IMG/VR virus record: IMGVR_UViG_3300009446_000003 | Coordinates: 1-49,440 of that record | DNA: 49,440 bases | From: a virus | Direction: 5' to 3' (one strand) | Part shown: positions 1 to 49,440 of the stretch, piece after piece | How positions within the stretch are numbered: position 1 is the first letter of the stretch | Layout of the letters: each line of letters begins with the position of its first letter | Notes under the pieces: model-generated | Database searches by the model: none | Told to the model about the DNA's origin: nothing | The model's input: only the letters and a program-made list of their open reading frames with translations | Program-made: the position numbers and the translations under genes

Positions 1-123
1 GTATCTTTTTAAACGGGTAAAGAGGGATGTTTAAACGGGTAAAGAGGGATGTTTAAACGGGTAAAGAGGGATGTTTAAACGGGTAAAGAGGGATGTTTAA
101 ACGGGTAAAGAGGGATGTTTAAA
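1..123. repeat. Terminal direct repeat: 1-123 is identical to 49318-49440 (circular or terminally redundant contig; unique length 49,317 bp)
   Basis: Direct comparison: GTATCTTTTTAAACGGG... at 1 and at 49318, with identical sequence through five iteron units plus AAA. Confidence 0.9.
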
Positions 124-142
124 CGGGTAAAGAGGGATGTTT
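11..142 (+). repeat. Six head-to-tail 22-bp iterons AAACGGGTAAAGAGGGATGTTT; putative plasmid-type replication origin
   Basis: Perfect 22-bp tandem copies at 11, 33, 55, 77, 99 and 121 with no spacers. On the circular map they lie immediately downstream of the Rep_3-like gene and are followed by an A/T-rich stretch (143-250). Confidence 0.85.
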
Positions 143-164
143 AAAAAAAATAAACAAACAAATG

Positions 165-195
165 TTTGAAAAAACTTGCACAGTAAATAAATTTG
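165..195 (+). promoter_or_regulatory. Bacteroidota-type promoter TTTG(165-168)-N19-TAAATTTG(188-195)
   Basis: Exact match to the -33 TTTG / -7 TAnnTTTG consensus with a 19-nt spacer, about 55 nt upstream of the ATG at 252. Confidence 0.6.
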
Positions 196-251
196 AAATA
201 CATTTGTAAAAACAAACAAACAAATATTTAGTAATTTAAAATAATACCATA

Positions 252-953
252 ATGTCAGATTTACTTAGGAAAAAAATTGCAGAGAAAGAAGCGCAGAAAG
301 CAGCTATTAAAGCAGAGAAAGAAGCGCAGAAAGCTACAGCTACCAAGAAAGATGAAGCTAAGACAGCTACCAAGACGGCAGCTACCAAGACGGCAGCTAC
401 CAAGACGGCAGCTACCAAGACAGCTACCAAGACGGCAGCTACCAAGACAGCTACCAAGAAAGATGAAGCTAAGACAGCTACCAAGAAAGATGAAGCTAAG
501 ACAGCTACCAAGACGGCAGCTACCAAGACAGCTACCAAGACGGCAGCTACCAAGACAGCTACCAAGAAAGATGAAGCTAAGACAGCTACCAAGAAAGATG
601 AAGCTAAGACAGCTACCAAGAAAGATGAAGCTAAGACAGCTACCAAGAAAGATGAAGCTAAGACAGCTACCAAGACGGCAGCTACCAAGACAGCTACCAA
701 GAAAGATGAAGCTAAGACAGCTACCAAGAAAGATTCAAAGGAGCCATCGGTTTTAACATCTTCAGGTGTTGCTGATAAGCCAGTGAACGAAATTAGATTT
801 AGTCAGGCATATGTATTGCCTGTATACAAAAAAGCATTGAAACTTGCTGCTGCTGACCATAAAGGTGTGAATCAGCATGATATTGCAACAACAGCATTAG
901 AAAATAGTGAAATTTTAAAGCCTTATTTGGCTAAAATAAGAAGTGAAAAATAA
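252..953 (+). CDS. Histone-H1-like Lys/Ala/Thr-repeat protein (putative DNA-binding) with a non-repetitive C-terminal domain
   Basis: 233-aa ORF with an (AAAC)n leader. Repeats KTAATKTATKKDEAKTAT resemble H1/AlgP-type basic tails. The C-terminal ~70 aa is non-repetitive. Confidence 0.6.
   Translation: MSDLLRKKIAEKEAQKAAIKAEKEAQKATATKKDEAKTATKTAATKTAATKTAATKTATKTAATKTATKKDEAKTATKKDEAKTATKTAATKTATKTAATKTATKKDEAKTATKKDEAKTATKKDEAKTATKKDEAKTATKTAATKTATKKDEAKTATKKDSKEPSVLTSSGVADKPVNEIRFSQAYVLPVYKKALKLAAADHKGVNQHDIATTALENSEILKPYLAKIRSEK
338..728 (+). repeat. In-frame coding micro-repeats (AAGACGGCAGCTACC / AAGAAAGATGAAGCTAAGACAGCTACC units)
   Basis: Visible tandem units. The region is open in several frames on both strands because it lacks stop codons. 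Confidence 0.85.
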
Positions 954-966
954 TTAATTAATATTT

Positions 967-994
967 ATGGCAAAGGCAATTGTGTCTTTGCCAT
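967..994 (+). terminator. Hairpin ATGGCAAAG-N10-CTTTGCCAT downstream of 252..953
   Basis: 9-bp perfect stem 14 nt after the stop codon. No U-tract follows on the + strand (an A-run follows), so terminator function is uncertain. Confidence 0.4.
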
Positions 995-1012
995 AATAAA
1001 AAAAACAATAAA

Positions 1013-2572
1013 ATGAACGAAAATATAACTTTCCAATCTGAATCACAAGAATTATCAGAATTTTACAAAGCATTTATTTTAGCACAAAGCGATTTTCCAG
1101 AGATAAAAAAAGATTTGTCTTATACAAAGACTTGGACAAATAAATGGGGAAAATCTTGCAGTGTTCAAATATTTTATTCTGGACTATCTTCAATCCTTAA
1201 ATCAATAACACCAATTTTAAATGTATACGACATGGGATTTACTCAACGTGTCGATGGTGCTTACCTTATAACAAGAGTTTTTCATTCGTTATCAAGTCAG
1301 TTTATTCAGATGCGATACCCATTGTATCAGCAGAACCCTAAGAGTATCCATGATACTGCAAGTGAGATAACATATATAAAAAGATATTGCTTGTGCATGA
1401 TGCTTGGAATTGAAGCAGCAAAAGATGATGACGGCATGGCTGCTTTAGATAGTGAGTCAAATGATTCTAATGATATTGTTGAAAAAATAAATATTTACGA
1501 TGTTAATTATTTCCACCACATGTATTTGAATGGTCATATGAAATGTTTTGATTTAGATGAAGAAAAGATTTTTAATTTGATTGATGGTGCATATTGCGCA
1601 AAACCAAGATTTACAGAAATTGATTTTGCAGAAATTGACAAAACTTTCTTTGTTAAGTTTAAAGACTCTGAAAATGGAAAGAACAAGCTTTGTAAGATGA
1701 CCAAACTTTCTTATCAGACTCTATTAAAGGCTTTTCATGAATTTGAAGAAACTGGTAAGGTTACATTGCATTTAGGATCAACGGACAGCGCGGAGCTAAC
1801 GGACAGCGCGGAGCTAACGGACAGCGCGGAGCTAACGGACAGCGCGGAGCTAACGGACAGCGCGGAGCCAATGGACAGCGCGGAGCCAATGGACAGCGCG
1901 GAAGTTGTAGTTGATGAAGTTTTGCATAATGATTTAAATACAGTAGAGGGACTTGAAAATGCAGCGATTGCTAAGACAGCAGCGAGTAAAGGGACCGATA
2001 AGAAGACAGTAGCTACCAAAGGAACGGCTAAGACAGCAGCTACCAAAGGAGCGGCTAAGATGGCAGCTAAGATGGCAGCTAAGACAGCAGCTAAGACAGC
2101 AGCTAAGACGGCAGCTAAGACAGCAGCTACCAAAGGAACGGCTACCAAGACAGCAGCTACCAAAGGAACGGCTAAGACGGCAAATACTAAAGGTTTGAAT
2201 GTGTCAAAGAGTGAGGAAGAAGCTATTAGGCATCTAAATCAAATTATGGATAAAAAAGCAGAAGGTTCTGGTGCAAAATTTATTCCATTTGATAAATACC
2301 CATTTAGCCAATATCTTAAATTGATTGAAGGGGGTAGAACTTCAGGTGTTCATTATCTAGCTACTAGAGAGCTGAAGAAATTGCTAAAAGATGCATTTAT
2401 TGAAGAAATGTATAAAAATTTGGAAATAGGCCATGCAAATGATGTTCCATATATAAGATATGAGGACTTGAAAGGGAAACCAACTATAAATCAAATTTCA
2501 GATGATAGTGAAGCTCATTTTAATGAATACGTAAATGCAGCAAATAAGCACAAAGAGAATGTAGACAAATAA
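1013..2572 (+). CDS. erf: ERF-family single-strand annealing recombinase with an internal acidic DSAELT repeat, a basic KTAATKG repeat and an extra C-terminal domain
   Basis: N-terminal region with ...ITYIKRYCLCMMLGIEAAKDDDG, resembling the ERF signature (tYarrY.l..lGi..eDDDg). ATG at 1013 preferred over TTG at 980 (A-rich leader directly upstream). Confidence 0.7.
   Translation: MNENITFQSESQELSEFYKAFILAQSDFPEIKKDLSYTKTWTNKWGKSCSVQIFYSGLSSILKSITPILNVYDMGFTQRVDGAYLITRVFHSLSSQFIQMRYPLYQQNPKSIHDTASEITYIKRYCLCMMLGIEAAKDDDGMAALDSESNDSNDIVEKINIYDVNYFHHMYLNGHMKCFDLDEEKIFNLIDGAYCAKPRFTEIDFAEIDKTFFVKFKDSENGKNKLCKMTKLSYQTLLKAFHEFEETGKVTLHLGSTDSAELTDSAELTDSAELTDSAELTDSAEPMDSAEPMDSAEVVVDEVLHNDLNTVEGLENAAIAKTAASKGTDKKTVATKGTAKTAATKGAAKMAAKMAAKTAAKTAAKTAAKTAATKGTATKTAATKGTAKTANTKGLNVSKSEEEAIRHLNQIMDKKAEGSGAKFIPFDKYPFSQYLKLIEGGRTSGVHYLATRELKKLLKDAFIEEMYKNLEIGHANDVPYIRYEDLKGKPTINQISDDSEAHFNEYVNAANKHKENVDK
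1781..1903 (+). repeat. Seven 18-bp in-frame tandem repeats (ACGGACAGCGCGGAGCTA; peptide TDSAEL/MDSAEP)
   Basis: Copies at 1781, 1799, 1817, 1835, 1853, 1871 and 1889. Confidence 0.85.
1966..2190 (+). repeat. K/T/A (KTAAKTAATKGTA) coding repeat inside the ERF gene, related to the repeats at 338-728 and 33385-33715
   Basis: GCTAAGACAGCAGCT / GCTACCAAAGGAACG units. Confidence 0.8.
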
Positions 2573-2625
2573 ATTAAATACCTGTCATGATCAAAGATTG
2601 TGACAGGTTTAACAAAAAAAAACAA

Positions 2626-3453
2626 ATGTTTATTTTAGAAGAAATTCCACAAAGGGTACAAATGTTACCTACAATGATTATAAGCGTGTCAGGATACCAA
2701 GATTTTATAGATATAGTTGAAAAATTAGTAAAATATGGTGCATACCTAAATTCTTACAAGTCAAATAATCAAAATTCAAGTGATTACTTTTTTGCACCTT
2801 ATAATGTGCAAAAGAATTACCCTAAATTTGTTTGTGTTAAAAATGAAGATTTTGGACCATGCATGTACCGATATAATAATCCAGAAGATTTTTTAAAAAC
2901 ATTTTCAAAGGGCGGTTATAATCTTTGGAAAAATGAATTAAAATATTCAAGAAAAGATCATATTGATTTATGTTATCTAAATTCAAGACAGCTTGATAAT
3001 TTAGCATTGAGTAATAGTAAGATGTTTAATCCATTTGACCAATTTTATCCATCTTCAGAAGATAGATTGCCACATTGTCCTTATGTGAAGAAGTGGGGAG
3101 ATTTTAAATATTTCGATTACTGCGATGAATACAAAAGCAAGATAATTGTAAAGCGTGTTAAAAATCGTTTTGATTTTTTCCAAAATGAAAAAACTTTTGA
3201 TACTTGGATAAAGCCATACAACAAAGACTTTATCAAGCAACCAATGAATAAAAAGAAAATTCCTAAAATACTAAATGTTCAATATTCAAAACTTTGGCTA
3301 TCAGAGCAACAGTACATACAGGAACAGGTAAAAAAGTTACCTTCTGATTCTTTGGCAATTGCAATAATTGAACGGTTCAATAAAAGGTTTGCGGTATCAA
3401 CATTGCATCCAGACAATAAGCTTTATTATACTACATTTAGAAAATCAAATTAA
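2626..3453 (+). CDS. Hypothetical protein
   Basis: Long ORF in the same-strand block. ATG at 2626 follows AAAAAAAAACAA. The upstream ATG at 2587 lies inside a hairpin (CCTGTCA...TGACAGG, 2581-2607), so the start is uncertain. Confidence 0.55.
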   Translation: MFILEEIPQRVQMLPTMIISVSGYQDFIDIVEKLVKYGAYLNSYKSNNQNSSDYFFAPYNVQKNYPKFVCVKNEDFGPCMYRYNNPEDFLKTFSKGGYNLWKNELKYSRKDHIDLCYLNSRQLDNLALSNSKMFNPFDQFYPSSEDRLPHCPYVKKWGDFKYFDYCDEYKSKIIVKRVKNRFDFFQNEKTFDTWIKPYNKDFIKQPMNKKKIPKILNVQYSKLWLSEQQYIQEQVKKLPSDSLAIAIIERFNKRFAVSTLHPDNKLYYTTFRKSN

Positions 3454-3454
3454 A

Positions 3455-4762
3455 ATGCCTAAAGTAATAAAGCCAAGACTTCACCAAAAAAAATGCAAGG
3501 AAAATGTATTGAAGCATTTTGAAAATTATGACAGGGCATTAGGTGTCATGCCTTGTGGCAGTGGTAAAACAATCACTTCTTTATTAATCGCTAAAGAAAT
3601 GAATGCACAAAGTTTGATCTATGCGGTTCCTACGCTAAAGTTGCAAGAACAGGCTTTGAGTGTTATTGACTCTTTGGAATTGCTAGGATTGAATTGTGAA
3701 GTGTTTTGTATAGGATCAAACAAGAATATTTCAAAATTAAATTGGAAATTTCCAGTACATTCATCTACTAGTGTAGTTAAGATAAGAGAATTTATTGATA
3801 AAAAAAATGACGGTAAATTAAAGGTTTTTATCACAACTTATCAGTCATCTAAAAAATTGCAAAAGGCATCAAGTGGATTTCAATTTGAATTTGGAATACT
3901 TGACGAGTCGCACAGGTTGGCAGGTGTAAAGGGTAAATCTTTTAGCACTATTCTTTTTGATAAAAATATAAATATAAAAAGAAGGTTGTCAGTAACAGCT
4001 ACGCCAAAATATTATGATAATGATTTCAATTTTCTGAGCATGTCGAATAAAAAATATTTTGGTAAGTGTGTTTATGAGATGTTGTTAGATGAAGCAATTG
4101 AAAATAATATTTGTTGCGATTATAGAATAAAACTATTGTTAATAGAAGAAGAAAGCTTTATAGGTAGAAAGGTTATAAATGAAAATAGAAATATTTTGCT
4201 TTATAATCAATTGAATGAAATAATAAAAAAAGAAAAAATTAAAAAGATAATTTCTTTTCATAACAGAGTTTATGACGCTAAACATTTTGCGGATTTATTT
4301 CAAGGAAACAAGAAGTATGATTCATTTACTGTGTCAAGTAAAACTGTAGACTTTGACCAACAGTTAAGTAAATTCAAAGATTCTAAATTTGGAATAATTA
4401 CAAATTCATCTATCTTAGCAACTGGATATGACTATCCAAAAATTAAGTGTGTTATAATGAAAGATGTAACGGGTTCTGATGTGGACTTAATACAGCATTT
4501 TGGAAGAGTTTTAAGGAAAGACGGCAATAAGGTTGCAACAATGGTATTGCCATTTTTTTACAAATCAAGTTCTTGGAATTGCGTTTACAATGCTGGTGAG
4601 ATTCTTAGAACAAATATAGCATTGAAAAATATCAATCTAATTGATTCAAAGATGTTTGATAAGGTCGATATTATAAAGTCAGGTAATCAAGGCACTGTAA
4701 AAAATCAAACTTCATTTAATCGCTTAAAAAGACTAATAGGTATTAAACAAACAAACAAATAA
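3455..4762 (+). CDS. Superfamily-2 DEAD/DEAH-box (DExH) helicase
   Basis: Walker A MPCGSGKTITS, DExH box ILDESHR, motif VI QHFGRVLRK. ATG at 3455 directly follows the stop of the upstream gene. Confidence 0.85.
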   Translation: MPKVIKPRLHQKKCKENVLKHFENYDRALGVMPCGSGKTITSLLIAKEMNAQSLIYAVPTLKLQEQALSVIDSLELLGLNCEVFCIGSNKNISKLNWKFPVHSSTSVVKIREFIDKKNDGKLKVFITTYQSSKKLQKASSGFQFEFGILDESHRLAGVKGKSFSTILFDKNINIKRRLSVTATPKYYDNDFNFLSMSNKKYFGKCVYEMLLDEAIENNICCDYRIKLLLIEEESFIGRKVINENRNILLYNQLNEIIKKEKIKKIISFHNRVYDAKHFADLFQGNKKYDSFTVSSKTVDFDQQLSKFKDSKFGIITNSSILATGYDYPKIKCVIMKDVTGSDVDLIQHFGRVLRKDGNKVATMVLPFFYKSSSWNCVYNAGEILRTNIALKNINLIDSKMFDKVDIIKSGNQGTVKNQTSFNRLKRLIGIKQTNK

Positions 4763-4781
4763 ATAAATAAATAAATAAATT

Positions 4782-5138
4782 ATGAAAAAATTAAATACTT
4801 TAATAGCGACTCTAAAAATGCATCGAAAATCTTTAGATGATAAGCATGATAAATTTATTGAGTCAAAAGCAATGATGCACCTTGCAAATATGTCAAACAA
4901 TATAGAGTATATGAAATACCATGTTAAATCTATAAAACAATTGTATTCAGAGATTCATGATGTTCTTGGACCTTTGTTTGAATTTGAATATGGAATTGCA
5001 TTTGAATGTGGTGTTTTAATGTTGTCTATTACGCATGTTAAGGTGTACGCAGATATTAATGCTTTTATTCCATTGATAGAAAAAGGCAATAAAATTAGCT
5101 TAAAGGATATTCAAAATATAGACTTACATGGGAAATAA
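4782..5138 (+). CDS. Hypothetical protein
   Basis: 118-aa ORF preceded by AAACAAACAAACAAATAAATAAATAAATAAATAAATT. Confidence 0.55.
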   Translation: MKKLNTLIATLKMHRKSLDDKHDKFIESKAMMHLANMSNNIEYMKYHVKSIKQLYSEIHDVLGPLFEFEYGIAFECGVLMLSITHVKVYADINAFIPLIEKGNKISLKDIQNIDLHGK

Positions 5139-5640
5139 AAAAGACAAGAATTACCGTTTATTAATGTCAAGAAATGACGATTTTTTTTATGAAAACACAA
5201 AATTGTTTTTAGAGAAAACAAAAGAGGTTTACAAATCTGAGAATTTAGTAAGGTTTGTGTGCTTCTATATAAAAGGTTGTATTAGGCTTGATTTTGATAA
5301 GGGTAAAATGATTAAAGAGGTTAAGAAGATAAGCCAAAAATCAAATAGAGATAAAAACAAACAATACTTTAAGTTTGTTAATCTTTGGATCGGTTTTCTT
5401 TTTGAATATCCAGCATTGATTGAAATTTTCTTGCATTTAGAAATAAAAGACATTTCAATCATGGGATCGGTCTATGTTAATTATCAAGGAAAGATAATTA
5501 GATTTTCCAACCATAATAGTAGGTCACCAAAGAAAACATTTTCAGTTAAATTTAGAAAGTATAGGGTGTCAGGATTTGAAACGACAATCATTAATGCCAT
5601 AAAGACAGGTAGTTTTGATTTGAGTAGATATAATTATTAA
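5128..5640 (+). CDS. Hypothetical protein
   Basis: 170-aa ORF with an 11-nt overlap with the upstream gene. Confidence 0.5.
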   Translation: MGNKKDKNYRLLMSRNDDFFYENTKLFLEKTKEVYKSENLVRFVCFYIKGCIRLDFDKGKMIKEVKKISQKSNRDKNKQYFKFVNLWIGFLFEYPALIEIFLHLEIKDISIMGSVYVNYQGKIIRFSNHNSRSPKKTFSVKFRKYRVSGFETTIINAIKTGSFDLSRYNY

Positions 5641-5661
5641 ACAAATAAATAAACATTTAAA

Positions 5662-5985
5662 ATGAAAGACCAATTTAATCCAAAACAGGAAGAAGGTTTG
5701 ATTAAAGTTTCACCTTCGCAAATCGTTGACATTGTTAACGAATCATTCATTGTTCAAAATGAAAGAGATTCAATTGAATTTGAGAAATTGAAATTTTTTA
5801 AAGAACAAAATTCCGAATTAAGAATCGTCTTGGATAATTTTATTTCAATTGTTGATTCTATCAATAATATGGAAACTAAACCAAATGTAAGAAGTTCTTA
5901 CAAGTCTGTTAAGAATTTACTTAAATCAAATGACTTAACTATTAAAAAGGCAAGATTAATTGCGATTCAAGCTAATATGAAGTAA
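5662..5985 (+). CDS. Hypothetical protein
   Basis: 107-aa ORF preceded by AAACAAATAAATAAACATTTAAA. Confidence 0.5.
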   Translation: MKDQFNPKQEEGLIKVSPSQIVDIVNESFIVQNERDSIEFEKLKFFKEQNSELRIVLDNFISIVDSINNMETKPNVRSSYKSVKNLLKSNDLTIKKARLIAIQANMK

Positions 5986-5990
5986 ATTTG
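5960..5990 (+). promoter_or_regulatory. Candidate promoter TTG(5960-5962)-N20-TAAATTTG(5983-5990) for the lipoprotein gene
   Basis: The -7 motif TAnnTTTG matches exactly and overlaps the stop codon of 5662..5985. Only TTG is present at -33. Confidence 0.4.
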
Positions 5991-6019
5991 ACTATATTTT
6001 ATAACCTTAAATAATTCTT

Positions 6020-6490
6020 ATGAATTACAAATTAATGATTACTGTATTGATGACAGCTTTTTTAATCCTTCAGTCTTGCGAGAAGCAAAAGGACTTTGAA
6101 CAGGATTTTCAATCTTCAGGTGAGGTAAAAAACGACAATTCACATTTTTCTGAAATTCCACAATTATCTATTGAAAAGGAAAATTCTAATCAAAATTTGG
6201 AAAGATTGGCATATACTCCTTATACTATTTCTAGTTGTGGATTTCCAACATTTCAAAATGGAACTATTATGAGGACGTTAAGCCTTAATCAGTCCATTAC
6301 CTGTAATACTGGTACTACTAGTATTCGTATATGCAATTCATCTTCTGAATATTGCGGTAGGTGCTATGAATTTGATTTACTTGGACCAGTAACAAATGTT
6401 TCACAAATTACAGTTGACCATGTTGCCCTTCAAAATGCAATTGGTCCATACGGATGTGGCGGTTCTGTATTTGTGTACTGTTCAAACTGA
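6020..6490 (+). CDS. Secreted Cys-rich lipoprotein (candidate superinfection-exclusion or surface protein)
   Basis: N-terminal hydrophobic signal sequence ending in the lipobox-like ILQSC; 9 Cys in the mature part. Confidence 0.55.
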   Translation: MNYKLMITVLMTAFLILQSCEKQKDFEQDFQSSGEVKNDNSHFSEIPQLSIEKENSNQNLERLAYTPYTISSCGFPTFQNGTIMRTLSLNQSITCNTGTTSIRICNSSSEYCGRCYEFDLLGPVTNVSQITVDHVALQNAIGPYGCGGSVFVYCSN

Positions 6491-6523
6491 TATGGTGTAA
6501 ATGCTAAGATTGATTATTGAGAC

Positions 6524-6555
6524 TTAATACCCTAGTGTAAAAGCTAGGGTATTAA
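6524..6555. terminator. Bidirectional hairpin terminator (12-bp stem TTAATACCCTAG / CTAGGGTATTAA) between convergent genes
   Basis: Perfect 12-bp stem with an 8-nt loop, between the 6490 (+) and 6580 (-) gene ends. Confidence 0.65.
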
Positions 6556-6579
6556 TAAAACAAACAAACAAACAAATAT

Positions 6580-6948
6580 TTATTGATATAATTCTAACAT
6601 TTCGTCTAAGTCTCTAATTGAGTCACTTGCATTTATAGTTGTATATCTTAATACAATCCATCCTAATTTTTGAGCAGCATTGTATTTTGAGCAGTCGCCA
6701 GTGTATCCTGTGGCTGTTGTATGTCGCGATTTTTTAGACATTAATCCTTCATACTCCCAAGCAAGCTTAATCTTAGGTATACAGTGGTCAAACATCCATT
6801 TTCTTGTGGGGTGAAATTCAAATTCATTAACATAAACAAGTGGCGATTCGTCTAACAAGTATGTATCATTAAATTCTTTTTTGTCTACCTTGTGTATCTT
6901 TAATGATACCAAGTAGTATTCCAATGCACCTAATTTCTTAAATTTCAT
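6580..6948 (-). CDS. PD-(D/E)XK (Vsr/DUF559-like) endonuclease-fold protein; the only reverse-strand gene in the early block
   Basis: Motif FDHCIP..KLAWEYEG....SRH......D.SKYNAAQKLGWIVLRYT resembles D...ExEG...H...D..K...GW.vlR of DUF559/Vsr-like nucleases. Confidence 0.45.
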   Translation of the reverse strand: MKFKKLGALEYYLVSLKIHKVDKKEFNDTYLLDESPLVYVNEFEFHPTRKWMFDHCIPKIKLAWEYEGLMSKKSRHTTATGYTGDCSKYNAAQKLGWIVLRYTTINASDSIRDLDEMLELYQ

Positions 6949-6965
6949 AAATAAACATTTAAAAC

Positions 6966-7583
6966 ATGGCTAAGAAAAATAATAAAAAGAAAACTATAAA
7001 GATAGCTATTAATAAAGACTTTGAAGTTCGATGGCGTGACATTAAATTCTTTCAACCTGAAAACTTTAAAATCAATGCCGATCATCTAGGCATTGCCAAT
7101 AGTATCAAAGATGTTGGTGTACATGATGTTCTTCATATTTGGATTGATGAAAATGGTGATATTTGGTCAATTGATGGTGAGCAAACTATAAAGGCATTAT
7201 TGATGCATTTTGATGAATATGATTTACCAGAGTATTTGCCAGCCGTTGAGCATAAAGCAAAAGACAAAAAAGAAGCTATTAAGGTGTTGACGAAGGTTTT
7301 TAATACAATTAGAAGCAAGGTAAATGAAACGGTTTACTTTGAATGGCTTGAAAATGAAGGTTTGAAGGCAGATAAGGCTGATAAAATGGACTTTTATTAT
7401 GATGTTGAGCCAAAGGAGCAAGGGGGACCAAAAGAGCCGTCAAACAAAGGAAATGGACCGCCATGCAATATTATAGAATTGCAGTTCACGGATGAAGATT
7501 CTATAAAAGTAAAAAAGGAGCTTAAAAATATAGGTCTAACAGCCGAAAATGTTCTTTATGCTGCTTTATTTCCAGATGAATAA
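6966..7583 (+). CDS. ParB/Srx-like N-terminal domain protein
   Basis: IKFFQPENFKI...ANSIKDVGVHDVLHIWIDENGDIWSIDGEQTIKAL matches the layout of a ParB N-terminal nuclease-like domain (i.v...g.y.iiDGhhR). Confidence 0.5.
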   Translation: MAKKNNKKKTIKIAINKDFEVRWRDIKFFQPENFKINADHLGIANSIKDVGVHDVLHIWIDENGDIWSIDGEQTIKALLMHFDEYDLPEYLPAVEHKAKDKKEAIKVLTKVFNTIRSKVNETVYFEWLENEGLKADKADKMDFYYDVEPKEQGGPKEPSNKGNGPPCNIIELQFTDEDSIKVKKELKNIGLTAENVLYAALFPDE

Positions 7584-7623
7584 ACAAACAAAAATTTAAA
7601 CAAACAAACAAACATTTATAATT

Positions 7624-8742
7624 ATGGTAGAATTTTTTGAAACTAGAAGGTTGAAGGGAAGCATTAAGATAAAGTTAAAAAATGATGATGGTTCTTACAA
7701 GGTATGGCAATGTGATAAGTGGACTATTTGCAATGAGATTATAAAGGTTGTCAATGAATATGTTAAGGATAAATTCACGTTATCACTAAGGCAATTGTAT
7801 TATCAATTGGTTAGTAAGGATTTGATACCAAACCATGACACTGCTTATAAGAAAATTTCGTCTTTATTAGATGACCTGAGATATTCAGGCATGATTGATT
7901 GGTCAGCTTTTGAAGATAGAACACGAATACCTTACATACCTTATTATGTCAGTGGCATAGAAGATGCTTTGGACGATATTTATTACCAATACAGACTAGA
8001 TAGACAAAGGTATCAAGATACAATAGTTGAAGTTTGGACAGAGAAGGACGCAATAAGCGGAATTTTAAAGCCTATAACTTCAAAGTATCATATTAAGCTT
8101 GTAGTGAACAAGGGTTATTCCAGCAGTTCAGCAATGCATAAGGCTTATGATAGATTTGTTCCACATATCAAAGCAGGTAAGAAGATAAAAGTTTTATATT
8201 TCGGTGACCATGATCCTTCTGGAATAGATATGATTAGAGATATACAAGATAGGATAAATTTATTCATTTCTAAAGGTGAAAAGCTACGCGATATTATTAA
8301 CCAACATTTTATTGATAGTGATTATGATGCTAGTGACATTACTTATTTAGATGATAAATACCTGAAATTGATTGACAATGATAATTATGATTCACAAGAA
8401 GAACTTTGGGATGCTGGTTGTGGTCAAATGTTTGTTGATGATGTTGAGCCATTTAATGTTGAATGTGTTGGATTGACTATGGATCAGATACAAAAATTTA
8501 AACCACCACCTAACCCTGCAAAAATTTCTGACCCTAGAGCAAAGTGGTATATACAAAAGTTTGGTCCTGTAAGTTGGGAGGTTGACGCGATTAAACCAAA
8601 GGAGATGCAAAGGATAATAGAAGATAGTATATTGAATAATATAAATGTTGAGAAATTTGAAGAAATGAGAAGCCTTGAAAAAACTCATAAAAAAATACTA
8701 AATCAATTGAAAGATTATTACGTAGATACAATAAAACAATAA
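7624..8742 (+). CDS. Topoisomerase VI subunit A / Spo11-like protein (5Y-CAP plus Toprim), stand-alone
   Basis: LSLRQLYYQLV (catalytic Tyr motif R-x-L-Y-Y), VEVWTEKDAI (Toprim Glu), VNKGYSSSSA and VLYFGDHDPSGIDMIRDI (DxDPxG Toprim acidic motif), in the canonical order. Confidence 0.65.
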   Translation: MVEFFETRRLKGSIKIKLKNDDGSYKVWQCDKWTICNEIIKVVNEYVKDKFTLSLRQLYYQLVSKDLIPNHDTAYKKISSLLDDLRYSGMIDWSAFEDRTRIPYIPYYVSGIEDALDDIYYQYRLDRQRYQDTIVEVWTEKDAISGILKPITSKYHIKLVVNKGYSSSSAMHKAYDRFVPHIKAGKKIKVLYFGDHDPSGIDMIRDIQDRINLFISKGEKLRDIINQHFIDSDYDASDITYLDDKYLKLIDNDNYDSQEELWDAGCGQMFVDDVEPFNVECVGLTMDQIQKFKPPPNPAKISDPRAKWYIQKFGPVSWEVDAIKPKEMQRIIEDSILNNINVEKFEEMRSLEKTHKKILNQLKDYYVDTIKQ

Positions 8743-8766
8743 TTTTTAAACAAATAAACAAACAAA

Positions 8767-9210
8767 ATGAATAAAGTAATGAATAAGGAAACACAAACAA
8801 ACAAAGATATTTTCGATTTGTGTTTTTCAAGATTAGACATATCTAAGGGTGATTGGTCTGTTTATAGAACAGACAACAACCCTTTAGAGGACGAGTTTAA
8901 TTTAGTTGTTCATCATTCTAACGGTTATAGAATAGTTCTAACCAAAGAAAAATATGTAAATCCAAAAGACAAAAATTTTTCTTGGCAGAAACTTCAATTA
9001 AACCCATTAGAGTTTGATGAAAACGGGTTTCGATATGAATATTATTCAGATGTTGAAGAAAGCGGATATATAGATATATGCAATACTGATTTTCTTAATT
9101 TGATAACCAAAGAAAATGAAACCACACAAGAACAAAAAAAACAGATAATCATGCCAACTCAAAAAACAGATAATTTTAGCAAATATTTTTATAAACAAAC
9201 AAACATTTAA
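8767..9210 (+). CDS. Hypothetical protein
   Basis: 147-aa ORF preceded by AAACAAATAAACAAACAAA. Confidence 0.5.
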   Translation: MNKVMNKETQTNKDIFDLCFSRLDISKGDWSVYRTDNNPLEDEFNLVVHHSNGYRIVLTKEKYVNPKDKNFSWQKLQLNPLEFDENGFRYEYYSDVEESGYIDICNTDFLNLITKENETTQEQKKQIIMPTQKTDNFSKYFYKQTNI

Positions 9211-9232
9211 ACAAACAAACAAATATTTATTT

Positions 9233-9637
9233 ATGCAAATTATTAATATTGAGAAAGCATGTATTGCAATGTGCTTAGTTAAGGAGATTTTCAAATTTTC
9301 CATTTATCTAAATTTGAATTTTGAATTTCATGACAACACACAAATCGGTTCATTGTTTAAGAGCAGAAATGACGGGCATATATATTCAGAGAATCATATT
9401 TTTACTGAATGGTATTTTATGAATTGCTATGAGTCAGAAAATCCTTTGGCTAAAATTGTTATAATGAAACATCAAAGAGGTGACATGGGTATTTTGGTTG
9501 AAGAAAAACCCAATGGAAAAACAACCATTAAAACGATGGACGGTCAATTGTTTACAGCTTCTAAGGATCAGTTTATTATTTTGAAATTACAAGGTGGAAT
9601 GTTAGCGAAGCCAGCTAAAAATACAACCAATGAGTAA
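9233..9637 (+). CDS. Hypothetical protein
   Basis: 134-aa ORF preceded by AAACAAACAAACATTTAAACAAACAAACAAATATTTATTT. Confidence 0.5.
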   Translation: MQIINIEKACIAMCLVKEIFKFSIYLNLNFEFHDNTQIGSLFKSRNDGHIYSENHIFTEWYFMNCYESENPLAKIVIMKHQRGDMGILVEEKPNGKTTIKTMDGQLFTASKDQFIILKLQGGMLAKPAKNTTNE

Positions 9638-9875
9638 GGGCGTAAGAAGATCAAAATTTTTAGATAGGTTTGATATTCCATCATCTAAAGAACTAAAGGA
9701 AGTAGGAGAGGTTAATTTTGATTTAAAACATTGGTTTTGGACTTTGGTTTATGTATTTCCAGTGAAATGTATTTGGAATTGGGTAATGGTTCATATTTTC
9801 TGCTGTTCAAGTATTACTATATGGCAGCTACTTGGACTGTATGCCATTGTGAGGTTCTTTTTTAGAGCTAAATAG
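9630..9875 (+). CDS. Small membrane protein
   Basis: 81 aa, 8-nt overlap with the upstream gene, two hydrophobic helices (WFWTLVYVFPV..., ITIWQLLGLYAIVRFFF). Confidence 0.45.
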   Translation: MSKGVRRSKFLDRFDIPSSKELKEVGEVNFDLKHWFWTLVYVFPVKCIWNWVMVHIFCCSSITIWQLLGLYAIVRFFFRAK

Positions 9876-9991
9876 GCTGTTAATTTGCGTCTATCATAAT
9901 TTTGGTAGGCGTAAATTTTTTAACTCAAATTTGTACGGGAAACAGCAATTAACTATATTTACAACCGATAGCAACCGATAAAAACACAAAT

Positions 9992-10023
9992 AGTGATTTT
10001 TGCAACTGGTGCATTCATATCAA
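9992..10023 (+). repeat. 32-bp direct repeat copy 1 (AGTGATTTTTGCAACTGGTGCATTCATATCAA)
   Basis: 30/32 identical to 10332-10363. The two copies bracket the zinc-ribbon gene. Confidence 0.85.
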
Positions 10024-10057
10024 CAACAATAAACAAATAAACAAATAAACATTTATT

Positions 10058-10336
10058 ATGAGCGAAGAACTAGATTTTTATCCAAAAAGAGAAAACGAAT
10101 CCCCTAAACACAAAGAGAAAGGGGAATACAGAAGGTTTAGTGGCGAATTAAAAGTGAAAACTTTTTTTCTTCCAGATGGATCAGAAAGTAAGTTACAGTA
10201 TTATGGGTCAAGCATTGAAGGTTGTGATTTATTTTGCGGTCAATGCCAACACTGGAATACCATAAAAAATGAAAGTGTTTTTTTTGGCGTGGTAGGTGAT
10301 TGCAAAAAATGTGGCGAGTCTTGGATTGAAAAGTGA
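10058..10336 (+). CDS. Small zinc-ribbon protein (CGQC...CKKC)
   Basis: 92-aa ORF with AAACAAATAAACAAATAAACATTTATT leader and two CxxC pairs near the C-terminus. Confidence 0.55.
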   Translation: MSEELDFYPKRENESPKHKEKGEYRRFSGELKVKTFFLPDGSESKLQYYGSSIEGCDLFCGQCQHWNTIKNESVFFGVVGDCKKCGESWIEK

Positions 10337-10363
10337 TTTTTGTAACTGGTGCATTTATATCAA
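10332..10363 (+). repeat. 32-bp direct repeat copy 2 (AGTGATTTTTGTAACTGGTGCATTTATATCAA)
   Basis: Overlaps the TGA stop codon of 10058..10336. Confidence 0.85.
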
Positions 10364-10437
10364 GAATTATGGACCCGAAAGGGTTATATAACTGCATACA
10401 TTTATTAGACTAAAATTTTCTTTAGAACAAATAAACA

Positions 10438-10511
10438 ATCGCAGTCTGATAGTTCAATTTGGTAGAACGCATGGCAACGTGAAATACGGTTCAAGTCCGC
10501 ACGGCTGCGAT
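10438..10511 (+). tRNA. tRNA-like element, probably degenerate (D-arm, T-arm and acceptor-like pairing present, no foldable anticodon stem)
   Basis: TAGTTCAATTTGGTAGAAC is a canonical D-arm. TACGG-TTCAAGT-CCGCA is a T-arm with the TTCAAGT loop. ATCGCAG/CTGCGAT are 7-bp complementary ends. I could not fold the 10469-10484 segment into an anticodon arm by hand. Confidence 0.4.
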
Positions 10512-10533
10512 TTTAAACAAAAAAATATTTATT

Positions 10534-10857
10534 ATGGCAAAGGCTGAACAAAGGTTGTCAATAAACGAATGGAATTATTACGATAATATAACAAGTATTG
10601 GAATCGTTGATGGTGTTCATAAGTCGCTTGAATTTCTGCATAATTGCTATGCAAATCATAACAGAAACGAGTTAGCTTGTATTTCGGTTTTTGATGCAGT
10701 AAAAGAAAATCAAAGATCATATGCAAATACCTACATTTACTCATATGATCCAAGTGTTGTAATATTTGATATTGTTTCAAATATGAGCCTATTAGACTAT
10801 CCATCTGATTTAATTTCATTTGTAGTTGATGGAATATTTATACATAGAGATGCATAA
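10534..10857 (+). CDS. Hypothetical protein
   Basis: 107-aa ORF preceded by AAACAAAAAAATATTTATT; preferred over the antisense ORF 10532..10819. Confidence 0.5.
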   Translation: MAKAEQRLSINEWNYYDNITSIGIVDGVHKSLEFLHNCYANHNRNELACISVFDAVKENQRSYANTYIYSYDPSVVIFDIVSNMSLLDYPSDLISFVVDGIFIHRDA

Positions 10858-10875
10858 ACAAACAAATAAACAAAT

Positions 10876-11364
10876 ATGAATAACAAAAAAATTTTAGATT
10901 TGGTTGATATTCTTTATGATGAAATGAACAATACACCTGCTGGTCATCATAATTATTTTACAAATGAATATTTAGGATTGAGCGCACAATATGACGACAA
11001 TTTTATTACTGACACAATAGAAATGAATCTTAATGTTGTATCTGACTATGCAATTTTTAATTTTGTGTTTAATCTAAAAAATATAGATGATTATCAAGAT
11101 TTAAAAAATCTAGCTAAATTCATAATAGAATCGGGTTTTGATAGCAATATTGACAATCAAGTATGCATAAGAAAAAAAACAAAGAATAGTAATTCACTAT
11201 TGATTCAGGAATTGAGTAAGTCAATTCCTAGATTATATTCAGGAGATTTAGAAATTGATGAATTTAATAAAAATCTTATACCTATTATTGGTCTTGAAAA
11301 AGTCAATAAGCTTAATATTAAATTTGATAAAACATATAAACAAACAAATGAGTATTTTAGATAG
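10876..11364 (+). CDS. Hypothetical protein
   Basis: 162-aa ORF preceded by AAACAAACAAATAAACAAAT. Confidence 0.5.
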   Translation: MNNKKILDLVDILYDEMNNTPAGHHNYFTNEYLGLSAQYDDNFITDTIEMNLNVVSDYAIFNFVFNLKNIDDYQDLKNLAKFIIESGFDSNIDNQVCIRKKTKNSNSLLIQELSKSIPRLYSGDLEIDEFNKNLIPIIGLEKVNKLNIKFDKTYKQTNEYFR

Positions 11365-11608
11365 TAGGGTGGAATTTTCTTCAGAGCAATACCCTAAAAA
11401 TTTATTAAATGGAATTGTCAGGAGCAAATACAGTGGCATAGTAGCAGTTACAAATGAATATCCAACAATCGAAGGCTATGCATTAGTTCAGTGTAAGCAA
11501 TATGTTTCTATTGATTTTTATATTATAGAAATGGATTCAGGAGAATTGAAACATGTTACGTGTGATAGTTTGTTGAGAATAATTGCAGATAAACAAATAA
11601 ATATTTAA
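11348..11608 (+). CDS. Hypothetical protein
   Basis: ATG at 11348 preceded by ATAAACAAACAA. The longer form from 11255 would overlap the upstream gene by 110 nt. Confidence 0.45.
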   Translation: MSILDSRVEFSSEQYPKNLLNGIVRSKYSGIVAVTNEYPTIEGYALVQCKQYVSIDFYIIEMDSGELKHVTCDSLLRIIADKQINI

Positions 11609-12229
11609 ATGGCTAAGAATAAAGAAGAAAGACCTAAAGGCAATGGCGGTAACAGGAGAATACATGAACATCCAAATGCTAATACAAATGGACTTGATAA
11701 GAATCCGCAAAATATAAATAAAGATGGTCGTAACAGGACTTTGAAGGCGATGTTTGATAAGCTACAGGAGGAAGATTCGTGTATATGGCTAAATACCTCG
11801 TTTACAGGCACAGAAAGACAGTTTAAGGCATTTGCTAGTAAAACTAATTTTAAGCACCGTATCATAACTAAAAAGAATGATACAAAAGCCTATTTCTTAG
11901 GTGTTCAGTTATCCAAGCCTGAAGCAATGATGCTGAGACTAGATAAGATACTAATGAACGGATCAGATGCAACTGCATTGAAAGGCTTTATATTTTTATG
12001 GGAACAGCAAGTGGGGAAGGCAAGGACAACAATTCAATTAGAGAATACAGAAGATCAAACGTTTTCTTTTGATGGTCTAATGTCAATAGTGGATACTAAA
12101 CCAAAGAGCTTATCAGAAAAGAAAGTATTGTCAATTATCAAATATGTAATAGATGTATTTGAAAAACCAGACTTGCCAGTTAAGTTCAAAGATAAATTAA
12201 TTAGAAAATTAAAAAGTCTTACAAAATAA
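11609..12229 (+). CDS. Basic N-terminus protein, possibly a DNA-binding or small-terminase-like (DUF5681-like) protein
   Basis: MAKNKEERPKGNGGNRR...GLDKNPQNINKDGRNRT is loosely reminiscent of GNP.GRP motifs. Weak call from composition only. Confidence 0.3.
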   Translation: MAKNKEERPKGNGGNRRIHEHPNANTNGLDKNPQNINKDGRNRTLKAMFDKLQEEDSCIWLNTSFTGTERQFKAFASKTNFKHRIITKKNDTKAYFLGVQLSKPEAMMLRLDKILMNGSDATALKGFIFLWEQQVGKARTTIQLENTEDQTFSFDGLMSIVDTKPKSLSEKKVLSIIKYVIDVFEKPDLPVKFKDKLIRKLKSLTK

Positions 12230-12295
12230 ACATGACTCATAAATATTCCGTATATTTGAATCGTTGTTGTTTCAAACTCATTGTTTGCTCATTAA

Positions 12296-12328
12296 AGCCC
12301 ATAGTAGAAGTTATTTCTATTATGGGCT
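12296..12328. terminator. Bidirectional hairpin terminator between convergent genes
   Basis: 12-bp stem AGCCCATAGTAG / CTATTATGGGCT (one G-T pair) with a 9-nt loop. Confidence 0.6.
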
Positions 12329-12335
12329 TGTTGAT

Positions 12336-12704
12336 TTATACAACTTTCTTGCCTTGCTCAATTTCATTTATGTAATCGCTAAATCTTTCAATCATTTCTG
12401 AATTATAAGCCAATTCGTAATCATCCAGTAAATAAGTAATTGATGCAATTAATTGTTGTTTCTGTGTCTGTGTGAATTTACTTGGTATAACGGTGGTCCA
12501 TTTTATAGGTATTTTAACCTGTTTGTTCCATGCGGTTATTAGTTCGGATTGATTTTGGTGAACAAAAGAGCATGGACATGGTGAATGTGGGCTATGTGAT
12601 ATACAATGCCAAGTTATAGTACCATCACTAGACTTTCCTTGAATATCTAACTTTATATCATCCGTACCACAAAAAGGGCAGTTTATCAAATCTAAATTTT
12701 CCAT
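12336..12704 (-). CDS. Lar-like (restriction alleviation family) zinc-ribbon N-terminal domain protein
   Basis: NCPFCGTDDIKL...WHCISHSPHSPCPC...ELITAWNKQ resembles the Lar_restr_allev pattern CPFCG...v.C..C...eAi.aWN.R. Confidence 0.5.
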   Translation of the reverse strand: MENLDLINCPFCGTDDIKLDIQGKSSDGTITWHCISHSPHSPCPCSFVHQNQSELITAWNKQVKIPIKWTTVIPSKFTQTQKQQLIASITYLLDDYELAYNSEMIERFSDYINEIEQGKKVV

Positions 12705-12708
12705 ATAT

Positions 12709-13086
12709 TTATCTTTTTACATTTAGGTTATTAAGATAGTTGTACTTAGTGGTTCCGTATATAGATTTTTCCTTGATAGGCTCAATTGAATTTTGCGTTG
12801 CTCCTATCCTTGTTTGACCTGAATTAATGATCTTTTCATTATGGTCAATTATTCTGATTAGATCAATTACCATTTCGTTAGTATAGCCTGTTATGTCCAG
12901 ATGCCATATCACAAAGTTGTTTATCTCAATGTTGATCTTCTTAATGAAAACCATCTGTTCATCTCTATGGAATGTCACATATGCGTAATCATTAGTAAAT
13001 TGCAAATGATTATCTGACTTTTTAACAAGCTCGTATTTACAGAATTTAACAAAGTGAAATATCAACACGTCAGTTATATCTTTCAT
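12709..13086 (-). CDS. Hypothetical protein (P-cassette driven)
   Basis: ATG at 13086 (MKDITDV...) chosen because the longer ORF to 13188 reads through the conserved promoter/leader cassette. Confidence 0.5.
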   Translation of the reverse strand: MKDITDVLIFHFVKFCKYELVKKSDNHLQFTNDYAYVTFHRDEQMVFIKKINIEINNFVIWHLDITGYTNEMVIDLIRIIDHNEKIINSGQTRIGATQNSIEPIKEKSIYGTTKYNYLNNLNVKR

Positions 13087-13190
13087 TATGATTGTTTTAA
13101 GTTGAATTTTACGCGGTTGATCCGCTAATGTATAACAAAGATAATTCAAACTATCCAAACAAACAAATATTTGTTTGTTTATTTTCAATA
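13087..13190 (-). promoter_or_regulatory. P cassette copy 1: 24-bp palindrome AAACAAACAAATATTTGTTTGTTT (13157-13180), TATCTTTG -7 box, GCGG..CCGC leader hairpin
   Basis: Member of the 11-copy family. The leader 3' part has diverged. Confidence 0.6.
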
Positions 13191-13210
13191 AATATTTAAT
13201 CCTATTTTAT

Positions 13211-13380
13211 TTAAAATAAATAAACAAATGTTTGTTTGTTTTAAAATTTGTTCGTATCTTGCTACAAAGTTCTGTCCACATTGAAAAATAATTTAAAATA
13301 AATAAACAAATGTTTGTTTGTTTTAAAAATAGTTCGTATCTTGCTACAAAATTCCGTCCACACTTACACCATAGGCAAAA
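13211..13380 (+). repeat. Two tandem R modules (~81-89 bp each), P-promoter paralogs facing away from the downstream P cassette
   Basis: AAATAAATAAACAAATGTTTGTTTGTTTTAAAA(T/A)T(T/A)GTTCGTATCTTGCTACAAA(G/A)TTC(T/C)GTCCACA, aligns with the P cassette through the TATCTT box. Confidence 0.7.
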
Positions 13381-13388
13381 AAATGGAT

Positions 13389-13448
13389 TATAATCAATTA
13401 AAAGCTTTACCCTCTATTATACAAGGGCAAAGCTTTTAATTGATTATA
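13389..13448 (-). terminator. Rho-independent terminator: 25-bp stem (1 mismatch) followed by a T7 run on the minus strand
   Basis: TATAATCAATTAAAAGCTTTACCCT / AGGGCAAAGCTTTTAATTGATTATA. The minus strand continues CCATTTTTTTGCC. Overlaps the stop codon of 13444..13800. Confidence 0.75.
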
Positions 13449-13800
13449 CAAGGCTAAAACCGTAGATAGTTTTGATTTCCTTGCCTTTTATTATCCTATT
13501 GAGTAACTGTCCCAAAGTGTTAGACGTTTCTTTGTGCTTCCAATCATAGAAGGATTGTAAACGCTGAAGGTGTTCAAGGGTAACCCCTTTTATTGCTTGA
13601 TCCCAATATCTATTGGCTAACATATCATCATCACTAACCCTTTGATTTTTCTCAAATCTAAGGCTGTATGTATATCTGATACTTAATTGCAATAACTCGT
13701 AAGACTTCTGAAAATCTTCTTTTCTTTCTGTTGCATACTTTGCAATTTCTAATTTAATTTCTTCTGTAAATTCTGGAAATTCTGGAAATTCTGAAAACAT
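13444..13800 (-). CDS. Hypothetical protein (P-cassette driven)
   Basis: 118-aa ORF starting directly after the conserved leader ...CTTTATACAG-ATG. Confidence 0.55.
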   Translation of the reverse strand: MFSEFPEFPEFTEEIKLEIAKYATERKEDFQKSYELLQLSIRYTYSLRFEKNQRVSDDDMLANRYWDQAIKGVTLEHLQRLQSFYDWKHKETSNTLGQLLNRIIKGKEIKTIYGFSLV

Positions 13801-13897
13801 CTGTATAAAGTTTTTAAAGGTTGTGCGGTTGATCCGCTAATGTATAACAAAGATAATTCAAATTATTTAAACAAACAAATATTTGTTTGTTTATTTT
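13801..13897 (-). promoter_or_regulatory. P cassette copy 2 (palindrome 13869-13892)
   Basis: Near-identical promoter/operator/leader sequence. Confidence 0.65.
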
Positions 13898-13901
13898 AAA
13901 A

Positions 13902-14102
13902 TTATCTTTGGATAGTATCAATACCAATATAGTTTGGGTTTTTCTCCAAAATCTTATCCCTAAACAAATTTATATATTTAGTATATTCATCTTTTGAAAA
14001 ATTGCTTATTACATAAAGATGGTATTTTGTTTTAGTCTTTTGTGTCTTTGCGTTACTTGCCTTTGTTGCTAACTGACTAATTGACATTTGATCTATTTTC
14101 AT
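13902..14102 (-). CDS. Hypothetical small protein
   Basis: 66-aa ORF, second gene of a two-gene unit. Confidence 0.45.
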   Translation of the reverse strand: MKIDQMSISQLATKASNAKTQKTKTKYHLYVISNFSKDEYTKYINLFRDKILEKNPNYIGIDTIQR

Positions 14103-14112
14103 TTATCCGATT

Positions 14113-14325
14113 TTAAAGGCTTATTAAAATTATTTCACTTGCTGTATATTGACAACCATCTATAGAATACAATAGTACTGAGTCGGTGTCTATGCTATCA
14201 ATATTAGACACTTTCAAGGGTATTTCCTCACCTATGTCATGTTTTCCATTTATAGACCTTACGCCTACTGTTTGACCTATTTCCAAATCTTTATCATGTG
14301 TTAATTTCCAAATAAAGGCATCCAT
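14113..14325 (-). CDS. Hypothetical small protein (P-cassette driven)
   Basis: 70-aa ORF starting directly after ...TTTATATCAAT-ATG. Confidence 0.5.
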   Translation of the reverse strand: MDAFIWKLTHDKDLEIGQTVGVRSINGKHDIGEEIPLKVSNIDSIDTDSVLLYSIDGCQYTASEIILISL

Positions 14326-14430
14326 ATTGATATAAAGGTTTAAAATGTTGTGCGACTAATCGCTAATGTATATCAAAGATAATTCAAATAAACCAAATAA
14401 ACAAATGTTTGTTTGTTTATTTGGTTTATT
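14326..14430 (-). promoter_or_regulatory. P cassette copy 3 (variant operator AAACCAAATAAACAAA-N6-TTTGTTTATTTGGTTT; GCGA..TCGC hairpin variant)
   Basis: 16-bp arms at 14390-14405 and 14412-14427. Confidence 0.6.
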
Positions 14431-14437
14431 TGGTTAA

Positions 14438-15169
14438 TTAATTAATTGATATTCTAGACTTGTTATAGCTTCCAGAAATTCCAGAATTTAAGTTAACATT
14501 ATTTCCAATATCAGAGCCTTTTTTGTAAGCATTTCTATTTGTGTTAATTCGGGCAGACGGTCCGTTTTTGGTTCTTACTCCTGTTTTTTTCAAGAATAAC
14601 TTATAATCTGATTCAACTATTTTCATTTTGTTAGTTTCTACTAGTCCATATTCTACAGAGCTATAATTGTCTTTATTCAACAATGACAGCCTATCATATA
14701 TCGACATACTAAAACCTTTGCAAAAGTCAGTACATTTACTTTTGCCATGCCTTGAATCATTTTTATATACTGCTGTTTTCTTGAATTTTGTTAATTCTGA
14801 AAACATAGTGTTATAAATAAAATTGTAAAAGTATTCAAACAATAAAATGTCTTTCTTTGATCCAAATATCACATATTCATTTTCTGTATTTATATAACCA
14901 CAACAGTTATATAGTAGGCGCAATTGAGGCACAAAGAAATTAGTCTTATATTTGAATTTATCAAATATCTTTACTTTTTTAAATTGGTTTTTGTCCCTAT
15001 CTTGTTTTTTCAAATCTGATTGACTTATATTGTATTTGTTCATCATTTTTTTAGCCTTAGATATGGCTGTCAATGTCTCGTTTTCGCTTGCACCTGAATC
15101 ATTAGACATTCTAATCAGAGAATTAATTGTATTCGTTATAGATTCTTTTTTTTCGTCTGAAATTTTCAT
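14438..15169 (-). CDS. DUF2786-like N-terminal domain protein
   Basis: TINSLIRMSNDSGASENETLTAISKAKKMMNKYNI resembles the DUF2786 pattern (i.kLL.la......EA..Al.kA..Lm.ky.i). Confidence 0.5.
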   Translation of the reverse strand: MKISDEKKESITNTINSLIRMSNDSGASENETLTAISKAKKMMNKYNISQSDLKKQDRDKNQFKKVKIFDKFKYKTNFFVPQLRLLYNCCGYINTENEYVIFGSKKDILLFEYFYNFIYNTMFSELTKFKKTAVYKNDSRHGKSKCTDFCKGFSMSIYDRLSLLNKDNYSSVEYGLVETNKMKIVESDYKLFLKKTGVRTKNGPSARINTNRNAYKKGSDIGNNVNLNSGISGSYNKSRISIN

Positions 15170-15265
15170 ATTAATATAAGTTTTAAAGGTTATGCGGTTG
15201 CTCCGCTAATGCATAACAAAGATAATTCAAATTATTTAAACAAACAAATATTTGTTTGTTTATTT
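15170..15265 (-). promoter_or_regulatory. P cassette copy 4 (palindrome 15238-15261)
   Basis: Near-identical promoter/operator/leader sequence. Confidence 0.65.
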
Positions 15266-15284
15266 TGCAAATAAAATTCATTGA

Positions 15285-15380
15285 AAAATAATTTAAAATA
15301 AATAAACAAATGTTTGTTTATTTTAAAATTTGTTCGTATCTTGCTACAAAATTCCGTCCACACTTAAACCACAGGCAAAA
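15285..15380 (+). repeat. R module (one full copy plus the junction remnant of a second)
   Basis: About 90% identical to 13292-13380; part of the left copy of the inverted repeat paired with 18176-18320. Confidence 0.7.
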
Positions 15381-15386
15381 TTTTTA

Positions 15387-15419
15387 ATATCCAGTAGTAC
15401 AATTTGCACTACTGGATAT
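15387..15419 (-). terminator. Hairpin terminator ATATCCAGTAGT-N9-ACTACTGGATAT
   Basis: 12-bp perfect stem directly after the stop of 15426..15845. The same hairpin occurs inverted at 18180-18212. Confidence 0.65.
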
Positions 15420-15425
15420 ATATTA

Positions 15426-15845
15426 TTAATCTTCAGATTTTGACGCTGTTAATATTTCGGTTTTTATTTCCATTTGCTTAAACGCTTCTTTTATATTTAT
15501 TCCGTTATTCTGAAAATCACCACCTGTACAGTCAAAAACAACCGTCATGCCTTCTTTTTTTGGCTGTTCTCCATATAGTCCAGTAAGATCATGCCAACCT
15601 TTGCATACAAAGGCTTTTTTGTATTTGGCGCGGTACTTCTTTCGTTTCCCTTTGCCTTTATATATTAAATACAATTCGCTTTTAAATCCATTAGATTTTA
15701 ATCTTTCTCGTCCATGTTCAAATAGCCATATGTGAGTACGACTTACAATCTCCATAGAATTTTGAACTACTAATGTAGCTTTTATTTTTTTTGGTAAAAC
15801 TATCTTGTATGTTGAGGGTATAAAGTAATCTGTTACGGCATTCAT
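15426..15845 (-). CDS. Hypothetical protein (P-cassette driven)
   Basis: 139-aa ORF starting directly after ...TTTATATCAAT-ATG. Confidence 0.55.
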   Translation of the reverse strand: MNAVTDYFIPSTYKIVLPKKIKATLVVQNSMEIVSRTHIWLFEHGRERLKSNGFKSELYLIYKGKGKRKKYRAKYKKAFVCKGWHDLTGLYGEQPKKEGMTVVFDCTGGDFQNNGINIKEAFKQMEIKTEILTASKSED

Positions 15846-15940
15846 ATTGATATAAAGTTTTAAAGGTTGTGCGACTAATCGCTAATGTATATCAAAGATA
15901 ATATAAATTTTATAAACAAACAAATATTTGTTTGTTTGTT
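15846..15940 (-). promoter_or_regulatory. P cassette copy 5 (palindrome 15914-15937; GCGA..TCGC hairpin variant)
   Basis: Near-identical promoter/operator/leader sequence. Confidence 0.65.
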
Positions 15941-15950
15941 TAAAAATAAA

Positions 15951-15984
15951 ATAGGGTAGCGATTTTTTAAAAAAGCTACCCTAT
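15951..15984 (-). terminator. Hairpin terminator ATAGGGTAGC-N14-GCTACCCTAT
   Basis: 10-bp perfect stem after the stop of 15989..16318, followed by TTTATTTTTA on the minus strand. Confidence 0.6.
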
Positions 15985-15988
15985 TACA

Positions 15989-16318
15989 TTATACAACAAC
16001 CTTTAAATTATCATATTTTTTTTGTTTGGCTATTGAATGCGGAACAGTTCGCCATGTAAACTCTAATTCTTCGCACATTTCAATCAAGGCTTTAAATGAT
16101 GTGGCTCGTATTTTCTGCCATTTAGTTTTATGTATTTCGTAAACAGTTGTTTTTATCCCTGTTTTCCTAATACATTCCTGAAAAAAAAGACTGGATTTTT
16201 CGTTTGATTTTGTTTCATTCAAACACTTTCCATTTGAATCACAAACAAAATATTTTTTAGATTCCGCGTTATGTTCGCGTGTATATCCTGCTAGATTTGA
16301 AAGTTTTAAATTTCTCAT
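15989..16318 (-). CDS. Hypothetical protein
   Basis: 109-aa ORF downstream of 16389..17072 with no P cassette of its own. Confidence 0.5.
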   Translation of the reverse strand: MRNLKLSNLAGYTREHNAESKKYFVCDSNGKCLNETKSNEKSSLFFQECIRKTGIKTTVYEIHKTKWQKIRATSFKALIEMCEELEFTWRTVPHSIAKQKKYDNLKVVV

Positions 16319-16348
16319 TAATTTTTAAGATTTTAAGATTTTAAGATT

Positions 16349-16375
16349 GACCATTCAGAAAAAATCTGAATGGTC
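16349..16375. other. Intercistronic hairpin GACCATTCAGA-N5-TCTGAATGGTC next to three TAAGATTT repeats (16326-16349)
   Basis: 11-bp perfect stem. The T-run lies on the plus strand only, so it may stop antisense transcription or attenuate the operon. Confidence 0.4.
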
Positions 16376-16388
16376 ATTTTTTTTTAAT

Positions 16389-17072
16389 TTACCCCCATAA
16401 TTTAATAGCGGTTTCTAAATCTTTTGTAAGATTGTTAACCTTCTTTTTTGCGTAAGTTAATGAATAACTATGCTCCCTTGCAAGTGTGCCGTCTTTATAT
16501 CCCTCATGAATTTCTTTTGCATCTTCTAATTGATATTCGTAAAACTCTATACAAGCAGGCATGGAAAGGTTCATGTCGTTTACTTTACTTTCCCAATATT
16601 GCGCACGACTTTTGTAAGCTTCTGACTTTCTTGATTCTGCCACCATTTTATCCATGCGGTTCCAGTTCCTTTTTATCAAAGCCCTGTGCTTTTTTTCCGA
16701 GTGGTGACCAACTAGGATTGGCTGACCAAATGGAATAATGTCATGCCCTTCTTTTGATGCTTCCCATGCTTCTGTGCTTCTTTTACTTGCATTTTCAGAA
16801 TATCCGTTTAACTTTTCGGCTTTTTTCTTTGCGTATTCCTGTGAGTTAAAACCGTCCTGTCTAACAATCGAATAATAAAAAGAATCACTATCCGTGTAAA
16901 TTAAATTAAAAACTATGCATTCATGCTCTTTGCCGTATCTAGTTGTTAATGTGATAATGTCACCTTTGACATGTTCGCTGTGACACTTAGCTAAAAAAAC
17001 ATTTGGACAATATTTTTTATAAGTATTTTTCAATTCTGTACTTTCCGTACTTGTGTTTTTTAATGGATTCAT
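16389..17072 (-). CDS. DUF3560-like protein
   Basis: ...EKLNGYSENASKRS...FGQPILVGHHSEKKHRALIKR... matches the GQPILVGHHSE(R/K)(R/K)HR core that I associate with DUF3560 proteins of plasmids and ICEs. Confidence 0.65.
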   Translation of the reverse strand: MNPLKNTSTESTELKNTYKKYCPNVFLAKCHSEHVKGDIITLTTRYGKEHECIVFNLIYTDSDSFYYSIVRQDGFNSQEYAKKKAEKLNGYSENASKRSTEAWEASKEGHDIIPFGQPILVGHHSEKKHRALIKRNWNRMDKMVAESRKSEAYKSRAQYWESKVNDMNLSMPACIEFYEYQLEDAKEIHEGYKDGTLAREHSYSLTYAKKKVNNLTKDLETAIKLWG

Positions 17073-17170
17073 ATTAAAAATTAAGTTTTAAAGGTTACGC
17101 GGTTGATCCGCTAATGTATAACAAAGATAATCTAAATTTTATAAACAAACAAATATTTGTTTGTTTATTT
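17073..17170 (-). promoter_or_regulatory. P cassette copy 6 (palindrome 17143-17166)
   Basis: Near-identical promoter/operator/leader sequence. Confidence 0.65.
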
Positions 17171-17174
17171 TTAT

Positions 17175-17831
17175 TTATTCATAGATGGATTGGCATGGCA
17201 ATGCTTCAAATTCTGCTTTGTTTGGACTCAAAACATATCTTTTTTTGTTTAGGCAATACTCCAAACCTAAATTTAATAAATACGCTGTATCTTCAAAGAA
17301 AACATTTCTACTATATGCATTTGTACAAAAATTAACAAAATCATCTTTTTGGTATTTGTTGTATGTTCGCATCATTTCCACATTATCAGGATAGAAGTTA
17401 TTAAACTCGTTAATGTAATCATATGTGTTTGAAATGTATTCTTTTAGCTCCTTAGAAAATTCTTTTAGAGTTGATTTGCATGGCAATGCATCAAAATCAC
17501 ATTGCCATATTTCCAATAAATAACGCTCGTTAATATCACAAAAATTTATATTTGAATCAATTAGATTTGCAATATTTTTAAAATCAATATTTCTTATATA
17601 TGCTTTTGTGCAAAAATCAACAAAGTCATCTTTTTGAATACCTACTAAAATACTAGCTCGACAATCATAATTATCTATGTAATCATAAACGTCTTTTATG
17701 TATTGATCTAAAGCATTATCATAAGTAAAATTACCCTCTGTATGTATTGTTACGCTTCTTTGTGTGTCACTTGTAATGTTAAGCGTGTATTGAGTCAAAC
17801 CTATTTGATTTGTATTTGATATTAAAGTCAT
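17175..17831 (-). CDS. Hypothetical protein with an internal two-fold repeat (DDFV(D/N)FCT(K/N)AY...FEALPC(K/Q)S)
   Basis: 218-aa ORF starting directly after ...CTTATATCAAT-ATG. Two ~95-aa homologous halves are visible. Confidence 0.55.
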   Translation of the reverse strand: MTLISNTNQIGLTQYTLNITSDTQRSVTIHTEGNFTYDNALDQYIKDVYDYIDNYDCRASILVGIQKDDFVDFCTKAYIRNIDFKNIANLIDSNINFCDINERYLLEIWQCDFDALPCKSTLKEFSKELKEYISNTYDYINEFNNFYPDNVEMMRTYNKYQKDDFVNFCTNAYSRNVFFEDTAYLLNLGLEYCLNKKRYVLSPNKAEFEALPCQSIYE

Positions 17832-17951
17832 ATTGATATAAGGTTTTAAAGGTTACGCGGTTGATCCGCTAATGTATAACAAAGATAATCTAGATTATCT
17901 TTGTTATACATTAGCGATTAGTCGCACAACATTTTAAACCTTTATATCAAT
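17832..17951. promoter_or_regulatory. P cassettes 7 and 8 fused back-to-back (divergent), containing a 50-bp perfect palindrome 17867-17916 and no AAAC operator
   Basis: Left leader (GCGG..CCGC variant) drives 17831<-; right leader (GCGA..TCGC variant) drives ->17952. The two TATCTTTG boxes are 8 bp apart. Confidence 0.65.
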
Positions 17952-18173
17952 ATGGATTTATCACAACAAATACAGGAACTAGAAAAAAATTGGGACAATG
18001 AAAATTGCAAAAAACTATACAGAGATTTAACCGACTTTTCAATAATTCCAAATGTAGAATTGAAAAAATTGAAATTAGTTTTTAATAGAAATCAATTTAT
18101 AAATAGTTACGGATTGGAGCAAATACAAAGAAAGTACAGTACTGAAGTTTTTAATAAAGTGTATCCAGTATAG
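17952..18173 (+). CDS. Hypothetical small protein (P-cassette driven)
   Basis: 73-aa ORF directly after ...TTTATATCAAT-ATG. Confidence 0.5.
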   Translation: MDLSQQIQELEKNWDNENCKKLYRDLTDFSIIPNVELKKLKLVFNRNQFINSYGLEQIQRKYSTEVFNKVYPV

Positions 18174-18179
18174 TAATAT

Positions 18180-18212
18180 ATATCCAGTAGTGCAATTTGT
18201 ACTACTGGATAT
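18180..18212 (+). terminator. Hairpin terminator ATATCCAGTAGT-N9-ACTACTGGATAT
   Basis: 12-bp perfect stem 7 nt after the stop codon; inverted copy of 15387-15419. Confidence 0.65.
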
Positions 18213-18215
18213 TAA

Positions 18216-18385
18216 AAATTTTGCCTATGGTGTAAGTGTTGACAGAATTTTGTAGCAAGATACGGACTATTTTTAAGATAAACAAACATTTGTTTATTTA
18301 TTTTAAATTATTTTTCAATGTGGACGGAATTTTGTAGCAAGATACGAACAAATTTTAAAACAAACAAACATTTGTTTATTTATTT
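18216..18385 (-). repeat. Two tandem R modules (inverted relative to 13211-13380)
   Basis: Cores at 18236-18277 and 18318-18360: (G/A)TGT(T/G)GAC(A/G)GAATTTTGTAGCAAGATACG(G/A)AC... Confidence 0.7.
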
Positions 18386-18414
18386 TAAAGGAAACTTGAA
18401 TTAAATATTTTTTG

Positions 18415-18513
18415 CAAAACAAACAAACAAATATTTGTTTGTTTGTAAAATTTGAATTATCTTTGATATACATTAGCGATTAGTCGCACAACCTTTAAAA
18501 AATTTATATCAAT
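18415..18513 (+). promoter_or_regulatory. P cassette copy 9: palindrome 18421-18444, TTTG(18434-18437)-N20-TATCTTTG(18458-18465), GCGA..TCGC leader hairpin
   Basis: Exact Bacteroidota -33/-7 geometry, with the -33 box inside the right palindrome arm. Confidence 0.7.
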
Positions 18514-18885
18514 ATGGTAGGTAGTGAATATGTTAAGAGAAATGATAAATCTATAACTTGCAAAGTTTTAGATACAATTAAAATTGGATTCGATGACGGA
18601 TTTAAATGTAAGATAAAAGATATTGAATACAAAACCGAAAAGATACAGAATCATCTAAAACGCGATTTTAACGATGTTTGGCAGCCTTTAATTTTCGTAA
18701 AGATACCATGCACTTGTATTGGATACGCCAACGAATACAGTATCTTTTTAAATGAATCAATTATAAAAATATACCAAAAAGGATTAACGGAAATTGCATA
18801 TAAATTATATTGTACCGACCCCATGCAAAAAGAAACAATATTAACGATTGAAGATTTTATTAAAACAATGAGATTGTTTAAGTAA
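18514..18885 (+). CDS. Hypothetical protein (P-cassette driven)
   Basis: 123-aa ORF directly after ...TTTATATCAAT-ATG. Confidence 0.55.
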   Translation: MVGSEYVKRNDKSITCKVLDTIKIGFDDGFKCKIKDIEYKTEKIQNHLKRDFNDVWQPLIFVKIPCTCIGYANEYSIFLNESIIKIYQKGLTEIAYKLYCTDPMQKETILTIEDFIKTMRLFK

Positions 18886-18888
18886 AGC

Positions 18889-18937
18889 AAACTACCAATA
18901 TCTGTAATAAAAAATTCAGTTATTGGTAGTTTTTTTT
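18889..18937 (+). terminator. Rho-independent terminator (AAACTACCAATA...TATTGGTAGTTT followed by a T-run)
   Basis: 12-bp outer stem plus a 3-bp inner stem; T-run through 18937. Confidence 0.8.
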
Positions 18938-18939
18938 AT

Positions 18940-19095
18940 ATTTGCAATGTGGACAGAACTTTGTAGCAAGATACGAACTATTTTTAAAATAAACAAACAA
19001 ATAAACATTTATTTTAAATTATTTTTCAATGTGGACGGAATTTTGTAGCAAGATACGAACTATTTTTAATATAAACAAACAAATAAACATTTATT
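18940..19095 (-). repeat. Two tandem R modules upstream of 19116..19676
   Basis: Cores at 18947-18990 and 19029-19070: ATGTGGAC(A/G)GAA(C/T)TTTGTAGCAAGATACGAACTATTTTTAA. Confidence 0.7.
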
Positions 19096-19115
19096 TTTGA
19101 AATTAATCAAAACTT

Positions 19116-19676
19116 ATGAGTAACAAAAAATCAAATCTAAAGTCTTTAAAAAGGCTTGGGCTTATTAGACTATTCAAAAATACTAATTGGAAGCATAACG
19201 GCAAAGGGACCGCGTGTTATAAAGGATTTGGATACGGTCAGTACGAGCTAAAAGATAGGGCTAAGATAATGGGAATACCAGAAATTGATTTAGTTACAAA
19301 AAATCACTATGAGCAATGGGAAGGTGTAGAGGTCAAAATGATAAAGGGCGCATTTCATACATCTATAGAAATATCTAAAGAATTGATTGATGATAATAGC
19401 TATAACCCACCAAGTAAAATTTTAAGAATAAAAAACCCTTCAAATAATCCGTTTATTGCATCGGTTTGTTTTCCAGATTTGGAATTGATATTCACAAATA
19501 TTGTTACACAAAATCAAGTTAGTAAAGATTTGATATTTTCGCAACTAGACATAACAACAGGTAAATTTGATCCATATGTCAAGTTTAATCCTAGAGTGTT
19601 TTTGTATATTGACTATGTTAGTGATGTCGCTAAAAACGATCTTTTTTCAAATAAAAAACGATACAATTTAAAATAA
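19116..19676 (+). CDS. Hypothetical protein
   Basis: 186-aa ORF, last gene of the accessory island. Confidence 0.55.
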   Translation: MSNKKSNLKSLKRLGLIRLFKNTNWKHNGKGTACYKGFGYGQYELKDRAKIMGIPEIDLVTKNHYEQWEGVEVKMIKGAFHTSIEISKELIDDNSYNPPSKILRIKNPSNNPFIASVCFPDLELIFTNIVTQNQVSKDLIFSQLDITTGKFDPYVKFNPRVFLYIDYVSDVAKNDLFSNKKRYNLK

Positions 19677-19699
19677 ACAAATGTTTATTTGTTATTTGA

Positions 19700-19736
19700 A
19701 AAACCTTAGCAATTTAACGATTGTTAAGGTTTTTTT
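19700..19736 (+). terminator. Rho-independent terminator (AAAACCTTAGCAA-N8-TTGTTAAGGTTTT followed by a T-run)
   Basis: 13-bp stem (one G-T pair) followed by TTTTTT. Confidence 0.8.
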
Positions 19737-19819
19737 AGTATGTGGTATTTTTATTGTATTTTTGTAGTGAATACAAACAAACAAATAATTAAACATTTAT
19801 TTAAAATTTTAAACTAGAA

Positions 19820-21115
19820 ATGCCGCATACAACATTTAATTCTATTGAATTAAGTGACTACCAAAAAGGATTCTTGTATAATGACAAGCGGTTCACTGTA
19901 GTTGAAGCAAGCACAAAAGCTGGCAAGACACAGCCATGTATACTTTGGTTACTTCAAACGGCTTTAAATGCTAATCCAGTACTGAATTATGATGATGTTG
20001 ATGGTAAGAACTTTTGGTGGGTAGCCCCTGTTTATTCTCAGGCTAGAATTGCCTTCAGGAGAATGAAGAAAATAGTTAAAAAAATAAAAGGCTTCAGTTT
20101 CCGAAAAATGGAAATTGAAACCCCTTTGGGTTCTATAATAACATTTAAGTCAGCAGAAAAACCTGACAATCTTTTTGGAGAAGATGTATATGCTTGTGTT
20201 TTCGATGAATACAGTAGAGCTAGGAAAGAAGCATGGAATGCAATTTACTCTACTCTAACGGCAACAAAAGGAGTAATCAAGGCAATAGGAAACTATAAAG
20301 GTCTTAACAATTGGGGGCATAAACTAATGTTAAAGGCACAAAAAGACGATAGGTATTACCATGCTATTATAACGGCTTGGGATGCAGTAGAAGCTGGCAT
20401 ATTAGAAAGGCAAATAATTGAAGATGCGCAAAGCGACTTGCACCCTGACGAATTTAATGCGCTATATCTTTGCAAAGGCTCAATTGACGATCTTCGATTG
20501 TTCATGATGAAATGGATTAATAAAGTTTTTGGCAAGAAGAAAAGCAATAGAACAGGTGAGTATTTTATAACGGCAGATTTGGCGTTTGATGGTTCGGATT
20601 TATTGGTTATCGGCATTTGGGATGGATTGAATTGTTTTGAAATAAATACTTTCAAAAAGTCAAGCGGAAGAAAAATAAAGAAATTGATTAACAAATATGC
20701 AAATAAATACAATGTTAGTGAGGGGAATATTGTTTATGATGCAGATGGTGGGGGCATGGGGCTAAGTGGAATACTAAAAGGAAAGAAATTTAAAAACGGA
20801 AAGAAAGCAGTTAACAATGAGGATTTTGTAAATTTGAAAGCAGAATGCATTTACAAGTTAGCTGAATTGATGAAAAAAGGAAAGATAACAGTTTGCAAAA
20901 AGTACAGAGATCAAATCTCTGAAGAAATGGAATACATAAGAAAAGTTTATGATAGAAAAGACAGATTAGGAGTAAATAAAAAGTCAGAACTCAGAAAAAT
21001 AATAGGTCGTTCAACGGACTTTCTGGACATGCTTTACATGAGAATGATATTTTTATTAGAACCCGAAATTGATGTTTCTTTTGAAAAGATAAGTACGGGT
21101 ATATTTAAAAGATAA
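19820..21115 (+). CDS. terL: Terminase large subunit
   Basis: Walker A VEASTKAGKTQ, Walker B YACVFDEYS, nuclease-domain acidic motifs ITADLAFDGSD and IVYDADGGGMG. First gene of the morphogenesis block. Confidence 0.85.
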   Translation: MPHTTFNSIELSDYQKGFLYNDKRFTVVEASTKAGKTQPCILWLLQTALNANPVLNYDDVDGKNFWWVAPVYSQARIAFRRMKKIVKKIKGFSFRKMEIETPLGSIITFKSAEKPDNLFGEDVYACVFDEYSRARKEAWNAIYSTLTATKGVIKAIGNYKGLNNWGHKLMLKAQKDDRYYHAIITAWDAVEAGILERQIIEDAQSDLHPDEFNALYLCKGSIDDLRLFMMKWINKVFGKKKSNRTGEYFITADLAFDGSDLLVIGIWDGLNCFEINTFKKSSGRKIKKLINKYANKYNVSEGNIVYDADGGGMGLSGILKGKKFKNGKKAVNNEDFVNLKAECIYKLAELMKKGKITVCKKYRDQISEEMEYIRKVYDRKDRLGVNKKSELRKIIGRSTDFLDMLYMRMIFLLEPEIDVSFEKISTGIFKR

Positions 21116-21139
21116 ATAAACAAACAAATATTTAAAAAT

Positions 21140-23065
21140 ATGGCTAAGAATAAAATAAAGAATGCACCAAAAAAATCTAGTTCAAATTCTGGTTTTTTAA
21201 AATTCCTAATAGAGAATGCACTTATACCTCAATCAACAAACAAAAATTCATTTTTTAAAATTGACAAATCTAAAAAAGAATTGAACGATTTTGAAAAATG
21301 CATTAAAATTAGCAATATATGGACTTCGCTTGCAACAGTTAAAAACGTAGGCAAAGAAGGGTTTGAGAGTGATTGGCTTAAATCAATGTTTCCCAGCATA
21401 ACAACATCGGTTGTGTTGGAATCTCCTGACAAAATAAATGCAATTGCTTCTGAACTAGAACAAATAAATTTAATACCTAGAGTAAATACTTGTACACCTG
21501 TTTCAACTACAACCGAAGCAAAACTAAAAGAGCTTACATCTAAGTTGGCAATACAAACAAATGGTGATAGCTTGAAAGACAACCTAATGTCTTACTTTAT
21601 TGATTTGAATATAAAAGACCCCAATGCATTTATATGGCTAAGAAAAAAGTATGATACTGGTATCCAATACCTAGAGTGTTATAAGTGTTCAGATGTTGTA
21701 GGAAAATTCTATGATTGTGGAGCATTGCAGTATGTTGTACTTAGAAAAAAAGTAAAATACAAAGGCAAGGATAATACTATTTACACATTGTTATCAGAAG
21801 GTTTTGATGTCATTCACCAAATAACAGAAGGTGACAATATACCAGAACAAACGAAAATAGAAGATTTACAAAAAATACTGGTTGAATCAGATGAATATAG
21901 TGAAACTGAAATTAGTACAATTATCATGGGTGGAGGTGGTAAGAAGTATCACCTTCAATCATTTCAAAGTGTTAGCTCTATAGAAGGTTGCTTTGCTGGA
22001 TTTGTAAAGTCTGATTACGAAAATATTTTCAATTCAATCATATCAACAGTTCACGGAAAAATAATAAATTACATATTAGCAGCAATTTGTTGGCAAAATC
22101 ATTTATCAATTCACGGATATGCTGAATTGAATCAATATTCAATAGAATGCAGTCATGAAATTAAAGGAGGAAATGGAAAAAATAAGTATCATCATAAATG
22201 CAATGGTGGTGTTTTTAATGGTTCAGATTGCCCAGCTTGTGATGGTACTGGATATTCTGGAATGACTAAAAGCGAAACTGGTGTAACTCGTTATAAGTTG
22301 AAAAACATAAAAGACTTGGAGAAAATGCCCGACTTAAACAAAGTATCTTCTTACCGTCCAATACCTAAAGAAGTGCTTGAAATAAATAAGGAGAATTTTA
22401 ACAAGTATTGCGAGTCAATTGTTCCGTCATTTTTTGGTGCTGCTGATGCTGGAAAAGTTGACTTTTCGGACAAGCAAAAACATGGAAGTGACAAAACCGC
22501 TACTGAAATAATTGCTGGAAATGTCCAGCCAAAAAACAGGGTATTTTTCAAAATTGACAAAGCATTTACTAAAAAGTACAAGCATCTTGCAAAAGTAGCA
22601 GCAGCATACGAGGGAATAAAAGACGTAAATGTTTATTATGAAGAAATAAAAGACTACAACTTGGAATCAATGGCATTAATAAATGCAGCGTTGTCGAATG
22701 ATAACCTTACATTTGTTTCAAAAGCTGCATATGAAATAAAACTAATGACTATATTGTATGGAGTTGGAAGCATAGAAGTATCTAAGATTAAGATTATCAA
22801 CAACCTGAATCCTGTTAAGTATATGACTCAGGTACAGTTAAACTCTCTTATTCCAACGCTTGAAGATAATGACAGGCTTTTGATTGCATATACTAATTTT
22901 CATCCTATAATAGACGAACTATTTTCAAGTGATAAATTTATGGATAAATCTGAATCTGAACAGGTAAAGGATTTCAATAAAAAAGTCAATGAGTTGGTTG
23001 AGAAAGCAAATGTAATTAAAAAGTCCAATAATGAAAAAAAGAATTTTATTAGATCAAATAAATAA
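21140..23065 (+). CDS. Putative portal protein (contains a DnaJ-like CxxCxGxG zinc-finger insert)
   Basis: 641 aa, immediately downstream of terL and upstream of the Mu-F-like gene (conserved synteny). I recognise no portal motif by eye. Confidence 0.5.
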   Translation: MAKNKIKNAPKKSSSNSGFLKFLIENALIPQSTNKNSFFKIDKSKKELNDFEKCIKISNIWTSLATVKNVGKEGFESDWLKSMFPSITTSVVLESPDKINAIASELEQINLIPRVNTCTPVSTTTEAKLKELTSKLAIQTNGDSLKDNLMSYFIDLNIKDPNAFIWLRKKYDTGIQYLECYKCSDVVGKFYDCGALQYVVLRKKVKYKGKDNTIYTLLSEGFDVIHQITEGDNIPEQTKIEDLQKILVESDEYSETEISTIIMGGGGKKYHLQSFQSVSSIEGCFAGFVKSDYENIFNSIISTVHGKIINYILAAICWQNHLSIHGYAELNQYSIECSHEIKGGNGKNKYHHKCNGGVFNGSDCPACDGTGYSGMTKSETGVTRYKLKNIKDLEKMPDLNKVSSYRPIPKEVLEINKENFNKYCESIVPSFFGAADAGKVDFSDKQKHGSDKTATEIIAGNVQPKNRVFFKIDKAFTKKYKHLAKVAAAYEGIKDVNVYYEEIKDYNLESMALINAALSNDNLTFVSKAAYEIKLMTILYGVGSIEVSKIKIINNLNPVKYMTQVQLNSLIPTLEDNDRLLIAYTNFHPIIDELFSSDKFMDKSESEQVKDFNKKVNELVEKANVIKKSNNEKKNFIRSNK

Positions 23066-23072
23066 ATAAATA

Positions 23073-23909
23073 TTGAAAGCTAAAAAGCGTCATAAGAGAG
23101 TTTATAAAAGTATAGACACTAGTTTTGATACACTAGATAAGATTTTAGCAAAAATGATTGAAGGTGTTTTAGATGATACTGACAGAATCAATAATGATGA
23201 TTCAGTAACAAAAAAAACAAATGCAATAAATGCAATAAAATTCAAGAAAGGTGTATTCGATGAACTTTTGAAAACATTTTCAGATGGTGCTAAAGATGTA
23301 AGTGACAATGTAGAAAAATATTTCATAAGGGTTAGTGGCAAGAAGAAGAAAGACAAAAAGAAGATTTACAAAAAATACTCTAATCTTCAACTAGATAGTA
23401 AATCTTTTCTAAAAAAAATAAAGAAAGCTTTACTTGCCAAAATTGGAACGGAATTTACAAGGCAAATAGTAAACAAAACGCTTACTACTGTTTTTGATAG
23501 GTTTGCAATGGATACAAAGGCAGGTATTCAAAATGATCTATTGAAAATTGACCGTGAGCAGTCAAAAGAATTAGCTTCAAAATACAAGCTTAATTATGTA
23601 AGGTATCAAGGTGGTAGAATTAAATATTCAAGGGATTTTTGTATTGAAAGAAATGGAAAAGTTTTTCATATTGAAGAAATGAAAAAGTTTGGAACCCCAT
23701 TGGATGCATTTAATGGATATACAGACAAGGAAAACGGTGTATTCAATGGAAAATGGAAAGGTGCAAAACTAAATGTTTACTATGGTGGTTCTGGTTATGA
23801 TCCTTTGACGGACTTAGGTTGTTATAACTGCATACACTTCTTAGACTATCTGCCAAGATCAAGGGCGATTAAGATTCGTCCAGAACTGGAATTGTTATAC
23901 GATGATTGA
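23073..23909 (+). CDS. Head morphogenesis / minor capsid protein (SPP1 gp7 / Mu F-like)
   Basis: Position after the portal candidate. C-terminal YSRDFCIERNGKVFHIEE ... GCYNCIHFL resembles D.rvR..C..l.G.vf / NCRC motifs. Apparent TTG start at 23073 (next ATG at 23154). Confidence 0.55.
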   Translation: MKAKKRHKRVYKSIDTSFDTLDKILAKMIEGVLDDTDRINNDDSVTKKTNAINAIKFKKGVFDELLKTFSDGAKDVSDNVEKYFIRVSGKKKKDKKKIYKKYSNLQLDSKSFLKKIKKALLAKIGTEFTRQIVNKTLTTVFDRFAMDTKAGIQNDLLKIDREQSKELASKYKLNYVRYQGGRIKYSRDFCIERNGKVFHIEEMKKFGTPLDAFNGYTDKENGVFNGKWKGAKLNVYYGGSGYDPLTDLGCYNCIHFLDYLPRSRAIKIRPELELLYDD

Positions 23910-24414
23910 CATGAAAGAATATGCTAGTGGGTTTGTGGATTTCATAAACTGGTTTAATGACAATAAAATTGCCTTAGTCATTGAAGCATGTTTTATATTA
24001 AGCGATGAAACTAAGCAGCGTGTTATAAATACTTCAAAAAATGCAAAAGGTGGTGACATAGGAGATTATTCAGAAGATTACTATAATATAAAAAATGCAA
24101 AAAACAGAATTAACCCAACACTAGAAAGAAAAATTGATTATTCAGACACAAGGGAAATGTATGAAACTGTTTTTCCTCGAATTGAAAGTTTTGTAAACAA
24201 TAGAATTATTGTAAGTATAAAGGCTGATGACAGTGTAAGGCGTGACGGCTCAGGATTGACGAACGCTGAAGTTATGAAGTTTCTTGAAATGCTGACAGAC
24301 AGAGGTAAACATAACGGTTATCCTATAGAATTTTCTTTAGAACAAAATGAAGCGACAACAAAATATATAATAGAGCAATTGCATATGAAAATGCGCGAGT
24401 TTGGTATTGCATAA
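23902..24414 (+). CDS. Hypothetical structural-module protein
   Basis: 170-aa ORF with an 8-nt overlap with the upstream gene. Confidence 0.5.
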   Translation: MIDMKEYASGFVDFINWFNDNKIALVIEACFILSDETKQRVINTSKNAKGGDIGDYSEDYYNIKNAKNRINPTLERKIDYSDTREMYETVFPRIESFVNNRIIVSIKADDSVRRDGSGLTNAEVMKFLEMLTDRGKHNGYPIEFSLEQNEATTKYIIEQLHMKMREFGIA

Positions 24415-24431
24415 ACAAATAAACAAATATT

Positions 24432-25010
24432 ATGATAAAGCAAGTATTAAATAGAATTGAATTTCAATCAAAAATCTTTAAAGACATTCCATTTGCTTAT
24501 GAAGCAAAAGACGATGACGGCTTATTGTGGGCAATAACTCATGACGATCTTGATAAATGCATGGAATATGTTTTCCAAGCTAAAAAACTTACCCCTAAAT
24601 CAAACGTTGAATATACATATTGGTTTAGTGAAACAGGCTCAATAAGGGGGGCAAACAATACTTTGGACCCAATGTATCAAAATAGTGATAAGATTGCTCA
24701 GATTAGGTTTTTTATGTGGTATAACTCGAAATGCTTCAACTATGGACATGAACAAGTTAAGACCGAACTAATGATTGAATTTGAAACAAAAATGATAACA
24801 CCACGAAAAACAGAGGTGTCTGACATTGTTATAGAGTCATATCAACAAACTCTTAATTATTACAATAGGTTTGCAAGATTTGCAAAGCGTCCAGATATTA
24901 CACGAAAACCATATGATATTTTAAGTTTCATTTTTACAATAAAGTTCGATCCTAATTGCTATAAATCAAAAGATGTATTAACTTTATCAAAAAAAGCAAA
25001 CAAATGTTAA
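24432..25010 (+). CDS. Hypothetical structural-module protein (a tail tube or connector role is possible from position only)
   Basis: 192-aa ORF preceded by AAACAAATAAACAAATATT. Confidence 0.45.
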   Translation: MIKQVLNRIEFQSKIFKDIPFAYEAKDDDGLLWAITHDDLDKCMEYVFQAKKLTPKSNVEYTYWFSETGSIRGANNTLDPMYQNSDKIAQIRFFMWYNSKCFNYGHEQVKTELMIEFETKMITPRKTEVSDIVIESYQQTLNYYNRFARFAKRPDITRKPYDILSFIFTIKFDPNCYKSKDVLTLSKKANKC

Positions 25011-25444
25011 TTAAATATTTAAACAAACAAATAAACATTTATTTAAATGAAATTATTCGCATAACGGATATAGTTCGCAGTAAGTTCCTTAATAAGAATG
25101 TCTTAATTGTGATAGTATCATTTTGCACGGTTTATTCTTGTATCTATTTTTTGAGATTTAAGTATTACAATTTCATTAAGTCAATTGTAGTTATTCACTC
25201 ATGCGGTTATGTATTTAAGTACTTACTTGAATCATCATTTTCAAGGATAACACAAGCTTATCAAGATTCATTCAATAATATTTTTGGAAAAAAATCAAAG
25301 GTGTTCATACTTAAATTACTTGAATGTGATATATGCATAAGCGGTCAATTATTATTATTCTGGTTAATAGTTAATTCATACAGTCCATTGATTAGTTGCC
25401 TTTATGTTTATTTGTTTATTTATAAAAGAAAAGAAAATGTCTAA
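25004..25444 (+). CDS. Hypothetical membrane protein (about 3 TM helices)
   Basis: ATGTTAA overlap with the upstream stop codon. Hydrophobic segments VLIVIVSFCTVYSCIYFL and GQLLLFWLIVNSY. Its coding status is the least certain in this block. Confidence 0.35.
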   Translation: MLIKYLNKQINIYLNEIIRITDIVRSKFLNKNVLIVIVSFCTVYSCIYFLRFKYYNFIKSIVVIHSCGYVFKYLLESSFSRITQAYQDSFNNIFGKKSKVFILKLLECDICISGQLLLFWLIVNSYSPLISCLYVYLFIYKRKENV

Positions 25445-26009
25445 AAAGTACAGTCCAGTAATACAATTGAAACAAGATCAAAAATCTTTCAAGATAGATA
25501 ATGTTACCTATACCATTGAACCACTTCAAATGAGTTTCGAGAGAAAATCTAATTACATGGCATTGATGCCACTTGCTATGTTTGGCAATGATACATTAGG
25601 TATGTTGAAATATTTTTTTGAAATGGAAAAAATCATGGAGGAGCATTCAGGTAATAATCAAATGATGATTGTTAAGCTATCTAAGATAATCAAGAGTGTA
25701 ACAACATCTTGTGATTTTAGAGATGTTGAGGAACAGGAAAAGGCACTAAAAAGAATTAAGGATAACATGCATGTCCTTTATGATTGTGGAGCTTATGCGA
25801 TATTTAGCGAGAATGAAGATCCAAAAAAATTAATTCAATCTGTTCATGACGCTAAAGTTGAGCTTTTTAAAAAACATATATCAGTTGATAGTTTTTTTTT
25901 ATGGTTAATTGGACAAACGCCTACATATCCAATTATATATCAGCTTTATTTGACGAACCAGCTAGAGATAGAAAAAAAGAAGATACACAAGGATATGACA
26001 CAGATTTAA
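25437..26009 (+). CDS. Tail assembly chaperone (gpG-like, zero-frame product)
   Basis: Located immediately upstream of the tape measure gene. Overlapped in the -1 frame by 25892..26281, with a T9 slippery run. Confidence 0.55.
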   Translation: MSKKYSPVIQLKQDQKSFKIDNVTYTIEPLQMSFERKSNYMALMPLAMFGNDTLGMLKYFFEMEKIMEEHSGNNQMMIVKLSKIIKSVTTSCDFRDVEEQEKALKRIKDNMHVLYDCGAYAIFSENEDPKKLIQSVHDAKVELFKKHISVDSFFLWLIGQTPTYPIIYQLYLTNQLEIEKKKIHKDMTQI

Positions 26010-26281
26010 TGATACCATATAAGTATATTGATTTTTGGAAAAATAGACGAAAAAAAATAAACGGAGAAGAAAGATATAGCGTTGAATCAGTTCCATTAAC
26101 AATAAAACAAAACTTATTATTTATGATTGGTTCAATGTGTGATTGGTGCAATTATACCATAACTGAACTTAAACAATTGCCATTAGCTGAATTAATGATG
26201 ATAAAAAAAGATTGCATGAACTCGCAAGAAATGGAACGTAAAAGACTGCAAGACTTGCAAGCAAAAAATAAAAAGGGTTGA
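25437..26281 (+). CDS. Tail assembly chaperone -1 frameshift fusion (gpGT-like); slip at the T9 run 25892-25900
   Basis: The zero frame reads AGT TTT TTT TTA. The -1 frame is open from 25892 (TAG at 25889-25891 closes it upstream) and runs to 26281, ending 28 nt before the tape measure start. Confidence 0.5.
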
Positions 26282-26309
26282 TTATATTTAAATAAATAAA
26301 TGTTTGTTT

Positions 26310-29042
26310 ATGGATGGTTTTACAGAAATTGGTGGTAAGTATAGTTTTGATGCTAGTGAGTTTCTTAACGCATTTGACCTAATGGCAGGTGCGCAACTTT
26401 TGCATGTAAAACTTAGCGAACAGGCAATTGATAAATCGCAAGAACAAACAAAGGAGCTTGAAGATCAAGCCAAAGAAACCAAGAAACTTAGTGGAGAAGT
26501 AAAAGACTTGATAGGAGATTATAAGATTTTCGGAGTTTCAATAAATGATATATCTGAAAAATATGACACTAACAAAAAGAAGATACTTGATACAGTTTCA
26601 GCTATTAAGCTAATAGTTACAGGGCAAAAAGCAGCAGCAGTAAGTACAGGTGTTTGGTCAAATTCCTTGAAGTTTTTAAGGCTTGCAATAATTGGAACAG
26701 GTCTTGGTGCTTTTATAATTGCATTTGGTTCATTATTGACATTTTTAACAAGAACAACAAAAGGGACTGAGGCACTTGCTAGAGTAATGAGGCCAATTGG
26801 TGAGATATTTCAAACTATTATTGGACAGATAGAAAATCTAGGTGAAGGATTGTTTGATTTTTTAACAAGCGGTGATAGTGTAGAAAAGAAATTTGTTGAT
26901 ATTGGTCAAGCCATTCTTGATAATATTACAAACCGATTTATCGCAATACCCAAAATTGGTTCACAAGTATTTTCAATACTTGGAGATATTGTAAAAGGTT
27001 TTGCAGAAAAAGCAAAAGTTGATCTTGCAAAACTTCCTATACTAGGTAACTTCTTAGATGTTTCAGAAAGTGAAGAAAAAATAAAAAAGTCGCAAGAAAA
27101 TATAATTGAAGGATTCAAGGAATTGTCTGCATTGACTGGACAGGCAATAACAGGCATTGATTCGGAAAGAATAAAGGATATTGCAGTTCAAACAGTTGAG
27201 ATAATAAAAGAAGCATCGGCAAGGGGTTCAAGCTTGGCAGCTTTACAGGCGCAAATCGCAAGAGGTAGAATTGATCTTATAAAAACTGAAGGTCAAATAA
27301 TTCAAGAAATAAAGGAGAATAAAAAGATAGTTGAAGATACAACAAACTCTTTAAAAGACAGAGAATCTGCTTCAGTAAAAGCAACTGAAGCAGCCGACAG
27401 ATTAGCACAGGCAAGGGCTAGACAGGCAAATCTTGAATTAAGATATTTGAATTTAAGTGCAGAAGCAAATGCAACAAGCTTAGACGGGTTAGAGGAAATT
27501 GCTAACAAGGAAAGAGAGCTTATTGATATAGAGAATGAGCGCATTGACCTACAAACAGAATTAGGTGTCAAACTTAATGAATTAAGAGCGCAAGACAAAG
27601 CAGCTAGAGAAGAAGCTCAAAAGCAAATTGACGAATTTAAAGCAGCTTTTGACGAATTGCTGTTCGCTGCTAGTATATCAGAGAACATAAACCCGTTAGA
27701 AGCTCTAGGGCGAGATTTTGAAAGAAACATTGTTATACTAAGAGCAGAGCAAGCGGAGTTTTTGAAAATGGCAATTGCAGCAGGTGCAACAGAAGAACAG
27801 ATTTTAAAAATAAATAATGCATTTGATGTATTAGCTAAAAAAATATCTGAAGATTTTAGGCGAAATGCATTTGAAGGATTTGAAAGATTACCAACATTGG
27901 AGATTGAGACGGATGTTAAGATTGAAGATGTAGGCGAGACATTCAGGAAAGCTATACAGAAACTTGGAACCTTCGATGATCCAACAAGTGAAAGAGTATT
28001 GAGTAATTACTTAGAGGGATTGGGAGCGTTTAGTGCAGATGAAATATCAAAGTATTTAGATGGTGTGTTTGGTGACCCGTTTGAGATTCGCCTAAAACCT
28101 AAATATGTTGTTGAGGATGATCCAGAAGGTGATGCACTTACTGGTCTTCAGAAAATAATTGATGAATTAGATTTGGACTTTGAAAAAGTGTTTACGGAGG
28201 TGCTACCAAAGACACTAGATTTTATTGGAGAAATTACAGAATTTCAATTAGAAGAATTAGATAAGTTAATTGATGCACAGCAAGATAGATTAGATGGTTT
28301 GTCAGAAGATTTGGAATATAATCAAGAATTAAACAGAAGGGGCTTAGAAAATAATCTTAGTGATATTCAATCTAATTTTGATAGGCAAATTGAAATACAA
28401 GATGATTACTTGCAAAAGAAAGAAAAGCTCGAAAAAAGAGCAGCAATAGCAAAACAACTAAGCGAGGGTATTTCTACGGCTGCAAGTCTTACTAGTTCAT
28501 TCGCTTCGGTTTTTTCTGCTGTTGGAATCACGGGACCATTCGCACCGATTATTGCGGCTGGTATAATTTCAGCATTACTGGCACTTCTTAAATCTTCAGT
28601 TAAAAAAGGTCTTTCATCATTTTGGGATGGAACAGAAGGACGTTTAAAAGACGAAGATTTAAGCCCAATGTCAGTTGGTAGAGACGGGTATGTAGTAAAT
28701 GCAGATGGTAGCGAAGCTATATTCAAAGGTTCTGATGTTAATGAAATGGAGAAGTCAATGGGTAGTAAATTTTCAAATAGGGGTTACTTGGATTATGTAA
28801 AAGATTTGGAAAATAAACGATACTTGAATACTTCAAAAGAATCTTTAATGATTCAATACAATTATCAAAATCAAGACAATGAGTATATTGAGATGTCATA
28901 TAATGAACTTGTTAAAATTTCAAAAACAAATTCAGCTATACTTGAATTGACAGGGGTTACAACAATACAAAATGAAGATGGTTCTTTTACATTTATTTCG
29001 AGCGATAAAAAAACAGTTAGAAATATTCAATTTTCAAATTAA
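26310..29042 (+). CDS. Tail tape measure protein
   Basis: 911 aa, long coiled-coil segments, hydrophobic helices (LRLAIIGTGLGAFIIAFGSLLTFL; GPFAPIIAAGIISALLALL). Position after the G/GT pair. ATG at 26310 preferred over TTG at 26304. Confidence 0.8.
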   Translation: MDGFTEIGGKYSFDASEFLNAFDLMAGAQLLHVKLSEQAIDKSQEQTKELEDQAKETKKLSGEVKDLIGDYKIFGVSINDISEKYDTNKKKILDTVSAIKLIVTGQKAAAVSTGVWSNSLKFLRLAIIGTGLGAFIIAFGSLLTFLTRTTKGTEALARVMRPIGEIFQTIIGQIENLGEGLFDFLTSGDSVEKKFVDIGQAILDNITNRFIAIPKIGSQVFSILGDIVKGFAEKAKVDLAKLPILGNFLDVSESEEKIKKSQENIIEGFKELSALTGQAITGIDSERIKDIAVQTVEIIKEASARGSSLAALQAQIARGRIDLIKTEGQIIQEIKENKKIVEDTTNSLKDRESASVKATEAADRLAQARARQANLELRYLNLSAEANATSLDGLEEIANKERELIDIENERIDLQTELGVKLNELRAQDKAAREEAQKQIDEFKAAFDELLFAASISENINPLEALGRDFERNIVILRAEQAEFLKMAIAAGATEEQILKINNAFDVLAKKISEDFRRNAFEGFERLPTLEIETDVKIEDVGETFRKAIQKLGTFDDPTSERVLSNYLEGLGAFSADEISKYLDGVFGDPFEIRLKPKYVVEDDPEGDALTGLQKIIDELDLDFEKVFTEVLPKTLDFIGEITEFQLEELDKLIDAQQDRLDGLSEDLEYNQELNRRGLENNLSDIQSNFDRQIEIQDDYLQKKEKLEKRAAIAKQLSEGISTAASLTSSFASVFSAVGITGPFAPIIAAGIISALLALLKSSVKKGLSSFWDGTEGRLKDEDLSPMSVGRDGYVVNADGSEAIFKGSDVNEMEKSMGSKFSNRGYLDYVKDLENKRYLNTSKESLMIQYNYQNQDNEYIEMSYNELVKISKTNSAILELTGVTTIQNEDGSFTFISSDKKTVRNIQFSN

Positions 29043-30875
29043 ATGTATAAATATATAGCTAAACATAATGATGTTGATTTAGGTGAATTTTGTCCTTTGC
29101 TTGATAGTGATAAAAGTATTCCAAATTTCAAGTTTGAACAATTTGAAAAAGAGTGCTTTTCTATACTTAAAATGCTAGATAAATTCTGTATAGTTCGTTC
29201 TGATAATACAGAATTTTACGACTTGATTTGTTCTCATATATCTGATGATTGTGATTGTGAAGAATACTGCATTGATATATTGATGTGTTGCAAAAATGAA
29301 TACAAGAAATTTTTAACAATATATTTCTCAAATAGAGATATTAATTTAGTAAAAGGAACAAATTATTTAAAAGTTAGAGAATTTAAATCTAAGTCACCTT
29401 ATGATAAACTTATAAATAATTGGAAAAATAAAGTTAACTTCTTTGATTCTGGAATTAGAAGAAAAATAAAAGTTTATTGTGGAGAAATTGAATTAATTAA
29501 TTGTTTAATGCCTGATACTGTTACAGTTGGTTTGCCCTATACAACATATATAGATAATTGTATTCCTCAAAATGCTGGATTTACAGTTGTTGAACATAAT
29601 ATATTTAGTAGAGCCAGAAACATAGACACGCCAACGGTTATTACTACATTTGGAAATACTATTTGGGGTAGAGAATGCAAAACACAAAGCATAAAACCAA
29701 ATGGAAACGGTTGGATTCAAGATGGTTCAAAATGGTGTCGTCCATTACAAACAACATTAGTTAATTCTGATAATTCTATTTATTCAGATATAGATTTTGC
29801 CGAATCATTAATACAAAACTTTTCTTATCCATTGCAAAATGAAAATATTGATAGTGCAATTTCATTTAGTGACGTTATTTTAAATGCATTCCCTTGTAAA
29901 GACCAACCTTTTAAATCAAACTTTTTACAAATAAATGCAGACGGAACCAATCCCCAAAACAAAGCTTACGATTATTCAGACCTACACTATAAAGGACTTT
30001 ATTTTATACAGACTAGAGATGTATTTTTACTTGGAAGTAATCAAGGATTATTCTTTGAAATTTCATTCAAGCAACTTTACGAAGCACTTCAATGTATTTT
30101 TGAGGACCAGCTTTGCCTTTGGTTCGATGGTCAATGTTGGCGTTTAGAGCATTGTAGTTACAAAATAAGTAACGGATACTTTGATCTTAAAAATTCAAAG
30201 GAACCACTAGATACCGATTTTTTAGAATCAAGCTATATAGATGAATCAATATCTAAAAAGATTTTTGACAACTTAGGATACCGTAAGAGTCACAATTTCC
30301 AAATTGAATATGATGGTTGTGTTCCTGCAAAAAGTATAGAAAAGACATACAATTGCAATTTTATTTTGACCGATTTTTTAGAGATAGTAAGAATTAAATA
30401 CACTTATAATGATGAAACAAATGAAATTGAAACAGGATACGAATATGAAGACAATGATAGCGTTAATAATAGCTTGACTCTATTAGAAACATATGAAGAT
30501 TCTAATGGAGATTTATTTATTTCTGATGACAATACTTTGATAGCTGGAAATGGTATTAATTATTGCTTGTCACCTGCTGCAATAATTGAAAACATTACTT
30601 GTTTAAAACAGCCATATTGCAAAGGAACTGCTAAATGTATAATTCAGGATAATTCTGAGTTTTCAGAATTGCCAATAAATCAAATTGACGTTGATCTTGA
30701 ATTTGATATTGAAAAGATAAAAACAATTCCAATTGATTATGAATTTAGCTGTGAAGATATACTTTTGATAATACAAAGTCAAAAAAGCAATTTCTTGATT
30801 GACTGCGGATTTGGTGAGGTGAACGGCGATATTGATATAAATGGAACTTGTTTAAAAATGAAACTTAAAATATGA
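29043..30875 (+). CDS. Tail tip / distal tail or baseplate protein (Cys-rich)
   Basis: 610 aa; TAAATG junction with the tape measure stop codon; call based on position. Confidence 0.45.
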   Translation: MYKYIAKHNDVDLGEFCPLLDSDKSIPNFKFEQFEKECFSILKMLDKFCIVRSDNTEFYDLICSHISDDCDCEEYCIDILMCCKNEYKKFLTIYFSNRDINLVKGTNYLKVREFKSKSPYDKLINNWKNKVNFFDSGIRRKIKVYCGEIELINCLMPDTVTVGLPYTTYIDNCIPQNAGFTVVEHNIFSRARNIDTPTVITTFGNTIWGRECKTQSIKPNGNGWIQDGSKWCRPLQTTLVNSDNSIYSDIDFAESLIQNFSYPLQNENIDSAISFSDVILNAFPCKDQPFKSNFLQINADGTNPQNKAYDYSDLHYKGLYFIQTRDVFLLGSNQGLFFEISFKQLYEALQCIFEDQLCLWFDGQCWRLEHCSYKISNGYFDLKNSKEPLDTDFLESSYIDESISKKIFDNLGYRKSHNFQIEYDGCVPAKSIEKTYNCNFILTDFLEIVRIKYTYNDETNEIETGYEYEDNDSVNNSLTLLETYEDSNGDLFISDDNTLIAGNGINYCLSPAAIIENITCLKQPYCKGTAKCIIQDNSEFSELPINQIDVDLEFDIEKIKTIPIDYEFSCEDILLIIQSQKSNFLIDCGFGEVNGDIDINGTCLKMKLKI

Positions 30876-31714
30876 TAAGTCAAATACATAATCTTATACC
30901 GTATTATGATTCACCAAAGGAATTTACTTTGTGTAATTGTCAAAATACTGAAACAACCGTAAGCATACACAAGAACTATACATTTAGTCAAGTTCTTGTG
31001 TTTGCTGGATTAACCAATCCTAGACAGGAAATTTTTTATTTGGTTAAGTACAATGCATGTTGCCAAATCATTTCAAAAACACCTATTGAACCGACTAGAA
31101 AGGGCGTTGTGATAAAAGGAAAGGATTACATTGTATTTGGTTTTAACACGAACATACTTCCTGTTGATTATGATGAAAATTGCTATTATGGTATAATGAT
31201 AGAAATGGCAATTATCAACCTTCTATTTCAAGAGCCATTTAAAATTACAAACGATATACCTAAATATGAATTTAAATACAGAATTTCAGATCAAGAAGCT
31301 TCAAAACTTGGTTGTTTTTCAGATGGATATTATCATACTGCATCTATACCTTATGGTTTAGTTAATCAAGGCAAGCCTATTGTGCAAACAAATGAGAAGC
31401 AAAACACAAAAGGAGAAAACAGAATTTTAAGCGGAACAATTCAAGGTGGGTATACTTTTTATTTCAGAGTAGATTGCTTTTCATACAATTCAATAAATGC
31501 ATTGAAATTATTTAATGACTTTTTGATTTGTTGTTATGATCCAAGTACTGAAAAACATGAGCCTTTGTATAAATTCAAATACATTGAACAACCAGAAATA
31601 GAATTGCCAACAAATTGCCAAAGACAGGAAGTTGCTATAAACTTTTATGGTGAAGCATGTTCTGTTTATCATGAAAAAAACGATTCAACATTTATTAACA
31701 AAACGCCTGAGTAA
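30872..31714 (+). CDS. Tail-associated structural protein (Cys-rich)
   Basis: 280 aa; ATGA overlap with the upstream gene. Confidence 0.4.
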   Translation: MISQIHNLIPYYDSPKEFTLCNCQNTETTVSIHKNYTFSQVLVFAGLTNPRQEIFYLVKYNACCQIISKTPIEPTRKGVVIKGKDYIVFGFNTNILPVDYDENCYYGIMIEMAIINLLFQEPFKITNDIPKYEFKYRISDQEASKLGCFSDGYYHTASIPYGLVNQGKPIVQTNEKQNTKGENRILSGTIQGGYTFYFRVDCFSYNSINALKLFNDFLICCYDPSTEKHEPLYKFKYIEQPEIELPTNCQRQEVAINFYGEACSVYHEKNDSTFINKTPE

Positions 31715-31716
31715 AA

Positions 31717-32127
31717 ATGAAAAAGGTAATTAGTTTTAAAAAAATAAAGATAAGTAAGAAATTCAAAAATCAATTATCTGACTTATCTAAAATATGCGCA
31801 TCAAGCATGCCCCCTGTTATGATTAATTTTCAAGTTCAAAAAGGAACTGATATGTTACTTAAAGGATTGTTTAAGTTTCAAGATAATGTAATTGATCCTA
31901 ATAAGGATTATGTTACCTATGATATTGGAGAATTAAAACCAGAATCAGTATTAGAGAATTTCTTGCAAATTGCCAATTTAAATTTGAACAATGGAAAATT
32001 GAAAAAACAAAATTTAGAATCATTTAGAAAATTAGATGACTATAGTTTTTTTATAGGCAAGCTGCATAATGATTTGAAACAATCAAACGATACTTATGAA
32101 GAACTTTGTAGAAAGAGCAATAATTGA
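31717..32127 (+). CDS. Hypothetical protein
   Basis: 136-aa ORF starting 2 nt after the upstream stop codon. Confidence 0.45.
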   Translation: MKKVISFKKIKISKKFKNQLSDLSKICASSMPPVMINFQVQKGTDMLLKGLFKFQDNVIDPNKDYVTYDIGELKPESVLENFLQIANLNLNNGKLKKQNLESFRKLDDYSFFIGKLHNDLKQSNDTYEELCRKSNN

Positions 32128-32317
32128 CAAGGTAAAAAAGCTAGATTTTGAACCTGCAATAGTTTATATATACGTTCGAGCTTGTATTGATAGTGGTGGA
32201 TGTAAAAGTATAAGGCAAGCTATATTTGTTTATTTAAAAGCAAATAATTTGTCTAATGAATCATTTAAAAGCAAGGAAAATATGTATAATAGGTTTTCCA
32301 AAACGGTAATGCCTTAA
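32096..32317 (+). CDS. Hypothetical small protein
   Basis: 73-aa ORF overlapping the upstream gene by 32 nt. Confidence 0.35.
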   Translation: MKNFVERAIIDKVKKLDFEPAIVYIYVRACIDSGGCKSIRQAIFVYLKANNLSNESFKSKENMYNRFSKTVMP

Positions 32318-32417
32318 AAATAGAGGTATTTTTTAGATGTTTGTTTATTTACATAGTTTATATTTGTATTGACAGAATAAATAAACAAATATTTAAACAA
32401 ACAAATATCTAAAAATT

Positions 32418-33059
32418 ATGGCAGGTGGAATTTATACAGGCTTAACTCAGCCTTCGGCTTTTAGCTTTGACTTAAAGCCAAAAAAAATTAAATATGCTGC
32501 TCTAAATAGTAGCATATGTACGCTTAGATTGCTTTTTTTAGAGAGCAATGTTTGTGGGATTTCTTTACCTAGTACTATAAGTGCATACACAAAAGAAGGT
32601 TTTGATTTAGTTACAAACTTGCCTGACCCTAATACCAATATAGTTCCAATTGACAGAGATAAATACTACTGTCTTAATGTAATAAATTCAAGCTTACCGA
32701 GAACTATAGAGTCACCATCATCTGCTTCAGATGAAAAGTATGAAGAAGGAGAGTCGCCAGCAAAATACACACTTGAAGGTGAATTTATTGATTATGAAAA
32801 CTACATGGAGTTTAGAAAGCTTGGTGATGGTTCTCATTGTGTAGCTGTTGTTGCAGAAACCAAAGGTTGTTGCATGGTTTATTCACAAGTAAATGCGGAT
32901 GGTACTGTATCGCCATTAATCGGAAGTATAAAAATAGGTTGGGATGGATTGCCTTATGGTGGTACTAAAACGGTTCCATTTATAATTGATTGGACATCTA
33001 AAGTGAAGCCTTCTGTTACTCGCTCGGTGTTTTGTGATGATGATTGCTATGTAAATTAA
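32418..33059 (+). CDS. Hypothetical structural protein
   Basis: 213-aa ORF preceded by AAATAAACAAATATTTAAACAAACAAATATCTAAAAATT. Confidence 0.5.
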   Translation: MAGGIYTGLTQPSAFSFDLKPKKIKYAALNSSICTLRLLFLESNVCGISLPSTISAYTKEGFDLVTNLPDPNTNIVPIDRDKYYCLNVINSSLPRTIESPSSASDEKYEEGESPAKYTLEGEFIDYENYMEFRKLGDGSHCVAVVAETKGCCMVYSQVNADGTVSPLIGSIKIGWDGLPYGGTKTVPFIIDWTSKVKPSVTRSVFCDDDCYVN

Positions 33060-33101
33060 TTCTTTCTTTTTATAAACAAATAAATAAATAAACATTTAAT
33101 T

Positions 33102-33734
33102 ATGATACACAAGTTAATTGACAAGAGCAATAAACGCCATACGGCAACTACGATTGCTAAAAGAGACGCATTAGTTAAGGGTGGAATGCGTATTGTTCCA
33201 GATACACCAAAAGAATTGAAAATAAACATTTTTGCTGAAGATGGTTTTTTGGATTTGTGCGAAAAATCCAAAATAGACCCTTCTGATATTAAGCCAACAG
33301 GTGATGGTGGTAAATTTTTACTTGAAGATGTTGAAACTCATATTCTAAAAATGTATAAAGAATATGAGAAAGTTAAAGCGGATAAGCTAAAGGCTAAGAA
33401 GAAAAAGGCTAAGAAGAAAGTTAAAGCGGATAAGACCAAAGGAACTGCTAAAGCGGATAAGACCAAAGGAACTGCTAAGACGGCTACTAAGACGACAGCT
33501 ACCAAAGGAACTGCTAAGACGGCTACTAAGACGACAGCTACCAAAGGAACTGCTAAAGCGGATAAGACCAAAGGAACTGCTAAGACGGCTACCAAGACGG
33601 CAGCTACCAAGACGGCAGCTACCAAGACGGCTACCAAGACGGCAGCTACCAAAGGAACAGCTACCAAAGGAACAGCTACCAAAGGAACAGCTACCAAAGG
33701 AACAGCTACCAAAGGAAGTGCAGAAACAGAGTAA
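33102..33734 (+). CDS. Protein with a PSBD/HeH-like motif and a C-terminal histone-H1-like K/T/A repeat tail
   Basis: IDPSDIKPTGDGGKFLLEDVETHI resembles the peripheral-subunit-binding/HeH pattern (l..v.GtGpgGrI.keDv). The C-terminal 110 aa is KADKTKGTAKTATKTTATKGTA repeats. Confidence 0.5.
   Translation: MIHKLIDKSNKRHTATTIAKRDALVKGGMRIVPDTPKELKINIFAEDGFLDLCEKSKIDPSDIKPTGDGGKFLLEDVETHILKMYKEYEKVKADKLKAKKKKAKKKVKADKTKGTAKADKTKGTAKTATKTTATKGTAKTATKTTATKGTAKADKTKGTAKTATKTAATKTAATKTATKTAATKGTATKGTATKGTATKGTATKGSAETE
33385..33715 (+). repeat. K/T/A coding repeat (third locus of this repeat family)
   Basis: GCTACCAAAGGAAC(A/T)GCT and AAGACGGC(A/T)(G/A)CTACC units, shared with 338-728 and 1966-2190. 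Confidence 0.8.
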
Positions 33735-33769
33735 AATTAAGATCAAGTGTTTAACAAAATTAATTAATA

Positions 33770-34066
33770 ATGAAGTTGAGAATTTATGCTTCTGGTTTAG
33801 ATACGGGTACTTTAACGGCAGAATTATCAGTAAAAGATGCTGAAAGACTTTTGCAGCTAAAACCTAATACATACAAGCGTTTAGAGATTCTTTTAAAAGG
33901 TCACCTGAATTTGGGAGTAGACAAAAAAGTATATAACTATATTTTGTCTAAAGATTTTAATGAAGATGATGTATTGTCTTTTAAGGATGAAGCCGAAAAG
34001 CAAAAATTAAAACTTAATAAAAAATTCATAGATGACTATATTGCAAACAGCAAAAGTGCTGAGTAA
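33770..34066 (+). CDS. Hypothetical protein
   Basis: 98-aa ORF. Confidence 0.45.
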   Translation: MKLRIYASGLDTGTLTAELSVKDAERLLQLKPNTYKRLEILLKGHLNLGVDKKVYNYILSKDFNEDDVLSFKDEAEKQKLKLNKKFIDDYIANSKSAE

Positions 34067-35000
34067 ATTAACGGGAAGAGAAGTAAATATTAGCGAATTT
34101 ACAAAACAAGGACCAGTAGGAAAAAATGGAAAATCAACTACTGAAGTCATTCTAAAAAAAGTTGAATCTATATTTAAGGAGTCAAGAAAAAAAGCAGTTG
34201 ACTCTGCAATATCAATTCTTAAATCAGATCATGATACCAAAATTGAAGCTTTAGGATCAAAAAAAACTTTGAATATTAAAAAGATTGCTAAAAAGATCAA
34301 AAGACAATCAGGAATTGATATTAATGTAAATTCAGTAGATGGATTAGATTCGTTATTATCTGAACTTGTTCCAATTTTGAAAACAAAAAAGTCGGATTTA
34401 AAAAAAATGACCAATGTTGAGAAAAATCCAAAATACATTAAATTGTTAGGTGAAAAAACTGAGCTTCAGAAAAAAATTGATCTTAAGATAAAGAATGATT
34501 CAGCTAAACAATTGCAAAAAAAGAAAAGTGATCTTTTCAAGACTCTTTATAAAAAAGACATAAGAAAAGAATTTGATATTACTGGTGTAAAAGATAAACA
34601 GGAAAGGATTCAGAATTTACAAGACATATATTTCAAAAATAATCCACACGATTTTGTTGGAAATGAATTGGTTCCCATTGATCCTAGTACTGGAAAACCT
34701 AAGATTCATGAAGATTCAGGTACAAATTTAACTTCTATAAAATCTTTCGAAATGTTTTTAGAAGATAGATATAATAAAAAAGACACTTCTATAAAAGGTG
34801 TTAACAACAAATCTGAGCAAGGTCAGAAAAAAGCTACAAACTCAAAAGGTAAAGGAAAATTAGCTTTTGAGTTTAAGTCTAAAAAAGAATACGATGAAGC
34901 TGAAGATAACGGCAAACTTGAAGGATTAAAGGAACATCAAATTGAAGCCCTTGAAAAAGCTTATGAAGATTTGCCAGACACATTAGAAGATTCTGAATAG
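34032..35000 (+). CDS. Putative scaffolding protein (highly charged, Lys/Glu-rich, helical)
   Basis: 322 aa, low-complexity charged composition, immediately upstream of the capsid candidate. Start uncertain (ATG at 34032 overlaps the upstream gene; in-frame GTG at 34056). Confidence 0.35.
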   Translation: MTILQTAKVLSKLTGREVNISEFTKQGPVGKNGKSTTEVILKKVESIFKESRKKAVDSAISILKSDHDTKIEALGSKKTLNIKKIAKKIKRQSGIDINVNSVDGLDSLLSELVPILKTKKSDLKKMTNVEKNPKYIKLLGEKTELQKKIDLKIKNDSAKQLQKKKSDLFKTLYKKDIRKEFDITGVKDKQERIQNLQDIYFKNNPHDFVGNELVPIDPSTGKPKIHEDSGTNLTSIKSFEMFLEDRYNKKDTSIKGVNNKSEQGQKKATNSKGKGKLAFEFKSKKEYDEAEDNGKLEGLKEHQIEALEKAYEDLPDTLEDSE

Positions 35001-35048
35001 TTGCATTTAAAAATAAATAAATATTAAATAAACAAAATTAAACAAATT

Positions 35049-36242
35049 ATGACGGCTATAAAAATAGAGCTAGGCTCTAATTGCAAGTACTCACCTAAAA
35101 AAGTTAAGCGCGTCATGGGCGCAGTTTTCAAAAAATACAAAGATAAAGATTATTTGAAATCAAGCTTCCCTGAGTTCACTAAGTTATCAAATTCATCATC
35201 TATGGTCGTTGATCCTGAAATGATGGACGGTTTATTTATTTGCCCTTCAAACTCTGAATTAAAACTATGGACTGCCAATATTGACGGCTGTATAGTTCCA
35301 ATTCGAGAGTGTGGGGAAATTACAATAAATGCTAATGGTGAATGTCACTCTGTTCAAGATGATGGTATTAAATTGAAAGAGGAATGTGCTATTTTGACAG
35401 GTAGTTTTTGCTTTGAAACTCACTCTATAACAATAGATGAGACTAAGTGCAAAAAAACAAACTTAGACATGACTGAAATCATTTCTCTAACGCTTGACAC
35501 GTTGAGAAAAAGTGCAGACTTGGAATTATCAAAAGTTATGTATAATTGCTTAGAGGAAAGTATTGATATACTGTCAATAGAAGAAGAAAATAAATTCAAT
35601 CAGCTAATGGCTGGTACTGGTGTTGTTTTTGGAGATGGTTGCATTCAGGTTCCTAATGGAATCACACAGGAAATTCTTTTGAAGTTATGCATAGCTGACG
35701 AACACCTTTGTTTGAATTTACTAGATAGAATGATTATTGATTCTAATAATTTTTTAGAATATTCAATAATTAAAGACAGTACCGAGAAGGGTACTTGCTG
35801 TAATTACTACAGTGTCATGGATAAATACGGTGAGTACTGTAAAGGTTCAAAGGCATTTAGTAAGTATAATAAATCAGAAACTTATTTTGTTAGTCCTGGT
35901 CACATTAATTATGTAAACTACACTGGTGTATCAAATACACTTGCTAGTCCTGAGTTGCTTAGAAGTAATATCCAAAACAAATTGTTTAGATTTGTTATAC
36001 CTTCACAAGTGCAAACTTGGAGAAAAAACTCTAATGGTACAAGTTCAGTTGTTCCTGTGCTGTATACAGTTGATTGGGAAACTAAGTGCTTACAGGGCAA
36101 TGTTCATGACAAAAAGCATTGTATTAAACTTACGCATGAGGGTGGAATTTACCAGTCTCCTAGCTACAAGAATTTATTTGGAGAAAAAGAGCATTGCGGA
36201 GCTTTTAAGATGATAAATCTTGCTAATTTGAAAGCGGCTTAA
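35049..36242 (+). CDS. Putative major capsid protein (Cys-rich, 18 Cys in 397 aa)
   Basis: Size and position after the scaffold-like gene. No motif-level support. Confidence 0.35.
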   Translation: MTAIKIELGSNCKYSPKKVKRVMGAVFKKYKDKDYLKSSFPEFTKLSNSSSMVVDPEMMDGLFICPSNSELKLWTANIDGCIVPIRECGEITINANGECHSVQDDGIKLKEECAILTGSFCFETHSITIDETKCKKTNLDMTEIISLTLDTLRKSADLELSKVMYNCLEESIDILSIEEENKFNQLMAGTGVVFGDGCIQVPNGITQEILLKLCIADEHLCLNLLDRMIIDSNNFLEYSIIKDSTEKGTCCNYYSVMDKYGEYCKGSKAFSKYNKSETYFVSPGHINYVNYTGVSNTLASPELLRSNIQNKLFRFVIPSQVQTWRKNSNGTSSVVPVLYTVDWETKCLQGNVHDKKHCIKLTHEGGIYQSPSYKNLFGEKEHCGAFKMINLANLKAA

Positions 36243-36276
36243 TAATGTATTATTAATATAAAAAAATTGACTACTC

Positions 36277-37440
36277 ATGTGTATAGATTGTTGGACTGGA
36301 ATTGTTGGGATAACTAAGGCGTATAAATGCAAAACCAAAAAGCTGCCTAAAGGTTACAATATAAGCATGAGTGGTCAATATTTAGTCGATGGTGAAGAAG
36401 GTATCGGAAACCTTATTGAGATACCAAAAAAAATTGGCGGTGTAGTTTGGGATACAATAACTACGATGAAGCCTGAAGCAGTCATGGACCTTCGCTTGCT
36501 TTTGTTGAAAGAATTGTCTAATAAATCAAATGCATCTGATTATAGTGAACATAGACTTGGAATTGAACCTGATGATGGTGTTTGTGTTTGTGAAACTAAT
36601 AAAACTGGAAGATATACAGTAATTAAGATAAATCCATTAAAACATGATGGAAGGATTTGGGATATTAGTAAGTTGGGATTGCGTTTAGATGAAGTAGGTT
36701 TTTACAATGTAAAAATATACGAAAAACGACAATACGATTTGTGTAAATTAGACTGTGCTATTTTTGAGGATGAAATTGAGATAACAGAACCTTATGGATT
36801 AGGTTATATTACTGGTGATACTTTTGAACTTTTTGATGGAATCAGCAGGGGGAAGGGTTATGTTATTGTAGTAGACACAGGGGAAGCGTTGCCTGTTAAA
36901 ACATATATCAGAAAACCGCCATGTTGCGGAAGGTCTGAGCCACATTTAGCAACATGGGAAAATGAACTGGAAATAACTGCATTTATCACTGATGATTTAT
37001 GTGAAACTACAACTAAGTGTTGTACTGATAATACTACAGGGGGGGTTTTCATGAACTTTTCTTTGTGTTGTGACATTTTGCATTTTATATGTGATAAAGA
37101 TGCTTCGTTTTTTTCTGGAACATTACTTGGTACTAATATCGCAAGAGCATTAAAAATGCTTTGGGCATCTAAGATACTATTTAATACATACACAAATGAT
37201 GAACTTTTTAATGCTGCAACATTTGGAGAAGAAAGAGGTAAGGGAGTTGGCAAGGCAAAAATGTTAAGAAATAGAGTAATTCAAAGAGAAACAAAATCCG
37301 ATGGTACACAAATAATGAGTCTAATTGAATGCATATGCATGGATATTCAAAATTTAGGACTTGATTGTTTTGAATATGAATCACAAATTCAATATTCGCA
37401 ATTAAATACCAAAAAACGAGTTAGCGGTAACGCTTTTTAA
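36277..37440 (+). CDS. Structural protein (second capsid/virion candidate, Cys-rich)
   Basis: 387-aa ORF in the late block. Confidence 0.35.
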   Translation: MCIDCWTGIVGITKAYKCKTKKLPKGYNISMSGQYLVDGEEGIGNLIEIPKKIGGVVWDTITTMKPEAVMDLRLLLLKELSNKSNASDYSEHRLGIEPDDGVCVCETNKTGRYTVIKINPLKHDGRIWDISKLGLRLDEVGFYNVKIYEKRQYDLCKLDCAIFEDEIEITEPYGLGYITGDTFELFDGISRGKGYVIVVDTGEALPVKTYIRKPPCCGRSEPHLATWENELEITAFITDDLCETTTKCCTDNTTGGVFMNFSLCCDILHFICDKDASFFSGTLLGTNIARALKMLWASKILFNTYTNDELFNAATFGEERGKGVGKAKMLRNRVIQRETKSDGTQIMSLIECICMDIQNLGLDCFEYESQIQYSQLNTKKRVSGNAF

Positions 37441-37478
37441 ACAAACAAATATTTATATAATTTAAAAAAAAATAGATA

Positions 37479-38030
37479 ATGTCAAATTTAGGAATTAAGC
37501 CATTTGGTCACGGAACTAAATCAAGAAGAAATACAAGGATAACAACCGATAATTTAGACCCAAATATATTTGGTCTTGTTCAAATGCCAGACGGAGAGGT
37601 TTGCAATATTGTAACAACAAAAAGAATAAATGCATGTATAAATGAAACATGTGCCAGTGAACCAGACAAGGCACTTGGTGATCCTGCAACTGCCAAAGTA
37701 ACTAGTCAATTCAAGTTGTCGGAAACTTATTGGACCTTGTACCCAAATGCACTTGTTTTTGTGCATTACATAGATGCTGTAAATGTTTACTTTTTTAATT
37801 GTGCGACAAATCAATTAGAGCTTTGTCTTTGTGTTGATAGGTATGATAACGCAGGTGATCTAACTTTGAGTTATAACAAGCATAATCCAGATTATTTGAA
37901 AAATATGATTGAAACATGTTTTAAGGAAATGATGGAAAGAATAGGCATTCCAATTGATCCTGTTACTAGTGCAACTGGTGCAACTGCTGTCAAAAACAGT
38001 GTTCTTAACAAATTAACTGAAAAATCTTAA
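37479..38030 (+). CDS. Hypothetical structural-module protein
   Basis: 183-aa ORF preceded by AAACAAACAAATATTTATATAATTTAAAAAAAAATAGATA. Confidence 0.45.
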   Translation: MSNLGIKPFGHGTKSRRNTRITTDNLDPNIFGLVQMPDGEVCNIVTTKRINACINETCASEPDKALGDPATAKVTSQFKLSETYWTLYPNALVFVHYIDAVNVYFFNCATNQLELCLCVDRYDNAGDLTLSYNKHNPDYLKNMIETCFKEMMERIGIPIDPVTSATGATAVKNSVLNKLTEKS

Positions 38031-38035
38031 AATTT

Positions 38036-40684
38036 ATGAAGTATTTATTTAAATTATTACTATTTGTTTGTGCATTCAATTCTATGAATGCACAAACTTT
38101 TTTGGTAAATGAATGGTATAGTATAGATTGCGCAAAAGGGTATGAGACAAATATATTATATTTTTGTCTATGTGAAGATGTAGAAGAAATGTATATTGAT
38201 TCTGTAAAAGTTGAACCTGTTCAAAGTGTTGTGAATTGGGCGTACTTAGCTAACTTGCCTGAAGTTGATTTTAGTTTTAATGGAATTACTCAAACTGGAC
38301 ATGTTATAACTTACAAGGCACTTGATTGTATTTATAGGGTAGGATTTGTAATTGATGATAATTGTGCGCCATTATGTTATGATTGTCCAAAAGGTGAATC
38401 TTGTAGTTGTGAGTGTGATAATATCATTCCTTGCAATACTGATTGCAGTACTGGAAACCTTGAAGTTTTTGACAATGAAATTTGTGAATGTGTTTTATAT
38501 CAAATTTCAAGTAATGGATGCACTGATATAACTGCTTGTAATTATGACCCATTTTCTAACTGTGATGATGGTTCTTGTATCTATGAATCAAATTTTCAAT
38601 GTAATACCGATTGCAGTACTGGAAACCTTGAAGTTTTCTCTAATGAGCAATGTGATTGTATATTGTTAGAAGTCTCTGTATTTGGCTGCAATGACGCTAC
38701 TGCTTGTAATTATGATCCATTGGCTAATTGTGACGATGCTTCTTGTAATTTTGGCAATACTGCTTGTCCAGACCCTTGCAATGTCTTATTTGGCTGCAAT
38801 GACGCTGCTGCTTGCAATTATGATCCATCTGCTAATTGTGACGATGGTTCTTGCAATTTTGGCAATACTGCTTGTCCAGACCCTTGCAATGTCTTATTTG
38901 GCTGCAATGACGCTGATGCTTGTAATTATGATCCATTGGCTAATTGTGACGATGGTTCTTGTAATTTTGGCAATACTGCTTGTCCAGACCCTTGCAATGT
39001 CTTATTTGGCTGCAATGACGCTGCTGCTTGCAATTATGATCCATTGGCTAATTGTGACGATGGTTCTTGCAATTTTGGCAATACTGCTTGTTCGGACCCT
39101 TGCAATGTCTTATTTGGCTGCAATGACGCTGCTGCTTGTAATTATGATCCATCTGCTAATTGTGACGATGGTTCTTGCAATTTTGGCAATACTGCTTGTC
39201 CAGACCCTTGTAATGTCTTACTTGGCTGCAATGACGCTGCTGCTTGTAATTATGATCCATCTGCTAATTGTGACGATGGTTCTTGCAATTTTGGCGATGG
39301 CTGCAATGACGCTGCTGCTTGCAATTATGATCCATCTGCTAATTGTGATGATGGTTCTTGTGTTTATTGTCCAATCGGGGGAATTTGTGAAAATGGTGAT
39401 TGTTTTTGCCCAGATTGCAATACTGATATTTTAGTTAATGGCATAAGTACATGTGTCAATGTATGTGGTAGCACTTCTGACTCATTGAATTGTCCAGATT
39501 TTTGTGAATCTTTTACATGTCCAGATGGCAGTTTAGTAGTTGATTGCTTTGAGTGCTATTGTGTTGATCTTGAATTGTTTGTTGATTTTTCTACCTCAAT
39601 GTCTTTTGAGGGAATTACTGGACAGACATTGATGGCTGAAACACTTCAGGGTGTTGGTCAATTGATACAAAATTTAGGAATAAATTATCCTAATAAATTT
39701 TCATTAACGGTTTACTCTTATTCTAGTCAAGAGCATGCAGGTATTCTACTTGAATGCGTAATTGTTAATGAAAATAATAAGGATGAACTTTCTGATTTTT
39801 TCGTTACTGAAATATGTAATGATATTACTGCATACATACCAAATTGCGGTGTAAATAGCTCGTGTACCTGCGGAAATACATATCCATTTTATGCTTTGCA
39901 ATTAGCAGAGCCTTACGAGGGTTGTGTTAATTGTACAGATGAAAGTACAATACCAATGTTATTGATCATGACAGATGGTTCGTTTAACGAAAGTTCTTCC
40001 ATGATTAATACTGTAGAAAATTGGTTTAATAATTTGCCAGTCGCTCAACAAATAAATGCACAAACAGTAGGTATACAATTTGCTAGTGATGAAGAATGTG
40101 ATGTAAGTGACGGAATGAAGGCATTTGGAAGTTATTACGGCGGACCTAGTGTTTATTGTGGAAATGATATTAATGATCTTTTTTCTAATGCAATAGAGCT
40201 GTTGTGTAATAATAAATGTGTTCAATATCAAGATTTACTTGTTTGTAACCCTTGTGATGATGGAGAGCTTTTTTTAAATGGTATATGTAGTGAAAATAAA
40301 AGATTAAAAAATGGTAATTGCAGTCATTATTTTAGTGGATATGAAACTTCTACTGAGTATTGTGTAAATGAATTTATAAATATTGAATGTTCAAATTATA
40401 GTATTGATGAAATTTGTTATTCAAAATGTAGTTGTGAGGATTCGTTTAAAATTCCATTTTCTAATACAAGAAGCGATGGCTTTTTAGAAGTGTCAGTTTG
40501 CGCTCCAATATGTGATATTGGTAAATATTGGAATTTTGTCACAAATAATTGTGAATTTATTTGTGAAGAGGGTTATATGATTTACGTAAATGGAGAATGC
40601 AAGCAATTTATTGATTGTAATGATGAAAATTGTATTAATATTGTAAATGATTCTATTAATAAAAAATGTTACTGTAATGATTAG
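38036..40684 (+). CDS. Secreted, extremely Cys-rich protein with tandem CNYD...CDDGSC modules and a vWA-like domain (MIDAS DFSTS)
   Basis: Signal peptide MKYLFKLLLFVCAFNSMNA|Q. At least 8 copies of GC(N/T)DxxACNYDPxxNCDDGSC, six of them as 36-aa exact-period repeats. FVDFSTSMS matches DxSxS. About 105 Cys by rough eye count. Confidence 0.7.
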   Translation: MKYLFKLLLFVCAFNSMNAQTFLVNEWYSIDCAKGYETNILYFCLCEDVEEMYIDSVKVEPVQSVVNWAYLANLPEVDFSFNGITQTGHVITYKALDCIYRVGFVIDDNCAPLCYDCPKGESCSCECDNIIPCNTDCSTGNLEVFDNEICECVLYQISSNGCTDITACNYDPFSNCDDGSCIYESNFQCNTDCSTGNLEVFSNEQCDCILLEVSVFGCNDATACNYDPLANCDDASCNFGNTACPDPCNVLFGCNDAAACNYDPSANCDDGSCNFGNTACPDPCNVLFGCNDADACNYDPLANCDDGSCNFGNTACPDPCNVLFGCNDAAACNYDPLANCDDGSCNFGNTACSDPCNVLFGCNDAAACNYDPSANCDDGSCNFGNTACPDPCNVLLGCNDAAACNYDPSANCDDGSCNFGDGCNDAAACNYDPSANCDDGSCVYCPIGGICENGDCFCPDCNTDILVNGISTCVNVCGSTSDSLNCPDFCESFTCPDGSLVVDCFECYCVDLELFVDFSTSMSFEGITGQTLMAETLQGVGQLIQNLGINYPNKFSLTVYSYSSQEHAGILLECVIVNENNKDELSDFFVTEICNDITAYIPNCGVNSSCTCGNTYPFYALQLAEPYEGCVNCTDESTIPMLLIMTDGSFNESSSMINTVENWFNNLPVAQQINAQTVGIQFASDEECDVSDGMKAFGSYYGGPSVYCGNDINDLFSNAIELLCNNKCVQYQDLLVCNPCDDGELFLNGICSENKRLKNGNCSHYFSGYETSTEYCVNEFINIECSNYSIDEICYSKCSCEDSFKIPFSNTRSDGFLEVSVCAPICDIGKYWNFVTNNCEFICEEGYMIYVNGECKQFIDCNDENCINIVNDSINKKCYCND
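38681..39365 (+). repeat. 108-bp in-frame tandem repeat, about 6.3 copies
   Basis: TTTGGCTGCAATGACGCT... recurs at 38681, 38789, 38897, 39005, 39113 and 39221, with a truncated unit at ~39294. Confidence 0.9.
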
Positions 40685-41156
40685 ATATTTATTTATTTGT
40701 TTATTTATTTGTTTATTTATTTGTTTATCTTGTAGTGTTAATGCACAAACAGAAGTTGACGAATACATAAACATTACTTGTTATACTGAGAATGCAAAAT
40801 TTGATTTGAATACATTTTGTACTTGCAAGGAAATTGGTATGATAACAATAGGAGGTGAGCAATGTCATGTTTGCTTTAGTCAATATACTCCTGAGCTTTT
40901 GTACAATAATTACCAAATGGAATATTTTACATATAAAGATATTCCCATTTTTGGATATGTTGTAAATTATGATTGCAGTGCGAATTGCAAAACGGATAAA
41001 TGCACATACAATATAGGTGTTGTTTTATCAAACTGCAATTTGATTACAAGCTGTCCAGAGGGAAAGGAACCTAAATGCACCTGTGACGTGCCTTTATGTA
41101 ACGTAGAATGTAAAAACGGTGGTGTTTGCAATGACAGAAAATGCCTTTGCAGATAG
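40677..41156 (+). CDS. Secreted Cys-rich protein
   Basis: ATG at 40677 overlaps the upstream stop (ATGATTAG). Signal peptide MIRYLFICLFICLFICLSCSVNA|Q. Confidence 0.6.
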   Translation: MIRYLFICLFICLFICLSCSVNAQTEVDEYINITCYTENAKFDLNTFCTCKEIGMITIGGEQCHVCFSQYTPELLYNNYQMEYFTYKDIPIFGYVVNYDCSANCKTDKCTYNIGVVLSNCNLITSCPEGKEPKCTCDVPLCNVECKNGGVCNDRKCLCR

Positions 41157-41190
41157 TCACATATTTATAAACAAACAAACAAATATTACT

Positions 41191-42525
41191 ATGAAATTTT
41201 ATTTATTATTGTTGTCTTTTTTATTATTATTTTTCGATGCTAATGCACAAGATCAAGGGCAAACAATTGAAGTTAATGGTTGCACTATTGTAGCCACAAA
41301 CACATCAGGTTCAGCCTGTTATCTTACGCCATGCTTTACTTATCAAGTCGTAAATGGAATACTTACCGTTTATGATGCTTCGATGCAACCATTGACTTTT
41401 ACTGAAGGTTCATTGGGGTGTCCAATTGATTCTATGATAAGAGTTTTGAACGATGTAAACAGATATTGCTGCTTTGGATTTTGTGATGATTGCGGTGAAT
41501 TGTTGGGAATATCCGAAAAACCAATTACGCCAACTGAATGCGATCCTATCGCTTGCGCATTGGTTAGATGTGCTGAAGGCTTCGAGCCTAAATGCAAAGA
41601 TGGTACTTGCATTTGTTCACCTATTCCAGAGCCAGAGGTTTACAAATCTGCAAATATTTCAAAAAATGCATCCGAAAACTTTTACAATGGCATTGATTCA
41701 GAGGTTATTTATACTATAGAAGTCTGTAATGATGGAACTGAATTTATTAACAATATAAATGTTTCTGAATACATACCTAGTGAATTATTATATAACTCTC
41801 ATTCTGTTGAAGGTCAAAATAATCATCCAACATTTAACCCTTCAACTGGAATTTGGAGCGTATCAAATCTATTTGCTGGACAATGTAGGGTTTTGTCATT
41901 ATCTTTTATAACAACTGTTGCTAAAGTAAATATAACTAATATGGCAATTATGGAAGTTTTAGATAACGGTCAAGTTGATACTGTTTTGAATATAATTCCA
42001 GATTTGCCATGCAAATTTTGCAGTCAATCAAACACATGGGACAATAACAGTAATATAGATGGAACTGGTCCTCCTGTTGTAATCGGTGGTTATATTAATT
42101 ATCCTAGTTGGGCGTTTGAAAGACCTTCAGGACAAATTGGCGTTGGTACAGGTGAATATAAATTTGATTATTATATTTATTGCAATGATACATGTTATTT
42201 AGATAATGTAAATTTTTCTATATCAAATACTCCTAATTTTTGGGTTTCTACTGCTGATGAAATTAATAAAATACTATCATTATTAACTGGTGATAACTGG
42301 TATTTTGGAAGCTCACAACAAAGTATTGATAATAATGATAATACTGCTAAATATTCAGTTTCCAGTACATCATGTGGGTGTAATTTAGAAGGGTTTGGGT
42401 TTTCTGAAATTGGATCAAGTGAATTGATGCATGTTAGTGTAAATAGCCACTTGCATAAAAGTTGTGAAAGTATAGGGATTAGCACAAAACCTACTTGCAA
42501 GATAGGTGGACCAACAAGAAATTAA
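41191..42525 (+). CDS. Secreted Cys-rich protein with a DUF11-like (conserved repeat domain) segment
   Basis: Signal peptide MKFYLLLLSFLLLFFDANA|Q. VIYTIEVCNDGTEFINNINVSEYIPSELLY...GIWSVSNLFAGQCRVLSL resembles the DUF11 pattern. Confidence 0.6.
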   Translation: MKFYLLLLSFLLLFFDANAQDQGQTIEVNGCTIVATNTSGSACYLTPCFTYQVVNGILTVYDASMQPLTFTEGSLGCPIDSMIRVLNDVNRYCCFGFCDDCGELLGISEKPITPTECDPIACALVRCAEGFEPKCKDGTCICSPIPEPEVYKSANISKNASENFYNGIDSEVIYTIEVCNDGTEFINNINVSEYIPSELLYNSHSVEGQNNHPTFNPSTGIWSVSNLFAGQCRVLSLSFITTVAKVNITNMAIMEVLDNGQVDTVLNIIPDLPCKFCSQSNTWDNNSNIDGTGPPVVIGGYINYPSWAFERPSGQIGVGTGEYKFDYYIYCNDTCYLDNVNFSISNTPNFWVSTADEINKILSLLTGDNWYFGSSQQSIDNNDNTAKYSVSSTSCGCNLEGFGFSEIGSSELMHVSVNSHLHKSCESIGISTKPTCKIGGPTRN

Positions 42526-42564
42526 ACAAACAAATATTTATTTTATAAAATTAAAGTTAGAGAG

Positions 42565-44091
42565 ATGAAAAATTTATTAATTCTAAGCACTTTTTTGTTA
42601 TTGATTGTATCTACTTTTGGTTGTAGTGCATTTACAGAAATTATTAAAACTCAATTGCCAGAATGTACCATCAAGATTGGTGATGTTGTAGAAACTATTG
42701 ACGGTACAGAACAGGTAGTTACTAAGGTTCTTTTGGATTGCAAGGTTAAGACAAATATAAATAACATAATTAGTCCAAGTGAATATAGAATACTTGATAC
42801 AGATGTTTCTTTTGAATGTGGTATAAAAGAAGTTCCACAAAGTATAATTGATGTTGCACCTTCGGGTTATATCAACTTTGCTAATCAATATTTTGCACCA
42901 GATTTTATACACCAAATTTTCCTAAAAGAAGGAACAACTAGGAATCAAAAAAGATGGTTAACGGATTGTTCTGGAGCTTTTCAGAATTTTTGCAATTTTA
43001 GATATGAATTTGTTGAAGATGTGGGCGAAGCTACATCTTACATAGACATAGATAGAAAAAATACAGGTAGTTGGGCTTTTGTTGGAACAGACCAAACTTT
43101 AGTACTTAGTGGTGAAAAAAGACCTACTTTGCAATTGGAATATAGAGACTTTTTAGATGTGTTAATTGAAAACGATTACTATGTTGACACCAAAGAGGGG
43201 AAAATGCATATTTCTGAAATATTTGGCTTTGATCCATTTAAAACTATAAATATTGATGGATTCTCATGGCGTAATTCACAGGTTGAAAAATTTGCAAGAC
43301 TTGGTATAACTGAAGAAATGACATCTGTTACAAGAATGTTGTTAGTTACTTACCATGAGTTTTTACATGCTTACTTTGCGTCACTTCATCCGCATTTGCA
43401 TCCTAATTTATTTTTTGAATCGACATACCATGAGATTGTAAAGAAAAATTTCAACTCTATTGATGCTTGTATGATGATAGAAAAGAAAAAAGAATGTAGT
43501 GGTAAGGAATTGGATTTTACAGATAAGATAGACAAATACAGTTGTTTGTGGTATTACTTTCCAGAAGAAGCATTCGCAAGTAATCAAAAGGAATTTGCAA
43601 ATTTGTATAACTTTTTTATATCTAGCGGTGACTCTATGAATGCAGTTGAAAGATACCCTTTAAAACCCGTTAATGACTGTCCTAATGAATGTAGTACTTT
43701 TTTCGATATATCAAAAAAGTCAATAGACAATTATTTGTTTCAGTGCAAACAATCAGATAAGATACAATACAGGTTATTTAATTCAAAAGTAAAACCTGTT
43801 ACTAAATCCGATAAAGCACAACAGGCTGCGCACTTTTTTTATAAACTATCTTGTGAGCCTATGCTTGTAAAAGGAAATGATAATAAAGAAATAAACTTTG
43901 GTCCTTTGCCCCTAGAATATTTAAGGGAAATATACTTGGGGTTAGATCAAGAAATTGAAACTACTGAATCACTTATCTTATCTATCATTAATGCAGTTGA
44001 TAAAATTGGTATTTACAAGTCTGATGGTATAAAATTTACACCTGAGAAAGTTAAGCAGCATATTGCCTTCAAATCAAAATACTTCAACTAA
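42565..44091 (+). CDS. Putative lipoprotein with an HExxH zinc-metallopeptidase motif
   Basis: N-terminus MKNLLILSTFLLLIVSTFGC (lipobox-like). LLVTYHEFLHAYFASLHPHLHP contains HEFLH followed by more His residues. Confidence 0.5.
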   Translation: MKNLLILSTFLLLIVSTFGCSAFTEIIKTQLPECTIKIGDVVETIDGTEQVVTKVLLDCKVKTNINNIISPSEYRILDTDVSFECGIKEVPQSIIDVAPSGYINFANQYFAPDFIHQIFLKEGTTRNQKRWLTDCSGAFQNFCNFRYEFVEDVGEATSYIDIDRKNTGSWAFVGTDQTLVLSGEKRPTLQLEYRDFLDVLIENDYYVDTKEGKMHISEIFGFDPFKTINIDGFSWRNSQVEKFARLGITEEMTSVTRMLLVTYHEFLHAYFASLHPHLHPNLFFESTYHEIVKKNFNSIDACMMIEKKKECSGKELDFTDKIDKYSCLWYYFPEEAFASNQKEFANLYNFFISSGDSMNAVERYPLKPVNDCPNECSTFFDISKKSIDNYLFQCKQSDKIQYRLFNSKVKPVTKSDKAQQAAHFFYKLSCEPMLVKGNDNKEINFGPLPLEYLREIYLGLDQEIETTESLILSIINAVDKIGIYKSDGIKFTPEKVKQHIAFKSKYFN

Positions 44092-44285
44092 TGCCACAGA
44101 AATTTTATAATTTTTTTCATGGAAAATTAATTATTTTTATTGGATTTATTTCTGGTGGAACTTTCATGACAATAAATTGGGATAGTGTTGCGACTAATTG
44201 CGTAATTACAATATGTACTGTGACAATTGGATTGATAGGGCAATATATATCTAATAATTATATTAAAAGAAAAGAAGATGCTTGA
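44091..44285 (+). CDS. Holin-like small membrane protein (2 TM helices, charged C-terminus)
   Basis: 64 aa; TAATG overlap with the upstream gene; KLIIFIGFISGGTF and NCVITICTVTIGLIGQYI helices; C-terminal KRKEDA. Confidence 0.45.
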   Translation: MPQKFYNFFHGKLIIFIGFISGGTFMTINWDSVATNCVITICTVTIGLIGQYISNNYIKRKEDA

Positions 44286-44604
44286 TATTTACAAAGGTTT
44301 TGAGACTGCATTAACAATGTATGTAAATTATCCTTTTTTGGTAATAATGACATGTATAGGTATAGCAGTTACTATTTCGGGAATAAATAAATTTAAATTT
44401 GGTAGTATTAGAGTTATTAAATTTTGGTGGGTTGTTTTCTTTTCTGTTTTAGCATCTATTCCTATATGTGAAATGGAATGGTTTGGTGCAACTGGTGAAC
44501 AGCTTGCATTTACTATTATGGTTGGTTCAGCATCATTTGAAGGATTGTCTTTTCCAATAATGAAATTTTTGAAAATAGAAAAAAGATTTAGCTATGAAAA
44601 ATAA
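44278..44604 (+). CDS. Holin-like / membrane protein (3 TM helices)
   Basis: 108 aa; 8-nt overlap with the upstream gene; three hydrophobic helices. Confidence 0.45.
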   Translation: MLDIYKGFETALTMYVNYPFLVIMTCIGIAVTISGINKFKFGSIRVIKFWWVVFFSVLASIPICEMEWFGATGEQLAFTIMVGSASFEGLSFPIMKFLKIEKRFSYEK

Positions 44605-45673
44605 ATATTTATTTATTTATATTTTGATTGCACTGACTAACTGTAATTTTGCATTTAGTCAGTGCGAAACTGAGCAAGTAGATAATACTGGTTCAGTCTG
44701 CATAATTCCAGTTTGTGATATTGAAAAGTATTTTGATATTTCAGGATTGGAAAATAATACACAGGTAGAACTGGAAAATGGAACGCTTTATATATTGACC
44801 TCTATAAATGCGGAAGAAATAAAGGCATTGCGTGAATCTTGTTGCTACCCTTGTTGTAACATACAGATACCAGAACATCCGACAGCAATTAGTATTGATA
44901 ACTTCGATGATATTGTATTTCCAGAACATCCAGAGATACCAGAACATCCGACAACGATTAGTATTGACAACTTCGATGATATTGTATTTCCAGAACATCC
45001 AGAGATACCAGAACATCCGACAGCAATTAGTATTGACAACTTCGATGATATTGTATTTCCAGAACATCCAGAGATACCAGAACATCCGACAGCAATTAGT
45101 ATTGACAACTTCGATGATATTGTATTTCCAGAACATCCAACAGAATTTGGCATAAATTCTAGTTGTGATAATCCAGTTTTTACAGTTGGTTGCAATGACG
45201 AAAAAGTAATATCAATACTGGAAGCAATGACGAAATGGCTTAGTATTATTTCGGCAGAACAAAAAGAACAAATTATTCTTTTGCAATTTCAGTTAGATAG
45301 TTGTTGTAATAAAATTTCAACTGAGAATACGACTATAGGAAATAATTTATTTTTTGGATTCGTGGATAATGCTGGAAATATTATAAATGGAAGTAATAAT
45401 TTTTCAATTGTAAAAGTATCAACTGGTTTTTTTCGTGTTATTTTCAATTCTCCATGTCCATCTAATCGGTATGCGGTAACTACTGGTGTTACTGAAGATT
45501 TTACAAATAGAGATGTTGTTAAAATATCCGTAGTAGAAGGATCAAGAACGGCAATTAGTTTTGATCTTATGTTAACTACAGATGATAATGGACAAAATGC
45601 AGATGTTTTAACAGATGCAGATTTTAGTTTTTCAGTTATAAAAGAAAAGACAATAACTACTATAAAAAACTAA
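44594..45673 (+). CDS. Secreted protein with four 23-aa IPEHPTAISIDNFDDIVFPEHPE repeats
   Basis: Signal peptide MKNKYLFIYILIALTNCNFAFS|Q; 69-bp tandem repeats. Confidence 0.6.
   Translation: MKNKYLFIYILIALTNCNFAFSQCETEQVDNTGSVCIIPVCDIEKYFDISGLENNTQVELENGTLYILTSINAEEIKALRESCCYPCCNIQIPEHPTAISIDNFDDIVFPEHPEIPEHPTTISIDNFDDIVFPEHPEIPEHPTAISIDNFDDIVFPEHPEIPEHPTAISIDNFDDIVFPEHPTEFGINSSCDNPVFTVGCNDEKVISILEAMTKWLSIISAEQKEQIILLQFQLDSCCNKISTENTTIGNNLFFGFVDNAGNIINGSNNFSIVKVSTGFFRVIFNSPCPSNRYAVTTGVTEDFTNRDVVKISVVEGSRTAISFDLMLTTDDNGQNADVLTDADFSFSVIKEKTITTIKN
44867..45142 (+). repeat. 69-bp in-frame tandem repeat, 4 copies
   Basis: ATACCAGAACATCCGACA... recurs at 44867, 44936, 45005 and 45074. Confidence 0.9.
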
Positions 45674-45697
45674 CTTCATCTAGCTTTAATTAATTTT

Positions 45698-45731
45698 AGA
45701 CACGCACTACATGTATTTGTTTTGCGTGTCT
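45698..45731 (+). terminator. Hairpin terminator AGACACGCA-N16-TGCGTGTCT
   Basis: 9-bp perfect stem 25 nt after the stop codon, followed by ATTTAT. Confidence 0.55.
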
Positions 45732-45753
45732 ATTTATATAAAAACGATATAAT

Positions 45754-46638
45754 ATGAGATATTTATTTATTTGTTTGTTTATTTGTTTGCTTTGCAATGT
45801 TAATGCACAAACAAATATTGATAGTATTTGCATAAAAATGATTGCAACTCCATTGAATCCAATTAGTGTTGAGCTTGGTAACTTAGCTTTTCATGATGCT
45901 GGTCTTACTCCTTTGGGCAATACATCTTGTGCAAGTTGCCACAATACATATAATGCTCATTTGGCGGTTGATGGCTTCCAAATAGGCATAGGTGGTGGGG
46001 TTTCTGGTGGTCGTAGAATTGATTTGCAATACTTTCCTGAACAAGTACAAAAAGATATTGTAAAAATGATAAATAATTCAAGATTTACACCGACTTCTTT
46101 AGTTCACTCGAAAACAGAAAGAGTAGGTATAAATGGTGCTATGACACCAATGACACAGGCTAGTTTGGAATTTGGTTTTACTGCACACACTTATGTTGTT
46201 GAAAATTGCCACAATAACGAAGTTTATGAGCATTACTTAAAATTACTTACAGGACGTACTAAAATGAAGGAATCAGACCTATCTAATAGCATAGTAGACT
46301 ATGAGATGGATGATGCTATAAGATGGCTTTTAAGCACTGATTATGGTCAATATCTAATCGGTCAATACAAACTTTCAAAACAGGAGATCAAGGCAAAGCA
46401 AATTTTTGAAAAAGATTGTGCAAGTGGTTGTCACGGTACGGGCACTTTTAAAGGTGATACACCGATTGATTCAATACAACCTACTTCAATCATTGGTTCT
46501 TGGGATAAAAAGCTTAAAGGTCGTGATATGGAATACAAGACTAATAGCGGATTTTTGAAAGATCATTGCAAAAAAATAGGAATCGAATACAAAAAAGATG
46601 TTTTGAAATTCATAAAATTACTATCTGTAGAAAACTGA
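45754..46638 (+). CDS. Secreted di-haem cytochrome c peroxidase / MauG-family-like protein
   Basis: Signal peptide MRYLFICLFICLLCNVNA|Q. LGNLAFHDAGLTPLGNTSCASCHN matches the CCP N-terminal haem motif (lG..LFfD..LS.....sCasCH). The second site DCASGCHG is CxxxCH rather than CxxCH. Confidence 0.65.
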   Translation: MRYLFICLFICLLCNVNAQTNIDSICIKMIATPLNPISVELGNLAFHDAGLTPLGNTSCASCHNTYNAHLAVDGFQIGIGGGVSGGRRIDLQYFPEQVQKDIVKMINNSRFTPTSLVHSKTERVGINGAMTPMTQASLEFGFTAHTYVVENCHNNEVYEHYLKLLTGRTKMKESDLSNSIVDYEMDDAIRWLLSTDYGQYLIGQYKLSKQEIKAKQIFEKDCASGCHGTGTFKGDTPIDSIQPTSIIGSWDKKLKGRDMEYKTNSGFLKDHCKKIGIEYKKDVLKFIKLLSVEN

Positions 46639-46811
46639 AATTTAATGTATTTATTCCTAAAACATTGAATTTTCAAATATCGAGTTTTTATCCTGGTAAT
46701 CAGATCCACAGAAACTAACGTAATTCAGAGACAATCAATTTATTATGATTTTGTTTTTTTCAAAAATCGAAAAGTATTTGTAAAAATCGAAAAAAAATAT
46801 TTTCAATTTGA

Positions 46812-46867
46812 TTGCATTTATACCTTAAATGCAAAACCGTTAACATTCTATTGTTGACGGTTTTTTT
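46812..46867 (+). terminator. Two adjacent hairpins (46812-46834; 46835-46862), the second followed by a T7 run
   Basis: TTGCATTTA-N5-TAAATGCAA, then AACCGTTAACA-N6-TGTTGACGGTT plus TTTTTTT. They lie about 200 nt after the nearest upstream stop codon. Confidence 0.6.
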
Positions 46868-46880
46868 ATTTCCAAATTGT

Positions 46881-46979
46881 AAAATAAACAAACAAATATT
46901 TGTTTGTTTGCAAAATTTAGATTATCTTTGTTATACATTAGCGGAACAACCGCATAACCTTTAAAAACTTTATATCAAT
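46881..46979 (+). promoter_or_regulatory. P cassette copy 10: 24-bp AAAC palindrome, TTTG(46899-46902)-N20-TATCTTTG(46923-46930), leader hairpin GCGG-AACAA-CCGC (46941-46953)
   Basis: Exact -33/-7 geometry; ATG at 46980. Confidence 0.7.
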
Positions 46980-47393
46980 ATGGAAAGTAAGCAGAATGAA
47001 ATACAAAATTTAAGAATTGAACACTTTGAGTCGGTAATAAGTGATACGCATTTGCAAATAGATACAAACATGAGAATTGCTAAGTCTTTAGAATCTAGTG
47101 AATTAGTTGATTTGGAAACTTGGAAATTGGACTGTTTTAAATATAAGATTAAGTGCCTATATGATGTTCGGTCATATGTTTGTTTAGGAGAAAAAGGCGT
47201 TTTTAGTGATTATAGAGATTTGTGTATCCGTTTGATATGTGACGATCTACAAGGTTATGAAATTCAGGTAATCAGAGATGTTTTGGGATTGATTAGAAAG
47301 GTTCATCGTATTATTGGTAAAAATAATAATGGATTAATATATAGTAAAATATCTGATAAAAAAGTACACTTAATATTGCACTTAAATTCTTAA
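46980..47393 (+). CDS. Hypothetical protein (P-cassette driven)
   Basis: 137-aa ORF directly after ...TTTATATCAAT-ATG. Confidence 0.55.
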   Translation: MESKQNEIQNLRIEHFESVISDTHLQIDTNMRIAKSLESSELVDLETWKLDCFKYKIKCLYDVRSYVCLGEKGVFSDYRDLCIRLICDDLQGYEIQVIRDVLGLIRKVHRIIGKNNNGLIYSKISDKKVHLILHLNS

Positions 47394-47399
47394 ATTTAT

Positions 47400-47497
47400 C
47401 AAAAACACAAACAAACAAATATTTGTTTGTTTGTAAAATTTAGATTATCTTTGTTGTACATCAGCGATTAGTCGCACAAAATTTTAAACCTTATATA
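47400..47497 (+). promoter_or_regulatory. P cassette copy 11: palindrome 47408-47431, TTTG(47421-47424)-N20-TATCTTTG(47445-47452), hairpin GCGA-TTAG-TCGC (47463-47474); drives the rep operon
   Basis: Same family; followed by 47498..47902 and rep. Confidence 0.7.
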
Positions 47498-47902
47498 ATG
47501 AAAAAAAATATTTTTATACAAAAAGTAATTTCAAGAATTAAAAGGCTATCTTTCTTTATTGACTATGATACCGATTCTGGAATACTTTTTCATGCAATGA
47601 TGTATTTTGGATTTGGAATTGAAGGACCAACAAATTTTAGATTTGTTAGAGATAGGTTTACTGATATTACAATAAGACTTGAGGTTAAGGAGAAAAAAAG
47701 AAAGATACAATCTTGTAAACTGGTAATTGAAAGTAACACGCTCTCAATTAAATCTTTAAATGGTTATTATAGGATTTTGAATAATTATCAAAAAAAATTT
47801 GATGGTAAAAAGTTTAATTATCATTTAGTCAAGCCAAGTTCACTTTTCAATCGCATGGAAATTTCCGATATTCGGGAATGGAAAATAAATAAACAAACAT
47901 AA
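47498..47902 (+). CDS. Hypothetical protein, translationally adjacent to rep (TAA then ATG)
   Basis: 134-aa ORF, first gene of the rep operon. Confidence 0.5.
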   Translation: MKKNIFIQKVISRIKRLSFFIDYDTDSGILFHAMMYFGFGIEGPTNFRFVRDRFTDITIRLEVKEKKRKIQSCKLVIESNTLSIKSLNGYYRILNNYQKKFDGKKFNYHLVKPSSLFNRMEISDIREWKINKQT

Positions 47903-49234
47903 ATGGCAAAAACACAACAGGAACAAGATAGATTAATTGCAATTTCAAATGACTTGGTACTATCTTGCTACAGCTTTAATTTATGGGAATTTCGCTTGTT
48001 CTTCCTTGCAATACAGGATGTAAAAAGGAGCGACAAAGTATTTAGACCCTTTAAGTTTTATGCAAAAATCGTCAAGCAGTTCTTTAAGAATAAATCAAAC
48101 GGAGCTTATAAGAAAATAGTAGATGCATGTAGCTCATTACAAAAAAAGCAACTAGTAGTAAATTATAATGATTCCGATGGAGATGAAAGGCAAAAAACGA
48201 TAAATATATTTTCTTTAACAGATAAGCCTAGAAATGAAAATTCAACAAACAAATATTTGTTTTTAAAATTCAATGATGATGTCATGCCTTATCTTCTTAA
48301 CTTGATAGCGAATTATACATTGTTTGACATAAGAAATATTTTAAATTTGAGGTGTTCTGCTTCATTTCGATTGTATCAAATTTTCAAAATGAAAGAATGT
48401 AATTTCAAAGATGAAATCACATTTGATCTACCTGTTGATTTTCTCAGAAAAATGATGATTGTTGATTCAGAAGGTGAACCAGTTGATAAATATTCTAGGT
48501 ATAGTGATTTTAAGAATTTTGCACTTACCAATCCATATAAGCAGATAAATCAGAATACCGATGTTAAATTTAAGTTTGTGGAACTAAAAAAAGGCAAGAC
48601 AATTGATAAGATTAGATTTACAATATACAAAAATATTCCTTTGAAATTAACTGTCAATCAATCAATCAAAGAATCAAAGAGCTATCAATTACTTTTAAAA
48701 AATGGTGTTACTGAATCCATGTGCTTAGATATTTGCAAGAATCAAGAAGATAAGTTTATAATTTTTACTTTAAATAAATGCATTGAGGATCATATGCGCA
48801 AATCAAAAAATAATCTAGCTGGTTACATAGTTAGCTCTATAAAAAACGGTTTGTATATAGTTGAATACAAAAATAGATTGTCTAAAATTGAAGCTTCAAA
48901 AGTTAAGAAATTGAAGCTTCAGGAATTGATGGTGCAAGATTCCGAAATACAAAAATATTTAGCTTCATTTAAAAATCTATTAAAAAGCACTATATCTATT
49001 ACTAAAGAAAATTTATCCAATCAAGAAATAGAGAATTACCTATCTACTTGTAAGAGAAAATATCCTTTACAGACTTGCAAAACCGATCCTGAAATTATGC
49101 AAAGTATATTTTTTGACTTTGTAGTACAGGAAAATATTAAAGAATTTTCAACATTTGAAATTTGGATGAAGCATACGCATAACCTAGAGGTTTTAAAATG
49201 TAACGACACTAATTTGTATTTGTATAAAAAATAA
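47903..49234 (+). CDS. Plasmid-type replication initiator (Rep_3/RepB-like)
   Basis: N-terminus ...IAISNDLVLSCYSFNLWEFRLFFLAIQDV... matches the Rep_3 pattern (sN.Li.a.y.Lsl.E.rl.l.li). The iteron array starts 94 nt downstream. Confidence 0.7.
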   Translation: MAKTQQEQDRLIAISNDLVLSCYSFNLWEFRLFFLAIQDVKRSDKVFRPFKFYAKIVKQFFKNKSNGAYKKIVDACSSLQKKQLVVNYNDSDGDERQKTINIFSLTDKPRNENSTNKYLFLKFNDDVMPYLLNLIANYTLFDIRNILNLRCSASFRLYQIFKMKECNFKDEITFDLPVDFLRKMMIVDSEGEPVDKYSRYSDFKNFALTNPYKQINQNTDVKFKFVELKKGKTIDKIRFTIYKNIPLKLTVNQSIKESKSYQLLLKNGVTESMCLDICKNQEDKFIIFTLNKCIEDHMRKSKNNLAGYIVSSIKNGLYIVEYKNRLSKIEASKVKKLKLQELMVQDSEIQKYLASFKNLLKSTISITKENLSNQEIENYLSTCKRKYPLQTCKTDPEIMQSIFFDFVVQENIKEFSTFEIWMKHTHNLEVLKCNDTNLYLYKK

Positions 49235-49327
49235 TCATCATTTTCATTATTGTTGATTATTACATCATTATTACAAATATTATTACGTGCCTATAATAAA
49301 ATGATAATCAAATGATTGTATCTTTTT

Positions 49328-49440
49328 AAACGGGTAAAGAGGGATGTTTAAACGGGTAAAGAGGGATGTTTAAACGGGTAAAGAGGGATGTTTAAACGGG
49401 TAAAGAGGGATGTTTAAACGGGTAAAGAGGGATGTTTAAA
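49328..49440 (+). repeat. Iteron array (five 22-bp copies plus a 3-nt partial); the same physical array as 11-142 on the circular map
   Basis: AAACGGGTAAAGAGGGATGTTT at 49328, 49350, 49372, 49394 and 49416. Confidence 0.9.

Follow-up and report, generated by a model that had tools for sequence, protein, structure and literature searches.

Lambda lom and bor, together with many other morons, are known cargo of lysogenic conversion, and receptor-binding proteins are usually encoded after the tail genes. We know of no tailed phage that exports parts of its tail via Sec. A precedent for the locus described here is provided by P. gingivalis phages, which also encode proteins with Q-rule signal peptides, five in number and of unknown kind (PMC10367356). 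The Q-rule is Bacteroidetes-specific: a mean of 71% of SPI substrates follow it there, whereas most Chlorobi stay <9% and typical values for Chlamydiae and Spirochaetes are <20% (PMC5837995).

The window that we analysed (the whole stretch of 49,440 nucleotides) represents a genome of ~49 kb, circular or circularly permuted, of a phage-plasmid, namely a tailed phage whose replicon is of the plasmid Rep3 type. Its positions 38036-46638 (8.6 kb, 17% of the genome) hold a cluster of eight genes whose ORFs sit where an earlier note on this DNA had placed them; they form the final part of a long + strand packaging/virion-gene operon, in agreement with the position after the structural genes given in that note. 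Our preferred reading, to which we give a probability of about 0.6, is that the cluster would encode a Sec-exported and periplasm-matured accessory module, envelope-acting or lysis-released and fused to lysis genes, rather than tail fibres assembled in the cytoplasm. Because of their host-type export signals and of the holin-like pair encoded among them, six of its proteins, orphan and Cys-rich, would probably be sent into the cell envelope and not built into virions. The organisation can be likened to that of stx, lom/bor and cor/llp in other phages, among them lambdoid phages for stx and lom.

Table 1. Features of the cluster and its surroundings; hyphens before Q or C mark predicted cleavage sites.
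Feature	Position	Strand	Size	Description
Hairpin	38066..38097	+		perfect 13-bp stem, then UUUUUU; inside p882 signal-peptide codons; -23.7 kcal/mol, z = -4.8
p882	38036..40684	+	882 aa	102 Cys in mature part; N-terminus MKYLFKLLLFVCAFNSMNA-Q
Tandem DNA repeat	38679..39295	+	108 bp x 5.7 copies	95% identity; encodes 36-aa CNYD units
p159	40677..41156	+	159 aa	17 Cys in mature part; VNA-Q; N-terminus MIRYLFICLFICLFICLSCSVNA-Q
p446	41191..42525	+	444 aa	ANA-Q; N-terminus MKFYLLLLSFLLLFFDANA-Q, i.e. ...FFDANA-Q
p508	42565..44091	+	508 aa	lipoprotein-like signal STFG-C; HEFLH motif aa 264-268; N-terminus MKNLLILSTFLLLIVSTFG-C
p64	44091..44285	+	64 aa	two TM segments, charged C-terminus KRKEDA; holin-like pattern only
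p108	44278..44604	+	108 aa	two strong and one weak hydrophobic segment, charged C-terminus; holin-like pattern only
p359	44594..45673	+	359 aa	AFS-Q; N-terminus MKNKYLFIYILIALTNCNFAFS-Q
Hairpin	44630-44665	+		in p359 signal-peptide codons; -23 kcal/mol, z = -5.2
PEHP tandem repeat	44865-45139	+	69 bp x 4.0	
Hairpin	45697..45732	+		between p359 and p294; 10-bp outer stem; -19.4 kcal/mol, z = -4.3
p294	45754..46638	+	294 aa	VNA-Q; C59ASCH and C222ASGCH (CX3CH); N-terminus MRYLFICLFICLLCNVNA-Q
Terminator-like hairpin	46833..46874	+		13-bp stem and T-run, z = -5.3

By rule-based calls, N-terminal export signals are carried by six of the eight consecutive cluster genes, compared to 1 of the 53 other genes (Fisher p = 3.4e-6), the latter encoding a lipoprotein at 6020-6490. 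All six N-termini combine a K/R n-region with a single N-terminal hydrophobic segment, and none of the six proteins has a further TM segment. The secretion and lipoprotein signals described in the earlier note were all recovered, down to their types: five sites are SPase-I-type, with four NA-Q sites (MNA, VNA, ANA and VNA) and one FS-Q site (AFS), and the sixth (p508) is lipobox-like (FG-C). The -3/-1 residues of the five SPase-I-type sites (M/A, V/A, A/A, A/S and V/A) are small or acceptable, and all five have a Gln at +1, an outcome with a chance of 3e-8 at the genome Gln frequency of 3.1% for sites that were picked by eye. Since the Q-rule holds in 5/5 cases and is accompanied by one lipobox-like site, the view that these N-termini are genuine Bacteroidota-type export signals, and not chance hydrophobic stretches, is supported. 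The cluster is also Cys-rich, as had been noted (6.7% Cys, against 2.2% in other late genes and 1.8% in early genes).

Independently of the Q-rule, promoter elements, CNYD homologues and matches of the topoisomerase-like and Rep proteins place the predicted host in the Bacteroidota, where it is probably Flavobacteriia-like. TTTG-N-TAnnTTTG promoter elements were found 17 times, compared to 6.7 expected, with 9-10 of them representing a single conserved element; the top phage match of the topoisomerase-like protein lies in Flavobacterium phages (39% identity); the best-covering matches of Rep are located on Bacteroidota plasmids; and the CNYD homologues with T9SS CTDs that bear a name belong to Flavobacteriales. 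No related phage or homologous locus was found in database searches.

Under the preferred reading, Sec would translocate all six proteins late in infection, the five SPase-I substrates would be cleaved, probably leaving pyroglutamate N-termini, and all six would be oxidatively folded, with p294 receiving haem. Maturation would take place in the periplasm, or membrane anchoring would follow (p508). Pfam and NCBIfam profile searches showed that a T9SS sorting domain (CTD) is absent from every cluster protein, so the proteins would be retained in the envelope until lysis is set off by the holin-like pair. Envelope or debris may then be their target, or they may leave together with virions. As for individual functions, we can only guess at adhesin-like binding for p882, p446 and p359, a peptidase or lysis role for p508 and a peroxidase or protein-oxidising role for p294.

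The proteins themselves bear on whether they could instead be tail fibres, receptor-binding proteins or decorations, with N-termini unused for export, or folded in the periplasm and joined to virions after lysis. In p882, the signal peptide (aa 1-19) is followed by an orphan N-domain (aa 20-150), eight units of the CNYD repeat reported earlier (aa 161-460), an orphan middle region and a Cys-rich orphan C-terminus; none of the best 120 matches is homologous to any of the three orphan parts. The CNYD units match >5000 cellular proteins, mostly with PF18962 or PF13585 T9SS sorting domains, and CNYD-like units were also found in a protein of cyanophage S-CAM3 annotated 'virion structural protein'. 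The vWA domain that had been proposed for p882 was not borne out: the middle region, a candidate at most, displays the pattern D517xSxS...T615...D647, with no HMM or PDB match and an AF2 pLDDT of 42. A point that the earlier note had not raised is that p159, whose first 8 nt overlap the end of the p882 gene, is by sequence comparison a stand-alone paralogue of the p882 N-terminal domain (BLASTP 30% identity over 163 aa, E = 1.6e-14; Smith-Waterman z = 11.3 once the signal peptides are removed). It ends in an EGF-like Cys pattern, and its h-region reads (LFIC)3, or (LFIC)2 in the ENA contig.

The PEHP-repeat protein, p359, was recovered, and has a Cys-rich N-region, four 23-aa repeats, a helical segment and a ~100-aa C-terminal domain (aa 256-353). 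This last domain matches three PHROGs (phrog_3484, 1.7e-5; phrog_27810, 3.9e-5; phrog_11355, 3e-4), two of which are annotated as tail fibre, another new point. The DUF11-like domain assigned to p446 also stands (Pfam PF01345, 1.1e-10; TIGR01451, 1.5e-4), as one DUF11/CLIPPER Ig-like domain (~aa 156-255) between a Cys-rich N-region and an orphan C-terminal half. The p446 start is most likely at 41191 and not at the JGI-called 41131, because it would then lie directly after an intergenic motif at 41173-41187. CLIPPER has been described as a stalk domain in fibrillar adhesins with signal peptides (PMC12617251), and both CNYD and DUF11/CLIPPER modules occur elsewhere in signal-peptide-bearing cell-surface proteins.

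A virion role thus draws on the tail-fibre PHROGs and fibre-like layout of p359 (N-domain, repeats, helix, C-terminal domain), on the cyanophage CNYD units, on the modular repeat architectures of p359 and p882, variable in copy number between samples, and on p159 duplicating the p882 N-domain, as with shared anchor domains. The cluster also directly follows tail-module-like genes, and no fibre could be recognised among the other proteins of the genome. We nevertheless consider this role quite improbable. The five SPase-I-type N-termini have a full n/h/c layout with a host-specific +1 Gln, a lipoprotein-like p508 and a c-type haem protein (p294) are ill-suited to cytoplasmic assembly, and the many Cys of p882 imply oxidative folding; moreover, Cys-rich proteins without signals encoded upstream (35049-38030) are alternative fibre candidates. 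The earlier claim of an exported module rather than tail fibres is thus upheld in part, with export signals, c-type haem and surface-type modules in its favour, and the PHROG matches of p359 and cyanophage CNYD units against it.

The middle of the cluster could alternatively be a plain lysis cassette, with p508 serving as a lytic enzyme or spanin-like factor that is exported via Sec/Lol and tethered to the membrane, p64 and p108 acting as holin and antiholin, and the secreted proteins on either side having no relation to it. The genes for p508, p64, p108 and p359 overlap by 1-11 nt (p64 starts within the p508 stop, ATGA), so that the TM pair is predicted to be translationally coupled to p508 on its 5' side and to p359 on its 3' side. 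In TM layout and in their charged tails, p64 and p108 resemble holins, the rest of the genome yielded no recognised endolysin, and the cluster position is usual for lysis genes. On the other hand, profile searches gave no significant family match for p64 and p108, and no family of lysins, spanins or holins was matched; given this and the lack of a recognised endolysin, the lysis assignment is pattern-based. Of the two small holin-like membrane proteins announced earlier, the TM segments with charged C-termini are there and the holin family match is not. In the same way, the HExxH lipoprotein retains its motif and lipobox-like signal, while its status as a metallopeptidase found no family match: p508 is an ORFan with a self-match only among 1.84 billion representative proteins, with no Pfam, NCBIfam, PHROG, PADLOC or PDB match and a mean AF2 pLDDT of 35.8, and HExxH arises in 1.3% of shuffles of its sequence. 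To our knowledge, endolysins are not usually HExxH enzymes; p508 also has no C-terminal TM segment and is therefore not a unimolecular spanin. Since it would also leave four further secreted proteins unexplained, we regard the simple lysis cassette as possible but doubtful.

Transcription layout bears on whether the cluster might serve in lysogenic conversion, as moron-type cargo made in plasmid-prophage carrier cells and altering host adhesion, surface properties or peroxide tolerance. The Rep3 initiator and 22-bp iterons of the genome suggest a plasmid-like carrier state, adhesin-type modules and a peroxidase-family protein are present, lom/bor and other morons are precedents, and the cluster could fall into separate units bounded by the hairpins at 38066, 45697 and 46833. 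Strong hairpins indeed bracket and subdivide the cluster: the first, 36 nt past the stop of the preceding gene, is predicted to be terminator- or attenuator-like, and the last closes the long + strand unit, directly followed by a repeated promoter element at 46875-46986. However, no conserved promoter element was found on the + strand between 18434 and 46899, and no TTTG..TAnnTTTG match lies upstream of cluster genes, although Bacteroidota promoters could be too degenerate for this pattern. Because no repeated promoter element lies inside it, the cluster looks co-transcribed with virion genes, and lysogenic conversion, which the earlier note had considered, is for this reason not favoured and judged unlikely. 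The cluster genes, overlapping or closely spaced, abut upstream virion-type genes and holin-like genes, their codon usage is fully ameliorated (RSCU r = 0.94-0.95 with the remaining genome), and no integrase or repressor was recognised in the genome, whose temperate status is putative. Without a T9SS sorting domain, adhesin-like proteins could also not reach the surface by the usual Bacteroidota route.

The di-haem peroxidase/MauG-like assignment of p294 was confirmed by a Pfam PF03150 (CCP_MauG) score of 32.7 bits, above the gathering score of 25.6, and by its CASCH and CASGCH sites. Judged from these matches, p294 belongs to the bacterial di-haem cytochrome c peroxidase/MauG family, in which it is short and divergent. 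It gave only a self-match in a collection of 5.8 billion proteins, and tblastn found nothing in 50,697 phage records at E <= 1; weak bCCP matches in the PDB align its second haem site with a one-residue insertion. Attachment of c-type haem to protein is extracytoplasmic. A single functional system along the lines of the earlier note, in which this MauG-like enzyme would oxidatively mature or cross-link Cys-rich partners processed by the HExxH lipoprotein, appears very improbable. All partners would share a compartment, their genes are adjacent and co-oriented, and some members of the CCP_MauG family, MauG and MbnH among them, modify proteins (PMC6405878). The best NCBIfam matches of p294 are MbnH-type and MauG-like models (TIGR04039, MbnH, at 3e-6), yet these are weak and far below cut-off (26 bits vs 363 and 24 vs 340). 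The second haem site is CX3CH, p294 is shorter than solved bCCPs, and an FWDGR-type motif was not found in it by eye. Such a motif is usual in the CCP/MauG family. Furthermore, a gap of 80 bp with a strong hairpin in it separates p294 from the others, p508 matches no peptidase family, and no homologous locus was found that could show co-occurrence of p294 and its partners. The putative link between haem enzyme and Cys-rich proteins is one of adjacency.

Repeat copy number differs among three samples, always in frame (the PEHP repeat has 5 and 2 copies in the other two), implying that the cluster ORFs are maintained. Assemblies from two other samples break at the CNYD-encoding repeat. For p882, the JGI call starts at M17, without the signal peptide, while the ENA and Logan calls give the long form.

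The interval 38036-46638 is filled by eight co-oriented genes, here named p882, p159, p446, p508, p64, p108, p359 and p294 after the approximate lengths of their products in amino acids, and six of these eight products (all except the small membrane proteins p64 and p108) display a short K/R-bearing N-terminus, a single hydrophobic segment and a cleavage-type c-region, with no further transmembrane (TM) segment. Signals were assigned by rules and cleavage sites (↓) were placed by eye: the residues around the site are (M/V/A)NA↓Q or FS↓Q in five proteins and FG↓C in one. Since only 1 of the 53 other genes, encoding an early-region lipoprotein, carries a similar signal (Fisher p = 3.4e-6), the run of six consecutive signal-bearing proteins described in the earlier note is borne out. 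The Sec/SPase-I layout of the Bacteroidetes Q-rule, with Gln at +1, was found by the rule-based test in p882, p159, p446, p359 and p294, the Met at -3 of p882 being atypical for an SPase-I site. Gln thus occupies +1 in five of five sites, for which the chance is 3e-8 at 3.1% Gln. On average, 71% of the SPase-I substrates of Bacteroidetes carry Gln at +1, a share that stays <9% in most Chlorobi and as a rule <20% in Chlamydiae and Spirochaetes (PMC5837995). The five Gln residues therefore fit genuine host-adapted signal peptides and would be very unlikely for chance hydrophobic N-termini. In the sixth signal, that of p508 (...IVSTFG↓CSAF), the Cys is rightly placed and the T-F-G differs from the classical L-(A/S)-(G/A) lipobox. 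For p446, position 41191 is the preferred start; that of p882 is called at M17, without the signal, by JGI, and in its long form in the ENA and Logan assemblies.

Cysteine reaches 6.7% in the cluster compared to ~2% elsewhere in the genome, and c-type haem, as predicted for p294, is attached outside the cytoplasm. Considering the host-specific signal peptides, the lipoprotein-like signal, the c-type haem protein, the ~100 Cys in one protein and the modules otherwise seen in signal-peptide surface proteins, we conclude from sequence that the six proteins are probably exported (probability of about 0.8); any function beyond export is what we infer. C-terminal sorting domains of the T9SS, of type A (PF18962/TIGR04183) or type B (PF13585/TIGR04131), were found in none of the six at E <= 0.1. 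The early-region lipoprotein (...LILQS↓CEKQKDFEQD) has an acidic stretch after its Cys that resembles the Bacteroidota surface-lipoprotein export signal; it has no family match and is a candidate superinfection-exclusion protein.

The host is probably a member of the Bacteroidota, and probably Flavobacteriia-like, as four independent lines point in this direction: the promoters, the CNYD repeats of p882, the topoisomerase-like protein and the Q-rule, which would be usable as a host-phylum marker for uncultivated phages. The pattern TTTG-N17-23-TAnnTTTG, which we take to be the Bacteroidetes -33/-7 promoter form, was seen 17 times in the window compared to 6.7 expected, and 9-10 of these matches fall in one conserved ~100-bp element whose copies are ~90% identical and which pairs a perfect palindrome (AAACAAACAAAT followed by ATTTGTTTGTTT) with a Bacteroidetes-type TTTG...TATCTTTG promoter. 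Copies precede the early genes of the minus strand and also open the plus-strand units, and together they look like a co-regulated promoter set with an operator. A sigma-70 promoter scan of the window was uninformative (88 found vs 95 expected), as would be anticipated with a host from the Bacteroidota. Among phages, the topoisomerase-like protein is matched best by those of Flavobacterium psychrophilum (39% identity), and the CNYD homologues that have names come from Flavobacteriales. Between the divergent gene blocks lies a perfect 25+25-nt palindrome (CGCTAATGTATAACAAAGATAATCT followed by AGATTATCTTTGTTATACATTAGCG), which resembles a back-to-back pair of -7 boxes placed where the minus-strand units give way to the plus-strand units.

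The largest protein, p882, consists of a 130-aa orphan N-domain, eight CNYD units, an orphan middle and an orphan Cys-rich C-terminus. Six of the eight units come from a 108-bp tandem repeat (95% identity), and the CNYD repeats, already recognised in the earlier note, match >5000 cellular proteins, mostly with the T9SS sorting domains PF18962 or PF13585. Like this T9SS cargo of Bacteroidota, p882 starts with a signal peptide, and it shares with it ~300 aa of CNYD units at 35-50% identity (E down to 1e-181); unlike it, p882 has neither a Por_Secre_tail (PF18962/TIGR04183) nor a CHU_C (PF13585/TIGR04131) domain, and the best matches include no homologue of its N-terminal, middle or C-terminal part. 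The vWA domain once assigned to p882 found no support from profiles (PF00092, PF13519, PF13768 and others; no Pfam match at E <= 0.1, and none at E <= 10 for aa 505-723 alone) or from PDB sequences (no match at E <= 10). What is left of it is a DxSxS...T...D pattern, with residues in MIDAS order (D517-F-S-T-S, T615, D647), a T-to-D spacing of 32 and a D-to-T spacing of 98 that is longer than usual. The AF2 model of p882 has a mean pLDDT of 41.8, which renders meaningless the Foldseek search made with it against the PDB (nothing at E <= 0.001, no vWA among the 50 matches listed). The N-domain of p882 has a free-standing paralogue in the neighbouring p159 (E = 1.6e-14; z = 11.3 once the signal peptides are removed). 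A common N-domain for p446 and p359 was rejected (Smith-Waterman z = 1.1, BLASTP E = 0.9).

As its earlier DUF11-like label implied, p446 contains one DUF11/CLIPPER domain (PF01345, 1.1e-10, 42.2 bits vs a gathering score of 24.6), with K...E...N candidate residues for an isopeptide triad, judged by eye only. CLIPPER (DUF11) is the stalk domain of signal-peptide-bearing fibrillar adhesins (PMC12617251); p446 resembles these in holding the domain within a signal-peptide protein, and differs from them in that the domain is single instead of tandem and has a recognised adhesion or sorting domain on neither flank. The PEHP repeats reported for p359 are present as four 23-aa units (69 bp x 4.0), and its C-terminal ~100 aa match three PHROGs (1.7e-5, 3.9e-5 and 3e-4), two of which are annotated as tail fibre (phrog_3484 at 1.7e-5 and phrog_11355 at 3e-4); a homologue search with this C-terminus gave no match. 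The earlier note had argued for an exported module rather than tail fibres: the host-type export signals uphold the first part, whereas this domain of p359 speaks against a clean exclusion of the second. A cluster of tail-fibre or virion proteins would also account for the fibre-like layouts, the genomic position and the CNYD-like units of a cyanophage 'virion structural protein', while tail-fibre homology was detected in none of the five other exported proteins; we regard it as quite unlikely. The cyanophage protein, gp232 of the Synechococcus phage S-CAM3 (NC_031906), has two CNYD-like units (GCKDSSANNYNPYAN...GCQY and GCTDTLATNYNPSAN...GCQY), showing that the CNYD mini-domain is not confined to cellular exported proteins. 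Elsewhere in the late region, five proteins without signal peptides (610, 280, 397, 387 and 183 aa) contain 3.8-4.7% Cys including CC pairs (~2x the genome average), a content unusual for cytoplasmic proteins, and these are tail-tip or fibre candidates.

For p294, the proposed di-haem peroxidase/MauG-like nature holds at the level of the superfamily. The protein matches PF03150 (CCP_MauG) over aa 38-185 with 32.7 bits, above the gathering score of 25.6 (E = 1.4e-7), and has an export signal peptide, as do all members of this superfamily (di-haem CCP/MauG/MbnH). Its first haem site, C59ASCH, is canonical and aligns weakly, with its flanking residues, with solved bCCPs. A second CXXCH motif is absent: site 2 is C222ASGCH (CX3CH), which, allowing for one inserted residue, aligns with the second CXXCH of 3o5c and may still bind haem. 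No subfamily (peroxidase, MauG or MbnH) could be assigned, p294 being far under every NCBIfam cut-off (best TIGR04039, 26.4 bits vs 362.85). Mature p294 further differs from the family in its length (~276 aa vs 308-345 aa for the PDB chains matched) and in being phage-encoded; its only homologue is itself, and tblastn searches of 50,697 phage records with p359, p508, p294 and p446 returned nothing. That p294 would mature its Cys-rich partners in a MauG-like manner is pure speculation and highly improbable. In a broader scheme, p882, p446 and p359 might be receptor-binding/adhesin proteins that are oxidatively folded in the periplasm and that attach to tails after lysis or act as exported receptor decoys, with p294 oxidatively maturing one of them and p159 serving as the lone copy of the p882 N-domain. 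We know of no precedent for Sec-dependent extracytoplasmic maturation of tailed-phage host-recognition proteins and consider this scheme very unlikely; if any of the proteins did end up on the virion, this would run counter to the rule by which tailed phages assemble their particles wholly from cytoplasmic proteins.

The view of p508 as a metallopeptidase could not be confirmed: its sole basis is an HEFLH (HExxH) motif at aa 264-268, and no peptidase family and no Pfam, NCBIfam, PHROG or PDB match was found. Because HExxH arises in 1.3% of p508 shuffles, the motif is weak evidence across 61 genes. p508 is an ORFan, with a self-match only among 1.84 billion representatives, and its AF2 model is unusable (mean pLDDT 35.8); both AF2 runs (p882 and p508) were single-sequence because there were no homologues to align. 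Of the small proteins earlier described as holin-like, p64 has two TM segments and p108 two strong and one weak, both with charged tails, and this layout agrees with the description, whereas neither matches a holin family and their surroundings contain no recognised endolysin. A simple lysis cassette centred on p508, p64 and p108 is attractive since no endolysin was found elsewhere in the genome, but it lacks family support; we see it as a tentative option, which is compatible with the overall picture favoured below.

The genes u183 (preceding the cluster), p882 and p159 abut or overlap, and p508, p64, p108 and p359 overlap by 1-11 nt. A 15-mer, AAACAAACAAATATT, is present in 67 copies (<=2 mismatches) compared to 2.4 expected, mostly on the plus strand and 3-40 nt before start codons, including those of p446 and p508, and it perhaps acts as a signal for gene starts, translation or promoters that is specific to this phage. 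The conserved promoter element has no copy inside the cluster, the plus-strand copy at 18434 being followed only by those at 46899 and 47422. Several hairpins were predicted in the region (Table). Those at 38066 and 44630 lie just downstream of the preceding stop codons, and p359, p882 and p294 rank 1, 2 and 5 among 61 genes for the predicted stability of their first 90 nt. In the hairpins of p882, p359 and p294, the codons of the h-region (GTTTGTGCATT) and of the c-region (AATGCACAAAC, encoding NAQT) are reverse complements of each other; where p159 and p294 have LFICLFIC in their signal peptides, the codons correspond to the reverse complement of the 15-mer. These signal-peptide hairpins could be attenuators within coding sequence, or the signal peptides could be repeat-derived.

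Terminator-like hairpins, such as might flank a moron, lie at 38066 and 46833, and no promoter-like element was found inside the cluster. We infer that the cluster is transcribed together with the virion genes, perhaps at levels graded by attenuating hairpins, and it lacks the look of a moron with expression of its own. An origin as a recently acquired foreign island was rejected, as codon usage in the cluster follows the rest of the genome (RSCU r = 0.94-0.95), and so was a PADLOC defence role (one insignificant match only). Across the three samples (the window and the two other assemblies of the same phage), the cluster differs by in-frame copy-number changes only, indicating that its reading frames are maintained: PEHP units are present x4, x5 and x2, the p159 signal peptide has (LFIC)3 or (LFIC)2, and both other assemblies break within the CNYD array. 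The repeat regions behave as length-variable spacers.

Table. Positions of sequence features in the window and, where stated, in other records
Feature	Coordinates	Remarks
15-mer AAACAAACAAATATT, example copies	214-228, 9213-9227, 21118-21132, 37439-37453, 41173-41187, 42524-42538	last two precede p446 and p508, respectively
Conserved promoter element, minus strand	13136-13167, 13848-13879, 14374-14405, 15217-15248, 15893-15924, 17122-17153	
Conserved promoter element, plus strand	18434-18465, 46899-46930, 47422-47453	
Perfect 25+25-nt palindrome	17867-17916	
Hairpin	38066-38097	perfect 13-bp stem and U-run; z = -4.8; in p882 signal-peptide codons
Hairpin	44630-44665	z = -5.2; in p359 signal-peptide codons
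Hairpin	45697-45732	z = -4.3
Hairpin	45768-45817	strong; in p294 signal-peptide codons
Closing hairpin and T-run	46833-46874	13-bp stem; ends plus-strand unit
Variable-repeat loci, other assemblies	L006 5840-6988; L007 5620-6561 and 1715-2182	
22-bp iterons TTTAAACGGGTAAAGAGGGATG	8-145 and 49325-49440	5-6 perfect copies per window end; adjoin Rep3-family initiator
Rep3-type plasmid initiator	47903-49234	
Early-region lipoprotein	6020-6490	
Cys-rich late proteins without signal peptides	29043-31714 and 35049-38030	
K/T/A-rich repeat	336-734, 1972-2193, 33389-33721	
82-bp unit	13209-13362, 18237-18389, 18936-19097	intergenic
S-CAM3 gp232 (NC_031906)	L009 3575-5125	

The full picture that we favour, with some reserve, is that the six proteins would be made together with the virion genes and, since they lack a T9SS signal, would remain in the periplasm or in a membrane; the holin-like proteins would then trigger lysis, and the exported proteins would act on the envelope or be released. 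Closest in kind are the five Q-rule proteins, of unknown function, encoded by phages of Porphyromonas gingivalis ('Nixviridae'; Matrishin et al. 2023, PMC10367356): these are also Bacteroidota phages in which SPase-I cleavage is predicted to expose an N-terminal Gln, and both may be read as using the host general secretion pathway to alter the envelope, a likeness seen at the level of the signal type. In contrast to those phages, the genes form here one contiguous 8.6-kb block that ends the virion operon and is interleaved with holin-like genes, and the products have an extreme Cys content, with a c-type di-haem protein, repeats of the T9SS-cargo type and a CLIPPER domain among them. As regards gene organisation, the nearest counterparts are the cargo of lambdoid late operons, with stxAB beside the lysis genes and lom/bor of lambda in the late region, as these too are Sec-signal proteins encoded within the late region by lysis or tail-fibre genes; Stx folds in the periplasm and is released by phage lysis. 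The cluster differs from this cargo in that it has no sequence or domain similarity to it and no detected toxin-like domain, in its six proteins instead of one or two, and in the host phylum. Where phages encode exported proteins, the genes are as a rule lone small morons or those of exclusion lipoproteins, whereas one sixth of this genome is given to six large, disulphide-rich proteins with predicted host-style secretion, among them a putative c-type di-haem enzyme, whose genes appear co-transcribed with virion genes and fused to putative lysis genes. If envelope-acting or released at lysis, they would represent phage cargo of a new kind for Bacteroidota, a phylum with a major part in the turnover of carbon in aquatic habitats and in the gut.

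With a G+C content of ~30%, the window represents a phage genome that is complete or nearly so and is circular or circularly permuted. Among its products are an Erf-like annealing protein, a helicase, the topoisomerase-like protein and a large terminase (TerL), and a Cys-free 910-aa protein occupies the tape-measure position. The Rep3-type initiator is followed by iterons that run across the window ends, which suggests a plasmid-like replicon and a circular genome; three independent samples yielded the same genome (99.8-100% identity) in permuted form, with Rep followed by the window-start genes. Such a replicon makes it plausible that the cluster serves lysogenic conversion, a role that we consider unlikely, as no promoter was found for the cluster. 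No integrase, repressor or endolysin was recognised anywhere in the genome, the window has no tRNA and no Rfam match, and the virion region is almost blank to Pfam and PHROGs. A megablast of the window against INPHARED gave no match, the only matches of TerL, at ~30% identity, are on short IMG/VR contigs, and no relatives were found in IMG/VR for the window proteins u397 and u387 or for the alignment of the p159/p882 N-terminal regions, among JGI metagenome contigs for u322 or Rep, or in GTDB genomes for TerL or p882. Exact-protein look-ups return the same phage only, from the three samples (99.8-100% identity). Two repeat families were also observed in the window: a K/T/A-rich low-complexity DNA repeat (AAGACAGCTACCAAG...) shared by three genes that are otherwise unrelated (it lies in the first ORF, in the part coding for the C-terminus of the Erf-like protein, and in the gene of a 210-aa late protein), and an 82-bp unit present as ~2 tandem copies at each of three intergenic sites, in both orientations and with 90-94% identity.

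Follow-up and report, generated by a model that had tools for sequence, protein, structure and literature searches.

A plasmid-type Rep_3 initiator gene and candidate iteron origin on a tailed-phage genome

The initiator gene, its iterons and the circular map

The window, by which we mean the whole stretch of DNA analysed (49,440 nucleotides; positions 1-49,440 of IMG/VR record IMGVR_UViG_3300009446_000003), is a tailed-phage genome of about 49 kb. Close to its right end lies rep (47903-49234), encoding a 443-aa initiator of the Rep_3 family, and 90 bp past the rep stop codon begins an array of 22-bp direct repeats, followed by an A/T-rich stretch and the gene at 252-953. The iterons, the rep operon with its control elements, and the replication, packaging and virion genes located below lie on the + strand.

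The product of rep is a genuine two-domain Rep_3 initiator, in agreement with the original prediction of a Rep_3-like protein. An HMM search placed both Pfam domains above their cut-offs (Rep3_N, 2.9e-24 and 86.5 bits against 22.4; Rep3_C, 2.2e-12 and 47.4 bits against 21.1), and NCBIfam returned RepM (3.3e-21) and RepE (8.5e-16). The PHROGs match was to phrog_4402 (2.3e-29), a set of Rep_3-like initiators among phage families. In the PDB sequences, RepE (1REP) was matched at 5.7e-9 over residues 9-240, and pi was matched as well. An AlphaFold model of the protein (pLDDT 80.5) comprises a first winged-helix domain (WH1, residues 12-162), a second (WH2, 193-241) and an all-helical C-terminal extension of about 200 aa; its top Foldseek matches were the pi-iteron (2NRA, TMt 0.71) and RepE54-iteron structures, with a probability of 1.00 and 16-22% identity. 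The extension is common to the metagenomic relatives of Rep, and Foldseek of the model found no PDB structure matching it. Database matches to Rep comprised 2,952 plasmid records as against six phage records, four of the latter being only 4-8 kb long. Among 1.84 billion representative proteins, the best match was 32% identical, a word-indexed search of 5.8 billion proteins returned only Rep itself, and IMG/VR held no close relative by Rep protein.

The repeat unit, TTTAAACGGGTAAAGAGGGATG, occurs as six perfect tandem direct copies at 8-139. The same array reappears at the right contig end (49325-49440) as 5.3 units, of which five are full (49325-49434), and no further match to the unit was found in the window at up to three mismatches (none expected by chance). 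The layout originally described, with six perfect 22-bp iterons directly downstream of the Rep gene and then an A/T-rich stretch, was verified in every part. Calling the repeats iterons appears well founded, because nearly all of the distant Rep relatives that were checked carry arrays of 21-24 bp beside rep: 22 of 23 in IMG/VR and all 19 in metagenomes, which were scanned with a reduced Rep alignment. These arrays have a GGG core in common and otherwise differ in sequence; they lie upstream of rep in most relatives, downstream in the window, and on both sides in one relative. The iteron pair gave no match in JGI metagenome contigs.

In the 90-bp spacer that separates rep from the array (49235-49324; 78% A+T), ATTATTAC is found three times, at 49256, 49267 and 49279, at a spacing of 11-12 bp; genome-wide this motif occurs seven times on the + strand and four times on the - strand. 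On the other side of the array, the first 100 bp (140-239) are 84% A+T, within the top 0.5% of 100-bp windows in the genome, and rank in the top 2% of windows by duplex stability. From A+T content, duplex stability and promoter pattern, the region 140-251 is a candidate DNA-unwinding element and promoter; a Bacteroidota-type promoter, TTTG-N19-TAAATTTG, lies at 165-195 and serves the gene at 252-953. As evidence for an unwinding region the flank offers only modest support, because intergenic DNA in this genome is generally A/T-rich. No DnaA box (TTATCCACA at up to one mismatch) was present within 2 kb of the array, and matches genome-wide were fewer than chance predicts. A search of the whole window with the 22-mer and its 14-nt core, at up to three mismatches, found no inverted iteron-like operator for rep, and the cumulative GC skew tracks gene orientation with no origin-like turn.

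Positions 1-123 of the contig are identical to 49318-49440, the longest exact end overlap, leaving a unique circle of 49,317 bp; the overlap starts 7 nt ahead of the array, in unique sequence. Two assemblies from other samples, L001 (JGI 3300027623, 49,420 bp) and L002 (ENA ERZ27241781, 48,686 bp), are 99.9-100% identical to the window and circularly permuted relative to it. Both run uninterrupted from rep across the array into the gene at 252-953, and the break in each falls instead within 108-bp tandem repeats in another gene (38036-40684), repeats that the window spans. The circular map is real, since two independent, near-identical assemblies cross the junction and break elsewhere, and the proposed closure of the contig on itself is thereby confirmed. 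Because breaks in all assemblies fall only at tandem repeats, the 123-bp overlap reflects repeat-limited assembly and not a fixed end. For a contig whose end overlap lies in repeated sequence, the label 'circular, complete' is justified in this case only by the independent assemblies. An accompanying caution, that assembly may have distorted the number of iterons, was justified. The array has six units in the window, five in L001 and two in L002, while a fourth contig ends within it, and other tandem repeats of the genome likewise vary among the window and its near-identical assemblies, so that the iteron count is assembly-dependent.

Just ahead of the rep operon, a hairpin resembling an intrinsic terminator (46833-46864) ends the preceding, late transcription unit. 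The operon itself is a three-gene unit (46980-49234) with rep as its last member. Its first gene (46980-47393; 137 aa) matched no family; the stop codon of the second (47498-47902; 134 aa) abuts the rep ATG, an arrangement that suggests translational coupling or co-transcription with rep. Upstream of the first gene, a promoter/leader element (46889-46979) combines an 18-bp palindrome, CAAACAAATATTTGTTTG, with TTTG-N20-TATCTTTG and a small GC hairpin, and a second copy (47412-47497) stands directly upstream of the second gene and rep. The element occurs 11 times in the genome, its other copies serving some 9-10 further units, and looks like the signature of a phage temporal class. The same element precedes a block of Lar-like, DUF2786 and DUF3560 genes, which behind this shared promoter resembles an early regulon. 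The 18-bp perfect palindrome is present at nine of the 11 copies and could be a repressor operator.

Phage genes and the probable host

By its gene content the replicon is a phage. The large terminase subunit (TerL; 19820-21115) that had been named at the outset was recovered with phrog_2 at 5.8e-28 and has 2,210 homologues at E ≤ 1e-10. The claim of a tape measure and other morphogenesis genes is backed only by position, size, gene order and weak homology. In relatives, TerL is followed by a gene of 520-620 aa and then one of 270-292 aa (matching Portal_Mu and Phage_Mu_F, respectively, in one contig); by this order, 21140-23909 would encode a portal (641 aa) and a head-morphogenesis protein (278 aa). 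Neither ORF had a Pfam, PHROG or PDB match, and the 278-aa product scored 25.5 bits against the 292-aa protein of contig L106. The ORF at 19116-19676 is a candidate small terminase by position and size; TerL relatives carry a Terminase_2 gene of 186-189 aa at the same position, to which no direct similarity was found. A 912-aa product (26304-29042) is, from its size and position, a candidate tape measure protein. A Flavobacteriales contig encodes a homologue of this protein (7e-18) at a distance of 5 kb downstream from its TerL gene, and the only Pfam match was sub-threshold. A tail-fibre PHROG match was also found among the ORFs, in which no major capsid protein, phage polymerase or primase was recognised; no tRNAs were found.

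On the far side of the origin, the first gene (252-953) encodes a Lys/Ala/Thr-rich tandem-repeat protein of 233 aa with a C-terminal domain of about 70 aa and no match in Pfam, PHROGs or NCBIfam; its product is 197 aa long in L001 and 115 aa in L002. Next come a single-strand annealing protein of the ERF family that ends in a tail of Lys-rich repeats (980-2572; Pfam ERF 1.2e-9, PHROG Erf-like 3.4e-20) and a superfamily-2 helicase (3455-4762; ResIII/DEAD and Helicase_C by Pfam and PHROG matches), for which no close relative was found. The helicase accounts, by cross-matching, for every PADLOC match in the window, and a defence system was rejected. The gene at 7624-8742 encodes a Topoisomerase VI-A/Spo11-like protein (phrog_6247, 'DNA topoisomerase', 1e-73) with an LRQLYYQL tyrosine motif and the Toprim motifs E...DHDPSG; it was considered as a hidden tyrosine recombinase or protelomerase and rejected, the motifs being those of Spo11/TopoVI-A and Toprim. 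Some three quarters of the ORFs are unannotated, and missing family matches are therefore weak evidence either way.

The host is probably a member of the Bacteroidota. Expression signals had been described as Bacteroidota-like, and three lines of evidence agree with this: the promoters are of Bacteroidota type; the best full-length Rep matches lie on Bacteroidota plasmids (Aureispira, Chondrinema, Bernardetia, Haliscomenobacter, Hymenobacter and Spirosoma); and full-length TerL relatives lie in Bacteroidota chromosomes (a complete Epilithonimonas genome, and Mb-scale contigs of Leeuwenhoekiella and Maribacter). A further TerL relative is found on the 48.5-kb contig L106 alongside a Bacteroidota-type integrase, and from this and the chromosomal relatives it follows that the TerL lineage includes temperate phages. 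The relatives from genomes share no other gene with the window and are uninformative on whether this element integrates. A search of 185,579 species genomes turned up TerL-only similarity and no related element, and the element is seen only on metagenomic contigs. No close phage relative emerged when 25 kb was compared by megablast with 50,697 phage records, or when the 641-aa and a 397-aa ORF were compared with phages by tblastn.

Replication and possible lifestyles

The locus probably constitutes a functional Rep_3/iteron (theta-type) origin that replicates the 49.3-kb, circularly mapping genome of a tailed phage of Bacteroidota. In the mechanism we propose, rep would be transcribed last in its three-gene unit from the two phage promoter/leader copies, and Rep monomers would bind each 22-bp iteron through both winged-helix domains; a period of 22 bp is two helical turns and would align all the monomers along the same side of the DNA. 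The resulting nucleoprotein complex would open the adjoining A/T-rich stretch, and the host replisome may then be loaded, a step we propose since neither a polymerase nor a primase of the phage's own was recognised. The neighbouring ERF annealase, helicase and TopoVI-A-like protein might help to turn circles into concatemers for packaging by the terminase. More tentatively, this origin may in addition keep the genome as a plasmid prophage, a possibility to which we give slightly less than an even chance.

Taken as a whole lifestyle, such maintenance would make this a temperate, non-integrating phage-plasmid, in which Rep and the iterons would keep the genome as a circular plasmid at controlled copy number, with the structural genes switched on only at induction; we regard this as possible rather than probable. 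Several features point to it. The relatives of Rep are mostly plasmid-borne, and the TerL lineage includes temperate phages, while here a plasmid replicon is present and an integrase missing. The genome encodes an ERF recombinase and Lar-like, DUF3560 and DUF2786 proteins, all of kinds that are common on prophages and plasmids. The earlier observation that no integrase could be recognised was upheld when all 63 ORFs were screened with Pfam, PHROGs and NCBIfam, which yielded no match to integrase, serine recombinase, recombinase, transposase or excisionase families. There is also precedent for non-integrating phage-plasmids, including crAssphage in the Bacteroidota (PMC7969092, PMC10983915).

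Against the phage-plasmid reading stands a set of maintenance functions that the family screens of the ORFs did not recognise: ParA, TubZ, toxin-antitoxin systems and a dimer-resolution recombinase. A TubZ_C_3 match stayed below threshold (17 bits against a cut-off of 27), whereas three ORFs among eight Rep_3-bearing IMG/VR loci matched ParA-type families and one was TubZ-like. The ParB-like protein of the original prediction (6966-7583) retains one weak PHROG match (phrog_1033, ParB N-terminal domain, 3.3e-5), but it had no Pfam match and no ParA partner, a PDB sequence search gave only insignificant CRISPR-associated matches and no ParB, and its single-sequence AlphaFold model (pLDDT 32) was unusable. 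HTH repressor and antirepressor families were likewise without a match in the ORF screens; a divergent gene pair (17175-17831 and 17952-18173) was considered as CI/Cro-like and rejected, having no HTH or S24 support. In addition, rep has no operator, its promoter class is common to the 9-10 other units, and no isolate genome among the species genomes searched carries the element. With so many ORFs unannotated, these missing matches count weakly in both directions. The predicted extrachromosomal prophage lifestyle is accordingly backed in part, by a Rep_3 origin on a phage that shows no integrase, and left unsupported in its partition, repressor, addiction and operator components.

A virulent or otherwise non-lysogenic phage that captured a plasmid-type initiator would account for much of the same evidence, and to this we give an appreciable chance, clearly under even. 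Rep and the iterons would then be an early, post-infection origin like lambda O/ori, with no role in maintenance. The two highly conserved promoter/leader copies ahead of rep fit this account, being those that also precede the early-looking Lar-like/DUF2786/DUF3560 block, as do the lack of recognised lysogeny or partition genes and of an autoregulatory operator. Rep_3-like initiators are represented among phage families (phrog_4402), and the Lactococcus phage Skunavirus sv66901 carries a full RepB/Rep_3 gene; Skunavirus is a virulent genus, so such a gene alone does not imply plasmid maintenance. On the other side are the plasmid association of Rep, the temperate relatives of TerL and the palindrome, which at nine of 11 promoters could serve a repressor. 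Iteron systems, moreover, are built to limit copy number, and their benefit in a lytic burst is not obvious.

It is very improbable that the array is no origin but a packaging or terminal-repeat element, or an assembly artefact, on a linear genome with fixed 123-bp direct terminal repeats: the contig ends do fall within the array, and phages with terminal repeats can have tandem repeats close to their ends, but two other assemblies cross the array unbroken, every assembly breaks only at tandem repeats, and arrays of the same period stand beside rep in nearly all relatives, small contigs included.

The most far-reaching form of the phage-plasmid reading, which we think rather unlikely, is that the genome represents the first lineage of Rep_3/iteron phage-plasmids from environmental Bacteroidota. 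It would be a temperate phage of 49 kb, siphovirus-like, in which an iteron replicon replaces the integrase; it would persist without a known partition system, and its rep operon and anti-restriction/early block would be jointly controlled by an 18-bp palindromic operator at nine promoters.

Comparison with known replicons

Among plasmids, close parallels in organisation are mini-F (RepE/oriS), R6K (pi/gamma-ori) and pPS10 (RepA). Like the phage, these have an initiator of two winged-helix domains (fold TM of about 0.7 to pi and RepE54) and tandem direct repeats of about 22 bp beside rep with an adjoining A/T-rich stretch. Unlike them, the phage Rep, at 16-22% identity, has the helical C-terminal extension; the phage origin is a single array downstream of rep with neither DnaA box nor inverted-repeat operator; and rep follows two other genes in a transcription unit read from phage promoters, the replicon being the phage genome itself. 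Rep_3 replicons typically have iterons of about 17-24 bp and inverted partial iterons that allow autorepression at the rep promoter; DnaA boxes are common in their origins but not universal.

Lambda O and ori-lambda offer a phage model for the proposed logic. There, a phage initiator acts on tandem direct repeats beside an A/T-rich region, the origin being situated in early DNA that is transcribed, and theta replication gives way to concatemers. O, however, is not a Rep_3 protein, the lambda iterons lie inside the O gene whereas here they are intergenic, and lambda has an integrase and a CI/Cro switch. In Skunavirus sv66901, as here, a Rep_3-family initiator is found on a tailed-phage genome, but the host is a Firmicute and similarity to Rep is confined to WH2 (residues 119-243, 28% identity).

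Most of the known phage-plasmids come from Enterobacteria, Firmicutes, Vibrio and Mycobacteria. P1 (RepA/oriR-incA, ParAB, Cre-lox, C1), SSU5, N15 and the Acinetobacter-type phage-plasmids resemble the present genome in joining tailed-phage genes to a plasmid-type replicon with no integrase, and TerL shows a distant similarity (about 27%) to SSU5-group terminases over its N-terminal half. This genome, known from its sequence alone, is about half their size, shares no genes with them beyond that distant TerL similarity, and has no recognised partition system, addiction module, dimer-resolution recombinase or immunity repressor. The phage-plasmid concept itself was set out by Pfeifer et al. (2021; PMC7969092). 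A further parallel is provided by extrachromosomal mycobacteriophage prophages, which are reported to be kept by a phage-borne RepA-like protein and origin whose autonomous replication was shown experimentally (PMC7157519); the host phylum differs.

For the Bacteroidota, crAssphage is to our knowledge the only phage-plasmid case that has been discussed, and it has a different replication gene. Like the phage described here, crAssphage belongs to a host in the Bacteroidota, has no integrase and carries replication genes of plasmid type; these genes, however, are of RepL type, not Rep_3 with iterons, and the phage is unrelated and about twice the size. The proposal that crAssphage (Carjivirus communis) is a phage-plasmid (PMC10983915; PMC7969092) draws on culture and expression data, whereas the present phage has been seen only as sequence. 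If its phage-plasmid nature were verified, the lifestyle would be extended to environmental Bacteroidota, the compact rep and origin cassette might supply shuttle vectors with an origin for Flavobacteriia, Cytophagia and similar hosts, and the case would warn against equating 'no integrase' with 'virulent' in metagenomic viromes. If the origin serves lytic replication only, it would exemplify the ordinary modular exchange of replication genes between plasmids and phages.

The plasmid Reps of Bacteroidota cover up to 94% of the query, C-terminal extension included, at only 21-29% identity to the phage Rep, and their replicons are classed as plasmids by annotation alone. The closest metagenomic relatives of Rep have the same architecture as the phage protein.

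A plasmid-type initiator and its iterons

The 443-aa product of ORF 47903-49234 (plus strand; hereafter Rep) is a true Rep_3 initiator of plasmid type. The HMM search called for by the original prediction bore this out: Pfam Rep3_N and Rep3_C both matched far over their gathering scores, and the NCBIfam RepM and RepE models were matched as well. A PDB sequence search aligned residues 9-240 to mini-F RepE (5.7e-9) and also retrieved R6K pi. An AlphaFold model built from eight sequences (pLDDT 80.5) superposed on iteron-bound pi and RepE54 over about 230 residues (TM about 0.7); in this model residues 250-443 formed an all-helical C-terminal extension, which is common to Rep relatives and had no PDB match. 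By tblastn, Rep matched 2,952 plasmid records versus only 6 phage records, four of them 4-8 kb long. Matches with the widest coverage (up to 94% of the query) came mainly from Bacteroidota plasmids, their hosts being Bernardetia, Chondrinema, Haliscomenobacter, Hymenobacter, Aureispira and Spirosoma. In sequence Rep is nevertheless very divergent, the closest of 1.84 billion representative proteins being 32% identical.

Six perfect tandem copies of the 22-bp unit TTTAAACGGGTAAAGAGGGATG, as originally described, were located at 8-139, and the array was seen again as five copies at 49325-49434, starting 90 bp 3' of the rep stop codon. No further copy of the 22-mer or its 14-nt core was found in the whole window at up to three mismatches (0 and 1.2 expected by chance), and no iteron-like operator for rep emerged from that search. 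The A/T-rich stretch reported after the array is also present: with 84% A+T, the next 100 bp (140-239) rank among the top 0.5% of 100-bp windows. The spacer that separates rep from the iterons contains, at 49256-49286, three copies of ATTATTAC set 11-12 bp apart; this motif occurs only 11 times genome-wide on both strands.

Contigs encoding Rep relatives were fetched from IMG/VR (23) and metagenome sets (28, of which 19 loci were examined for arrays). Of the 23 IMG/VR loci, 22 had a tandem array of 2.7-11 copies with a period of 21-24 bp no more than about 1-2 kb from rep, and so did all 19 metagenome loci. Their sequences varied by locus, with a GGG core common to them and to the window's array (for example TTTTCGGGAGTC, ATTTGGGAAG and TTGAGGGGTT, from contigs L073-L096 and L050-L072), and the repeats behave as iterons across the Rep family. 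The arrays were mostly upstream of rep; the downstream array of the window is unusual but not unique, because L076, which encodes a close Rep relative, has arrays on both sides of rep (three different arrays in all). Several of these contigs end in or beside the array, and iterons are therefore apparently a general cause of assembly breaks. A small contig, L078 (Ga0209828_1007262, 6,858 bp), encodes a Rep 33% identical to the window's, comes from the same metagenome as the near-identical contig L001, and has a 22-bp x 6.4 array of its own.

The window has what defines a Rep_3/iteron origin at the sequence level: a pair of winged-helix domains, 22-bp direct repeats beside rep and an A/T-rich flank. 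DnaA boxes and an operator, both common but non-universal, are absent. The region probably functions as a replication origin, and it is very improbable that the array is something else. On the model of RepE and pi and of lambda-type phage replication, Rep would bind the iterons, the flanking A/T-rich DNA would be opened and the host replisome would be loaded; ERF, an SF2 helicase and a TopoVI-A-like protein would then convert the products to packageable concatemers.

A circular map interrupted at repeats

The closure of the map is real. As originally stated, the window starts and ends with the same 123 bases; this is the longest exact overlap and leaves a non-redundant circle of 49,317 bp with 30.8% G+C. 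Three other data sets also contain contigs that encode an identical Rep. L001 (JGI 3300027623; 49,420 bp) and L002 (ENA ERZ27241781; 48,686 bp), assembled from other samples, are 99.9-100% identical to the window and continue without a break past rep and the array to the following gene. The ends of both fall within the 108-bp tandem repeats of gene 38036-40684, a stretch that is uninterrupted in the window; the three assemblies thus represent a single map, circularly permuted. The 123-bp overlap marks a point where a repeat limited assembly and is not a fixed terminal repeat. Circularity of the map alone does not discriminate between a circular plasmid and a permuted or concatemeric phage genome.

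Caution over the iteron number was justified: the window has six units, L001 five and L002 two, and a fourth contig ends within the array. Other tandem repeats vary between assemblies too, the product of gene 252-953 being 233, 197 or 115 aa and that of gene 44594-45673 being 359, 382 or 313 aa, so that collapse during assembly is the likely cause of the differing counts. In-frame tandem repeats in an 882-aa late ORF (38679-39295; 108 bp x 5.7, Cys-rich) and a 359-aa late ORF (44865-45139; 69 bp x 4) coincide exactly with the points at which the remaining two long assemblies break or deviate. Three different proteins contain tandem repeats rich in Lys, Ala and Thr, of the type KTAATKTATKKDEAK and similar to histone H1/HC2, whose number also varies between assemblies: at 336-734 (gene 252-953), 1972-2193 (ERF gene 980-2572, with a weak Pfam HC2 match) and 33389-33721 (gene 33102-33734). 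The ERF gene contains, in addition, a near-perfect in-frame tandem repeat at 1780-1902 (18-bp x 6.8).

Phage genes and the rep operon

The replicon belongs to a tailed phage, and its host looks Bacteroidota-like. ORF 19820-21115 encodes the expected large terminase (TerL; phrog_2, 5.8e-28; 2,210 homologues). Contigs with the nearest TerL share a gene order of small terminase (~186 aa), TerL, a 520-620-aa gene and a 270-292-aa gene, the last two being Portal_Mu and Phage_Mu_F in one contig; window ORFs of 186, 431, 641 and 278 aa follow the matching order, the 278-aa ORF with weak homology to its counterpart. The candidate for the suggested tape measure is a 912-aa ORF; a Flavobacteriales contig encodes a homologue of it downstream of TerL. 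Most structural ORFs of the window are orphans, and no major capsid protein was identified among them. Full-length TerL relatives occur in genomes of Ekhidna, Leeuwenhoekiella, Epilithonimonas, Maribacter, Christiangramia, Saprospiraceae and Flavobacteriales, and Rep matches indicate Bacteroidota too. The expression signals agree with the phylum first proposed: the -33/-7 pattern TTTG-N18-21-TAnnTTTG was found 13 times versus 3.9 expected.

A terminator at 46833-46864 closes the late unit, whose last gene (45754-46638) is an unusual phage cargo, a di-haem cytochrome c peroxidase/MauG-like gene (Pfam CCP_MauG, 1.4e-7; NCBIfam MbnH-family, 3.2e-6). Next come genes 46980 and 47498, each preceded by a copy of a ~95-nt promoter/leader element, and the latter is followed directly by rep. 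No terminator was found after rep, and transcription of the operon would therefore enter the array. The element has 11 copies in the window, on the minus strand at 13072-13177, 13795-13889, 14374-14405, 15164-15258, 15840-15934, 17067-17163 and 17826-17921, and on the plus strand at 17862-17957, 18424-18519, 46889-46985 and 47412-47503. Nine of the 11 begin with a perfect 18-bp palindrome, CAAACAAATATTTGTTTG, a candidate operator; there follow a Bacteroidota -33/-7 type promoter (TTTG-N20-TATCTTTG), a small hairpin in two variants with compensatory change between them (GCGG-ATCAA-CCGC or GCGA-TTAG-TCGC), and the 3' end AACCTTTAAAA...TATATCAATATG. The element drives the minus-strand block 12336-17831, plus-strand genes 17952 and 18514, and the rep unit, an arrangement more suggestive of a phage temporal regulon than of autoregulation in the manner of plasmids. 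A second intergenic family comprises 82-bp units containing TGTGGACAGAATTTTGTAGCAAGATACGAAC, 90-94% identical, present as ~2 copies apiece at 13209-13362, 18237-18389 and 18936-19097. The window also contains 24 plus-strand and 9 minus-strand copies of the A-rich motif AAACAAACAAAT (for example at 4749, 9213, 10856, 19775, 21118, 32395, 37439 and 42524); in most cases a start codon follows closely, which suggests a possible leader or signal for ribosome loading.

Plasmid prophage or lytic replication

We tentatively entertain that the Rep_3/iteron module also maintains the genome as a plasmid prophage. In line with the original prediction, in which no integrase could be recognised, all 63 ORFs lacked a match to integrase, serine recombinase, transposase or excisionase families in Pfam, PHROGs or NCBIfam. 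TerL relatives lie in chromosomes, and another is carried by a 48.5-kb contig that also encodes a Bacteroidota-type integrase; some relatives are therefore temperate, and a plasmid replicon stands here where an integrase might be expected. The ERF, Lar-like, DUF2786 and DUF3560 genes of the window are also consistent with a plasmid prophage.

Several observations argue the other way. Neither ParA nor TubZ was recognised in the window ORFs; among those of eight IMG/VR loci with a Rep_3 gene, three match ParA-type families and one is TubZ-like. The predicted ParB-like protein (6966-7583) has one PHROG match (3.3e-5), none in Pfam or the PDB, and no usable model. No repressor, antirepressor or toxin-antitoxin was recognised among the window ORFs, rep lacks an iteron-like operator, and its position behind a terminator and two promoter/leader copies is regulon-like. 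A member of Skunavirus, a genus of virulent lactococcal phages, also carries a Rep_3/RepB gene. A purely lytic role of the origin is a serious if somewhat doubtful alternative. Since annotation covers only about one ORF in four, the negative results are weak in both directions.

Phage-plasmids are an established category (PMC7969092); of their hallmarks, the window shows phage genes, a plasmid replication gene and no recognised integrase, but maintenance genes were not found. CrAssphage, argued to be a Bacteroidota phage-plasmid, uses RepL genes (PMC10983915), and RepA-dependent extrachromosomal prophages are known in mycobacteriophages (PMC7157519). The element is a new, very divergent case of an already known category, of moderate interest now and of more if episomal lysogeny is true.

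The 372-aa product of 7624-8742, which matched phrog_6247 "DNA topoisomerase" (1e-73) with no Pfam match, was rejected as a recombinase, a result also compatible with a plasmid prophage; it carries the Spo11/TopoVI-A tyrosine motif LRQLYYQL and the Toprim motif E...DHDPSG. PADLOC matches were all helicase cross-matches. A homologue of the TopoVI-A/Spo11-like protein lies near a TerL in L023, a Dehalococcoidia MAG contig.
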